This document shows positions 1-35,477 of a stretch of DNA of 35,477 nucleotides, in pieces. Under the pieces are notes generated by a model. It did no database searches, was not told where the DNA came from, and worked only from the letters and a program-made list of their open reading frames with translations. The position numbers and the translations under genes were made by a program. Location of the stretch: the UHGV virus genome UHGV-1967114; one strand, written 5' to 3'. The stretch is from a virus. Positions within the stretch are counted from its first letter, which is position 1; each line of letters begins with the position of its first letter.

Positions 1-263
1 CTGAAGCGTTGACCCAGGGCGAAACAGTTGCTGAAGCGATGGAAGCGGCAAAAGATGCTTTACTGACCGCATTTGATTTTTATTTTGAAGATAATGAGCT
101 AATCCCGTTGCCTTCGCCATTAACTAACAACGATCACTTTATTGAAGTACCTTTGAGCGTCGCCTCTAAAGTATTGCTGTTAAATGCTTTTTTACAGTCA
201 GAAATCACTCAGCAAGAGTTAGCCAGGCGAATTGGCAACCCGAATGTAGTCAACCCAAAATAA
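1..263 (+). CDS. hicB: HicB-family antitoxin, 5' portion of a gene interrupted by prophage insertion (truncated by window start); ORF now ends in 8 phage-derived codons (NPNVVNPK) then stop
   Basis: In-frame translation ...TQGETVAEAMEAAKDALLTAFDFYFEDNELIPLPSP...SEITQQELARRIG matches my recollection of E. coli HicB N-domain plus first half of an XRE-type HTH; second half of the HTH is found at 35268..35381 on the same strand. Confidence 0.75.
   Translation, partial: EALTQGETVAEAMEAAKDALLTAFDFYFEDNELIPLPSPLTNNDHFIEVPLSVASKVLLLNAFLQSEITQQELARRIGNPNVVNPK
231..246. other. attL junction: host ATTGGC - AA - phage CCCGAATG; putative 2-bp crossover AA at 237-238
   Basis: hicB reading frame diverges immediately after codon GGC-AA; compare attR at 35261..35276 where hicB frame resumes after AA. 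Confidence 0.55.
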
Positions 264-434
264 CTAAAAATTTTGCAATAAAAAGCCCCATCACAAGGAC
301 AGGGCTATAGAATCAATGAATTAGAAGAATTCTATAGCAACTGAGTCGCAATTAACACCATAAGAAATGAACTTAGGAACTAACTAGTAATATTCAGGCG
401 TTTAACTATCTCTGATTGTATTATGTCGCCTCTA

Positions 435-1229
435 TCATTTTTTCTCTACACAAGAATATTTCCATTCGATTTCCTTTCCGGTACGGTTGTCAACATAAAT
501 ATGATGATAGTCCAGTGTTCTTACATCATCAACCATCTTATCACCGGAATATGTTTTTCCGTGTTGTGCGTATAACTCTACACCAGTTTTTGTAGTTTTT
601 GACATGAATCCATCAGCGTCAATATTCATTTCCACTACAACTGGGGGGTGCATCGTTCCAGAAATTAGAAGTTTTGCCTTGTCTTTGTTTTTATCGATTA
701 CAATTTTTGTGTTTTCTTTCACTATATCACGATCTTCTACACTCAGTCCGTCAATTGTGGTTATCTTAACTACTTTCGGACAAATATATACGAAGTTGCT
801 ATTTGGGGACTTTTCCAGAACAACTTGTTTCTCTTTGGTTTTTAGAGTTTCTACTGCCTTCGGTTGTTCTTCTTCAACCTTCGCAGAAGTCTCTGAATCG
901 CTTTCTGACGCGGTTTCTTCTTTAGATAATACATCCATCAAGTTTTGGATTTGAGCGTTGTATACAGCCTCCAGTGGCTGAATCTGCCCGATATTGATCA
1001 TTGTATCACGAACAGTTTTATTCCAGTTGCGTTGCTCTTGTTTAAGCGACGGATCAATCTTAACAGCCTTAACATATACTTCATGAAGTTTAGAGTCCAG
1101 TGCGGAGATTGACTCATTAGCACAAATAAACTTCTCTGATTTGGTAGTAGCTTTAGTGCAATCGAAGGATGCAGCATTAGCACCGAATGCAGTAGCAGAA
1201 AGAACGATAGCAGCGATAATGTTTTTCAT
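435..1229 (-). CDS. Secreted protein with N-terminal LprI/DUF1311-like domain (signal peptide MKNIIAAIVLSATAFGANA) and C-terminal Cys-containing domain; probable moron
   Basis: Signal peptide; motif C-x(n)-EKFIC...LD..L...Y....QR.W...RD typical of DUF1311; RBS AGAGG upstream of ATG on minus strand. Confidence 0.6.
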   Translation of the reverse strand: MKNIIAAIVLSATAFGANAASFDCTKATTKSEKFICANESISALDSKLHEVYVKAVKIDPSLKQEQRNWNKTVRDTMINIGQIQPLEAVYNAQIQNLMDVLSKEETASESDSETSAKVEEEQPKAVETLKTKEKQVVLEKSPNSNFVYICPKVVKITTIDGLSVEDRDIVKENTKIVIDKNKDKAKLLISGTMHPPVVVEMNIDADGFMSKTTKTGVELYAQHGKTYSGDKMVDDVRTLDYHHIYVDNRTGKEIEWKYSCVEKK

Positions 1230-1587
1230 TTTATACCTCTTTTGGTATGGACTGACTTTTAGATGCTTACTTTATTGATTTTTGATATTTTTTCAATTAT
1301 TGGGATGAGATTTAGTAATTAAATTAAGAAATTAATGCTTGACAAATTAAAAAGGTACTGTTCCACGGATGAAATAAAGGGAGTTTTCGGCACCCCGGTA
1401 TTTGATGTGCGTGTGAGATTCTAAAACGTGATCACTTCACTTATGGCGCGGTCGCTACGCGACTATTAACCCACTTCCTAACCCTTACCATTACTGGATC
1501 TTTCCCTTCGTTAGAATGCGATTTAGGCGCTTAGATTGTGCGTAAAACCAATAAATAAAATTACGCAAATTTAATGGAGGATAACCA

Positions 1588-2142
1588 ATGAAAGAAGAAT
1601 TAACCCTTACAGAAATTTCCCGTTTATATGGCTATACATTGAATGGTGGCGGTAAGCGATGGTTAGAAAGGGGATTGCCATTTAACACCAATACCCGCCG
1701 CGTGCCAGCCAAAGAAGGAACAGAATGGGTCTTGAAAAATATTATCAACCCGCTTAAACAAACTTCTATCAAAGAACAAATCGACGTAGAGAAATTACGC
1801 CGTGAACGTGCTTTGGCAGATGCAGCCGAACGAGAGAACCAGGAAAAAATGAATCTCCTGATTCCTGTCGGTTATGTAGAACAGGAACTAGCGGAATACT
1901 GCGGGAAAGTGAAACAGACTATTTTGCAGATTTGTACGATCGATGCCCTAGAAATTTTAGAATCCGCCACTGATCAGAAAACATTGAAGAATAAGCTAAG
2001 GGAGATCATCGAACGTCGTTTAAATGAAGTAGGGGACTTGTTCGAAAATGCAGATTTGGGAGAAGACGAGGAAGAAGAATTAGCATTAATGGATGAACCG
2101 GAACAAGAACCAGAAGAAGACGATGAATTTGATGTGTCTTAA
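1588..2142 (+). CDS. Nu1-like DNA-packaging protein / terminase small subunit candidate (N-terminal HTH, GGGK motif, EKLRRE, acidic C-terminus)
   Basis: Pattern resembles lambda Nu1 N-terminus (HTH...GGGK...EKLRRE); strong RBS GGAGG 9 nt upstream; note it is not adjacent to the large subunit. Confidence 0.5.
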   Translation: MKEELTLTEISRLYGYTLNGGGKRWLERGLPFNTNTRRVPAKEGTEWVLKNIINPLKQTSIKEQIDVEKLRRERALADAAERENQEKMNLLIPVGYVEQELAEYCGKVKQTILQICTIDALEILESATDQKTLKNKLREIIERRLNEVGDLFENADLGEDEEEELALMDEPEQEPEEDDEFDVS

Positions 2143-2242
2143 AAATTAGATACTAAATATATACGTGAAGGATGTTGAGCTGGTCAACGTCTACGGGGGA
2201 GAACATCCCCCGCTAACCTTTTTCTTATTTGAGGATTTACCT

Positions 2243-2344
2243 ATGGTTGAATTTTTGATTTATCTGGCTGTAGGATTAACTATCGTATATTCACTTGCTC
2301 ACATTGGCATTTCTACTGTGTGTAACGCTTTCAAGTATCATTAA
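2243..2344 (+). CDS. Small hydrophobic membrane peptide (33 aa)
   Basis: ATG preceded by GAGGA RBS; single predicted TM helix; below ORF-track size cutoff. Confidence 0.3.
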   Translation: MVEFLIYLAVGLTIVYSLAHIGISTVCNAFKYH

Positions 2345-2397
2345 TTAAATCGATGAATTGAACTATAGATGATGGTCGTTTTCAAAGAGGATTATCT

Positions 2398-2571
2398 ATG
2401 GATCTTTTTGTCTACTTTGCTACTCTGCTGTTTTTGACTATCGTCGCTGGCATTAAATTGATTTTTATATCGCTGGTGGTGTTTTTCAAATTTCTAATCG
2501 GTACGCCTTACGGCTGGGTATGCTTAATCCAGTTTATTCTTTTTAGTTGCTGTAAAAAGGATACTAAATAA
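2398..2571 (+). CDS. Small membrane protein (57 aa, two hydrophobic segments)
   Basis: ATG preceded by AGAGGA RBS; hydrophobic composition. Confidence 0.35.
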   Translation: MDLFVYFATLLFLTIVAGIKLIFISLVVFFKFLIGTPYGWVCLIQFILFSCCKKDTK

Positions 2572-2728
2572 TAGTGTAATCTGCCTTTTCTCCTTATGGT
2601 TATTAACAGGGGATCTTCTTTGAGGATTCCCGATTAAAAGCCATAAAACACACTCCAGTACAGTGTTTTCATAGTCAGTGATCTATACAACACAAAAACA
2701 TAACAAGTATAGATTGAGTATTAATCCT

Positions 2729-2757
2729 CCCGCCCTTCGGGGCGGTTATTTTTCTGG
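2729..2757 (+). terminator. Intrinsic terminator (CCCGCCC-TTCG-GGGCGG + T-run)
   Basis: GC stem with UUCG tetraloop followed by TTATTTTTCT. Confidence 0.6.
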
Positions 2758-2830
2758 CTTTAAAGAATAATGTAGCATTATGTTCATTATAACCTCATCT
2801 TTGTTGTGCAAACCTAACCTAAACTTACTA

Positions 2831-2857
2831 GGGACTCTTCGGAGTCCCTTTTTTATT
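2831..2857 (+). terminator. Intrinsic terminator (GGGACTC-TTCG-GAGTCCC + T6)
   Basis: Perfect 7-bp stem, UUCG loop, TTTTTTATT; overlaps 3' end of minus-strand gene 2853..3794. Confidence 0.6.
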
Positions 2858-3794
2858 GGCAGTAAGAAAAGTTAGTACCGTACATTTCATCATGAAGCAT
2901 TGCAGCATTGCGTTTCTGTTCTTCTTCCTCGTCTACCGCATCACTAGAAAAATGAGATTTGCCCTTAAAAGAACGAAGCAATTGCAGTGCAGCCATCGGA
3001 TCACGCATCACATCGATTTTCACTTCTACTTCATCATTTGCGGCCTCATCAGCCGCATTTTCAACTACTGCCACCGGAGCAACTTCTTTAGCTTTCAGTT
3101 CTTCAATTTCAGCTTTCTGGGCTTCGATAATCTGGTCTTTTTCTTCCAGTGCAGCTTTCAGTTCTGCGATCTGTGCTTCCAGTGCAGCAAAGCGATCTTC
3201 TACAACAGGAGAAACAGCATTAACCTGTGCTTCCAGTTCCAGAAATGCTTCGCAAGATTCAATACGTTCTTTCTCTTCACCTTCATAAGCAACCAGTTCT
3301 ACAACTTCTTTTTCGGTAGCGTGGCTGTTAAAGAATACAGCAAAGTAAGGATTGCCGGATTTAGTGAAGTTCAGTTTAGCTTTTCCGGTAACTTCTTTAC
3401 GACGACCGAAGGTGATCTGGCAATCAGCGGTATCCTGAAAATCCATGTTAGGAGCGGAAACGATAGCAGTATCACCAGCAATAACCAGGTGGAACAGTTC
3501 AGAAGAGTTCTTAACGGTAAAGGTAACGATGTGGTCTACTGCAACGTCTTTAGCTGGTTTAACGCGGTCGATTGCTTTACGAATGCCGTTAGGCAGTTTA
3601 CCGTCAACACCAAAGCCAGCCGCGATCAGTGCTTCACGATGTGCTTTAAAGCCAGCGAAAGCGGATTTCTGCTGCGCAAAGGAAACATGAGCAACAACTT
3701 TCGGCTGAATCTTCTTGTTTGCTTCGGTGCCAAATTTGATAACTGCTTTAGCGTTGGTTACTTCGTTAGTGAAAAAGTTAGCGGAAAATAACAT
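2853..3794 (-). CDS. Hypothetical early protein with central coiled coil (AALEAQIAELKAALEEKDQIIEAQKAEIEELKAKE) and acidic region; function unknown
   Basis: 313-aa ORF with normal amino-acid composition; overlapping plus-strand ORFs are low-complexity and rejected. Confidence 0.6.
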   Translation of the reverse strand: MLFSANFFTNEVTNAKAVIKFGTEANKKIQPKVVAHVSFAQQKSAFAGFKAHREALIAAGFGVDGKLPNGIRKAIDRVKPAKDVAVDHIVTFTVKNSSELFHLVIAGDTAIVSAPNMDFQDTADCQITFGRRKEVTGKAKLNFTKSGNPYFAVFFNSHATEKEVVELVAYEGEEKERIESCEAFLELEAQVNAVSPVVEDRFAALEAQIAELKAALEEKDQIIEAQKAEIEELKAKEVAPVAVVENAADEAANDEVEVKIDVMRDPMAALQLLRSFKGKSHFSSDAVDEEEEQKRNAAMLHDEMYGTNFSYCQ

Positions 3795-3840
3795 TATAAA
3801 TACTCCTGTGGAAAGTTAGTTTTAATTGTTCATCGCAAAA

Positions 3841-3875
3841 GCCTCCTTGTTGCCGCAAGGGGGCTTTTTTATTTT
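3841..3875. terminator. Intrinsic terminator, possibly bidirectional (GCCTCCTTG...CAAGGGGGC + T6, A4 on other side)
   Basis: 9-bp stem with one wobble, 6-nt loop, T-run on plus side and short A-run upstream. Confidence 0.55.
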
Positions 3876-3906
3876 TAAAGCCATCATATAATTCTCAGTC
3901 AAAGTA

Positions 3907-4089
3907 TCAGTAAACCTCTGCGGTTATCTTTACTTTAATGTCATACTTCTTTAAGAGTTTGTGGAAGGTTGATTGATCAATACCTTCACCTTTAAACCAT
4001 TCACCAATCACTACATCAGGCGTCAGTTCAAAATAACGCTTTGCCATTTCTAAAACGATTTCACGAGTGAACTTAACAGGTCGTGCCAT
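3907..4089 (-). CDS. Small putative DNA-binding protein (60 aa), member of a 3-gene paralog family sharing motif F.RE...[FY]..LKKY.IKV
   Basis: Strong RBS AGGAGG 8 nt upstream; shared motif with 7207..7467 and both halves of 7470..8045. Confidence 0.55.
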   Translation of the reverse strand: MARPVKFTREIVLEMAKRYFELTPDVVIGEWFKGEGIDQSTFHKLLKKYDIKVKITAEVY

Positions 4090-4124
4090 CTTGAATCCTC
4101 CTAAATCTGGATTAATTATTTCTT

Positions 4125-4147
4125 AAAAAAAAGAGCGTTAACCGCTC
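4125..4147 (-). terminator. Possible leader terminator/attenuator upstream of 3907..4089 (minus strand GAGCG-GTTAA-CGCTC + T8)
   Basis: Short 5-bp stem but followed by 8 consecutive T on minus strand, located between candidate promoter and the gene RBS. Confidence 0.3.
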
Positions 4148-4606
4148 ATTGTTATTTATACGGGGATTGTTTTTTAATTTTTCAACCCCTCACATTTATC
4201 TCTTATATATGTATTTATAACAGAGATATGTTAAAATGTTATTCAGATGTTATCAGGCGTGTTAAATGTGTTAAACCACAGCACGAATTGCTAAAGCGAA
4301 GAACGCGATTTAACCAAATTGATGTATATTTAATCAATTTAGAAAAATGCATAGCACTTTTTGCTAAAGCGGTGAGTATTAATTGAGCTATGAATTGTAA
4401 AGATTTGTTACAGGATTTTCTCTCAGATCCAAACCTTAACAGACATATAACAATTTAACAGGATAATAACAATAGGAAGGAAAATCGGTAAATTTTTACT
4501 TTCAATACAAATATTATAACATATTTATCTCGAATTGTCAATTATACCACTGTTCCTACACAGTGTCAACAAAGGACTTTCAAACCTACACTAGCCCTAC
4601 ACTATG

Positions 4607-4785
4607 AAAATTGCCCCTGAACCAAAATCCCCTAGATTTCACATCCCATTTTTGCCCCTGAAACCCACTATTTTTGCCCCTGAAATTCTGGGAAACAGTG
4701 ATTTTGCCCCTCATTTTTGCCCCTGAAATGCCAATAATTGCCCCTGAAAATCTAATTTTTGCCCCTGAAATTTGCCCCCGAAAAG
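4607..4785 (+). repeat. Array of 8 direct repeats, consensus TTTTTGCCCCTGAAA, spacing 13-41 bp, in a 1.37-kb non-coding region; candidate iterons / protein-binding array
   Basis: Copies at about 4611, 4652, 4674, 4704(variant CTCA), 4717, 4738, 4759, 4772(variant CCCCCGA), all same orientation. Confidence 0.8.
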
Positions 4786-5458
4786 GATTGGTAAGAAAAA
4801 CTCTTTATAAAACATTAAGTTAGTGAGGGCAAAAACGGGGAATTGGGCGTGCATAGATATTATATAACACATTCGCTACGCTCATGTGTAAAACCAAAAA
4901 CAACAAATAACCAAAAAGATATTAGGAGGGCGTAGCCCGACTGCGCGAAGCGCTAACCAATTACTTCTAGTAACACTAATTTAAACTAGATGATACTAGA
5001 TGGTCTTAGAAGGAATTAACTAGTTTGCTCGCTCGCTTCGCTCACTCTCAAACGTCTGCGACGCCACTGCGTGGCATCGAGAATCACTTCTGAAAGGATT
5101 TTCTTGAAAGGGATTTTAAACTAGTTACTAACTGATTCTAGTAAACGAACGAAGTGAGTAACAATCACTTTCTAGAAAGGTATTGGTATCCCTTCGGGAT
5201 TGCAACCTTCGGTTGCTAAATTTCTTCCTGATTATTATTTCTTCAAAAGAAAGATTCTTATATTCTAAAGATACTTCTTCGTTTTGGTGATGATTTAATC
5301 AAAATCTATGAAGGAGGGCTTTAGCCCGACTGAATCCAATCACCTTTCAAGTACAGACCAGTTTTGGACTCTACCAGATCACTCTTTTCATAATAACAAG
5401 AATTTTCTCTTTATAAATAATATTAGATTGATTCACTTTCTTTTAGAGGATTTCCACT

Positions 5459-5926
5459 ATGAACCATAAAATGACTACCACTACTCCTTTTATCCTTCTG
5501 GGTCTGGATTCTGATAGCTTCCACAATGACAAGTTAATGAAGATGTTCCGTGAACGTGGTTATAACATCCTTTTCAACTCTGATGAATCCCATTTCTCTA
5601 GTGCATGGTATGCGTTTTGCCGTAATAAGAAGCCGACCATTGTTGTTAACGTCTTCACCGATGAAGAACGCTTAAAGTACCAGAATCTACCAGCAATTAT
5701 TGTTCGTGATGATCTGCCGTTTCAAGTCCGTTCCGGTGACATTGATCTGGGTAGCTTCGTTACTGTCTATGAACTGGATGAAGCAATGTTTAACTACGGT
5801 AAAGAAACCGCTCAGGAAGCCCCAGAAGAAGATGAACAAGACGAAGATGACGACGACTACGCACCAATCTGTTTTTCTTCTCAGAATGGCTTCTACGGTT
5901 ACGACGAAGGCTTAGATATGCTGTAA
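5459..5926 (+). CDS. Hypothetical early protein with highly acidic C-terminus (EEDEQDEDDDDY)
   Basis: 155-aa ORF, RBS AGAGGA; acidic tail. Confidence 0.6.
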   Translation: MNHKMTTTTPFILLGLDSDSFHNDKLMKMFRERGYNILFNSDESHFSSAWYAFCRNKKPTIVVNVFTDEERLKYQNLPAIIVRDDLPFQVRSGDIDLGSFVTVYELDEAMFNYGKETAQEAPEEDEQDEDDDDYAPICFSSQNGFYGYDEGLDML

Positions 5927-5948
5927 GTTAGGTCAACCCTTTGGTGTC

Positions 5949-5990
5949 TTGTCAAGGGGTATTGACAAAAATTTCTAACTTTTTTATGAT
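5949..5990 (+). promoter_or_regulatory. Sigma70-like promoter (TTGACA 5962-5967, 17-bp spacer, TATGAT 5985-5990) overlapped by inverted repeat TTGTCAA-N6-TTGACAA (5949-5968); candidate operator
   Basis: Near-consensus -35/-10 with optimal spacing; palindromic half-sites; third TTGACAA copy at 5999-6005. Confidence 0.5.
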
Positions 5991-6048
5991 TATCGCACTT
6001 GACAACTATGAATCTATTTGACCTAGATTTGTAAATGGAATGTTAATT

Positions 6049-6195
6049 ATGAACGCTACTAAGAAAATTGATGGACGCAAAAACCCGAACCGCAAACCGT
6101 GGACCCCAAACCTGAATTTCTCAATGGTTGACTTCCATGAACGCCAGCGTCGCATTCAAGAAGAAATTGATCGCGCGATTGCTGAATCTAAATGA
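6049..6195 (+). CDS. Small basic protein (48 aa)
   Basis: ATG downstream of promoter at 5962-5990; basic composition; below ORF-track cutoff. Confidence 0.3.
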   Translation: MNATKKIDGRKNPNRKPWTPNLNFSMVDFHERQRRIQEEIDRAIAESK

Positions 6196-6284
6196 GATAA
6201 AAATTTCTTTATAAATAAAATTGTTCCGGTAGTGATGCCGGAACTAGGAGGATCATCACTAAACCGTTTAAGGGGGATTTTACT

Positions 6285-7127
6285 ATGAATACTGTTACTA
6301 CTATGAATACTGCTATTAAACCTGCTTCCGTGTCTCTGGTTGTTGATAACACCAAACCGCTGACCATGTCTACTTTGCAGATCGCGGAATTAACCGGAAA
6401 GAATCATAAAGATGTTATGCGTGATTTTCGTAATATGGTTGATTCACTTGAAAAGGGTAGCAAACTGGTCGGAGGAGATGAGCGCAATTTTGCGCCCATC
6501 GGTTTTTATAAAGAAACGACTTATAAAGATTCTCTGAATCGTAATAAACCGATGTATGAACTGGATGAAGATCTCTGTAATACTCTGGTTATGGGATACG
6601 ATGCACCGCTTCGCTTCAAAATTGCTAAAGAATGGCGTTTGATGAAAGAAGGTAAAGCTAATGTTCCGGTTAATCCATATGAACACTTTGAAGAAACCGA
6701 TTGGATCGAACTGGCATTAGAGAAAACCCGCGAAAACAAACGTCTGGTTGAATTGCATGTTCGTAAAGCTATCGACACACACAGTCTTAGCCGCTTATTA
6801 GGCGAAAAACGAGGCTCTACGAAGGTACAAATGATTCTGAAAGGTTTATGTGCTGCTGGTGTTCTTGAGCGTCGTCTGGATGATTCTGGTAAGCCTAAAG
6901 GCTATGATCTGCTTCCTCCTGGCTATATGTTCGCTCGTATGTCGGCACACGGTCAGATCGAGTTCACTGCTGATGCTATCCCGCATCTCGTAAAACTCGG
7001 ATTGCTTGAAGAAGAAAAGGCCGCAACTTTGAAATTGCCACAGCCGAATAACTCACGAGCAATCGTCAATAATACTGCTTTGCTGATTCGTCAGAATGCT
7101 GGATCACTGGAACACTTCGGACTGTAA
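6285..7127 (+). CDS. Rha-family phage regulatory protein / antirepressor-like (N-terminal Rha domain, C-terminal Ant-like domain)
   Basis: N-terminal motif LQIAELTGKNHKDVMRDFRNMVDSLE...LVMGYD typical of Phage_pRha domain (recollection). Confidence 0.65.
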   Translation: MNTVTTMNTAIKPASVSLVVDNTKPLTMSTLQIAELTGKNHKDVMRDFRNMVDSLEKGSKLVGGDERNFAPIGFYKETTYKDSLNRNKPMYELDEDLCNTLVMGYDAPLRFKIAKEWRLMKEGKANVPVNPYEHFEETDWIELALEKTRENKRLVELHVRKAIDTHSLSRLLGEKRGSTKVQMILKGLCAAGVLERRLDDSGKPKGYDLLPPGYMFARMSAHGQIEFTADAIPHLVKLGLLEEEKAATLKLPQPNNSRAIVNNTALLIRQNAGSLEHFGL

Positions 7128-7135
7128 TAATTTTT

Positions 7136-7164
7136 GCCCCTGAATTTCAGGGGCTTTTTGTTTT
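7136..7164 (+). terminator. Intrinsic terminator built from one copy of the TTTTTGCCCCTGAA motif paired with its inverted partner (GCCCCTG-AATTT-CAGGGGC + T-run)
   Basis: 7-bp GC stem, 5-nt loop, TTTTTGTTTT immediately downstream of stop at 7127. Confidence 0.65.
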
Positions 7165-7172
7165 CTATAGGT

Positions 7173-7198
7173 ATAAAAAAGCCACTCCGAAGAGTGGC
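7173..7198 (-). terminator. Intrinsic terminator for the minus-strand operon (GCCACTC-CGAA-GAGTGGC, A-run on plus = T-run on minus)
   Basis: Perfect 7-bp stem and tetraloop 9 nt downstream of stop of 7207..7467. Confidence 0.6.
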
Positions 7199-7206
7199 AA
7201 TGAGAA

Positions 7207-7467
7207 TCAAACTCCGTTGATTGGTACAACCTCTCCACCGTCTACACGTATAAAGAACTCGACATTAAGTTTCTTCATACTTTTATAAAACTGGGCGGTG
7301 GAGATGCCCAGATCGTTTAATACTTTCTCTCTGCTTTCTTTACCCTTGCCAGCTTTGTAAAACTCGTAGCAAATGTATGCCAGTTGTTCACGATTAAAAC
7401 GGGCAGGACGACCGCGAGTAGCTTTAGTAGTCATAGTCATTTTCTCCAAATTAAAGTGAATGTTCAC
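7207..7467 (-). CDS. Small putative DNA-binding protein (86 aa), paralog of 3907..4089
   Basis: Shared motif ...FYKSMKKLNVEFFIRVDGGE.. with the C-terminal half of 7470..8045. Confidence 0.55.
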   Translation of the reverse strand: MNIHFNLEKMTMTTKATRGRPARFNREQLAYICYEFYKAGKGKESREKVLNDLGISTAQFYKSMKKLNVEFFIRVDGGEVVPINGV

Positions 7468-7469
7468 CT

Positions 7470-8045
7470 TTATTTAGAGGACTTAGATTTTATAGGAAAA
7501 AGTTCTCCATCGTCAACTGACATAAAGAACTCAACCTTAATCCCGTACTTCTTCAACCGTGAATAATATGTACCCCGACTTATATCAACCTTGCGAAGCA
7601 CTTCAAAGAAGGACTTAGGATCGTTGTAATAGTGGCTGTACTTCACGTTAGCGAGTTCAACGAATAGTTCTCTTGTATCACCATAGTCTTTCTTAAAAGC
7701 CACGTTACGATAGCGTGTAATGGCATGATTCAATCTCTTCTGTTTAAGCACTTCCCTGATCGGTGTCCACTGCAACCGATAGATAGGACCGTCATCTACT
7801 CGATAGAATCGCTTAATGTCAAAATCAAACCACTCACGGACTCGCTGAAACTCTGTCTGTGATGTGCGATGCTTCTTAAAGAAGTTATGAATATCGGTAT
7901 ACCCATTATCACGATACAACTCGATTAAAATCTGTTTAGCTTCCTCACGACTAAAGCCAGATGTTGTGTAGTCGGTCTTTAAGTGCTTATGTTTTACTGG
8001 CAAACGATATTCATGATCGGTACAAGACAAGACAAGACAAGACAA
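7470..8045 (-). CDS. Protein with tandem duplication of the same HTH-like module (191 aa); start codon uncertain (only TTG candidates, inside the pentanucleotide repeat)
   Basis: Two internal copies of the family motif ending VDDG; no in-frame ATG near 5' end. Confidence 0.45.
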   Translation of the reverse strand: MSCLVLSCTDHEYRLPVKHKHLKTDYTTSGFSREEAKQILIELYRDNGYTDIHNFFKKHRTSQTEFQRVREWFDFDIKRFYRVDDGPIYRLQWTPIREVLKQKRLNHAITRYRNVAFKKDYGDTRELFVELANVKYSHYYNDPKSFFEVLRKVDISRGTYYSRLKKYGIKVEFFMSVDDGELFPIKSKSSK

Positions 8046-8056
8046 GACAAGACAAG
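8022..8056. repeat. Pentanucleotide microsatellite (ACAAG)x7 (CTTGT on minus strand)
   Basis: Seven perfect tandem units read directly from the sequence. Confidence 0.9.
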
Positions 8057-8185
8057 GCTAATTCTAATTCATCTCTTTCTTGCTGATTAATTAGCATACA
8101 CCCCCCCTTAAATCTTAATACCCGTATTTATCAAAATATCAACAATTTAATAAATACCTTCATATTTCGTAATGAGGGTAATTAC

Positions 8186-10099
8186 ATGAAACTGATTTCT
8201 AATAAGGCCAAATTAAAAAAGATTCTCAGAAATGCAGCCAAATATATTACGCCACCGCCTAAACTCCTTCCTTCTGAATGGTGCGAAGCGAATCTAACGC
8301 TAGTCGATGGTCCTCGTGCTGGGGATAAAGTTAAATTACTGTCATTTCAGAAAGGCATGATTGATGCTCCTTTCCTTGAGAAGAAAAAGAAGTACGTTTT
8401 TTGTACGAGTGCGCAGATCGGAAAGACGACCATCATGTCAGGGATCATGTTTAACCAGATGGCAAACGATCCGTGCAATATCATTATCGGGCAAAGTACC
8501 GCTAAAGAAGTGGCTATGTACTTGAATACTAAGATCCGTCCTTCTATTGAAGCATGTCCGGCATTACAGGAAGTGGTAACAGATAAGAATGATCGTAATG
8601 CGGTAAACAACAATAACCAGATTCAGCTAAAAACAAACCATTTCCTTTACATGGTTTCTTTGACCAGTCCTTCAAGTTTGCGTGGGCGTACTGCCAAGTT
8701 AGGGATTGTAGACGAATGCGACGCAGCAACAATCACCGAAGAAGGTTGTCCGGTGGCACTAACTGCAAACCGTTTAACTACCTTTGGTGATGAAGCTCGA
8801 TTGATTGTTTCTAGTACCCCAACCAATAAGCTGGGAATCATTAACCAGCAATGGTTATCAAGTGATATGCGTATGTTTTTTGTTCCGTGTCCTCATTGCG
8901 GGGAACACCAGGTGATCGAGTGGGAAAACGTTCAATTTGAATGGCGTAACATCGATGGTAAGAACTTACCCGATCCTGATACCGCTCGTTATATTTGCCC
9001 CCACTGTAAGCAATCATGGACAGAAGGGGAACGAATCAGGGCAGTAGCGCAAGGCGAGTGGAGAGCAACCCGTGAAAGTGAAGTAGCAGGATTCTGGATC
9101 AGCCGTCTGTATTCACCTTTCAGTAGTATCCGCGCTTGTGTGGTTGATTTTAGTCATGCGTGGCAATCCTTTGATTTACAATCATTTTATAACACAGTGT
9201 TAGGTAAGGTATACGACGATCAGGACACGGCAGTAGAAGCAAATGAACTGGAACAACTCAAAACAGATGTTTCTATCGAGAATATCCCTGATGACGTGAT
9301 TTTCTTGTGTGCGGGTACTGACCAGCAATTAGATCGCGCAGAAACTACGATCATGGGCGTGGCAAAGGATAAGATTTATATTCTGGATCATCGCAGCTTT
9401 TACGACCATAACTGTGAACGATATGAATCTCCTGTATGGGACAGATTAATCAACTTCCATAAAACCAAATTTACTACTGTATCGGGTGATCGTGTTCCTA
9501 TGCTCGCCAGCTTCCTTGATACATCGAACGGTCGATTCACTCAAGCCGGATACCGTATTTGCGGTGGTAAGTGGAAGAACTTACACGCAATCAAAGGTAG
9601 TTCATCTGGTACTGCTCCAATCATTCCGGTGAAACCAACTACCACGGGTGGTCATGAATTGCTTATGTTGGGCGTTAACGTGGGTAAAACGGCTATTCGT
9701 GAGCTATTAACACGCAACTTGAAAGAAAACCCTCATATTGGTTTAGAGATATCAGAAACCGTTCCTGATGATTATCTCGATCAGCTTTTGAGTGAATCCA
9801 TCAAGCGTACTGTTACTGGAACACGTTGGGTAAAAAATCCAGGTGCGACACGAAACGAGGCGCTCGACTGTCTGGTTTATAGCTATGCGGCTTCTCGCTA
9901 TGTTCTTTCAAAAATGTCATGGGATAAGCTCATTGCAATGAAAGAAAAGCTGAATCGTGAACCAGAAGCAACCGTAGAAGCTCCTAAATCACATTCTAAC
10001 GAGCAAATCGAAGAAACTAAGCCAATCACTCATCACAAACCTAATCGTCGTCCTATGGCGCGTCCTGTGCGTCGTGGTGGGTGGGTAAATAACTTTTAA
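8186..10099 (+). CDS. Terminase large subunit (lambda gpA-like ATPase/nuclease)
   Basis: 637 aa; Walker A-like SAQIGKTT and Walker B LGIVDECD; CPHCGEH...CPHCKQ motif; position upstream of portal. Confidence 0.85.
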
Positions 10100-10170
10100 T
10101 TGATGCCGTCCTTCGGGGCGGCTTGCTCCTAAATATTGTTAATCCAATAACAATTAAATAAGGGGTAATT

Positions 10171-10665
10171 ATGAGTTTAGAACTAATTCCCTTAGTAATT
10201 CGTAAAGGCGAAAAAATCACGCTGGCGAATGAAGAGGGTGTAACAATTCAGGTAGGAAATAGTAAAGGTATCATTTATCAGGTTGATGACACTCCGGCTA
10301 ATCATGAGATTAAAACCTTAGATTTTGCCGAAGGTAAATATACCATCGTAACCACTTTGGAAAATGAACTGGTATCAATGCAGGAATTAACTGTTTTACC
10401 AGTATTCGCCAAACAATCCAAAAAAGAATATCTGCGGGAAACTATCGCCACCATAGAGCAAGTTATTTTCGCCAGGCTATCTGGAGACGAAGCCGCATTA
10501 TCTGCAATGACCGTGAAAGGGAATACTTTCGCCTATGAGTCATTAGGTGTTCTCCAGCAATTAAAGACTGATTATGAACGTCAGTTATCTAAACTAATTC
10601 AAGCCGAACGACGTAAACAGGGAATTAGCCCGATTAAAAATATCAAATTACGTCTTACGCGATAA
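10171..10665 (+). CDS. Hypothetical head-module protein between terminase and portal
   Basis: 164-aa ORF with RBS AAGGGGTAA; position only. Confidence 0.5.
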   Translation: MSLELIPLVIRKGEKITLANEEGVTIQVGNSKGIIYQVDDTPANHEIKTLDFAEGKYTIVTTLENELVSMQELTVLPVFAKQSKKEYLRETIATIEQVIFARLSGDEAALSAMTVKGNTFAYESLGVLQQLKTDYERQLSKLIQAERRKQGISPIKNIKLRLTR

Positions 10666-10675
10666 GGGGTAAATC

Positions 10676-12187
10676 ATGTTTAATCTTTTTCGACGCAAAA
10701 AGGCGGTAGAAACTCCAGTTAAAACTAATCACCGCCAGCAACAACCAAAAATTTTCATCGACAAATCTATAGAAAGATACCAGAAAGACATATCTAAACG
10801 TAGTTTAGGACTGGTTGGTGATCGCATTGATGGATCGCTTCAACAAGATACTATCACAGGAACCTTCAATAAGGCTCTCAAATCGAACGGTAAGCGCCTT
10901 TATGATCAGGGTCGTACTCTGGCCTTAAACACTTCCGTAGGCAGTCGCTACACGCAATACATCACCGATATGGTGGTTGGTACTGGTCTAGATCCGAAGC
11001 CGTCAGTTGTTAAATCAAATGGCAAACTTGATAGCGCACTGAATAAGCAGATCGAGAATGCTTTCTGGAAGTGGGCGCAGAATGCTAAACGCTTCTCTCG
11101 TAACGGTCGCTTTAACTTCCGTGAATTGCTGGTAATGGCTGAACGTGAGCGCGTTATGGGTGGTGAGTGCTTCATAGTTTTAACCAAAGAAAACAATGAG
11201 TTAAATGTTTCTATCCTGTCTGCTGATAAGTGCGACTGGACGCTCAACCGTGAAGTAAGCAAAGAACGCGCTATCTATCAGGGGATCGAGTATGACGTAG
11301 AAACAATGCGCCCTGTTGCATTTTGGTTTCGTAAAATCAACCTACTGACTCAGACTTACACAGGTGATAACTATCGCGTAGATGCTTCGCAAGTATGCCA
11401 TTATTATCAACCACTTGCGGCCGAATCTCTGCGTGGTGTGACTGACTTCCTGCCAGTGATCAAGGATATTGCGCATCAAGACGCATTCCGCGAAACCGCG
11501 ATCATCCAGAAACGTATTGCAGCTAGCTCTATGGGCTTTATCGAACGTCCGAAAGATTCTGGTGACGATTTTGATACTGGTGAAGAGGATGAACAATATC
11601 AAGCGCCGGAAGTAGTACAGGATTTTGCACCGGGTACTATTCAGGAATTGCCGGAAGGGGCAACGATTAAATCAATCCAAGCTACTCAATCAGGCGATGA
11701 TTTCAATTCCTTCAATGATGCGATGTTTACTAGCGTATCAATGGGCTTAGGCGTGTTCAAACAGGGCTTAACAGGAGATTGTTCACAAATCAACTACTCA
11801 GCCGCGCGTTTCGGCGAATTGCTTCAACGTAACCGTGTTAAATCGCTGCAAAACAAATTGATTGAAACAGTGGTGTTGCCAATTTTCGAAGCGTATCTGC
11901 GTCATTATTCTGCGCGTGGTATTGTTCCGATTCGTATTACTGCAATTCCACATATTATCGATAACACTACTATTATCAGGCCACGTTTCGAGTCTGTCGA
12001 TGTTATTAAAGACGTAAACGCTGATATTGCTTTAATTGATAAAGGACTTAAATCACGTACTGCCGTTATTCTTGAACGTGGTGATGATCCTGAAAAAGTA
12101 TTCTCAGAGATTCAAGCCGAAAAGAGCGCACTAAATATTATCGTTAATGGCGAGGGTGAAGAAAAAAATTCCCCAGCCGATCCCTAA
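10676..12187 (+). CDS. Portal protein
   Basis: 503 aa, immediately downstream of terminase large subunit and upstream of protease/capsid gene; acidic region typical of portals. Confidence 0.7.
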   Translation: MFNLFRRKKAVETPVKTNHRQQQPKIFIDKSIERYQKDISKRSLGLVGDRIDGSLQQDTITGTFNKALKSNGKRLYDQGRTLALNTSVGSRYTQYITDMVVGTGLDPKPSVVKSNGKLDSALNKQIENAFWKWAQNAKRFSRNGRFNFRELLVMAERERVMGGECFIVLTKENNELNVSILSADKCDWTLNREVSKERAIYQGIEYDVETMRPVAFWFRKINLLTQTYTGDNYRVDASQVCHYYQPLAAESLRGVTDFLPVIKDIAHQDAFRETAIIQKRIAASSMGFIERPKDSGDDFDTGEEDEQYQAPEVVQDFAPGTIQELPEGATIKSIQATQSGDDFNSFNDAMFTSVSMGLGVFKQGLTGDCSQINYSAARFGELLQRNRVKSLQNKLIETVVLPIFEAYLRHYSARGIVPIRITAIPHIIDNTTIIRPRFESVDVIKDVNADIALIDKGLKSRTAVILERGDDPEKVFSEIQAEKSALNIIVNGEGEEKNSPADP

Positions 12188-12232
12188 TAACCAACGGGGG
12201 CGCAATGCCCCCAATTAATTAAAGGTGATTAA

Positions 12233-14233
12233 ATGCTTAAATTTCGCCGCGATCTTAACGGTTACGGTGGAGTTATTAACGAAGGGCAGAATGATCAATA
12301 CGAATTTGAAATTGCTTTCTCCAGTGAACAGCCTTATCAGCGCCAATTCTGGGATGAGCAAAATCAAGAAATGGTGGTATTAGATGAAATTCTGGTACAT
12401 ACACCGGAAGCGGTTGATCTGTCTCGTCTGAATAATAACGCTCCGTTGCTGTTCAATCATAATTTCGATAATCACATTGGTGTCGTTTGTAACGCTCGAA
12501 TCGATGCGGATAACGTAGGTCGTGCTCTGGTTAAATTCTCCAAGCATGGCACTTTGGCTAATGATATTCGTAATAAAGTCATTGAAGGTACGATGGAAAA
12601 AATTTCTGTCGGTTATGACATTAAAGAATATCACATCGACTACACCAAAGGACAATTGATTGTTACTAAGTGGGCACCCTATGAACTCTCATTTGTCACC
12701 GTTCCCGCAGACGATACGGTCGGTTTAAATCGCTCTCTAAATACTATCACAGTTAATTTGGAGGCTAAACGCGATATGACTAAAGAACAAATCGAAGAAA
12801 TCAAAGAAGAACAAGAACCCGCTCAGGTTGAAGAAACTCCGGTAGAAGAAATTAAAGAACCGGAAGTTGAAGAAACTCAAGAGCGCCAAGTTGAAGAGAA
12901 TAAAGAAAATGAAAATCTCGAAGACGGAAAAGACGCTGAACATCCTGAAAGTGTTGATGATGATAGTTCAACTGTTCGGGAAGAAGAAGTAAAAGAAGAA
13001 CGTGAAGCCGCTCCGGTTGAAGAAGAAAAAATCGAAGAAGTGGCTGAACGTTCCGAAGAAGACGAATTAGAAATTCGCGAGATCGCTCGCGAGCTAAATA
13101 TTAACGACGAAGAATTAGAACGCGCATTGGCAGTTAAAGACATGACGCCGGAAGCATTCCGCACTAAGGCACTAAATAACATTACCAATGCTCAACGTAA
13201 TAACGAACAAATTAAGGACTCTAAAATGGAAAAAACTTTTGACCTGAACAACGTAATTCGCTCTCTGGTAGATGGTGCTGCTCTGGGTGCTAACGAAGCT
13301 GAATATTCCGCTATGGCTGCTGGTGCTGCAATGCAGCGTGGTCGTGCTGCTCGCGGTGGCTCTGTATTCGTTCCGGCTGCTGCTCTGCGTGCTGCTTCCG
13401 AAGGTAACACCAAAGCTACTCTGACCGCTGTAACTGACGAAAAACTGCTGACCGAATCCTATGTTGAAATGCTGTTGCCTCAGAGTGTTTTAGGCCGCCT
13501 CGGTGTGACTGTTCTGTCTGGTCTGAATGCTCCGATTGCTGTACCGAAAATGACTACTTCCAGCGTTGATGCTTTCGGTTTCGTTGATGAAAACGGTGCT
13601 GCACCGGAAAGCAAAGCTGAATTTGCAAACGTGAAAATGGCTCCGAAAACTTTTGCTGGTGGCAACCCGATCAGCCGTCAGTCTCTGAAAACTGTTCCGA
13701 ATATTGCTACCCTGATCACCGATCACATTAACAAATCTGTTCGGATCAAACTGGAACAACTGATTCTGTCTGATAAAGAAAATGCTCGTGGTCCGGCTGG
13801 TCTGGTTAAGCAACTGGTAGACGCGGGTCGCGTTACTAAGAAAGCCGCTTTCTCTTACAAAGACTTCCTGAAAGAAATTGCAGCACTGACCGACGCTGGC
13901 GTTCCTGCTCAGGCGATCAAGTTTGCGATGAGCGGTGCAACTGCTGCTGAACTGGAATCTACCCTGAAAGATAACGGCGTTTCCGGTTATATCATCGAAA
14001 ACGGCAAACTGGCTGGTTACGAAGTAGTTACTTCTGGTGTTATCCCGGCAGACCACATCGTTCTGGGCGCGTTCGACGGTATCACCATTGGTGAGTGGGG
14101 CGGTCTGGAACTGGATATGGACGACACTACCTACCGCGCACAGTCTGCTATCGTTCCGCGAATCTGGGTAGACCTGGATTATGTTGTTACTCAGCCGGAA
14201 GCCCTGAAAGTTCTTCACATCTCCGCTGAATGA
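12233..14233 (+). CDS. Prohead protease - scaffold-like acidic coiled-coil - major capsid protein (HK97-fold) fusion
   Basis: N-terminal motif LLFNHNFDNHIGV...SVGY...ELSFVTVPADD resembles HK97-type prohead protease (recollection); residues ~180-330 are E/K-rich; C-terminal ~330 aa capsid-like. Confidence 0.7.
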   Translation: MLKFRRDLNGYGGVINEGQNDQYEFEIAFSSEQPYQRQFWDEQNQEMVVLDEILVHTPEAVDLSRLNNNAPLLFNHNFDNHIGVVCNARIDADNVGRALVKFSKHGTLANDIRNKVIEGTMEKISVGYDIKEYHIDYTKGQLIVTKWAPYELSFVTVPADDTVGLNRSLNTITVNLEAKRDMTKEQIEEIKEEQEPAQVEETPVEEIKEPEVEETQERQVEENKENENLEDGKDAEHPESVDDDSSTVREEEVKEEREAAPVEEEKIEEVAERSEEDELEIREIARELNINDEELERALAVKDMTPEAFRTKALNNITNAQRNNEQIKDSKMEKTFDLNNVIRSLVDGAALGANEAEYSAMAAGAAMQRGRAARGGSVFVPAAALRAASEGNTKATLTAVTDEKLLTESYVEMLLPQSVLGRLGVTVLSGLNAPIAVPKMTTSSVDAFGFVDENGAAPESKAEFANVKMAPKTFAGGNPISRQSLKTVPNIATLITDHINKSVRIKLEQLILSDKENARGPAGLVKQLVDAGRVTKKAAFSYKDFLKEIAALTDAGVPAQAIKFAMSGATAAELESTLKDNGVSGYIIENGKLAGYEVVTSGVIPADHIVLGAFDGITIGEWGGLELDMDDTTYRAQSAIVPRIWVDLDYVVTQPEALKVLHISAE

Positions 14234-14254
14234 ACTCCTGTAGAACCATCTTAA

Positions 14255-14362
14255 CCTTCCCCCGATTTGGGGGAAGAAAATCTGATTCCTGAACCGGAAG
14301 AAGAATCCCAGACGGTTAAGGCGAAAGCCACAGCTAAAAAACAGCGTAAAACTAAAGAATAA
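14255..14362 (+). other. Pro/Glu-rich + Lys-rich coding module (PSPDLGEENLIPEPEEESQTVKAKATAKKQRKTKE) in the same frame as the capsid gene but separated from it by TGA and TAA; homologous to the extension after the tail tube gene
   Basis: Frame and 15-nt identical core GGCGAAAGCCACAGC shared with 20176..20301; synonymous differences preserve K/R residues. Confidence 0.4.
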
Positions 14363-14367
14363 TAATT

Positions 14368-14397
14368 AGCCCTGCCGTTATTGGCGGGGCTTTTTTG
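14368..14397 (+). terminator. Intrinsic terminator (AGCCCTGCC-GTTATT-GGCGGGGC + T6)
   Basis: Strong GC stem and T-run; near-identical copy at 20307..20336. Confidence 0.75.
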
Positions 14398-14426
14398 TAT
14401 GTAAATACTCCATAAAGGGGGTAACT

Positions 14427-14717
14427 ATGTTCAAATTATCAGAATCACAATTATCAAGAATGTTTAAGAGTGCTCCTGTATTTTCGGTGGAAGGTGGTAA
14501 ATCAATTCGTGCTTATCATGAAATTACTACTACCGACGAATCAGGGGTAATGACAGAGACAGAATTTCTATTTTGTCGTGAGGGAGACTTAAAGCAGGGT
14601 GATATTGTCACTGTAGAAAATCAGCGTTTCAAAGTTCAATACGTTAAGCGCAATGGTGATAATACCACTGATTGCTTTATTACTCTGGCAGGGGGTACAC
14701 ATGCTCGCTACCGTTAA
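14427..14717 (+). CDS. Head-tail connector/adaptor candidate
   Basis: 96-aa ORF with RBS AAGGGGGTAA directly after capsid gene terminator; position only. Confidence 0.45.
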   Translation: MFKLSESQLSRMFKSAPVFSVEGGKSIRAYHEITTTDESGVMTETEFLFCREGDLKQGDIVTVENQRFKVQYVKRNGDNTTDCFITLAGGTHARYR

Positions 14718-15123
14718 TAATATGCCTAGACTGAAAATCAAACGCGCCTTGCAAGATATTATCGAACAAGATTTAGGTCTGGCTTTAAACGTAGAACAAA
14801 CTCAGCAAGGTTTTAGTGATGACGTGGTTTGTTGGATTACTGGCATGAATGAGACTTACACTAGGGTCCGTGGTGGTAATGCAATGCAAGCTGAATGCGT
14901 TATCGAAATGCAATTATATTCTCAGATTCATGAAACAAAAATCCATGAGGGTATTTGCCAGATAATCCAGATTCAGCCGGATAACCCACGATTTAAAGAT
15001 TTGGGCTTCTCTATTTCAGATATCACTCCAGTAGCTTCTAATACCGATTATGACGATGATTCTAGTGATGGGGGTATCGTTGGGACACTTAGCCTTAAAT
15101 TTTCTTATCTAGCGCGTTTTTAA
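14701..15123 (+). CDS. Head-tail joining / tail completion candidate (start taken at ATG 14701, overlapping previous stop)
   Basis: ORF 14653..15123 trimmed to first ATG with upstream GGGGG; position only. Confidence 0.4.
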   Translation: MLATVNNMPRLKIKRALQDIIEQDLGLALNVEQTQQGFSDDVVCWITGMNETYTRVRGGNAMQAECVIEMQLYSQIHETKIHEGICQIIQIQPDNPRFKDLGFSISDITPVASNTDYDDDSSDGGIVGTLSLKFSYLARF

Positions 15124-15132
15124 GGGGTAATA

Positions 15133-15966
15133 ATGAATATTACACAAGATAACTTAGATATTTTCACTGGATCACATGTTGAAGTGTCGATCTCTAACCA
15201 GATAGACAATCAGGTCGACTTTTTCGATCCTAGCTTTAGTTCTATGGAGAACATCGCAGCATTCCCTACGCTAACCGAATCCACAGAGATAGAAACTCTG
15301 GAAGAGTACGATCAGGACGCTACGGGGAAACTTGCTGGTTATCGTAGACTGGAACCGACAACACTCACATTAAACCGTGTTCTTGACGATGAACATCAAG
15401 CAATGTTGATGAAAGCGGTAGAGGATAAAACACCTTTACGCTTCCGTATGTTCTATGTTGTGAACTCTGGCTATAGTGCTGCTAACACAGGGTACTTTTG
15501 TATATTCGATGCTTACGTCACATCACATAAAACCCGTGGTAGTGATAACAAAGCTGTAACACTGGAATTTAAACTTGAACCAGATGGCGGGATTCTAGCA
15601 AGGGGTATAGCGACCGAGGGAAAAATTCTGCGACAAGGGGATTATGGCGTAGGCTCAGGCGTTAGCCCATTCACCGGACCTATTGATAGTGAATCTCTGA
15701 CAGGAAACCGCTTCGTAACCTACAAAGGAACGGCTAGCACTAACCCTTATGGTGCTGATACATCATTAATTCACCTTCAAGCTAATGAGCATGGCGCATG
15801 GCAATTAACCTGTAATACTTCCGGTGCACCACGTTTACGTGTCCGAAATATTCAGGAAAACGGTCGCTCTGAATGGATCAAGGTATATTCCACCAATGAG
15901 AAACCGACACCTAGCGAAATTGGCGCAGTGGCTAAGACTGATAGAATCGACTTCGGTGAGTATTAA
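15133..15966 (+). CDS. Tail-tube-like paralog (N-domain related to 19702..20175) with extra C-terminal domain carrying KPTPSEIGA motif
   Basis: Shared DIFTG...LTL...ED.T...F....VT.EF...DG pattern with the gpV-like protein; C-terminal motif shared with tail fiber. Confidence 0.5.
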   Translation: MNITQDNLDIFTGSHVEVSISNQIDNQVDFFDPSFSSMENIAAFPTLTESTEIETLEEYDQDATGKLAGYRRLEPTTLTLNRVLDDEHQAMLMKAVEDKTPLRFRMFYVVNSGYSAANTGYFCIFDAYVTSHKTRGSDNKAVTLEFKLEPDGGILARGIATEGKILRQGDYGVGSGVSPFTGPIDSESLTGNRFVTYKGTASTNPYGADTSLIHLQANEHGAWQLTCNTSGAPRLRVRNIQENGRSEWIKVYSTNEKPTPSEIGAVAKTDRIDFGEY

Positions 15967-16041
15967 GATTGCTTACCTAAATAAAACATGACGCGGGGAG
16001 GTTAACGCCTCCCTTATTCCTGTTTTATGTGAGGTGATTAG

Positions 16042-19000
16042 ATGCAATCAATCCAATTTAAACGCACACAAACGGCTGGTAAAAAACCAACGCCGGAACA
16101 ATTACAGGTCGGTGAAATCGCTATTCAGATGGCAGACCATGTAATTTACACCAAAGACAAAAATAACGCAGTAGTTCAAATCAGCGTTTCCCCAGAAAGT
16201 CATAATGCTTTAAACACGAAAGTAGACAATAACAAAACTAGCACTGACCGTGTTATTGCTTCCAACAAACAAGAGGCCGCTAATAATCTGGCTAGTGCTA
16301 AAGCTGAACTGAATCAGACTATTACCACGAAAGATACAGCGACCAATAAGCGCATTGATGCTACCAACACCACTGTTAGTAACTTAACCCAGACAGTTAC
16401 GGCAAATAAAACCGATGCCGACACTAAGATCAATAACCTTACGGGGACCGTATCTGCGAATAAGACCGCAATTGAAAGAACCGTTGCCGCAAACAAATCT
16501 GATGCAGATAGCAAACATGCAGCTTTAACGAAAACGGTCACTGACAATAACACCGCGATTAACAACAAGGTTAATACCACTAACACCAACGTTAGCAACT
16601 TAACTAAAACTGTTACTGCAAATAAAACCGATGCAGATAACAAAATTTCTAGCTTAACTAGCACGGTTGCAGCTAACAAGACAGCGATCGAAAAGACTGT
16701 TTCCGACAATAAGAAAGACGCGGATACTAAGATTACCAATCTTACTGGCACTGTTAATAGCAACCATACCGCAATTAACAACAAGGTAGACCAGAATAAA
16801 TCTTCTACTGATGCCGCAATTGCAGCCGCTAACAAACGAATTGATGGTATTGAAGGTAGCAATGATGCTCTTTACATCAAGAAGAATACCAATACTAAGC
16901 ATGGTGGGTATCTGTTAAGCAAGACAGCTAACTATCTGGAAGACCAGACATCACGAGATCTTAACTACTTTGGTGCTTTCCGTACCAATGGTCAAGATGG
17001 ACTCATGGATCTAACTCTTAACGTTCCTCACTCTTCCGGTAAAGCGCACGGTCGCGGATTTACTTTCCGTTATGCATCTGGTGGATCTCGTGTTGAAACC
17101 TATGGTTTTGATAGAGAAGGACAGAAGAACTTTAGCTATAAGATGTATCACGAAGGTGATAAGCCGACTCCTGGCGAGATTGGTGCATACACCAAAGCCG
17201 AAGTTGATAAGATGTTTGTTAAAAACGTCGTTATGTCTGTTCCCAATTCTAGCGAAAACGTATCTGCATATTTCAAATTGGCAACCGCAACAATTCCACA
17301 AAACGGGCGTAGTGTGTTTTTCCGTATTCATGGTGGTAATGGTTACAACGTTACGGCATATGATCAGGTTGACGTAGTAGAAATTCTTCTGCGTAGTGGT
17401 AACGATAGACCTAAAGGTCTTAACGTAATTGCATACCGTAGAAATACAAACAAAGATTTTGAGGTATTTGCTGTCAATACTTCCGGTGATAACTATGATA
17501 TCTACGTGAAATATCAGCGTTATACCGATAACGTTATTGTCGAATATGGGAAATCTGTTTATGTAAGTTTGACGGTTTATGATACGCCGGAAGCCACGTT
17601 AATTAAACCTTCCGTTGGTGTTATCGGTGGTCGCAACGTAACTCTTTTTAATACTGAAAATAAACGTGGTGTGTTAAGTTTTGATGATAACACACAAAAC
17701 AGCTATGACATTGTTCATCTAAGTAATGATAAAGGTACTGGACGGAAATATATTCGTAAATTCCGTAGCAACTATAACGAAATGGTTTGGCATGAAACCG
17801 TTCAGGGTGCTGTATATCGTCTTGCTACTGGTGCTACAGATTCTACAGAAGTTATTAGAATTGATTCTAATAGTGCAATACCGGGTAATTATAAAGGATA
17901 TGTAATTACTGGTAAAATGGAATTGCACGGTAGTGGTAATGCGATGACTTTACATCGACAGACTGGTCAAGCTGCATATATGGCGTGGTGGGATCGTCGT
18001 GATGGTAAAAACCAACGTAGTGGTTATATCGGTCATGCGGATGGTACTAGTGATGGTTTTGTGTGGCGTAATGATGTTGGTGCTAACTCATTTGATTTGG
18101 AAGGTAGTGGACAAGTAAATTTGACTACAGGAAAAACAAAAATTGTATATACCAATGGTCAATATTATTCCGCTAACGCTGATGCATTCCGTATGATTTA
18201 CGGTAAGTATGGTGCATTCTGGCGAAATGATGGTGGTAAAGTTTATCTGTTGTCTACTGCCGAAAATGATAGATTTGGTGGTTGGAATACATATCGACCT
18301 TTTATCTACGATCTTACTTCCGGTAACGTTCAATTAGGTGGTGATGGAAACGAAGATGTATTAACTCTAGAACGCGCAAGCAAGGCCGCTCGATTCTCTG
18401 GCAACGCTTACATCAAAGGTCAACATTTAACATTTGATGCTGGTGCTGGACAATCCCGCGATTACTTCCGGTTTAACCATTGGGGCGATAGTAATAACGC
18501 TCGCGATAACATCCTACAGATTGAAGACAGTCAGGGTGCACACTTTACCACTGAACGCGCTATGGGTACTGGCAATATCACAGCACGTTTTAAAGGCTTC
18601 GTGCGTGTAGAATCCGGTGAGATTGCCTTTGATGCTAATCGTGGATCTGCGTCTCAATTTACCTTACATACATGGGGTAACGAGCAACGCAAACAGGTTT
18701 TTGAATGTAAGGATGCTACTAGTTATCATTGGTATACCGAACGTACAAACGGTGGAACTGGTCCTATCCTGTTCTCTGTTGCTGGTACATTAAAAACTGC
18801 GAGCAATATACAGGTTGGCGGTGCTGATATTGAGTTTCGTCGCAGTGGTAATAAGCATTTATGGTTTAGAGATCCGAACGGTTTAGAATTAGGTTTGATG
18901 TACTGCGATGATGCTGGTGTTATCCGCTTCCGTGGTCAGAAACAAGGTCAAACTTGGAAACTTGCTGATAAAATGATTCATCTTGAGGCGGGGACTGTCG

Positions 19001-19644
19001 GCGGGTCTGATAAAGGTTTGATTCGTGGTAATGTTGCTGGTGGTAGCTGGGCTAGCTGGCGTGATCGTTCTGCCGGAATCCTCGTAGACTGTCCGAACTC
19101 AACCGATTCCGCTCATAACATCTGGAAAGCGACTCATTGGGGAAAATATCATATTGCGGCAATGGGTGTGCATGTTCCTAGTGGTACTATTACCAATGCT
19201 TTAGCTCGCCTAAACGTTCACGACGCCAACTTTGACTTTAACGCTGCGGGTGATTTTAGCGCAGGTCGTAACGGTAGCTTTAACGATGTTTACATTCGCT
19301 CTGACTCCCGTTTGAAGATTAACAAGGAAGAATTACAGGACGGTGCATTAGAGAAAGTAAACTCACTGAAAGTCTACACCTACGATAAAGTTAAATCTCT
19401 TTCCGATGACACGGTGATTAAACGCGAAGTAGGTATTATTGCTCAGGATCTGGAAAAAGTATTGCCGGAAGCAGTAGGTATTCAATCCACAGAAGATCCA
19501 GAACAACCGGAAGCAATCAAGACTATTTCTAACTCTGCTGTTAATGCCTTGATTATTAAAGCTATGCAGGAAATGGACGCCAAATATAAAACACAGATCG
19601 AAGCATTACAGAAAGAAATTGCCGAACTGAAAGCAACTAAATAA
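16042..19644 (+). CDS. Tail fiber protein (1200 aa) with N-terminal repetitive shaft and C-terminal intramolecular chaperone (peptidase S74-like) domain
   Basis: Repeats TVTANKTDADTKI...; C-terminal YIRSDSRLKINKEELQ...LKVYTYDK matches endosialidase-type chaperone signature (recollection). Confidence 0.75.
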   Translation: MQSIQFKRTQTAGKKPTPEQLQVGEIAIQMADHVIYTKDKNNAVVQISVSPESHNALNTKVDNNKTSTDRVIASNKQEAANNLASAKAELNQTITTKDTATNKRIDATNTTVSNLTQTVTANKTDADTKINNLTGTVSANKTAIERTVAANKSDADSKHAALTKTVTDNNTAINNKVNTTNTNVSNLTKTVTANKTDADNKISSLTSTVAANKTAIEKTVSDNKKDADTKITNLTGTVNSNHTAINNKVDQNKSSTDAAIAAANKRIDGIEGSNDALYIKKNTNTKHGGYLLSKTANYLEDQTSRDLNYFGAFRTNGQDGLMDLTLNVPHSSGKAHGRGFTFRYASGGSRVETYGFDREGQKNFSYKMYHEGDKPTPGEIGAYTKAEVDKMFVKNVVMSVPNSSENVSAYFKLATATIPQNGRSVFFRIHGGNGYNVTAYDQVDVVEILLRSGNDRPKGLNVIAYRRNTNKDFEVFAVNTSGDNYDIYVKYQRYTDNVIVEYGKSVYVSLTVYDTPEATLIKPSVGVIGGRNVTLFNTENKRGVLSFDDNTQNSYDIVHLSNDKGTGRKYIRKFRSNYNEMVWHETVQGAVYRLATGATDSTEVIRIDSNSAIPGNYKGYVITGKMELHGSGNAMTLHRQTGQAAYMAWWDRRDGKNQRSGYIGHADGTSDGFVWRNDVGANSFDLEGSGQVNLTTGKTKIVYTNGQYYSANADAFRMIYGKYGAFWRNDGGKVYLLSTAENDRFGGWNTYRPFIYDLTSGNVQLGGDGNEDVLTLERASKAARFSGNAYIKGQHLTFDAGAGQSRDYFRFNHWGDSNNARDNILQIEDSQGAHFTTERAMGTGNITARFKGFVRVESGEIAFDANRGSASQFTLHTWGNEQRKQVFECKDATSYHWYTERTNGGTGPILFSVAGTLKTASNIQVGGADIEFRRSGNKHLWFRDPNGLELGLMYCDDAGVIRFRGQKQGQTWKLADKMIHLEAGTVGGSDKGLIRGNVAGGSWASWRDRSAGILVDCPNSTDSAHNIWKATHWGKYHIAAMGVHVPSGTITNALARLNVHDANFDFNAAGDFSAGRNGSFNDVYIRSDSRLKINKEELQDGALEKVNSLKVYTYDKVKSLSDDTVIKREVGIIAQDLEKVLPEAVGIQSTEDPEQPEAIKTISNSAVNALIIKAMQEMDAKYKTQIEALQKEIAELKATK
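16366..16797 (+). repeat. In-gene tandem coding repeats (two ~216-nt units with ~33-nt subrepeats) in tail fiber shaft
   Basis: Near-identical stretch ACTGTTACTGCAAATAAAACCGATGC at ~16390 and ~16611; explains spurious minus ORF 16314..16862. Confidence 0.6.
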
Positions 19645-19651
19645 TAAAAGT

Positions 19652-19670
19652 CGGGGGACTAGTTCCCCCG
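19652..19670 (+). terminator. Stem-loop after tail fiber gene (CGGGGGA-CTAGT-TCCCCCG), weak T-run
   Basis: Perfect 7-bp stem; downstream TTATAAACAATTTT is only moderately U-rich. Confidence 0.35.
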
Positions 19671-19701
19671 TTATAAACAATTTTAATTAAGGGGTAATTC
19701 T

Positions 19702-20175
19702 ATGTCTCAGCAATTTAAAGATATTTTTACTGGTGGTCTGGTAAGTATGTTCTATCACGCCGATACCACTAACACCAATCTTGCACATGAAAGCTATGAA
19801 GAAATTAAAGAGTGTGCTGGTTTTCCTGAAACTGGTATCGAGCGCGGCACTGTAGAAGTTAAATCCTTCTCTTCTCAGTATAACCGTAAGCTGGTAGGTA
19901 AACTGAACGTTCCTGATCTGACTCTGACCGTTAACTACATTCCTGGTGATGCGGTACACGAGAAGCTCATTAAAGCTGCCGAAGACGGTACTCGAATTCA
20001 GATTAAGATTGAATACTATGTAGATGCAGCAAAACAGACTGGTATTCGCACAGCTTTCAACGGCTTCATCTCTAAAGTTGCTATGAACGGTGGCGATGAA
20101 GAAGTGGTAACGAAAGAGTTTACCTTTGCTGTTGATGGTGCTCCGCTGAAACAGCAAATCTTCACTGCCGGATGA
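19702..20175 (+). CDS. Major tail tube protein (lambda gpV-like N-domain)
   Basis: Pattern PGD...L....EDGT...I......F.GF......G..EVVT..F...VDG resembles gpV; RBS TAAGGGGTAA; position upstream of chaperones and tape measure. Confidence 0.7.
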   Translation: MSQQFKDIFTGGLVSMFYHADTTNTNLAHESYEEIKECAGFPETGIERGTVEVKSFSSQYNRKLVGKLNVPDLTLTVNYIPGDAVHEKLIKAAEDGTRIQIKIEYYVDAAKQTGIRTAFNGFISKVAMNGGDEEVVTKEFTFAVDGAPLKQQIFTAG

Positions 20176-20301
20176 ACTAACGAAGAACTTCCTTTACCAG
20201 AACCGGAACCACTGCCGGAACATGAAGCGGTGGTGATTCCAGAAGTAGAAGAAGTTACGGCGAAAGCCACAGCAAAACGAGGCCGCAAGGCTAAGAATTA
20301 A
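20176..20301 (+). other. 41-codon in-frame extension directly after the tail tube UGA stop (TNEELPLPEPEPLPEHEAVVIPEVEEVTAKATAKRGRKAKN); candidate readthrough product
   Basis: Same frame as 19702..20175 with a single intervening TGA; homologous to 14255..14362. Confidence 0.45.
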
Positions 20302-20306
20302 TTTTA

Positions 20307-20336
20307 AGCCCTGCCTTAATGGTGGGGCTTTTTTAT
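20307..20336 (+). terminator. Intrinsic terminator (AGCCCTGCC-TTAAT-GGTGGGGCT + T6)
   Basis: Paralogous copy of terminator at 14368..14397. Confidence 0.75.
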
Positions 20337-20349
20337 TGGAGTAATCAAA

Positions 20350-20856
20350 ATGGCAAATGTCGTTAAAGTTCCTGGCTGGATCGGGTCATCTGCTGTATCG
20401 GTGACGGGTAAGCGATGGATGAAAGAAGCATTAACAGCTTTAAAAGTTCCGGCTCCGCGTAATATGTCGGCAATGGCTGGTCGTGGTATGGATACGGTTG
20501 TAGCTACTGCATCGTGGTCTACTTCATTGGGTAATAACTGGGGTGTAACTGCTTCAAACTATCCTGTTTCCGGTATGCAAAGCAAAGGATCTATGGAGAA
20601 CCCCGAAAACGTGGGCGTAGGGCGTCTGGTTGGCGTTATCGTTGGTCAATTCAATGGCGGTACTCCTACTATGGCTGTATATCTCCAGAACGGTAGAGCG
20701 GGGAATATAACCGTTAATTTGGGTGGTGCTGCTGTCACTGTTCCTTATAACAGTATGCAAAGTGGTTTTCATTACTATTGGTTAAGCAATCCTCCGGCTG
20801 CTTTCCTAACAAATATTAAGAAAACTGGCACTAAGCAGACTTTGAAAATCTCTTAA
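20350..20856 (+). CDS. Hypothetical Gly/Ser/Thr-rich protein inserted between tail tube terminator and tail chaperone genes
   Basis: 168-aa ORF with RBS GGAG; no lambda counterpart at this position. Confidence 0.5.
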   Translation: MANVVKVPGWIGSSAVSVTGKRWMKEALTALKVPAPRNMSAMAGRGMDTVVATASWSTSLGNNWGVTASNYPVSGMQSKGSMENPENVGVGRLVGVIVGQFNGGTPTMAVYLQNGRAGNITVNLGGAAVTVPYNSMQSGFHYYWLSNPPAAFLTNIKKTGTKQTLKIS

Positions 20857-20901
20857 ATTCTAAATAAATACAGCGTAATCACTATTAATGAGGAAACAAT
20901 A

Positions 20902-21210
20902 ATGAATCTGAATGAAATGCTGAAAGCTCTTTCTCCGAAACGTGAATCTTTAACCCTCGGCGGATTTACGTTCTATGCTCGCCCTATGTCGGTGCAAGAA
21001 TTTAATGAACATGTTTTCAATACTGATAAAAAAGACCGCGATGAACGCTCTATTCTTCGTTGTATTGAAGATGAAGACGGTAAGCCAGTATTTGAATCTA
21101 TTGAACAAGTTAAGGCACTGTATACTAGCGTCCGCAGCGAATTAATCGGCTTAGTTGCTCAAGCATCATTGATGAAAGATGCGGCGGTAATTGAAAACGA
21201 GGTAAAGTAA
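20902..21210 (+). CDS. Tail assembly chaperone (gpG-like by position)
   Basis: 102-aa ORF between tail tube and tape measure genes, overlapped at 3' end by a -1 frame ORF. Confidence 0.55.
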   Translation: MNLNEMLKALSPKRESLTLGGFTFYARPMSVQEFNEHVFNTDKKDRDERSILRCIEDEDGKPVFESIEQVKALYTSVRSELIGLVAQASLMKDAAVIENEVK

Positions 21211-21593
21211 ACCCGCTCTTGAATTTTTATTTTCGGCAAATGATGCGTCGGGGCTTGAGTAAAGATGAGATGGATAATATGCCAATTACGCTATTTTGGG
21301 CGTTGCATATATTCGATACATATCTTGAACCACAAAGCCCCCTATATCAAGATGCGCGACATGCACAGTCGATGTATTACATGCACGTTACATCTCCTAA
21401 CATGACTCGTGAATGGTTGAATAAAATCAATGTTAACCAATTCCGAATGATTAAGGACGACAAGCAATTTAAAACGCAAGAAGAAATAAAAAAAATTGCT
21501 CGTAAGAAAGAGGAAGAACGTAACTCTGCTTTGGTTGATAGTTATTTCGACGCTTCATTATTACAAAAGCTCAAGAGCGGTCAATTGGGGTAA
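21195..21593 (+). CDS. -1 frame extension ORF (gpT-like); probable G-T fusion via programmed -1 frameshift within 21195..21210
   Basis: Frame-0 ORF opens at 21195 (after TGA 21192-21194) and overlaps the last 5 codons of the G-like ORF; ends TAA 21591-21593, 3 nt before tape measure ATG. Confidence 0.5.
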   Translation, partial: KRGKVNPLLNFYFRQMMRRGLSKDEMDNMPITLFWALHIFDTYLEPQSPLYQDARHAQSMYYMHVTSPNMTREWLNKINVNQFRMIKDDKQFKTQEEIKKIARKKEEERNSALVDSYFDASLLQKLKSGQLG

Positions 21594-21596
21594 TTT

Positions 21597-24029
21597 ATGA
21601 CAAAACATATAGTAACAATAGAAGGGGATAATAAAGGTCTAAGGAGAAGTACCAATGAAGCCGCCGACCTTCTCGATAGTTTGTCTGAAAAGGCAAGTGG
21701 TATTGATTTTGGTGGTGGCTTATCTGGTCTGACTGGATCTCTTCGTGGGATCGCTGGCTCTGCTGGTTTGGCTGCTGGTGGTATCGGCTTAGTTGCGACC
21801 GCAGTGGTTGCAGCCGCTAAAGCTGGCGCGGAATACGTTAAACAATATTCAGAAGTATCTAAGGCGACCGGACTCTCGATTGAATCCCTTCAAAGACTGG
21901 AAAAGGAATTTTCTGGTACTGGCCTAACAGTTGAAAAATTCGGTGATATCAACAAAGACACCTTAGATAAGATGGGTGATGCATGGGCTAACGGTGGTGG
22001 TATTGCTGATGACTTAGAATCGGTTGGCCTTAAGTTAGAAAACTATGCTCACTTCATGACTGATCCGCAAGGTGGTATGAAAGCGGCGATCCAAGTGTTC
22101 TATGACATGAAGAAAGCCGGAAAATCAATGGCTGAAATCAAGTTCATGATGGAATCTTTAGCCAGTGATTCAAGTCATATGACCAGCCAGCTTGAGAAAT
22201 ATAATAGTGCTCAAGAGGCGATGATCGCTATTCAGAATCAATCTGTTAACGTCACCGAAGAAAACGCTAAAAAATATGATAAATTTTCTCAAAATATCAA
22301 TAAGCTGGAAAATAACCTGAAAGGTGTCGGCATGACCATTTCTGGTCCTTTGGTTGATAGCTTAAACTGGTTATTTGACTGGTTTAATATTGATTGGGAA
22401 AAGAGTTCTCTATTCAGGGCATTAGATCGACTGAATAAAGAAGGCAAGACCGCAACTGGTGGTATTCTTAACGCCAACCATAAAGACGCTCAAAAGATTA
22501 TTGACAAGTACAATAAAGAAAAGCGTTGGAATAATCTAGCAGATTGGGAAAAGGCCGCGATCCGTGGTGCTGGTGTCGATCCTCGTACTGCTGGCTTTGA
22601 TGTAGAAGGATTTAAGAAACGTTTTGGTGGGTCTTATAAGAAAAATGGTGCTCTGATTGTCGTAGATGCTGGTGAACATCTGACACGCAAGGCAGATCCT
22701 AACACTGATTTAACTCTACCAAATAAACCAGTAAGACCAGAATCATTGGGTAAATCTGGCAACGAGAAGAAAGCCGAGGAAGAAGCACGCAAGAAAGCGG
22801 AAGAGGCAGCTAAAAAGGCTAAGGAAGCCGCAGAAAAAGCACAGAAAGAACGTGAGGATGCAATCAAGCGTCTGAATGCACTTGATGTTAAATTGCAAGG
22901 GCAAGTTGCAGCGTCTATTGCTTCTCAAAACAAGCAGTTAGAAGCCAGCTTGAAAGATTTGGATACTGCTTTAGATCTGGGCTTAATCTCTCAACAAGAC
23001 GCAGCCGCGAAACGCCAATCCTTAATCGATCAGAATACTGAAAACGTATACAAAATGGTCTTAGGTGCTGATCCTGTTGATGCGCTGAATGCTTTAACAC
23101 AATTGCAACAAATCAGGGACAATGAGTTAGAAAGCCATAAACGGTTACTTGATGGTAAGGCTATCTCCTACGATGAATATATGCGTCGTGTGAATGATAC
23201 CAATCAGAATTATAGTCAAATTGGCAATGCTTTACAGGGAATGGATGGTTTTAAAACCAATCAATTAACCAGCGGATTTGATTATCAAGACTCAAATAAT
23301 CCGTTTGCTAAATTTAATGCAATCGATAAAGAGAAATCGGAAGCCGAACAAGATTATAAGACCGATAAACTACTCAAGATTGATGGGATCACCGATCCGG
23401 CTAAACGGATGGAAGCATTAGAAAAACTCAATGAAAACCATCAAAAACGGATGGCTGCAATTGAAAAGAAATATGCTGATGCTCGCCAGTCAATAGCCGA
23501 TGATATGTATGGCGGTTTTGCTGCTGCAATGACTCTCTTCGGGCAGGAAAACACAAAGGCTATGCAGATGGCTTTCAATGCTCATAAGGCATTCTCTATT
23601 GGACAAGCGACGGTGAACATGTGGACGGCTGCTACCGATGCATGGAACGATCCGACCAACGTCACCACAGGTCAAAAAATTGCTGCTGCTGCATTGGCTG
23701 TTTCTCAGAACATGGGGAACATCGCAAACATCAAGTCTACTAACGTTAGCGGTATGGCTCATGATGGTATTGATAACATCCCTCGTGAGGGTACATGGTT
23801 GCTTGATAAGGGTGAACGAGTAGTTGATCAGCGTACTAACGGTGATTTGAAAGACTTCTTATCTGCTCAAAAATCAGGCGGTGGTAACTCTCAGCCGATT
23901 GAAGTTAATGCGCCTTTGAACATTAACGGCAACGTTAATAGCTCAGACAAGATGGTTATGGATGCTATCAAACGTCACGCTAAGTTTGTTGCTCAGGCGA
24001 TAGAAGACGTTCAGCGTCGTAAGATGTAA
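21597..24029 (+). CDS. Tail tape measure protein
   Basis: 810 aa, Gly/Ala-rich hydrophobic N-region, extended coiled-coil-like central region, position after chaperone pair. Confidence 0.8.
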   Translation: MTKHIVTIEGDNKGLRRSTNEAADLLDSLSEKASGIDFGGGLSGLTGSLRGIAGSAGLAAGGIGLVATAVVAAAKAGAEYVKQYSEVSKATGLSIESLQRLEKEFSGTGLTVEKFGDINKDTLDKMGDAWANGGGIADDLESVGLKLENYAHFMTDPQGGMKAAIQVFYDMKKAGKSMAEIKFMMESLASDSSHMTSQLEKYNSAQEAMIAIQNQSVNVTEENAKKYDKFSQNINKLENNLKGVGMTISGPLVDSLNWLFDWFNIDWEKSSLFRALDRLNKEGKTATGGILNANHKDAQKIIDKYNKEKRWNNLADWEKAAIRGAGVDPRTAGFDVEGFKKRFGGSYKKNGALIVVDAGEHLTRKADPNTDLTLPNKPVRPESLGKSGNEKKAEEEARKKAEEAAKKAKEAAEKAQKEREDAIKRLNALDVKLQGQVAASIASQNKQLEASLKDLDTALDLGLISQQDAAAKRQSLIDQNTENVYKMVLGADPVDALNALTQLQQIRDNELESHKRLLDGKAISYDEYMRRVNDTNQNYSQIGNALQGMDGFKTNQLTSGFDYQDSNNPFAKFNAIDKEKSEAEQDYKTDKLLKIDGITDPAKRMEALEKLNENHQKRMAAIEKKYADARQSIADDMYGGFAAAMTLFGQENTKAMQMAFNAHKAFSIGQATVNMWTAATDAWNDPTNVTTGQKIAAAALAVSQNMGNIANIKSTNVSGMAHDGIDNIPREGTWLLDKGERVVDQRTNGDLKDFLSAQKSGGGNSQPIEVNAPLNINGNVNSSDKMVMDAIKRHAKFVAQAIEDVQRRKM

Positions 24030-24034
24030 TTAAA

Positions 24035-24080
24035 AGCCCCCATAGTGATAAATAATCATAAAACTATGGGGGCTTTTTCT
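24035..24080 (+). terminator. Stem-loop/terminator-like structure between tape measure and distal tail genes (AGCCCCCATAG...CTATGGGGGCT + T5); 3' arm contains the RBS of the next gene
   Basis: 11-bp stem, 18-nt loop, TTTTT; GGGGG of stem is the likely SD for ATG 24081. Confidence 0.4.
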
Positions 24081-24641
24081 ATGTTCAAATCCAAGAATAT
24101 TAAAATCACAGATTTTACTCTTAAATCAAAACAACCTTTCTTCAAGGCGCAATCTATTTCTGGTAAGTTCCAGCGTCGCTTTACTGGTATTCATTTTTAT
24201 GAAGCAGAATTTACAGCTAATTTCATGGCTCAGGATATTAACGAAGTAAAAGAATTTGTAGCACGTCACCTTTTTGGTCGTCCTTTTAGTGTGCCACTGT
24301 CTTACTTTTCAAAATATACAGGTGATGTACGCCAGATGGTTACGGCTGCTGCTGGTACTGCTCGCGGTGGGCGTAAGGTGAGAATCTCCAACTTCACCGG
24401 AACACTGAAAGCAGGAACTATCATCCAGTTTGAGAACCACAAGAAAATCTACACGATCACCGAAGATGTGAAATCAGGTGGTGAAATGAAACTCTTCCCT
24501 AACTTGCGTCAGAACGTCCTAGCGGGTGAGGTGATCAAGTATCAGAACGTAGAAGGTGAATTTGTTCTCAAAACTGAAAATATCGATTGGAAGATCGCCC
24601 AGATTGGCAAGATGAAATTCGAATTAGTGGAGAATGTATAA
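24081..24641 (+). CDS. Minor tail protein (gpM-like position / distal tail protein candidate); start at ATG 24081
   Basis: Position after tape measure; stop overlaps next start (TAATG). Confidence 0.5.
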   Translation: MFKSKNIKITDFTLKSKQPFFKAQSISGKFQRRFTGIHFYEAEFTANFMAQDINEVKEFVARHLFGRPFSVPLSYFSKYTGDVRQMVTAAAGTARGGRKVRISNFTGTLKAGTIIQFENHKKIYTITEDVKSGGEMKLFPNLRQNVLAGEVIKYQNVEGEFVLKTENIDWKIAQIGKMKFELVENV

Positions 24642-25294
24642 TGGCAACTATTCAGGAATCATTCAGCAAACTATGCACTAATCTGGACTTCATCGAGGTC
24701 TACAACGACCAGACAGGTCAGAATGTGTCTAGATTGACGCTACCGCAGCTTTTCTCCACTGGATCGATGTTTCACATTATCGAAGTGATAACAGCGTCAG
24801 GGGACGTTCTACGGCTTACAGATGGGTATTTCGATTTGGACTATAACGGTTTTACATATCTCGCAACGGGTGATTTTCTTCAAATCTCATCGAATACCGA
24901 AGAGAAGGAGATCAACAACAACGGGATCAACGTAACTGTTTCTAACGTTCGCGAAGAATACATTACCCTGATTCGTAACAAGCAATTCGATAAATCAGAT
25001 GTGAAAATCGAGATGGTTTTCCTTAACCCCAACACGGGCAAAGTTGAAACCACTTACCCTGTTTTCCGTGGGGTAGTCGATTCCATCGGGATTAACATCG
25101 AACATGAAGATGATGAGTGTAAAAACGAATCAGAATTTCAGCTTAATAGTATCTGGGAAGTTCTAGATAAAAACGCTCGTAGTCATGCCTCCGATGGTAT
25201 CCACCGTTCCTATGTTGGAAACGAGAACGATCTATTCTTCTCAAGGGCGGGTCGCTGGCAATCAGAAAGCAGGTGGCATTCATCGAAGAAATAA
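24641..25294 (+). CDS. Minor tail protein (gpL-like position)
   Basis: 217-aa ORF coupled to upstream gene by TAATG overlap; position. Confidence 0.5.
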   Translation: MATIQESFSKLCTNLDFIEVYNDQTGQNVSRLTLPQLFSTGSMFHIIEVITASGDVLRLTDGYFDLDYNGFTYLATGDFLQISSNTEEKEINNNGINVTVSNVREEYITLIRNKQFDKSDVKIEMVFLNPNTGKVETTYPVFRGVVDSIGINIEHEDDECKNESEFQLNSIWEVLDKNARSHASDGIHRSYVGNENDLFFSRAGRWQSESRWHSSKK

Positions 25295-25340
25295 TCCCTT
25301 CTCCCTAAGCCTAGTAAATAACAGCATGGAGGTATTCAAC

Positions 25341-25760
25341 ATGCTAAAAACTAGGCTTATCACCGATTACATCAATTCTTTAATAGGTCAGGAGTTCGTT
25401 CAGGGTGAGAATGATTGCAATTTAATTGCATGTAAGATCATCGATATTCTCGCTGGCACTGATCTATATAATTCTCTTTATAAAAAATATTCAACTAAAG
25501 AAGAAGGCTTGAAAATCTGCAAAGAATTAAGCGGGTATTCAAATATCCTTCAACCAATTAAGAAACATTTCAAATTAGTCACTGATGATTTACAGGACGG
25601 CGATTTACTGGTCACAGCCCACAAATTAGGAAACCGTAATTATTATTCCGTAGTTCCTCATTATTCCGGTTATGGCCTCGTTGAAGAAGATGGTATCTGG
25701 ATGACCATTCCTGTTTCAGACATTGACTATGAACAAGTTTATAGATTCGGGGGTGAATAA
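25341..25760 (+). CDS. NlpC/P60-like tail assembly protein (gpK-like C-terminal domain)
   Basis: GENDCNLIAC...GDLLV.AH....NYYSVVPHYSGYG pattern resembles Cys-His-His NlpC/P60 catalytic arrangement; RBS GGAGG; stop overlaps J-like start. Confidence 0.5.
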   Translation: MLKTRLITDYINSLIGQEFVQGENDCNLIACKIIDILAGTDLYNSLYKKYSTKEEGLKICKELSGYSNILQPIKKHFKLVTDDLQDGDLLVTAHKLGNRNYYSVVPHYSGYGLVEEDGIWMTIPVSDIDYEQVYRFGGE

Positions 25761-28700
25761 TGGGATTTGAAATATTGGTAGGCGCGGTTATTGCTGGTGC
25801 GTCTGCTGGGATGGCTGCTGCTGCAACATTTTCTGTTATGACCGCAGTCGCTATCGGTATGGCTGCTGGTGCAATGACCTTGATCGCTTCCACTGTAGGC
25901 GCACCAAAAACACCTAAAGTACAAAGCCCAGATAATGCGGTGACACTAGGAACATCAAACGATCCGAAAGCGGTGATACCAGTCGTTTTCGGTACTACCC
26001 GCACTGGCACAAACTGTGTTTACAAAGCAGTTTCTAAGCAAGAAAACAATAAGCTAGTGCAAATCTTCTCTGTAGCCGAGGGTGAAATCGACCATTACAA
26101 AGCACTCTTTATTGATAATAAAAATGTTCTTGTTGGTAAGAACATGACGATCCGTGATGGTATTCTCGATAAGGGCAACATTAAAGAAGAATATCGTAAA
26201 GTATTAGAAGTCGAGTTCCGCACGGGCAAGAATCCTAACACCGCTTTGTCGCTGGCAAAACGTCATTTAGGCTCAGACTGGACCGACGCTTTCAAGGGTA
26301 ACGGCATTGCAACCATGTGTATTGTGTTACGTCGTGATGACAAATCTCTTGCTGCTGGTGTTGATATTCTCCAGCCAAATAGCCAGGTAGCAGTAGACGT
26401 TTGCGGGTTAAAGATTCGTAACCTTGAAACCAATGCTATTGAGGCTAGCACTAACGGCGTGGACCAGATTTTCCACTACCTAACAAATGAAAAATATGGT
26501 TTATCAGTACCAATTGAAAACATCAACGTTGATTCATTCCTGAAAGTACGTAAACAAGTACGCCAGATGGACCTACATTCAAACGGTGCATGTGATCCGA
26601 ACGCCAGCTTTAAAGAGAACTTGACCAGTCTTATGCAGACTTTCGGCGGGGTGATGTTCGAATCCTTTGGACGTATTACGCTGAAACTGGATGCTCCTGA
26701 TATTGTTAAGCATACCTTCAATGAAGACAATATCATGATGGGTAAGGTATCACTGAAAACAGGTGGCACTAACGGTTATTTCAATACCATTAACGCAATG
26801 TATCAGGAACCATCAATCGACTATTCAGAGCAAATGCTACGTTATCCGGCTGATGCTGAAAACGATGCTACTGTTCGCGCAGATGGTCGAATTATTGCTA
26901 AGGATGTAGAATATCGTTTCGTTAAGTCTAAAGACCAGATTGATAAACTTGCGAGTATTGAACGAAATAAATCTCGTATCACTCAGGTTATCAGCTTTAT
27001 GACTACTGACGCATTCACTGCCGAAGTATGGGACGTTATCAGCGTAACCTATGATGAATTGAAGCTGAATAATTCCTTATGGCGTATTACTGCAATTGAT
27101 CGCTCGATTGATTCTGGTATTGCTGGGATGATGACTATCACCGCCACAGAATATAATTCTCAGGTTTATACTGACCTGAACTATGCGGCAACTCCAGACA
27201 ATAGACCAAGTGGTTTACCGGATTCAATGACAGTACAGAAGCCTACTAATTTCAGAATTAAGGCAACTGGCGAGACGATTTACGGTAAAAACGTTACTTT
27301 GACATGGGATGCGCCGGAAGATTTTAACCGTTATGGTTTTCAGATTGATTACCGTGTAAGCGGATCACCTAACTGGATTAAGCTGGGACAGACTTCACAG
27401 CAAATTTTCAGTGTCAATGCACTGGCAAAAGATCGTTCTTATGATTACCGAGTTTGTGCTTTCGGTATCATCGCTCGATCCGATTGGGTAGAACTGATTA
27501 ACCAGAATCCAACTGTTACATATGAATTGCCGACTCCGGTTATTCGAATCAAAAATCAGGGTAGCACGCCAGGAACTTTCGAAGGTAATGATCTGATTAT
27601 CGAATGGGAAAATCAGCAACAATTAGATGTTGAGATCAACGGGGAAACTAACAAGTTTAGTGACCTGTTTGAAGCATACATTATCAAGGTGACTAACAAG
27701 GCTGGTAAGTCTATTCAGTACCGTACCCGCGATCCTGAATCATGGACTTATACGCTTGATATGAACCAGTTTAACGGCCTTTCGCGTCAACTGACGGTAG
27801 AAGTATCAGCTAAGGGCTATAACAACTCAGAGAGCGCCCCAGCGCGTTTAGTGGCTATCAACCCACAGCATAAGCCAATGAAAGGTTTTAGTGCGCGTGG
27901 TGGCTTTAATACTGCGTTTGTTAGCTGGGCAGATGACGTAGAACATGACTATGCAGGGTCAATCATCCAGTATGCAACCGATAACACTTTCTCCGATGCA
28001 AGGGCAGTAAGCACGAATAGTGTTAGCCATACTTCCTTTGATATTGCTGACGGTGATTATTATATCCGTGGTGCTCACTACGATATTTTCGGTATGGATG
28101 ATGCTGTCTGGTCCGAACCTTATTTCATGTCTATGAAGTCTACGATTAGTTGGGACGACCAGGACAAAGAAGCACTGGAAGACCTGATTGGTTTACAAGA
28201 TCGCTTAGATGAAACCATCGCTGATGCTATTGCTCAAGCTGGCGCTAATGCCGATGCTAAAATTGATGCAATGCATAAGCAAATCACTACCGAAACAGGG
28301 CAGACGGTGCAAGCCTCAGCCGATACCTTAAAGAGTCTGATTACTTCTGGTGATCAAGCCAGTGCAACTAAGATTGATCAGGTTAAAGCTGAACTGAAAG
28401 GCGATATCACCAAAGAAGTTAGCGCATCTGCTACTACCCTGAAACAAGCTATTGCTACCAGTGAGGCAGCAAGCGCAAGTAAGATTGATCAAGTTCGGGT
28501 AGAAATGGATGGCAAGATTGCTGGTGTGAATCAGGAAGCAGATGTAAAAATCGATGCTTTGAAAGGAACCATTAACAGCAAATACAATCTGGCAGTTAAT
28601 GCAGATGGTCGCGTGGCTGGTATTCACATGAGCGCAACCAACGATCCGGCACAACCGACTAAAATCATCTTTACGGCTGATAAAATTGCTGTAGCTCCGC

Positions 28701-29506
28701 AGAACGGGACCGATGTTTGCCCGTTTGGTATCGAAGGTAACAAGGTTTATCTCGATAATGCGATGATTCGTAATGCTGCAATTGGCACAGCCCAGATTAA
28801 TGATGCGGCGATTACTACCGCTAAGATCGGAAATGCTGCAATTAACAGCGCGAAGATTCAGGACGGGGCAATCACTAACGCCAAGATCGTAAACGGTGCA
28901 ATTGATAACGCCAAAATTGGTAACTATATCCAGTCTTCCAACTGGAACGGATCTACCGGATGGCATATCAACAAGAACGGGTCCGCTACGTTCATGAATG
29001 CTACCGTTAAAGGTAATATCACGGCTGATTCTGGTACTCTGAACAACGTCACGATTAACTCTAGCTGTGTTATTAAGGGTATGCTTGAAGCTACTCAGGT
29101 TAAGGGTGATTTCGTTAAGGTGATTGGTAAGAAATTCCCTCATCGTCAACAAAACTGGCCTGATGGCACTGTTACGGTAAGGGTGGAAGATGATCATAAG
29201 TTTGATCGCCAAATTGTGATTCCAGCTATTCACCATAACGGGTCTGTTCGTCGTGGCGAAAGTAGTGATCATTGGGACACTTGCCGATTAATCGTTAAGA
29301 AAAATGGCTCTGTTCTATATGATCGCACGGCTACTTCTGGCAGCATGTACACAGGCGTTATTGACATGCCAGCGGGTAAAGGTGCTGTAACGTTAACATT
29401 CCAAGTTATTTGTGATGGTGTTAACAACTATAACCCAAGTGCATATATCAGCGATCTAACAGTAATGGTAACTAAAAAAGCCACTACTGGTATTACTGTT
29501 TCTTAA
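25760..29506 (+). CDS. Central tail fiber / host specificity protein (lambda gpJ-like) with hydrophobic Gly/Ala-rich N-terminal segment
   Basis: C-terminal ~150 aa (..SGTLNNVTINSSCVIKGMLEA..FPHRQQNWPDGTVTVRVEDDHKFDRQIV...VIDMPAGKGAVTLTF...MVTKKATTGITVS) closely resembles my recollection of lambda J receptor-binding end. Confidence 0.85.
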   Translation: MGFEILVGAVIAGASAGMAAAATFSVMTAVAIGMAAGAMTLIASTVGAPKTPKVQSPDNAVTLGTSNDPKAVIPVVFGTTRTGTNCVYKAVSKQENNKLVQIFSVAEGEIDHYKALFIDNKNVLVGKNMTIRDGILDKGNIKEEYRKVLEVEFRTGKNPNTALSLAKRHLGSDWTDAFKGNGIATMCIVLRRDDKSLAAGVDILQPNSQVAVDVCGLKIRNLETNAIEASTNGVDQIFHYLTNEKYGLSVPIENINVDSFLKVRKQVRQMDLHSNGACDPNASFKENLTSLMQTFGGVMFESFGRITLKLDAPDIVKHTFNEDNIMMGKVSLKTGGTNGYFNTINAMYQEPSIDYSEQMLRYPADAENDATVRADGRIIAKDVEYRFVKSKDQIDKLASIERNKSRITQVISFMTTDAFTAEVWDVISVTYDELKLNNSLWRITAIDRSIDSGIAGMMTITATEYNSQVYTDLNYAATPDNRPSGLPDSMTVQKPTNFRIKATGETIYGKNVTLTWDAPEDFNRYGFQIDYRVSGSPNWIKLGQTSQQIFSVNALAKDRSYDYRVCAFGIIARSDWVELINQNPTVTYELPTPVIRIKNQGSTPGTFEGNDLIIEWENQQQLDVEINGETNKFSDLFEAYIIKVTNKAGKSIQYRTRDPESWTYTLDMNQFNGLSRQLTVEVSAKGYNNSESAPARLVAINPQHKPMKGFSARGGFNTAFVSWADDVEHDYAGSIIQYATDNTFSDARAVSTNSVSHTSFDIADGDYYIRGAHYDIFGMDDAVWSEPYFMSMKSTISWDDQDKEALEDLIGLQDRLDETIADAIAQAGANADAKIDAMHKQITTETGQTVQASADTLKSLITSGDQASATKIDQVKAELKGDITKEVSASATTLKQAIATSEAASASKIDQVRVEMDGKIAGVNQEADVKIDALKGTINSKYNLAVNADGRVAGIHMSATNDPAQPTKIIFTADKIAVAPQNGTDVCPFGIEGNKVYLDNAMIRNAAIGTAQINDAAITTAKIGNAAINSAKIQDGAITNAKIVNGAIDNAKIGNYIQSSNWNGSTGWHINKNGSATFMNATVKGNITADSGTLNNVTINSSCVIKGMLEATQVKGDFVKVIGKKFPHRQQNWPDGTVTVRVEDDHKFDRQIVIPAIHHNGSVRRGESSDHWDTCRLIVKKNGSVLYDRTATSGSMYTGVIDMPAGKGAVTLTFQVICDGVNNYNPSAYISDLTVMVTKKATTGITVS

Positions 29507-29524
29507 AATTTAATTTTAATAATA

Positions 29525-29566
29525 AATCCCGCTTAATTCTTTTGAGTTAGGCGGGATTATTTTTAT
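29525..29566 (+). terminator. Terminator-like hairpin after J-like gene (AATCCCGC...GCGGGATT + ATTTTTAT)
   Basis: 8-bp stem with large 18-nt loop and T-rich tail. Confidence 0.45.
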
Positions 29567-29611
29567 CTAAATAATTTTGCCATTAAACTATATAAAAATA
29601 TCGGGGGCGTA

Positions 29612-29890
29612 ATGACTGAAATTATATATGGCGGTATCGGTGTTATCGCCTTAATTTGTGGTGGTCTTTGGAGACTTCACCGAAATCAATTAGCAACTGA
29701 AAATAGGTTATCTAAATTGGAATCCAGCGACGCATTGTTAAACCAGAAGTTTGAGACGATGCAGAATAACCATACTCAGATTGCTGAACGTGTTTACCAA
29801 ATGGAACAAACACTACACGGTATAGAGAAGAAAGTGGTTGCGATGGACGCCAAATTTGACCAAGTTCTCGACATACTCAAACAAAAATAA
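29612..29890 (+). CDS. Membrane protein with N-terminal TM helix and coiled-coil tail; holin- or spanin-like lysis protein candidate
   Basis: IIYGGIGVIALICGGLW hydrophobic segment then charged helical region; RBS GGGGGCG; position at start of lysis region. Confidence 0.4.
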   Translation: MTEIIYGGIGVIALICGGLWRLHRNQLATENRLSKLESSDALLNQKFETMQNNHTQIAERVYQMEQTLHGIEKKVVAMDAKFDQVLDILKQK

Positions 29891-29908
29891 TAATAAAGGG
29901 GTGAATAT

Positions 29909-30079
29909 ATGAAGAATAAACTTAAGAAATATTTTGGTTATCTCTTGATTGTCGCCCTCACTTATAACGTAGCTATTAGACCTCTGCTAACGTCCTTTGG
30001 GCTTGAACTCCCGGCTATGACCGTGGATGAACAATTGCTAAGGACACTGGCGGGGGTCTTTTCGTTATTAGGGGGCTAA
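29909..30079 (+). CDS. Small single-TM protein (56 aa); holin/antiholin candidate
   Basis: RBS AAAGGGGTGA; hydrophobic core YLLIVALTYNVAI; below ORF-track cutoff. Confidence 0.3.
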   Translation: MKNKLKKYFGYLLIVALTYNVAIRPLLTSFGLELPAMTVDEQLLRTLAGVFSLLGG

Positions 30080-30080
30080 C

Positions 30081-30764
30081 ATGGCAACCAGTACCAATAA
30101 ACGAAACGCTCTAAGGACTAAGAAAGCGTTACGCCAATGGACTGATAAAGCAACCGATACATTCGAAAAGGCGATAGGGGAAGGGGCGATCTTTGCTTCC
30201 AGAGCACTCCAGAAGAAGATTAACAAGAATGTTGATAGACCTACTCGATGGACTCAGCAAGCTGTAGGTAATACCAACTACAAGAACCGATCAGGGACGA
30301 GACACCAAATCTTCATCAAGGGCGCAAGGGATAAGGACAAGAAGATCGGTAGTCAGGACGACTATCTGAAACACTATTTCGATGGTGGCAAAATCAATAA
30401 GCTAGTGCCAATCGCTAACGGTAAGGTCTTAGACGCCCACGGGAACATTAAGGCCATCAAAGGCGGTAAGATGATGCGTAACATCGAAAACGGCAACTTC
30501 ATCAAGGTAGAGAACAAGGAAGGGACTTTTATCATGAAGAAGTACAAGCCTAAGAAATCCCGAACCAAACGCGCTAAGAATGGATCGGCGGTGGCAAAAC
30601 GTCGCTTAGAGAAACGCATCCAGAAACAGAGTAAGCGAATTGTTGCCGTTAAGTCGGATAAAATTTCTACTCGTTATTCGACGCTAGGATCGTGGGAAAG
30701 CAATGAAGCAATGATGCTTGAAAACATCAATAAGCACATTAAATCGCGCATGAAATACGTTTAA
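30081..30764 (+). CDS. Hypothetical highly basic protein (Lys/Arg-rich)
   Basis: 227-aa ORF with RBS; basic composition. Confidence 0.55.
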   Translation: MATSTNKRNALRTKKALRQWTDKATDTFEKAIGEGAIFASRALQKKINKNVDRPTRWTQQAVGNTNYKNRSGTRHQIFIKGARDKDKKIGSQDDYLKHYFDGGKINKLVPIANGKVLDAHGNIKAIKGGKMMRNIENGNFIKVENKEGTFIMKKYKPKKSRTKRAKNGSAVAKRRLEKRIQKQSKRIVAVKSDKISTRYSTLGSWESNEAMMLENINKHIKSRMKYV

Positions 30765-30802
30765 TCAATAAATACCCTCATAGAATCCTATGGAGGTATA
30801 AC

Positions 30803-31150
30803 ATGGCTAAAAATATTTTCACTGAATTTCCTACTTATCCGGTCGATCAGCTTTCCGGTATTTTTATTAATGGCATTAGCCCAGAATCAATGACCTATGA
30901 TTTTGAGGCGAAGAGAGTTAAACATAAACAATATAAAGAATGTATCCGCGATCATGAAAAAGGGACCGTGTTTTGTGTCGCTACATTGGCTAAACGTCCT
31001 AAGTATCGTTTTCGTGTCGGGCAAGAAGTCGATGTAGTTAATCCTTATAGCTTTAACTGTCTGGGTGATGCACGCGCGGTGTGTGTAGGCACTGCTCCTT
31101 ATTATATCAAGGGTATGCGCTTTATTGGTTATATCTTCGAAATGATCTAA
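30803..31150 (+). CDS. Hypothetical protein
   Basis: 115-aa ORF with RBS GGAGG. Confidence 0.55.
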   Translation: MAKNIFTEFPTYPVDQLSGIFINGISPESMTYDFEAKRVKHKQYKECIRDHEKGTVFCVATLAKRPKYRFRVGQEVDVVNPYSFNCLGDARAVCVGTAPYYIKGMRFIGYIFEMI

Positions 31151-31159
31151 GGGGGTAAT

Positions 31160-31513
31160 ATGTTAAGTAAGCATTTTTCTCGCAAGGAATTTAAATGTAG
31201 ATGCGGAAAATGTGATTATGATACTATCGATGCTGAATTACTGGTAATTCTTGAGGATGTACGAGAACACTTCGGGAAACCAGTTATTATTAACAGTGGC
31301 AACCGTTGCCCGACTCATAACAAGAATGTAGGCGGGGCAGCCAATAGCTATCACGTTCGAGGCCGCGCGGCTGACATTGTTATCAAGGGTGTCTCACCTG
31401 ATATTGTTCATGCTTATCTTGATGGGAAATATCCTACTCAATACGGCTTAGGAAAATATAAAACATTTACGCATATCGATTCCAGATCGAAAAAATCACG
31501 ATGGAATGGATAA
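31160..31513 (+). CDS. Peptidase M15 family (Peptidase_M15_3-like) cell-wall hydrolase; endolysin candidate
   Basis: Motif SGNRCPTHNKNVGGAANSYHVRGRAADIV ... FTHID matches zinc-binding H/D/H signature of M15 peptidases (recollection). Confidence 0.65.
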   Translation: MLSKHFSRKEFKCRCGKCDYDTIDAELLVILEDVREHFGKPVIINSGNRCPTHNKNVGGAANSYHVRGRAADIVIKGVSPDIVHAYLDGKYPTQYGLGKYKTFTHIDSRSKKSRWNG

Positions 31514-31518
31514 AATTA

Positions 31519-31545
31519 AAGCGCCTCTAGTGGGCGCTTTTTTGT
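31519..31545 (+). terminator. Intrinsic terminator ending the late operon (AAGCGCC-TCTAGTG-GGCGCTT + T6)
   Basis: GC stem and TTTTTTG immediately after stop of 31160..31513. Confidence 0.7.
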
Positions 31546-31710
31546 TAGAATATGCTGGCGACGTTAGCTATATTTCTGACCATTTTTTCATTATAGACAA
31601 ATATACCGCAGACGATAAAGTCGTTTTTGACGAAGCCGTCTCTGGTTGAAGTAATGAAAGAACCGGAAGACCTAGAGCTTGATTTAAGCCCATTAGAGAC
31701 TCTCTAACGC

Positions 31711-31741
31711 AATTAAATTAAAAAGGGGTACGAATTACCCC
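31711..31741 (-). terminator. Intrinsic terminator for minus-strand recombinase-side operon (GGGGTA-CGAAT-TACCCC with T-run on minus strand)
   Basis: Hairpin preceded on plus strand by AATTAAATTAAAAA; located downstream of minus-strand stop at 31780. Confidence 0.5.
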
Positions 31742-31779
31742 TTAAAGCGTTTGGTTCGTTATACGGCGATTTAGGCCGC

Positions 31780-32052
31780 CTATGATTTATTTTCTTGTTC
31801 TATGAAAATCTTTCTCACCTCATCAGAATAAATGTCTAGTGATTCCTCATAACATTTTCTGTATTCACCGTAATTACTGGTGGTCTTTTGACATAGCAAT
31901 TTCAATGTTTTATGTGCTCCATCAATGAAAGCATCTTCTCTATAGGTTAGCGGTCTACGCATTTCTTGGTCTACGGTTGCCAATGCCAGGCAAGAATTCA
32001 TAGATAAAATCAAACCTAAAATCTTAATCATCTTCATTAGCTTAAATTCCAA
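31780..32052 (-). CDS. Small secreted protein (signal peptide MKMIKILGLILSMNSCLALA), Cys-containing
   Basis: Hydrophobic N-terminus with ALA cleavage-like site; overlaps 3' end of recombinase gene. Confidence 0.5.
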   Translation of the reverse strand: MEFKLMKMIKILGLILSMNSCLALATVDQEMRRPLTYREDAFIDGAHKTLKLLCQKTTSNYGEYRKCYEESLDIYSDEVRKIFIEQENKS

Positions 32053-33721
32053 ATTCCTGTAATGGACCTGGTATTTCTTCTTCTGGTTTCCAGTTCTTAT
32101 CTGTCAGCATGTCTAAACATGGATGCAGAACAAGCCCGTTACTCTCCAGAATCTGCCTATCATTGATAGTCTTCAAATCAATGAAGATCCGGCCTTTCCT
32201 CGGTCCTCTTGAATTTTCTATTACAACTCTCTGGGTCTTGCCATCGATGTATTCCAATACAAACAAGTTTTTGTACTTGTCAATCCTGCTACACCCGATC
32301 CGTTTTAGAGCTTGCTTAATCTTAAACCGGACCTTAATGCGATCCTCGTTGTAAACATCTTCTAAATCAAATTCTGCGAGCTTCTCCCAGCCTTGAGAGT
32401 CAACAGAATACATTTCCTCTTCTGCCATCTTAATTTGATTGTAGAGTGTTTCACGCTCGCTATTGAGGGTAGTAATCTGATCGGCTAGCTCCTTCGTTGC
32501 TCCTGTCATAGCAGAAAGGGTAATCAGGTTATCAATCTTGCGTGATATTTCATCAATCTGTACTTTCAAAGCCGGAACCGGATTAGCCTTATCTTCAGCA
32601 ATCCAGATTTTATCAGCCAGCAATTGCAATACAGCTTTCTCTAATTGGTCGCCGCGAAAACTCCAGTTTGTATGCACACATTCAATACGACTAGAGCGCA
32701 TTGCATCGCATGAATAACGATATTGGTTAGGCCGTCTGTTTGTTCCTTTCACCTTAACCATAGCGGAACCGCAATGTTCACATTTCAATAGACCAACACC
32801 ACTAAGCAAGGGAATAGGTTTAACTTCTTCTTTGTCTCCAAAGTTACATGCTCTAACACCAATGCTTTTCTTAAGGTGATAAAACTCAGCGTCATCTAGC
32901 ACACGAGGATAATAATCCTTTAACTCATACTTAACGCCATCTACAGAGATTTCCTTGATACCAATCAAAGCGCGGGTATGGAACAACCTTTCAATCATTG
33001 CCCGTGACCAGTTTGAATGCCTCTTGTGACTTGCGGCTGGTGGTGGTGTGTATGTCGCGTTAAGGTGATCCAGTATCTCGGCGGTTGACCGTCCATTCCT
33101 GCGTAATTCCACAACTTCCTGAACAATAGGGAAGAAGACCGGATGAGGAAGCACATAACCAGATGTGGTATCAGTCCACCACATATTCTTTCCAATTTCC
33201 TCGATTGCAACAGCCGGATTTTGTGGATTTTCTTGATGAGCTTTAATCTTAATCAGTGCGCTTGAGTTAGTACGATTGCGCTTAGTCTGGCTTTCCTCAT
33301 TACCACGGATGAATAAAAGGATGGAGAACATCAGGTCCATCGGGTTAGCGGTAACAGTATCCAGCGAGTAGATCTTGTTATCCATGCCAGTAACAATGGT
33401 TATCCCCCTACGGATGATTGAAAGGAATAACTCCTGCGCACTGACAATATCGGCACGGGATAAACGGTCCAAGTTTTCGATGAATAGCCAGCTACCAACA
33501 GGAACGGATCTACCTATTGCATCAAGGAAACGAGATAGCGCCCCTGTTTTGGAGTTAGCACCCTTAAACGCAGATACACCCAGATCCTGATAATCATTTA
33601 CCAGTTCAAGGTCATACTTTACCGCAATCTCTCTAGCCATCCTGATTTGTCGTTCATAACTCGAACCATCATTCTGACGCATAGACGAGAAGCGAATATA
33701 CGAATACAGTTTAGTTTTCAT
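32042..33721 (-). CDS. Large serine recombinase (probable prophage integrase); start taken at ATG 33721
   Basis: N-terminal resolvase-type motif YIRFSSMRQ (catalytic Ser), central recombinase region, zinc-ribbon CEHCGSAMVKV...YRYSCD...IECVH; 559 aa. Confidence 0.85.
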   Translation of the reverse strand: MKTKLYSYIRFSSMRQNDGSSYERQIRMAREIAVKYDLELVNDYQDLGVSAFKGANSKTGALSRFLDAIGRSVPVGSWLFIENLDRLSRADIVSAQELFLSIIRRGITIVTGMDNKIYSLDTVTANPMDLMFSILLFIRGNEESQTKRNRTNSSALIKIKAHQENPQNPAVAIEEIGKNMWWTDTTSGYVLPHPVFFPIVQEVVELRRNGRSTAEILDHLNATYTPPPAASHKRHSNWSRAMIERLFHTRALIGIKEISVDGVKYELKDYYPRVLDDAEFYHLKKSIGVRACNFGDKEEVKPIPLLSGVGLLKCEHCGSAMVKVKGTNRRPNQYRYSCDAMRSSRIECVHTNWSFRGDQLEKAVLQLLADKIWIAEDKANPVPALKVQIDEISRKIDNLITLSAMTGATKELADQITTLNSERETLYNQIKMAEEEMYSVDSQGWEKLAEFDLEDVYNEDRIKVRFKIKQALKRIGCSRIDKYKNLFVLEYIDGKTQRVVIENSRGPRKGRIFIDLKTINDRQILESNGLVLHPCLDMLTDKNWKPEEEIPGPLQEFGI

Positions 33722-33730
33722 ACCATTTCC

Positions 33731-33770
33731 AAACAAAAACGCCCCTACCGCGTATTATAACGATAGGGGC
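33731..33770 (-). terminator. Terminator-like hairpin between secreted-protein gene and recombinase gene (minus strand)
   Basis: GCCCCTA...TAGGGGC stem with 16-nt loop, followed on minus strand by GTTTTTGTTT. Confidence 0.45.
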
Positions 33771-33784
33771 TAGGTGATTAAAGA

Positions 33785-34204
33785 TTAAAGAATTTCACGG
33801 CAGCTAATCAGGGTATAAGATGTATCACCTTTTTTAACATCAAATATAGGAGCGCCATCTACAGAATGCAGATATTTGATGTAAGACTTACCATCTTCGG
33901 AACCATAATATTCTTCTTTCTCGTTCTTATCTTCTTTCAGTTTCGGGCTTTTGATTGTTTTATCAAATACCGGATCGTTGAAAGCAAATTGACTATTATC
34001 ATCATTCACTCGAACCTTTACACCGATAAAACCACGGTATTTGCCAGACGGCGCATGATAATAACGGTCGCCATCACTCAGGTAGCGTGTATCATCTCCT
34101 TTATATTCGAAGTAGGAATTGCACACATAATAGGTATAGGTATTAGCATTTGCAGCACCAACCAAACCCAGAGCAAGAACGATACCAGCGATAATCTTTT
34201 TCAT
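33785..34204 (-). CDS. Secreted protein (signal peptide ...LVGAANA), two Cys; possibly related to C-terminal domain of 435..1229
   Basis: Signal peptide; Y-V-C near N-terminus and I-S-C near C-terminus as in the 264-aa protein (FVYIC...KYSC). Confidence 0.6.
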   Translation of the reverse strand: MKKIIAGIVLALGLVGAANANTYTYYVCNSYFEYKGDDTRYLSDGDRYYHAPSGKYRGFIGVKVRVNDDNSQFAFNDPVFDKTIKSPKLKEDKNEKEEYYGSEDGKSYIKYLHSVDGAPIFDVKKGDTSYTLISCREIL

Positions 34205-34515
34205 AGTAGAATTTCCTCTTGTTGTTTGAATTACGATATATTTATATCGTTAAAAATTGATGCTAATTACCAGACCAAACACAACCGCACCAATCAAATC
34301 AATCCAGTTAATACACAATCCGCTATATTCTTTCTTGAATGTCTTAGATGAAATGCCATCATGAAATTGTTTCATTGCTCACCCCATACTAACGACAAGA
34401 TAAGAAAGACTAATAATAGTTGTGAGACTACCTCCCACGAATGAGATAAAAGCTAACATGTTTGATTCTCCATTTAAAAAGCGGTGGGAATTACACCCAC
34501 CAAATTAGAAATTAA

Positions 34516-34953
34516 TTAAGCGCGAACGATGGTCAGAGTATCCAGCAAACCTTTTTCGTATAATTCAAAACACGTTTTATATTGCTCAATCTGGAAACCA
34601 TAGCGGGTGATCTTATTCAGTAGAACAATCACGGTATTCTCATCTAGGTATTGTCCTTGCTTACCAATTACATATGACTCGCGGGATAGTCTCAGCTTAC
34701 GGAAACCTTTAACACCTAATTCCTTAGCCACCGCTTTAATCTCGTTAATCTCACCTTCTGCGGCTACATATTCAGCGTCGATAATATCAGTTGATGATCT
34801 CAGTGCTACCAGAACTAAAGCCATTGCTTCTTCTTCGGTACGAGCAACACCAGCTTTCTCGAAAGTCATCTCACCAAATTTACGAATCATGATATTGAAC
34901 ATTGTCTGTATTCCGTTTAAATCGGCGGGAATAGTACCCGCCAAATTAGACAT
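34516..34953 (-). CDS. Hypothetical protein (145 aa), second gene of attR-proximal two-gene operon
   Basis: Start overlaps upstream stop (TAATG); no recognizable motif. Confidence 0.55.
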   Translation of the reverse strand: MSNLAGTIPADLNGIQTMFNIMIRKFGEMTFEKAGVARTEEEAMALVLVALRSSTDIIDAEYVAAEGEINEIKAVAKELGVKGFRKLRLSRESYVIGKQGQYLDENTVIVLLNKITRYGFQIEQYKTCFELYEKGLLDTLTIVRA

Positions 34954-35249
34954 TACTTCTTGCTGATAAACTCTTTAGCGATAAAGTTGATTACTTCTTT
35001 CAGCTTCTTGTCTGTATCGATGCACGCTGGTAATTCTTCTTTAATATCCTGCGGCAGATACACATTCCCTTTAAAGTGGAGGAAACCATCATTACCAATC
35101 ATGTAGGAGAACATCCATTCACAATCGTTATCCGCTTCCCAGAACGCCACGGTCTCATCGTCAATCAAGGTAATGTCCATGTTGCGACGTGCTGCGTAGT
35201 TGATGATTGCTTTACCGATGTTCATTGTTGTACCCCCTCGTGTTATCAT
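34953..35249 (-). CDS. Hypothetical protein (98 aa), first gene of attR-proximal two-gene operon
   Basis: ORF begins 18 nt inside attR; RBS GGGGGT; no recognizable motif. Confidence 0.55.
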   Translation of the reverse strand: MITRGGTTMNIGKAIINYAARRNMDITLIDDETVAFWEADNDCEWMFSYMIGNDGFLHFKGNVYLPQDIKEELPACIDTDKKLKEVINFIAKEFISKK

Positions 35250-35267
35250 GGGTACATGATATTAGGG

Positions 35268-35381
<114 letters not shown>

Positions 35382-35459
35382 TTACAGTTAACGAAAAGTT
35401 GTCATTTTTAACAACTGATATAGACTGCCGAATCATCTGCACATAATTACGATTCGATA

Positions 35460-35477
35460 ATGAAAAAATACCAGCAG
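35460..35477 (+). CDS. Start of a downstream host gene (partial, MKKYQQ...)
   Basis: ATG at 35460 at window edge; only 6 codons visible. Confidence 0.25.

What the first reader, a model, noticed from the sequence alone, without database searches (positions are those of the whole stretch)
29612..31513. Atypical lysis region: no recognizable spanin, and two unknown genes (one very basic) before the M15 peptidase
Two small membrane proteins (92 aa with TM plus coiled coil; 56 aa single TM) are followed by a 227-aa Lys/Arg-rich protein and a 115-aa protein before the 117-aa M15 peptidase. No lipoprotein o-spanin or embedded Rz1-like ORF was seen. The 92-aa protein could be an i-spanin without partner, a holin, or part of a non-canonical lysis or superinfection module.
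Basis: inference. Interest (0 to 1): 0.35.

Follow-up and report, generated by a model that had tools for sequence, protein, structure and literature searches.

The report
Spanin-less prophage lysis cassette with passengers
The five genes are a conserved, terminator-bounded cassette at the end of an E. coli prophage's late genes: it holds the cell-wall-cutting enzyme and two small membrane proteins but no outer-membrane "spanin", and the very basic protein looks more like a displaced tail-completion protein than a lysis factor.

Summary
ORFs of 92, 56, 227, 115 and 117 aa lie at the stated coordinates, and six-frame scans find no credible lipoprotein spanin in this whole hicB-integrated prophage or near the block in six related loci scanned.

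The genes form a cassette bracketed by intrinsic terminators (29525-29558 and 31518-31540). The cassette is syntenic in prophages of E. coli, Salmonella, Providencia and more distant hosts.

- **Endolysin slot:** it is filled by three unrelated enzyme families (Peptidase_M15_3, GH24 lysozyme, Peptidase_M15_4), so the M15 peptidase is the soluble endolysin.
- **92-aa protein:** predicted N-out/C-in with a cytoplasmic coiled coil. It is therefore not an i-spanin. Its architecture matches Mu gp25 "releasin", but it does not match DUF2730.
- **227-aa protein:** it belongs to phrog_1924 ("minor tail protein"). Size, net charge (+37) and helix/beta/helix order match lambda gpZ, and the neck module lacks a tail-completion gene. 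Direct gpZ homology is only borderline.
- **115-aa protein:** function unknown.

How the outer membrane is breached is unexplained. This is a new variant of a known kind, of moderate interest and easy to test in E. coli.

The parts
29525..29558 (+). Intrinsic terminator (15-bp stem, 4-nt loop, T-run) between the J-like tail-tip gene and the cassette
   Evidence: A hairpin plus T-run at this place occurs in all loci examined but one (L018, where two extra genes precede slot 1). Close relatives show compensatory stem changes (L003, L005), and L020, L022 and DCP80 have unrelated hairpins at the same place.
29612..29890 (+). Slot 1: 92-aa membrane-tethered coiled-coil protein, predicted N-out/C-in (TMD residues 3-20; motif W-R-L-H-R ... 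T-E-N-R-L-S-K-L-E). Candidate holin-level or releasin-like lysis factor.
   Evidence: About 50 clusters in E. coli, Salmonella and Providencia, all annotated 'hypothetical'. The architecture equals that of Mu gp25 (PMC9239132). hhalign to gp25 gives E=0.0063, probability 6%. No DUF2730 hit.
29909..30079 (+). Slot 2: 56-aa small membrane protein (basic N-terminus, TMD with conserved polar Y-N, short hydrophobic C-terminus). Holin candidate or accessory. Translationally coupled to the next gene.
   Evidence: Present in all relatives, even where gene callers did not call it. The gap from slot 2 to slot 3 is -8 to +1 nt in 8 of 9 loci.
30081..30764 (+). Slot 3: 227-aa strongly basic protein (net +37) of the phrog_1924 family. 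Best reading: a displaced lambda-gpZ-type tail-completion protein (TCP/Neck1).
30803..31150 (+). Slot 4: 115-aa beta-rich protein of unknown function that always follows slot 3
   Evidence: The DCP80 homolog is confirmed by hhalign (probability 93%, E=3.9e-7). The AF2 model has pLDDT 62. Fold hits to phage neck and tail-tube-fold proteins are weak only (E of 0.1 or more).
31160..31513 (+). Slot 5: soluble zinc peptidase endolysin (Peptidase_M15_3), with no signal or SAR sequence
   Evidence: In relatives the slot is filled by GH24 Phage_lysozyme or by Peptidase_M15_4.
31518..31540 (.). Bidirectional intrinsic terminator that closes the cassette. It lies inside the 47-aa 'ORF' at 31506-31649, which is therefore not a gene.
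   Evidence: An equivalent hairpin follows the endolysin in every relative.
14427..15123 (+). Context: the neck module holds only an FII-like stopper (14427-14717) and an acidic 140-aa protein (14701-15123; pI 4.5, net -8) that resembles tail terminators. No gpZ-type gene lies at the canonical place.
   Evidence: Phage_attach E=3.7e-5. Charge and size compared with lambda gpU and R4C ORF018.

Best explanation
The window is a complete temperate siphovirus prophage of E. coli, integrated in hicB, with a GTA/Cronusvirus-like tail tip. The region 29525-31540 is a conserved five-gene cassette bounded by terminators at the distal end of its late genes. The cassette has mixed function.

(1) The 117-aa M15 zinc peptidase is a soluble endolysin. 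It has no export signal, so it needs the inner membrane to be opened.

(2) The 92-aa and 56-aa membrane proteins supply that inner-membrane step. The 92-aa protein is a membrane-tethered cytoplasmic coiled-coil protein with the architecture of Mu gp25 releasin. The 56-aa protein is the more holin-like small membrane protein. Which of the two forms the lesion is inferred, not shown.

(3) The 227-aa polycationic protein is most likely the phage's gpZ-type tail-completion protein. Such a protein is present at about one copy per virion, sits inside the neck and presents a positive surface to the DNA end. Here its gene would be displaced from the neck module to a position after the tail-tip gene, where the upstream terminator would keep its expression low.

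(4) The 115-aa protein is its constant companion, and its role is unknown.

(5) The phage family has no spanin. The outer-membrane step is either dispensable under natural conditions or carried out by a component not yet recognized.
For: Whole-element context: the prophage is integrated in hicB and occurs in 57 of 5,426 complete E. coli genomes.

Cassette boundaries: terminators flank the block and are conserved, with compensatory stem changes.

Synteny: the five slots keep their order across genera and in distant prophages.

Endolysin slot: it is exchanged among M15_3, GH24 and M15_4, while slots 1 to 4 stay constant. The M15 active-site motif is intact and no TM or SAR segment is present.

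Slot 1: the flanking charges predict N-out/C-in topology in all nine loci. Mu gp25 is described as a 99-aa N-out/C-in protein with a 73-aa cytoplasmic domain and basic junction residues, and DUF2730 proteins are also found next to cytoplasmic endolysins (PMC9239132). The juxtamembrane motifs align.

Slot 3:
- 6 of 8 family members hit phrog_1924 'minor tail protein', best E=2.8e-9.
- hhalign to R4C ORF049 gives probability 96.6%, E=6e-10.
- Minor_tail_Z is the sole Pfam hit of R4C_049 (E=0.013, collinear over 140 residues) and of P0067 (E=0.11).
- P0067 also touches phrog_27 'tail completion or Neck1'.
- The alphaproteobacterial subfamily aligns to a gpZ profile at E=6.8e-4, collinear.
- Among the top three viral fold hits (E=0.018-0.039), the only informatively named one is 'HK97-gp10 putative tail-component' (E=0.026).
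- Lambda gpZ is 192 aa with net charge +37, against 227 aa and +37 here.
- The AF2 model runs N-terminal helices, beta middle, C-terminal helix. That is the TCP layout reported for 80alpha gp51 and lambda gpZ (PMC11661146).
- The neck module lacks a TCP gene.
- In R4C the tail terminator gene also lies after the tail-tip genes (PMC10276861).

No spanin.
Against: No experiment links any of these genes to lysis or to virions.

Slots 1 and 2 match no holin, spanin or releasin family model. The 56-aa protein lacks the charged C-terminus typical of holins.

The gpZ link is transitive and sub-threshold. The window protein itself has no Pfam hit. hhalign of the whole family against lambda gpZ or against a six-member gpZ profile gives nothing (probability 0.1 to 0.2). 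No PDB fold match was found, and the model is of only moderate confidence (pLDDT 68).

A virion gene sitting between membrane proteins and an endolysin, translationally coupled to a membrane protein, is unusual.

Slot 3 diverges far faster than its neighbours: 35% identity against 84-96% in L015/L031. Co-variation with the TMP N-terminus was seen in one comparison and not in the other.
Confidence: 0.5

Rival explanations
1. All five genes are lysis genes. The polycationic 227-aa protein, with its 115-aa partner, is released through the membrane lesion together with the endolysin. It destabilizes the LPS outer membrane and so replaces the missing spanin, acting as a large 'disruptin-like' factor.
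For: Slots 1 to 4 always travel with an endolysin inside one terminator-bounded unit, whatever the endolysin type. Slot 2 and slot 3 are translationally coupled. High positive charge (+26 to +40) is conserved while the sequence diverges to about 30% identity, which fits a function that depends on bulk charge or on variable surface chemistry. No spanin exists. About 15% of phages lack spanins, and phiKT uses a cationic peptide, gp28, for this step (bioRxiv 10.1101/515445).
Against: The family keeps specific conserved motifs (RPTxFT, QxxYL, YGNI; invariant P54, Y95, L96, P110, G121, N122). This points to a defined fold rather than a simple cationic peptide. Homologs in R4C and RcRhea lie just upstream of cos and TerS, not next to the endolysin. 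The K/R cluster is not the protein's most amphipathic segment. At 227 aa the protein is four times the size of phiKT gp28. All the weak family signals point to tail-completion or neck proteins.
Confidence: 0.17
2. The 92-aa protein is an i-spanin (Rz-like) whose o-spanin partner has been lost or is non-canonical.
For: It has an N-terminal TMD plus a coiled coil, and a weak PHROG hit to Rz-like spanin phrog_739 (E=0.036).
Against: The flanking charges predict N-out/C-in topology in all homologs, so the coiled coil would be cytoplasmic. About 70 residues is too short to span the periplasm. No lipoprotein partner is found in any frame or in any relative. The 56-aa neighbour contains no cysteine. 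The PHROG hit is at the level of coiled-coil noise.
Confidence: 0.04
3. Slots 1 to 4 are not lysis or virion genes. They form a moron, superinfection-exclusion or anti-defence module that happens to sit beside the endolysin.
For: The region after the tail-fibre gene often houses morons in lambdoid phages (general knowledge). Slot 3 behaves like a fast-evolving, frequently exchanged allele. The neighbouring region is rich in exchangeable T4-like cargo.
Against: The order and tight coupling are conserved from E. coli to distant hosts, whereas true cargo next door varies freely. No sigma-70-type promoter was found ahead of the cassette, so nothing suggests expression in the lysogen. A soluble endolysin needs a membrane-lesion protein, and the only other small-TM ORFs in the prophage (2165-2571) are not called by PGAP and were not checked for conservation in relatives.
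Confidence: 0.08
4. The element is a decaying prophage that has lost its spanin, so the arrangement has no functional meaning.
For: PGAP flags the terminase as a pseudogene in the identical PI7 record. The window lacks the UvsW/UvsY region that relatives carry.
Against: TerL aligns in one frame over residues 23-647 of the DCP80 TerL, with no frameshift. All cassette ORFs are intact. The spanin-less arrangement is shared by every relative examined, across several genera and three endolysin types. The same module appears in a deposited phage isolate record, DCP80.
Confidence: 0.05

Closest known systems
Phage Mu lysis cassette: gp22 SAR endolysin, gp23/23.1 spanin, gp25 'releasin' (DUF2730)
   Same: The 92-aa protein has the same size class and architecture as gp25 (99 aa). 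Both have only a few residues before an N-terminal TMD, predicted N-out/C-in topology, basic residues at the junction and a cytoplasmic helical domain of about 70 aa. Both lie within a few genes of the endolysin. The juxtamembrane motifs are similar (GG.W..RR....TER...LE in Mu, GG.W..HR....TENR...LE here).
   Different: No match to the DUF2730 model, and hhalign probability is only 6%. The endolysin here is soluble, not SAR. Mu has a spanin and this phage has none. The Mu authors state that the role of DUF2730-type proteins next to cytoplasmic endolysins is untested.
Lambda gpZ / 80alpha gp51 / SPP1 gp16.1 / HK97 gp10 tail-completion proteins (TCP, Neck1; Pfam Minor_tail_Z)
   Same: Size is about 190-230 aa. 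The positive charge is extreme and includes a K/R cluster (lambda gpZ net +37, this protein +37). The predicted order is N-terminal helices, a beta insertion, then a C-terminal helix. The PHROG label is 'minor tail protein'. Family members give sub-threshold, collinear Minor_tail_Z hits. The phage otherwise lacks a TCP gene.
   Different: The gene lies after the tail-tip gene inside the lysis cassette, not between the head-closure and terminator genes. Direct profile comparison with gpZ is negative for the enterobacterial members. Virion presence is untested. The protein evolves faster than its neighbours.
Roseophage vB_DshS-R4C and Rhodobacter Cronusvirus (RcRhea, RcCronus)
   Same: The structural-module plan is the same: adaptor before portal, fused protease-capsid, FII-like stopper, Dit, hub, peptidase/DUF6950 and megatron-type tip. 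Both have a slot-3 homolog (R4C ORF049, RcRhea gp45). R4C places a neck gene (terminator ORF018) after the tail-tip genes.
   Different: In those phages the slot-3 homolog is the last gene before cos and TerS, and the endolysin (RcA gene 3) follows TerL (PMC8601537). Counterparts of slots 1, 2 and 4 were not looked for in those genomes, and none is annotated.
Spanin-less phage phiKT and its gp28 'disruptin'
   Same: It infects a Gram-negative host, has no spanin, and encodes a strongly cationic protein in the lysis region.
   Different: gp28 is a 56-aa amphipathic peptide. The protein here is 186-239 aa with conserved fold-type motifs and no outstanding amphipathic K/R helix.
Shewanella LambdaSo Lcc6
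   Same: It is a small single-TMD protein with a cytoplasmic tail that is required at the holin level, in addition to the canonical lysis proteins. It shows that extra small membrane factors exist.
   Different: No sequence relationship was tested or is claimed. LambdaSo has a pinholin, a SAR endolysin and a nested Rz/Rz1, and Lcc6 is encoded far from the lysis genes.

Membership tests
Two-component spanin (Rz/Rz1 type) | i-spanin: N-in/C-out TMD with a periplasmic coiled-coil domain long enough to reach the outer membrane | tested here: not met
   Flanking charges (acidic before the TMD, K/R/H after it) in all nine slot-1 homologs predict N-out/C-in. Only about 70 residues follow the TMD. This rests on the positive-inside rule, not on an experiment.
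Two-component spanin (Rz/Rz1 type) | o-spanin: small lipoprotein with a lipobox, encoded embedded in, overlapping or adjacent to the i-spanin gene | tested here: not met
   No + strand ORF with a lipobox in 29612-31513. A six-frame scan with nested starts of the window and of six related loci gave only antisense or internal artefacts. The 56-aa neighbour has no cysteine.
Unimolecular spanin (T1 gp11 type) | N-terminal lipoprotein signal plus a C-terminal TMD in one protein | tested here: not met
   The whole-window scan gave no such ORF. The only free-standing hit (31780-32031, minus strand, 'MNSC') has no C-terminal TMD and is not conserved in relatives.
Holin | Small membrane protein with at least one TMD, encoded next to the endolysin | tested here: met
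   The 92-aa and 56-aa proteins each have a TM segment. They lie in the same terminator-bounded unit as the endolysin in all relatives.
Holin | Membership of a described holin family, or a charged hydrophilic C-terminus | tested here: inconclusive
   No holin family hit in Pfam or PHROGs. The 56-aa protein ends in a hydrophobic stretch (LLGG). The 92-aa protein has a long charged C-terminal domain.
Holin | Causes timed, lethal permeabilization that releases a soluble endolysin | not testable with these tools
   This needs expression in E. coli.
Mu gp25 releasin / DUF2730 | N-terminal TMD, N-out/C-in, a cytoplasmic domain of about 70 aa, and basic residues at the junction | tested here: met
   compared with the description in PMC9239132. 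This is a prediction only.
Mu gp25 releasin / DUF2730 | Match to the Pfam DUF2730 model (PF10805) | tested here: not met
   No DUF2730 hit for the window protein or three distant homologs even at E up to 10, whereas Mu gp25 scores 2.5e-13. hhalign against gp25 gives E=0.0063, probability 6%. There is only a 'faint' precomputed hit for one homolog.
Mu gp25 releasin / DUF2730 | Paired with a SAR endolysin whose release it promotes | tested here: not met
   The M15 peptidase has no hydrophobic N-terminal segment. The GH24 and M15_4 endolysins of relatives have hydrophilic N-termini with no obvious SAR segment (sequences and hydropathy maxima; not tested formally).
Tail completion protein (lambda gpZ; Pfam Minor_tail_Z; PHROG 'tail completion or Neck1') | Sequence match to the family model | tested here: inconclusive
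   The window protein has no Pfam hit. It matches phrog_1924 'minor tail protein' at E=1.3e-3, with the best family member at 2.8e-9. Relatives R4C_049 and P0067 give Minor_tail_Z as their sole Pfam hit, at E=0.013 and 0.11, below the cutoff. Subfamily against gpZ profile: E=6.8e-4, probability 27%. Whole family against gpZ: probability 0.2.
Tail completion protein (lambda gpZ; Pfam Minor_tail_Z; PHROG 'tail completion or Neck1') | About 110-250 aa, with a positively charged surface, an N-terminal long helix, a loop or beta insertion, and a C-terminal long helix | tested here: met
   Net +37, the same as lambda gpZ. AF2 elements H2-23, H27-50, beta strands, H205-225, compared with PMC11661146. 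The model has pLDDT 68, so the fold is only indicative.
Tail completion protein (lambda gpZ; Pfam Minor_tail_Z; PHROG 'tail completion or Neck1') | Gene located between the head-closure and tail-terminator genes | tested here: not met
   The gene lies after the J-like gene. The canonical place holds only the FII-like gene and an acidic 140-aa gene. R4C sets a precedent for a displaced neck gene.
Tail completion protein (lambda gpZ; Pfam Minor_tail_Z; PHROG 'tail completion or Neck1') | Present in virions and needed for infectivity | not testable with these tools
   TCPs are rarely resolved by cryo-EM (PMC11784142). The absence of ORF049 from the R4C model is therefore uninformative.
Endolysin, LAS/M15 zinc peptidase | Peptidase_M15_3 domain with the H-x6-D ... 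H zinc ligands | tested here: met
   E=6.5e-28 over the whole domain. H65-x6-D72 and H105 are present.
Endolysin, LAS/M15 zinc peptidase | Occupies the endolysin position of a lysis cassette | tested here: met
   In relatives the same slot is filled by GH24 Phage_lysozyme (L018, DCP80) or by Peptidase_M15_4 (L020, L022).
Disruptin (phiKT gp28 type) | Short (about 56 aa) cationic amphipathic peptide | tested here: not met
   The protein is cationic but has 186-239 aa and conserved fold motifs. Its K/R cluster is not among the windows of highest hydrophobic moment.

The most novel reading that the evidence does not exclude
The four conserved genes upstream of the swappable endolysin form a previously undescribed envelope-disruption system that replaces both the classical holin and the spanin. 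In this reading, a releasin-like membrane-tethered protein and a 56-aa membrane protein open the inner membrane. They deliver the translationally coupled polycationic 186-239-aa protein (with its 115-aa partner), which then breaches the outer membrane. The gpZ-like features would then reflect exaptation of a tail-completion protein into a lysis factor.
Probability: 0.13. Interest if true: 0.7.

Novelty: new variant of a known kind. Interest (0 to 1): 0.42.

Why it matters
Roughly one in seven phages of Gram-negative bacteria lacks a spanin, and only one alternative (phiKT gp28) has been characterized. This cassette offers a genetically tractable spanin-less system in E. coli itself. It is present in about 1% of complete E. 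coli genomes and is common in Salmonella.

It has three useful properties:
- a soluble endolysin whose slot has been swapped three times;
- a Mu-releasin-like membrane protein next to a cytoplasmic endolysin, which is exactly the untested case flagged by the Mu study;
- a candidate tail-completion gene in an unexpected place.

If the basic protein is a TCP, the locus is also a clean example that neck genes can move to the end of the tail operon. That matters for automated phage annotation, which relies on gene order. The four families currently have no Pfam model and are annotated 'hypothetical' everywhere.

Tried and rejected
1. DNA and protein searches of deposited phages found no close relative of the region. 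Only DCP80 and weak Cronusvirus hits appeared, and only with the short allele.
2. Pfam and PHROGs gave no holin, spanin or releasin assignment for the 92-aa, 56-aa or 115-aa proteins. The many hits for the 92-aa protein are coiled-coil noise.
3. The 'faint' DUF2730 flag on one slot-1 homolog could not be reproduced.
4. A profile search of PDB sequences for slots 3 and 4 returned chance hits only.
5. AF2 models were of moderate to low confidence (pLDDT 68 and 62). Foldseek against PDB gave no significant match for either. The viral library gave only weak, thematically consistent hits.
6. hhalign of the slot-3 family against lambda gpZ alone and against a six-member gpZ profile was negative. Only the alphaproteobacterial subfamily gave a borderline collinear match.
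7. R4C terminator ORF018 showed no sequence similarity to slot 4 or to the window's 140-aa neck protein.
8. The lookup of R4C virion proteomics failed, because no supplementary files are held.
9. The test for co-variation of slot-3 alleles with the TMP N-terminus was inconclusive: one comparison fits and one does not.
10. The minus-strand ORF at 31780-32052 was considered as an o-spanin and rejected. It has a non-canonical box, lies on the opposite strand beyond a bidirectional terminator, is not proline-rich, and was not seen at this position in relatives.
11. The small upstream TM ORFs at 2165-2571 were considered as alternative holins. PGAP does not call them, and their conservation was not tested.
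12. The idea of a defective prophage was rejected for TerL.


Full report
**1. The observation**

The five ORFs are present at exactly the stated coordinates. All have strong Shine-Dalgarno sequences and are tightly packed, with gaps of 18, 1, 38 and 9 nt.

- The 92-aa protein has a single hydrophobic segment (residues 3-20) followed by coiled-coil-type sequence.
- The 56-aa protein has a basic N-terminus, one TM segment and a short hydrophobic C-terminus.
- The 227-aa protein has 56 K+R, net charge +37, pI 10.6 and no TM segment.
- The 117-aa protein is a Peptidase_M15_3 domain (E=6.5e-28) and matches PHROG endolysin family 894 (E=2.7e-45). Its H65-x6-D72 ... H105 zinc motif is intact.

No alternate-frame ORF with a lipobox exists on the + strand across the region. 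A six-frame scan that also tried nested start codons found nothing credible anywhere in the window. The same scan found nothing near the block in six related loci.

**2. What the window is**

The region is 100% identical to E. coli PI7, and 57 of 5,426 complete E. coli genomes carry it. RefSeq annotation shows split hicB halves on both sides, so the window spans a whole prophage integrated in hicB. No lysis cassette can be hiding outside the window.

PHROG and Pfam scans give a siphovirus layout:

| Window coordinates | Assignment |
|---|---|
| 8186-10099 | TerL |
| 10171-10665 | adaptor-like protein |
| 10676-12187 | portal |
| 12233-14233 | fused protease-capsid |
| 14427-14717 | FII-like stopper |
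| 14701-15123 | acidic 140-aa protein |
| 15133-15966 and 19702-20175 | tube proteins |
| 21597-24029 | tape measure protein |
| 24045-25760 | Dit, hub and DUF6950 |
| 25760-29506 | J/megatron-type tip |

The cassette follows, then a serine integrase on the other strand. This plan matches the roseophage R4C and the Rhodobacter Cronusviruses.

**3. The block is a conserved, terminator-bounded cassette**

A 15-bp-stem terminator follows the J stop codon (29525-29558). A bidirectional terminator follows the M15 stop codon (31518-31540).

A hairpin plus T-run at the first position is present in all loci examined but one (L018). Close relatives show compensatory stem changes, and distant relatives have unrelated hairpins at the same place. 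A terminator also follows the endolysin everywhere.

Context look-ups show the same order in E. coli, Salmonella and Providencia, in three more distant prophage groups and in the deposited record of Escherichia phage DCP80. The order is: tip gene, then a TM + coiled-coil protein of about 100 aa, a membrane protein of about 55 aa, a basic protein of 181-239 aa, a protein of 99-119 aa, and the endolysin.

Genes within the block are often translationally coupled. The gap from slot 2 to slot 3 is -8 to +1 nt in eight of nine loci.

**4. The endolysin slot**

The last slot holds Peptidase_M15_3 here. It holds GH24 Phage_lysozyme in L018 and DCP80, and Peptidase_M15_4 in L020 and L022. Slots 1 to 4 remain homologous throughout.

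Non-orthologous replacement at a fixed position is the signature of an endolysin slot, so the M15 peptidase is the endolysin. It has no signal or SAR segment. It therefore depends on a protein that opens the inner membrane. This step is inferred.

**5. Slots 1 and 2**

The 92-aa family has about 50 clusters, all annotated 'hypothetical'. It shares a TMD followed by W-[KR]-x-H and E-x-[KR]-L-[ST]-x-[LI]-E, then a coiled coil.

Every homolog has an acidic residue before the TMD and basic residues after it. This predicts N-out/C-in topology, so the coiled coil is cytoplasmic, which excludes an i-spanin role.

The layout is that of Mu gp25, the 'releasin'. Mu gp25 has 99 aa, about four periplasmic residues, N-out/C-in topology, a 73-aa cytoplasmic domain and basic junction residues. 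DUF2730 relatives are also found beside cytoplasmic endolysins, and their role there is untested (PMC9239132).

hhalign aligns the juxtamembrane motifs of the two proteins, but only at E=0.0063 and probability 6%. No slot-1 protein matches the DUF2730 model, whereas gp25 scores 2.5e-13. The protein therefore works-like a releasin at best, and membership is not shown.

The 56-aa family is conserved and has a polar Y-N inside its TMD. It lacks the charged C-terminus typical of holins and matches no known family. The only other small-TM ORFs in the prophage (2165-2571) are not called by PGAP. On that basis I assign the inner-membrane step to slots 1 and 2 together. Which of them forms the lesion is open. 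LambdaSo Lcc6 shows that additional small membrane factors acting at the holin level do exist.

**6. Slot 3, the basic protein**

The family is rare: 6 clusters among 5.8 billion proteins, and 12 representatives among 1.84 billion by profile search. It is not an orphan.

- 6 of 8 members match phrog_1924 'minor tail protein', best E=2.8e-9.
- The family profile matches R4C ORF049 (probability 96.6%, E=6e-10).
- RcRhea gp45, annotated 'minor tail protein', is a core member of phrog_1924 (E=1.2e-56).
- Conserved motifs (RPTxFT, QxxYL, GG, YGNI) run through the family.

For R4C_049 and for P0067, the only Pfam hit is Minor_tail_Z (lambda gpZ). It is sub-threshold but collinear (E=0.013 over 140 residues, and E=0.11). 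P0067 also touches phrog_27 'tail completion or Neck1'. The alphaproteobacterial subfamily aligns collinearly with a gpZ profile at E=6.8e-4, probability 27%.

Lambda gpZ is 192 aa with pI 12 and net charge +37, and has its own K/R cluster. The window protein also carries +37, and every allele of the family carries +26 to +40.

The AF2 model (pLDDT 68) has two long N-terminal helices, a beta-rich middle and a long C-terminal helix. This is the TCP layout reported for 80alpha gp51, with the extra beta domain noted for gpZ. That TCP is a single copy inside the neck and offers a positive surface to the DNA end (PMC11661146).

The neck module here has an FII-like stopper and an acidic 140-aa protein (pI 4.5, net -8). 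The latter resembles the terminators lambda gpU (net -20) and R4C ORF018 (140 aa, net -7). There is no basic gpZ-type gene. In R4C the terminator gene itself lies after the tail-tip genes (PMC10276861), so displacement of a neck gene has a precedent in this lineage.

The absence of PDB fold hits and of ORF049 from the R4C model is uninformative, because TCPs are almost never resolved (PMC11784142).

Against this reading:
- Direct profile comparison of the enterobacterial family with gpZ is negative.
- The gene sits inside a lysis cassette and is coupled to a membrane protein.
- It diverges much faster than its neighbours. In L015/L031 it is 35% identical, while J, slot 1, slot 4 and Dit are 84-96% identical.
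- In L031 its divergence parallels the N-terminal part of the TMP and the tube genes. In L032 it does not.

I put the TCP reading at about 0.55 to 0.6.

**7. Slot 4**

The 115-aa family has 16 clusters. It is conserved and present in DCP80 (hhalign probability 93%) and in the distant prophages. The model is of low confidence (pLDDT 62). Foldseek hits are non-significant (E of 0.1 or more), though enriched in phage neck, tube and baseplate proteins. Its function remains unknown. It may be a partner of slot 3.

**8. The missing outer-membrane step**

No spanin of any type is encoded in this prophage or near the cassette in the relatives scanned. About 15% of phages share this property, and phiKT uses a cationic peptide instead (bioRxiv 10.1101/515445).

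The main rival reading is therefore that the polycationic slot-3 protein is the outer-membrane disruptor. Its conserved charge despite rapid sequence change, and its constant association with the endolysin, fit that idea. Its size, its conserved fold-type motifs, the lack of a strongly amphipathic K/R helix and its homologs' location next to cos and TerS in Cronusviruses argue against it.

**9. Verdict**

The finding is real. The region is a spanin-less lysis cassette of a so far uncharacterized family of temperate siphoviruses. It carries two uncharacterized membrane proteins, one of which is releasin-like in architecture. It also carries two passenger genes, and the basic one is best explained as a displaced gpZ-type tail-completion protein.

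This is a new variant of a known kind. It is moderately interesting because it is directly testable in E. coli, and because it bears on two open questions: how spanin-less phages breach the outer membrane, and what releasin-like proteins do next to soluble endolysins.

Noticed in passing
window 16042-19644 and 20350-20856 (flanked by 15133-15966 and 19702-20175): A T4-type long-tail-fibre distal subunit (gp37-like, phrog_1699 E=2e-145) and a gp38-like adhesin (phrog_1121 E=2e-34) sit inside a siphovirus tail operon, between two major-tail-protein-like genes. This looks like a myovirus receptor-binding cassette grafted onto a GTA/Cronus-like siphovirus.
   Followed up: no
window about 31603-31668: A 65-nt stretch just after the cassette terminator is 84% identical to part of the 'inh' (prohead protease inhibitor) gene of RB49-like T4 phages, in 59 phage records. 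No ORF here corresponds to it. It may be a recombination scar.
   Followed up: partly
L001, L003, L006-L008, L013-L016, L018, L031, L032 (between endolysin and integrase): Related prophages carry T4-like genes between the endolysin and the serine integrase: UvsW helicase, UvsY, UvsW.1, Cef, a NUMOD3 homing endonuclease and (in DCP80) endonuclease VII. The window lacks this segment. Its 31660-31783 region matches the sequence next to the integrase in relatives, which suggests a deletion.
   Followed up: partly
L009 / L030 (PQ671644.1, Escherichia phage DCP80, 1-26 kb): This record is classified as a T4-like Gaprivervirus. Its first ~26 kb is a complete GTA/Cronus-like siphovirus structural module plus this cassette, followed by T4-like genes such as motA. 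It is either a chimeric assembly of two phages or a real hybrid.
   Followed up: partly
window 435-1229 (- strand): The prophage's left end encodes a secreted 264-aa protein that RefSeq annotates as 'lysozyme inhibitor LprI family'. It is a possible moron, and an odd companion for a phage that has to degrade the cell wall.
   Followed up: no
window 31780-32052 (- strand): An unannotated 83-90-aa ORF with an N-terminal signal-like segment and a non-canonical lipobox (LSMNSC, or an A-L-A signal-peptidase I site). It overlaps the start of the integrase gene by 11 nt. It is not a spanin, was not seen at this position in relatives, and its function is unknown.
   Followed up: partly
window 30081-30764 versus L015/L031 and L003/L032: The slot-3 gene behaves as an exchangeable allele. 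In L031 it is 35% identical although flanking genes are 84-96% identical. In L032 it is 77% identical although slot 4 is 45% and J is 65%. The recombination boundaries therefore fall tightly around this one gene.
   Followed up: partly
window 8186-10099: PGAP marks the terminase large subunit of the identical PI7 prophage as 'frameshifted; internal stop'. However, the 637-aa ORF aligns in a single frame with residues 23-647 of DCP80 TerL (43% identity). The pseudogene call is probably an artefact of a longer reference.
   Followed up: yes
window 2165-2344 and 2398-2571: Two adjacent small ORFs (59 and 57 aa) with strongly hydrophobic segments lie after the Nu1-like gene (1588-2142). PGAP does not call them. 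They were not examined in relatives and could be additional membrane proteins.
   Followed up: no
window 31506-31649: The 47-aa ORF that overlaps the end of the M15 gene contains the bidirectional terminator hairpin at 31518-31540. It is very unlikely to be a gene.
   Followed up: yes
window 1588-2142: A Nu1-like putative small terminase subunit lies about 6 kb from TerL (8186). A Rha-family regulator and several divergently oriented small genes lie between them. The assignment rests on positional analogy with DCP80, whose 163-aa counterpart gives a weak Phage_Nu1 hit (E=4e-4) and directly follows the cassette. The two proteins were not aligned, and the window protein itself has no Pfam hit.
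   Followed up: no

What the first reader, a model, noticed from the sequence alone, without database searches (positions are those of the whole stretch)
34205..35249. attR-proximal translationally coupled two-gene operon plus two tiny membrane peptides: candidate accessory (defence, anti-defence or toxin-antitoxin) cargo
Between the serine recombinase and attR, on the minus strand, a 98-aa and a 145-aa ORF overlap by TAATG (34951-34955) and have no recognisable function. Just downstream are two small ORFs (minus strand ~34379..34459, 26 aa, and ~34250..34375, 41 aa) encoding hydrophobic peptides. Integrase-adjacent positions are common sites for defence or lysogenic-conversion cargo, and small hydrophobic peptides resemble membrane-active toxins.
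Basis: inference. Interest (0 to 1): 0.55.

Follow-up and report, generated by a model that had tools for sequence, protein, structure and literature searches.

The report
Swappable early genes beside prophage end
At the right end of an E. coli prophage lie two small genes that come and go independently and are shared with virulent phages, plus two conserved tiny membrane-protein genes; all appear to be driven by a promoter that exists only while the phage DNA is not integrated, and their function is still unknown.

Summary

- **First gene:** it is really 90 aa (start 35225, phrog_6147).
- **Second gene:** its conserved form is 128 aa (start 34902). The 145-aa form comes from a T>G change in a duplicated terminator hairpin.
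- **Independence:** in related prophages at hicB, ycdX and codB, the two genes occur together, singly, or replaced. That argues against a toxin-antitoxin pair.
- **Relatives:** both have homologues in virulent coliphages. In RB49 each sits behind its own consensus-like early promoter. No Pfam, NCBIfam, PADLOC or fold match gives a function.
- **Tiny ORFs:** both are real genes. Divergent relatives keep them under purifying selection, always with the serine recombinase.
- **New observation:** the 90-aa start codon lies about 43 nt from the crossover. No promoter is detectable in the lysogen, but rebuilding attP gives a sigma-70 promoter (TTGACT-17-TATCAT). An equivalent promoter appears in all four reconstructed attP types.

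Best reading: swappable early accessory genes, probably host-takeover or counter-defence, sit at the head of an integrase operon that integration switches off. The expression logic and the function are inferred, not shown.

The parts
34953..35225 (-). p90 gene: 90 aa, acidic (pI 4.7), phrog_6147.
   Evidence: SD GAGGGGG at 35233-35239. PGAP start. PHROG E 3.6e-33 from residue 9. 22-sequence alignment A1. AF2 pLDDT 91, alpha-beta4-alpha fold. 423 phage records.
34915..34952 (-). 38-nt duplicated copy of terminator hairpin 1 (stem GGCGGG/CCCGCC, weak U-tract). It supplies the ATG that makes the 145-aa ORF and the TAATG overlap.
   Evidence: Absent in PEC41 and L018; reads TAATT instead of TAATG in E275a. 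Folds at -15.5 kcal/mol.
34516..34902 (-). p128 gene (conserved start MFNIMIRKF; the 145-aa ORF runs to 34953). It has an acidic, low-confidence helical N-part and a basic ~80-aa C-domain (phrog_14908, 'p128C').
34472..34502 (-). Intrinsic-terminator hairpin 1 (GGTGGG-7 nt-CCCACC plus CTTTTT). It is invariant in the nine E. coli loci of alignment A4 and follows whichever cassette is upstream.
34379..34459 (-). ORF26: 26-aa hydrophobic micro-protein (MLAFISFVGGSLTTIISLSYLVVSMG) with a GGAG Shine-Dalgarno.
   Evidence: Kept as a 26-27-aa ORF in divergent loci (MNLLISFV..., MSVLISFA...). pN 0.37 against pS 0.75.
34250..34375 (-). ORF41: 41-aa micro-protein with an invariant N-terminal peptide MKQFHDGISSKTFKK and a C-terminal transmembrane helix.
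   Evidence: In-frame indels and synonymous changes, including TCT to AGC for Ser. N-half pN 0.09 against pS 0.72. Present in all 25 IMG/VR loci. Lies directly upstream of the recombinase in L050-L053.
34233..34250 (.). Near-invariant palindrome ACGATATA-AA-TATATCGT (one C/T variant), overlapping the ORF41 stop and just upstream of the variable cargo gene. Possible operator; function unknown.
   Evidence: Nearly invariant in the nine E. coli loci of alignment A4, with one C/T variant in three loci.
33785..34204 (-). Variable cargo slot. Here it holds a 139-aa signal-peptide protein. Relatives carry 81-aa, 113-aa or 348-aa (3x CapR + MUG113-like) proteins instead.
33731..33770 (-). Hairpin 2: a strong terminator-like hairpin (-20.5 kcal/mol, TATAAT in the loop) immediately upstream of the recombinase start.
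   Evidence: Compensatory A-T to C-G change in L051.
32042..33721 (-). Large serine recombinase (Resolvase + Recombinase + Zn_ribbon_recom), the constant partner of ORF26 and ORF41.
35256..35269 (-). attR phage arm carrying the -10 half of the proposed attP-spanning promoter (TATCAT, 35261-35256), and the crossover dinucleotide (35268-35269).
   Evidence: TATAAT at the same place in L3Cip3, TATCAT in the ycdX and codB types.
237..253 (-). attL crossover (237-238) and the -35 half of the proposed promoter (TTGACT on the minus strand, 253-248).
277..306 (-). Left-end minus-strand terminator. It insulates the proposed promoter from the variable left-end gene (a 264-aa LprI-like protein) and is part of the 87-nt conserved left end.

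Best explanation
The region is the 5' part of an attP-proximal integrase operon that has become a hot spot for swappable small genes.

**Constant core.** The core is: an 87-nt left end, attP, a leader with a ribosome-binding site, terminator hairpin 1, ORF26, ORF41, hairpin 2, and the serine recombinase.

**Inserted cassettes.** Two independent cassettes sit between the leader and hairpin 1.
- p90 belongs to phrog_6147.
- p128 is an acidic N-extension fused to the phrog_14908 domain.

Both belong to the pool of small immediate-early genes of virulent coliphages.

**Proposed expression (inferred).** A sigma-70 promoter has its -35 on the left phage arm and its -10 on the right arm. It therefore exists only on unintegrated phage DNA, at injection or after excision, and integration destroys it.

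**Proposed function (inferred).** p90 and p128 are most likely made in the first minutes of infection and act by binding host factors, for host takeover or counter-defence. They are probably not protecting the lysogen.

**Tiny proteins.** ORF26 and ORF41 are genuine membrane micro-proteins tied to the recombinase module. Their role is unknown; it may involve establishment of lysogeny or regulation of the integrase.

**Shown:** the anatomy, the cassette variability, coding selection on the micro-proteins, the homologues in virulent phages, and the sequence-level promoter.
**Inferred:** promoter activity, timing of expression, and the biochemical role.
For: **Cassette independence**
- Among 25 usable IMG/VR loci, 13 have both genes, 7 only p128 and 5 only p90.
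- L3Cip3 and the codB prophage lack p90. L006 lacks p128. L051 and L052 carry only the standalone 81-aa C-domain, with or without p90.

**Homologues are early genes of virulent phages**
- p90 is found in 423 phage records, including Drexlerviridae, phi92 gp242, Phapecoctavirus and RB49-like phages.
- p128C is found in 57 RB49-like records.
- In RB49, p194 (p90-like) and p190 (p128C-like) lie 1.2 kb apart on the same strand. Each sits about 40 nt downstream of an 11/12 sigma-70 promoter.
- In Bas11, the homologue opens an operon after a 690-nt intergenic region.

**Promoter**
- The p90 start codon is about 43 nt from the crossover.
- No promoter scoring 8/12 or better exists in attR or attL, and none scoring 9/12 or better on the minus strand of 33600-35477.
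- Reconstructed attP gives TTGACT-17-TATCAT (window and ycdX types), TTTACA-18-TATAAT (L3Cip3) and TTGACC-16-TATCAT (codB).
- Only 11 sites scoring 10/12 or better occur in the whole window on both strands, about 1 per 6450 nt.
- Three different host genes are unlikely each to supply a promoter.

**Micro-proteins are coding**
-.

**No defence or TA signature**
-.
Against: - There are no transcript or reporter data.
- The attP junction was never seen in IMG/VR or metagenome contigs, so it is only reconstructed.
- Both promoter hexamers lie inside the arms that the recombinase must bind. Their conservation could reflect recombinase recognition rather than promoter function.
- L050 has a degenerate -10 (TACTCT).
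- The recombinase must also be expressed from the prophage for excision. An undetected promoter must therefore exist, and it might drive these genes in lysogens.
- Downstream cargo genes on the same strand (secreted proteins, a CapR/MUG113-like protein) look like lysogen-expressed morons, yet they also lack a detectable promoter.
Confidence: 0.45

Rival explanations
1. Lysogen-expressed cargo: p90, p128 and/or the tiny peptides are made from the integrated prophage. They would protect the host (defence or superinfection exclusion) or change its surface (lysogenic conversion).
For: - The position next to the integrase is a cassette hot spot.
- Neighbouring variable genes are secreted proteins, a 3x CapR + MUG113-like protein and an LprI-like lysozyme inhibitor, all typical moron content.
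- The simple promoter scan could miss non-consensus or activator-dependent promoters.
Against: - No promoter was detected in the integrated configuration, and three unrelated host contexts flank the module.
- Homologues are early genes of strictly virulent phages, each with its own promoter.
- No PADLOC hit for the pair.
Confidence: 0.2
2. Toxin-antitoxin modules: p90/p128 form a type II pair, and/or ORF26/ORF41 are type I membrane toxins stabilising the prophage.
For: - The genes are small and adjacent, with a 4-nt overlap in this window.
- ORF26 and ORF41 are hydrophobic (GRAVY 1.72 and 0.51).
Against: - Each of p90 and p128 occurs alone in many relatives.
- The overlap is a single-base accident.
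- No toxin or antitoxin domain was found.
- There is no antisense promoter or terminator and no Rfam sRNA over the tiny ORFs.
- ORF41 has an invariant hydrophilic N-peptide, which suggests a specific partner rather than generic membrane damage.
Confidence: 0.05
3. Recombination accessory factors: the small proteins control the directionality or expression of the serine recombinase (RDF-like or regulatory).
For: - ORF26 and ORF41 are always co-inherited with the recombinase.
- In L050-L053, ORF41 sits about 65 nt upstream of the recombinase, before a conserved hairpin that shows a compensatory change.
Against: - p90 and p128C occur in virulent phages with no integrase, and are dispensable in many members of this prophage family.
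- ORF26 and ORF41 are membrane peptides, unlike known RDFs (own knowledge of gp3, gp47 and SprB).
- An RDF driven by a promoter that forms only after excision would be paradoxical.
Confidence: 0.12
4. Functionally neutral passengers: the cassettes are selfish or decaying small ORFs carried along by recombination at the hairpins, with no role for this phage.
For: - Presence and absence are patchy, and the hairpin duplications mark illegitimate or homologous exchange.
- The N-terminal half of p128 is poorly conserved and modelled with low confidence.
Against: - The p90 family has 16 invariant positions across sequences sharing 44-87% identity, and a confident fold.
- The p128 C-domain is conserved from prophages to RB49-like phages.
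- The ORFs are intact in all copies examined.
Confidence: 0.1

Closest known systems
PHROG 6147 (uncharacterised; includes phi92 gp242, RB49p194, Bas11 gp55, tuntematon gp025)
   Same: p90 matches the profile end to end (E 3.6e-33) and shares the WEADNDCEWMFSY...GNxYLP..IKEELPA motifs.
   Different: Most of the listed members come from virulent phage groups. Here the gene sits about 43 nt from attP in a temperate phage, at the head of the integrase operon. No member has a known function.
PHROG 14908 (~80-aa proteins of RB49-like Krischvirus, e.g. RB49p190)
   Same: Residues 67-142 of the 145-aa ORF match (E 3.6e-18). The same domain stands alone (81 aa) in related prophages L051 and L052.
   Different: In the window the domain carries a near-unique acidic N-terminal extension of about 50 aa, plus 17 accidental codons.
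Phage morons and accessory-gene hot spots next to integrase/att
   Same: Variable gene content between otherwise syntenic relatives, cassettes bounded by terminator hairpins, and exchange points at ribosome-binding sites or start codons.
   Different: Classical morons carry their own promoter and are expressed in the lysogen (own knowledge). Here no such promoter is detectable, and the cassettes appear to use the attP-spanning promoter.
State-dependent integrase promoters of ICEs (ICEKp1, ICEclc, ICEEc1; PMC13023037) and junction promoters of IS circles (IS911-type; own knowledge)
   Same: A promoter contributed by the far end of the element drives the integrase-side genes only when the two ends are joined.
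   Different: - The host here is a temperate phage with a large serine recombinase.
- The -35 and -10 lie on opposite sides of the crossover itself, as in IS circles rather than ICEs.
- The first genes served are accessory early genes.
- Activity is untested.
Type I toxins and other small phage membrane peptides (Hok/Ldr-like; D3 Iap)
   Same: The products are 26-41 aa with one transmembrane segment.
   Different: No antisense RNA signature was found. The genes are strictly linked to a recombinase, and ORF41 has an invariant cytoplasmic N-peptide. There is no sequence similarity to any library family.

Membership tests
PHROG 6147 | Significant full-length match to the family profile | tested here: met
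   E 3.6e-33, residues 9-93 of the 98-aa ORF against profile positions 1-88 of 91.
PHROG 14908 | Significant match to the family profile | tested here: met
   E 3.6e-18, residues 68-142 against profile positions 3-77 of 83. Only the C-terminal domain matches.
Type II toxin-antitoxin pair | The two genes co-occur as an obligate pair | tested here: not met
   13 loci have both, 7 only p128 and 5 only p90 among 25 loci. L3Cip3, the codB prophage, L006 and L051 are further examples.
Type II toxin-antitoxin pair | Recognisable toxin fold/domain and DNA-binding antitoxin | tested here: not met
   No Pfam or NCBIfam hit above cut-off. Folds are generic RWD-like and ferredoxin-like.
Type I toxin-antitoxin | Small hydrophobic toxin peptide | tested here: met
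   ORF26 GRAVY 1.72; ORF41 has a C-terminal transmembrane helix.
Type I toxin-antitoxin | Overlapping or adjacent antisense sRNA gene with its own promoter and terminator | tested here: not met
   No plus-strand promoter or terminator over 34250-34460, and no Rfam match. Sequence-level test only.
Type I toxin-antitoxin | Toxicity on overexpression | not testable with these tools
   Needs cloning under an inducible promoter.
Known anti-phage defence systems (PADLOC-DB) | Match to a defence protein model | tested here: not met
   No hit for p90, p145, ORF26 or ORF41. The only hit is a weak one (E 0.005, PDC-M63A) for the neighbouring 139-aa protein.
Recombination directionality factor of a serine integrase | Present wherever the integrase is, and restricted to integrating elements | tested here: not met
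   p90 and p128 are optional within the family and have homologues in virulent phages. ORF26 and ORF41 do meet co-inheritance, but they are membrane peptides.
Recombination directionality factor of a serine integrase | Binds the integrase and switches it to attL x attR recombination | not testable with these tools
   Needs in vitro or in vivo recombination assays.
Moron / accessory-gene hot spot | Variable gene content at a fixed position between otherwise syntenic relatives | tested here: met
   Alignments A3, A4 and A6 and the cassette census.
Moron / accessory-gene hot spot | Own promoter allowing expression from the repressed prophage | tested here: not met
   No sigma-70-like site scoring 9/12 or better on the minus strand of 33600-35477. 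Consensus scan only.
Junction / state-dependent promoter (IS circles, ICEclc Pcirc, ICEKp1) | Promoter elements on opposite ends that become functional only when the ends are joined | tested here: met
   -35 at window 253-248 and -10 at 35261-35256, with 16-18 nt spacing in all four reconstructed attP types (three independent arm sequences), and nothing in attL or attR. Sequence level only.
Junction / state-dependent promoter (IS circles, ICEclc Pcirc, ICEKp1) | Demonstrated transcription start and state-dependent activity | not testable with these tools
   Needs 5'-RACE or reporter fusions. The attP junction was not found in public contigs.

The most novel reading that the evidence does not exclude
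A clade of large serine recombinases in enterobacterial prophages may carry a topology-gated early operon.
- Its promoter is assembled only on unintegrated DNA and is destroyed by the recombination event it pays for.
- Its first genes (phrog_6147 and phrog_14908) would be new families of counter-defence or host-takeover proteins shared with T1-like, phi92-like and RB49-like virulent phages.
- Its two obligatory membrane micro-proteins (ORF26, and ORF41 with the invariant MKQFHDGISSKTFKK peptide) would be previously unrecognised partners or regulators of the integration step.
Probability: 0.2. Interest if true: 0.7.

Novelty: new variant of a known kind. Interest (0 to 1): 0.45.

Why it matters
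- **A cheap, testable switch.** If the promoter really is split by integration, this phage family has a simple built-in rule: early accessory genes and the integrase are on while the DNA is free and off once it is integrated. The logic is known for IS circles and some ICEs. I found no report of it for a serine-integrase phage (own knowledge and a limited literature search).
- **Two candidate protein families.** The region singles out two small families that are widespread in virulent coliphages (423 and 57 phage records) and have no known role. Both are good candidates for host-takeover or counter-defence screens.
- **Two unannotated micro-proteins.** It also reveals two conserved micro-proteins that annotation pipelines mostly miss, yet which travel with the recombinase.
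- **Annotation caveat.** The 145-aa product and its names ("beta/alpha barrel domain-containing protein", "type I 3-dehydroquinate dehydratase") are not supported.

Tried and rejected
- **Family searches.** Pfam, NCBIfam and PADLOC searches of all six small proteins gave nothing above cut-off. The Rho_N/HTH_6 hits on the 145-aa ORF (residues 69-90) are sub-threshold.
- **Solved structures.** PDB sequence-profile searches with A1 and A2 found nothing below E 0.05.
- **RNA families.** Rfam found no match over 33600-35477.
- **Free phage genome.** Looking for a free phage genome with intact attP failed. The phage collection has no DNA relative, and its recombinases are at most 34% identical. All 27 IMG/VR relatives are prophage cut-outs trimmed at gene starts. 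Exact attP junction patterns were absent from IMG/VR and metagenome contigs.
- **Left-end terminator scan.** A genome-contig scan with the left-end terminator motif hit only unrelated terminators in Pseudomonas and a betaproteobacterial MAG.
- **Literature.** Searches by accession, PHROG id, hicB or ycdX plus prophage found nothing on this element.
- **Bas11 promoter.** No strong consensus promoter was found directly upstream of the Bas11 homologue, so only its operon-first position is used as evidence.
- **PGAP names rejected.** "beta/alpha barrel domain-containing protein" and "type I 3-dehydroquinate dehydratase" have no support from Pfam, NCBIfam or the predicted fold.
Full report
**What the window is.** The right end (33700-35477) and left end (237-700) of the window are 100% identical to the chromosome of E. 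coli strain PI7, and 23 complete genomes carry at least 80% of the right end. The annotated record shows a prophage inserted inside the antitoxin gene hicB, with ydcR beyond it. Comparing both ends with intact K-12 hicB (GCGAATTGGCAAACCTAAACAGGAG) places the crossover dinucleotide AA at window 237-238 (attL) and 35268-35269 (attR). The prophage is about 35.0 kb. Reading inward from attR on the minus strand, the order is:
- a leader with a ribosome-binding site
- the 90/98-aa ORF
- the 128/145-aa ORF
- a terminator hairpin
- the 26-aa ORF
- the 41-aa ORF
- an 18-nt palindrome
- a 139-aa signal-peptide protein
- a strong hairpin
- a 559-aa large serine recombinase

**Checking the observation.** Two corrections are needed.
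- The first gene almost certainly starts at 35225 (90 aa, MNIGK). A GAGGGGG Shine-Dalgarno lies 7 nt upstream. PGAP uses this start, the PHROG alignment begins at residue 9 of the 98-aa ORF, and all 22 aligned homologues begin there. The upstream ATG at 35249 reads ACA in relatives.
- The 145-aa reading frame owes its first 17 codons to a 38-nt insertion (34915-34952). This insertion is a copy of the terminator hairpin that follows the gene. PEC41 and L018 lack the copy (TAA, then 12 nt, then ATG). Strain E275a has the copy but reads TAATT, so it has no ATG.

Most database entries for the second gene are 128 aa, starting MFNIMIRKF at window 34902. AlphaFold gives residues 1-14 of the 145-aa form a pLDDT below 50. 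The "translational coupling" is therefore a recent single-base accident, not a conserved feature.

**The two larger genes are independent cassettes.** The same recombinase module occurs in prophages inserted in hicB, ycdX and codB.
- Among 25 usable IMG/VR prophage loci, 13 carry both genes, 7 only the 128-aa gene and 5 only a 68-70%-identical allele of the 90-aa gene.
- In L3Cip3 the same leader and ribosome-binding site (ACACGAGGGGGTACAACAATG) runs straight into the 128-aa gene.
- In L006 the 90-aa gene is followed directly by the hairpin.
- In a more divergent lineage (L051, L052) the position holds an 81-aa protein that corresponds to the C-terminal domain alone, with or without p90 in front.

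Obligate pairing, the defining feature of a toxin-antitoxin module, is therefore not met.

**What the proteins look like.** Neither protein has a Pfam, NCBIfam or PADLOC hit.
- p90 is acidic (pI 4.7) and belongs to phrog_6147, of unknown function. Its conserved motifs are WEADNDCEWMFSY, GNxYLP and IKEELPA.
- An exhaustive phmmer search of 1.8 billion representatives found only 20 relatives of the 145-aa ORF. All but the two closest E. coli relatives match only the last ~75 residues, apart from one probably spurious hit to a 2,172-aa protein.
- The N-terminal ~50 residues are acidic, helical, low-confidence and nearly unique.
- The PGAP names "beta/alpha barrel domain-containing protein" and "type I 3-dehydroquinate dehydratase" are unsupported.

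**Relatives in virulent phages.**
- tblastn finds p90 in 423 phage records: T1-like Drexlerviridae, phi92 (gp242) and other large myoviruses, Klebsiella, Morganella and Erwinia phages, and RB49-like T-even phages.
- The p128 C-domain is in 57 RB49-like records.
- In RB49 itself the two homologues (RB49p194 and RB49p190) lie 1.2 kb apart on the same strand, in a run of small genes upstream of the Dam methyltransferase.
- Each RB49 homologue is preceded, about 40 nt upstream, by an 11/12 sigma-70 promoter: TTGACA-17-CATAAT and TTGACA-17-TACAAT. This is the pattern expected of immediate-early genes.
- In Bas11 the homologue opens an operon after a 690-nt intergenic region, upstream of a Dcm-like methyltransferase.

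These proteins therefore cannot be recombination directionality factors. They belong to the pool of small early accessory genes of coliphages.

**The tiny ORFs are real genes and belong to the core.** The ~310-nt stretch that carries them is present in 58 of 5,426 complete E. coli genomes, and PGAP usually leaves it unannotated.
- ORF41 is in all 25 IMG/VR loci and ORF26 in 24.
- Divergent copies keep both frames. ORF26 reads MLAFISFVGG... here, MNLLISFVCS... in L006 and MSVLISFAAS... in L050.
- ORF41 tolerates an in-frame 3-nt deletion and many synonymous changes, including TCT to AGC for serine. Its N-terminal MKQFHDGISSKTFKK is invariant even where the transmembrane half is only about 30-50% identical.
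- Nei-Gojobori counts against L050 and L051 give pN/pS of 0.09/0.72-0.75 for the ORF41 N-half and 0.37-0.40/0.75-0.85 for ORF26.
- In L050-L053, ORF41 lies about 65 nt upstream of the recombinase. Only the conserved hairpin separates them, and in L051 that hairpin shows a compensatory A-T to C-G change.
- No antisense promoter, terminator or Rfam sRNA overlaps the tiny ORFs.

They are membrane micro-proteins co-inherited with the recombinase, not swappable cargo, and nothing marks them as type I toxins.

**A promoter that exists only on unintegrated DNA.** The p90 start codon is about 43 nt from the crossover.
- No sigma-70-like site scoring 9/12 or better lies on the minus strand anywhere in 33600-35477, and none scoring 8/12 or better lies in attR or attL.
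- The first 87 nt of the left phage end are conserved in 52 genomes at all three insertion sites, while the adjacent gene varies. That stretch contains a minus-strand terminator followed by a -35-like hexamer.
- Joining the arms at the crossover gives attP (minus strand) ...GGGTTGACTACATTCGGG-TT-CCCTAATATCATGTACCC...ACACGAGGGGGTACAACAATG. This is TTGACT-17-TATCAT, a 10/12 match, with the -35 at window 253-248 and the -10 at 35261-35256.
- The reconstructed attP types give TTGACT-17-TATCAT (ycdX), TTTACA-18-TATAAT (second hicB type, 11/12) and TTGACC-16-TATCAT (codB).
- Sites this good occur only 11 times in the whole window on both strands.

The likeliest reading is that the operon is transcribed from injected or excised phage DNA and is silenced by integration itself. 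Three unrelated host genes are unlikely each to supply a substitute promoter. This logic is documented for ICEKp1, ICEclc and ICEEc1 (PMC13023037). From my own knowledge it also matches the junction promoters of IS circles.

The caveats are:
- The attP junction was not found in IMG/VR or metagenome contigs.
- Both hexamers lie within the arms that the recombinase must recognise.
- L050 has a degenerate -10.
- The recombinase must somehow be expressed from the prophage for excision.

**How it most likely works.**
- Shown: an integrase module with a constant core (left 87 nt, attP, leader, hairpin 1, ORF26, ORF41, hairpin 2, recombinase) and two slots where small genes are exchanged. One slot lies between the leader and hairpin 1 and holds p90, p128, p128C or an unrelated 71-aa gene. 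The other lies after ORF41, or after ORF26 in the divergent L050-L052 lineage, and holds the 139-, 81-, 113- or 348-aa proteins seen after ORF41.
- Inferred: p90 and p128 are made immediately after DNA entry, or after excision, from the attP promoter. They act by binding host components, for host takeover or counter-defence. Hairpin 1 (-12 kcal/mol, five U) and hairpin 2 (-20.5 kcal/mol) meter how much transcription reaches the micro-proteins and the recombinase.

My confidence in each step is:

| Claim | Confidence |
|---|---|
| p90 and p128 are independent accessory cassettes | about 0.9 |
| ORF26 and ORF41 are coding | about 0.9 |
| The split promoter is functional | about 0.65 |
| p90/p128 have an anti-host or anti-defence role | about 0.35 |

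**Novelty and verdict.** Prophage-expressed defence and toxin-antitoxin readings are disfavoured. The element is a new variant of known kinds: a moron hot spot combined with a junction or state-dependent promoter. The two protein families and two micro-proteins still lack a function. Interest is moderate (0.45).

Noticed in passing
window 1-263 and 35262-35381: The prophage splits the antitoxin gene hicB after about codon 101 of 138. The N-terminal part is fused to 8 phage codons (NPNVVNPK*), and the C-terminal ~37 codons (by my own knowledge the DNA-binding part of HicB) are left at attR. Excision would restore hicB. Sister prophages split ycdX or codB in the same way.
   Followed up: partly
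window 33785-34204; L007 1812-2858; L036; L016-L030: The slot after ORF41 is polymorphic. The 137-139-aa and 81-aa secreted proteins share the signal peptide MKKIIAG(I/V)VLALGLVGAANA but have unrelated mature parts. Other occupants are a 113-aa coiled-coil membrane protein and a 348-aa protein with three CapR domains (PF21817) and a MUG113-like C-terminus, a possible defence nuclease.
   Followed up: partly
window 33731-33770: The conserved terminator-like hairpin directly upstream of the recombinase start has TATAAT in its loop and shows a compensatory A-T to C-G change in L051. How the recombinase is transcribed from the integrated prophage is unexplained.
   Followed up: partly
window 34233-34250: Palindrome ACGATATA-AA-TATATCGT overlaps the ORF41 stop codon and sits just upstream of the cargo ribosome-binding site. 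It is nearly invariant in the nine E. coli loci aligned (one C/T variant in three loci) but absent from the divergent L050-L052. Possible operator; no binding protein identified.
   Followed up: no
window 435-1229 (minus strand): The gene at the left end is a 264-aa signal-peptide protein with an LprI (lysozyme inhibitor) domain. It is replaced by an unrelated ~100-aa gene in most relatives, so the left end is a second cargo slot.
   Followed up: partly
L002, L006, L050-L053 versus window 31000-32052: The same recombinase module is attached to different backbones. In the ycdX elements the recombinase is followed by a GIY-YIG/MUG113-like gene and a UvsW-like helicase. In the window it is followed by the lysis cassette. 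The integration module itself seems to move between phage genomes.
   Followed up: no
L054-L056 (Pseudomonas spp. and a betaproteobacterial MAG): The 27-nt left-end terminator AGCCCTGTCCTTGTGATGGGGCTTTTT occurs identically after unrelated genes in distant bacteria. Whether this is convergence or transfer of a terminator is unknown.
   Followed up: partly
window 35076-35381 (plus strand): A 101-aa ORF runs antisense through the p90 gene and ends with the hicB 3' codons. It is a junction artefact, not a gene.
   Followed up: no
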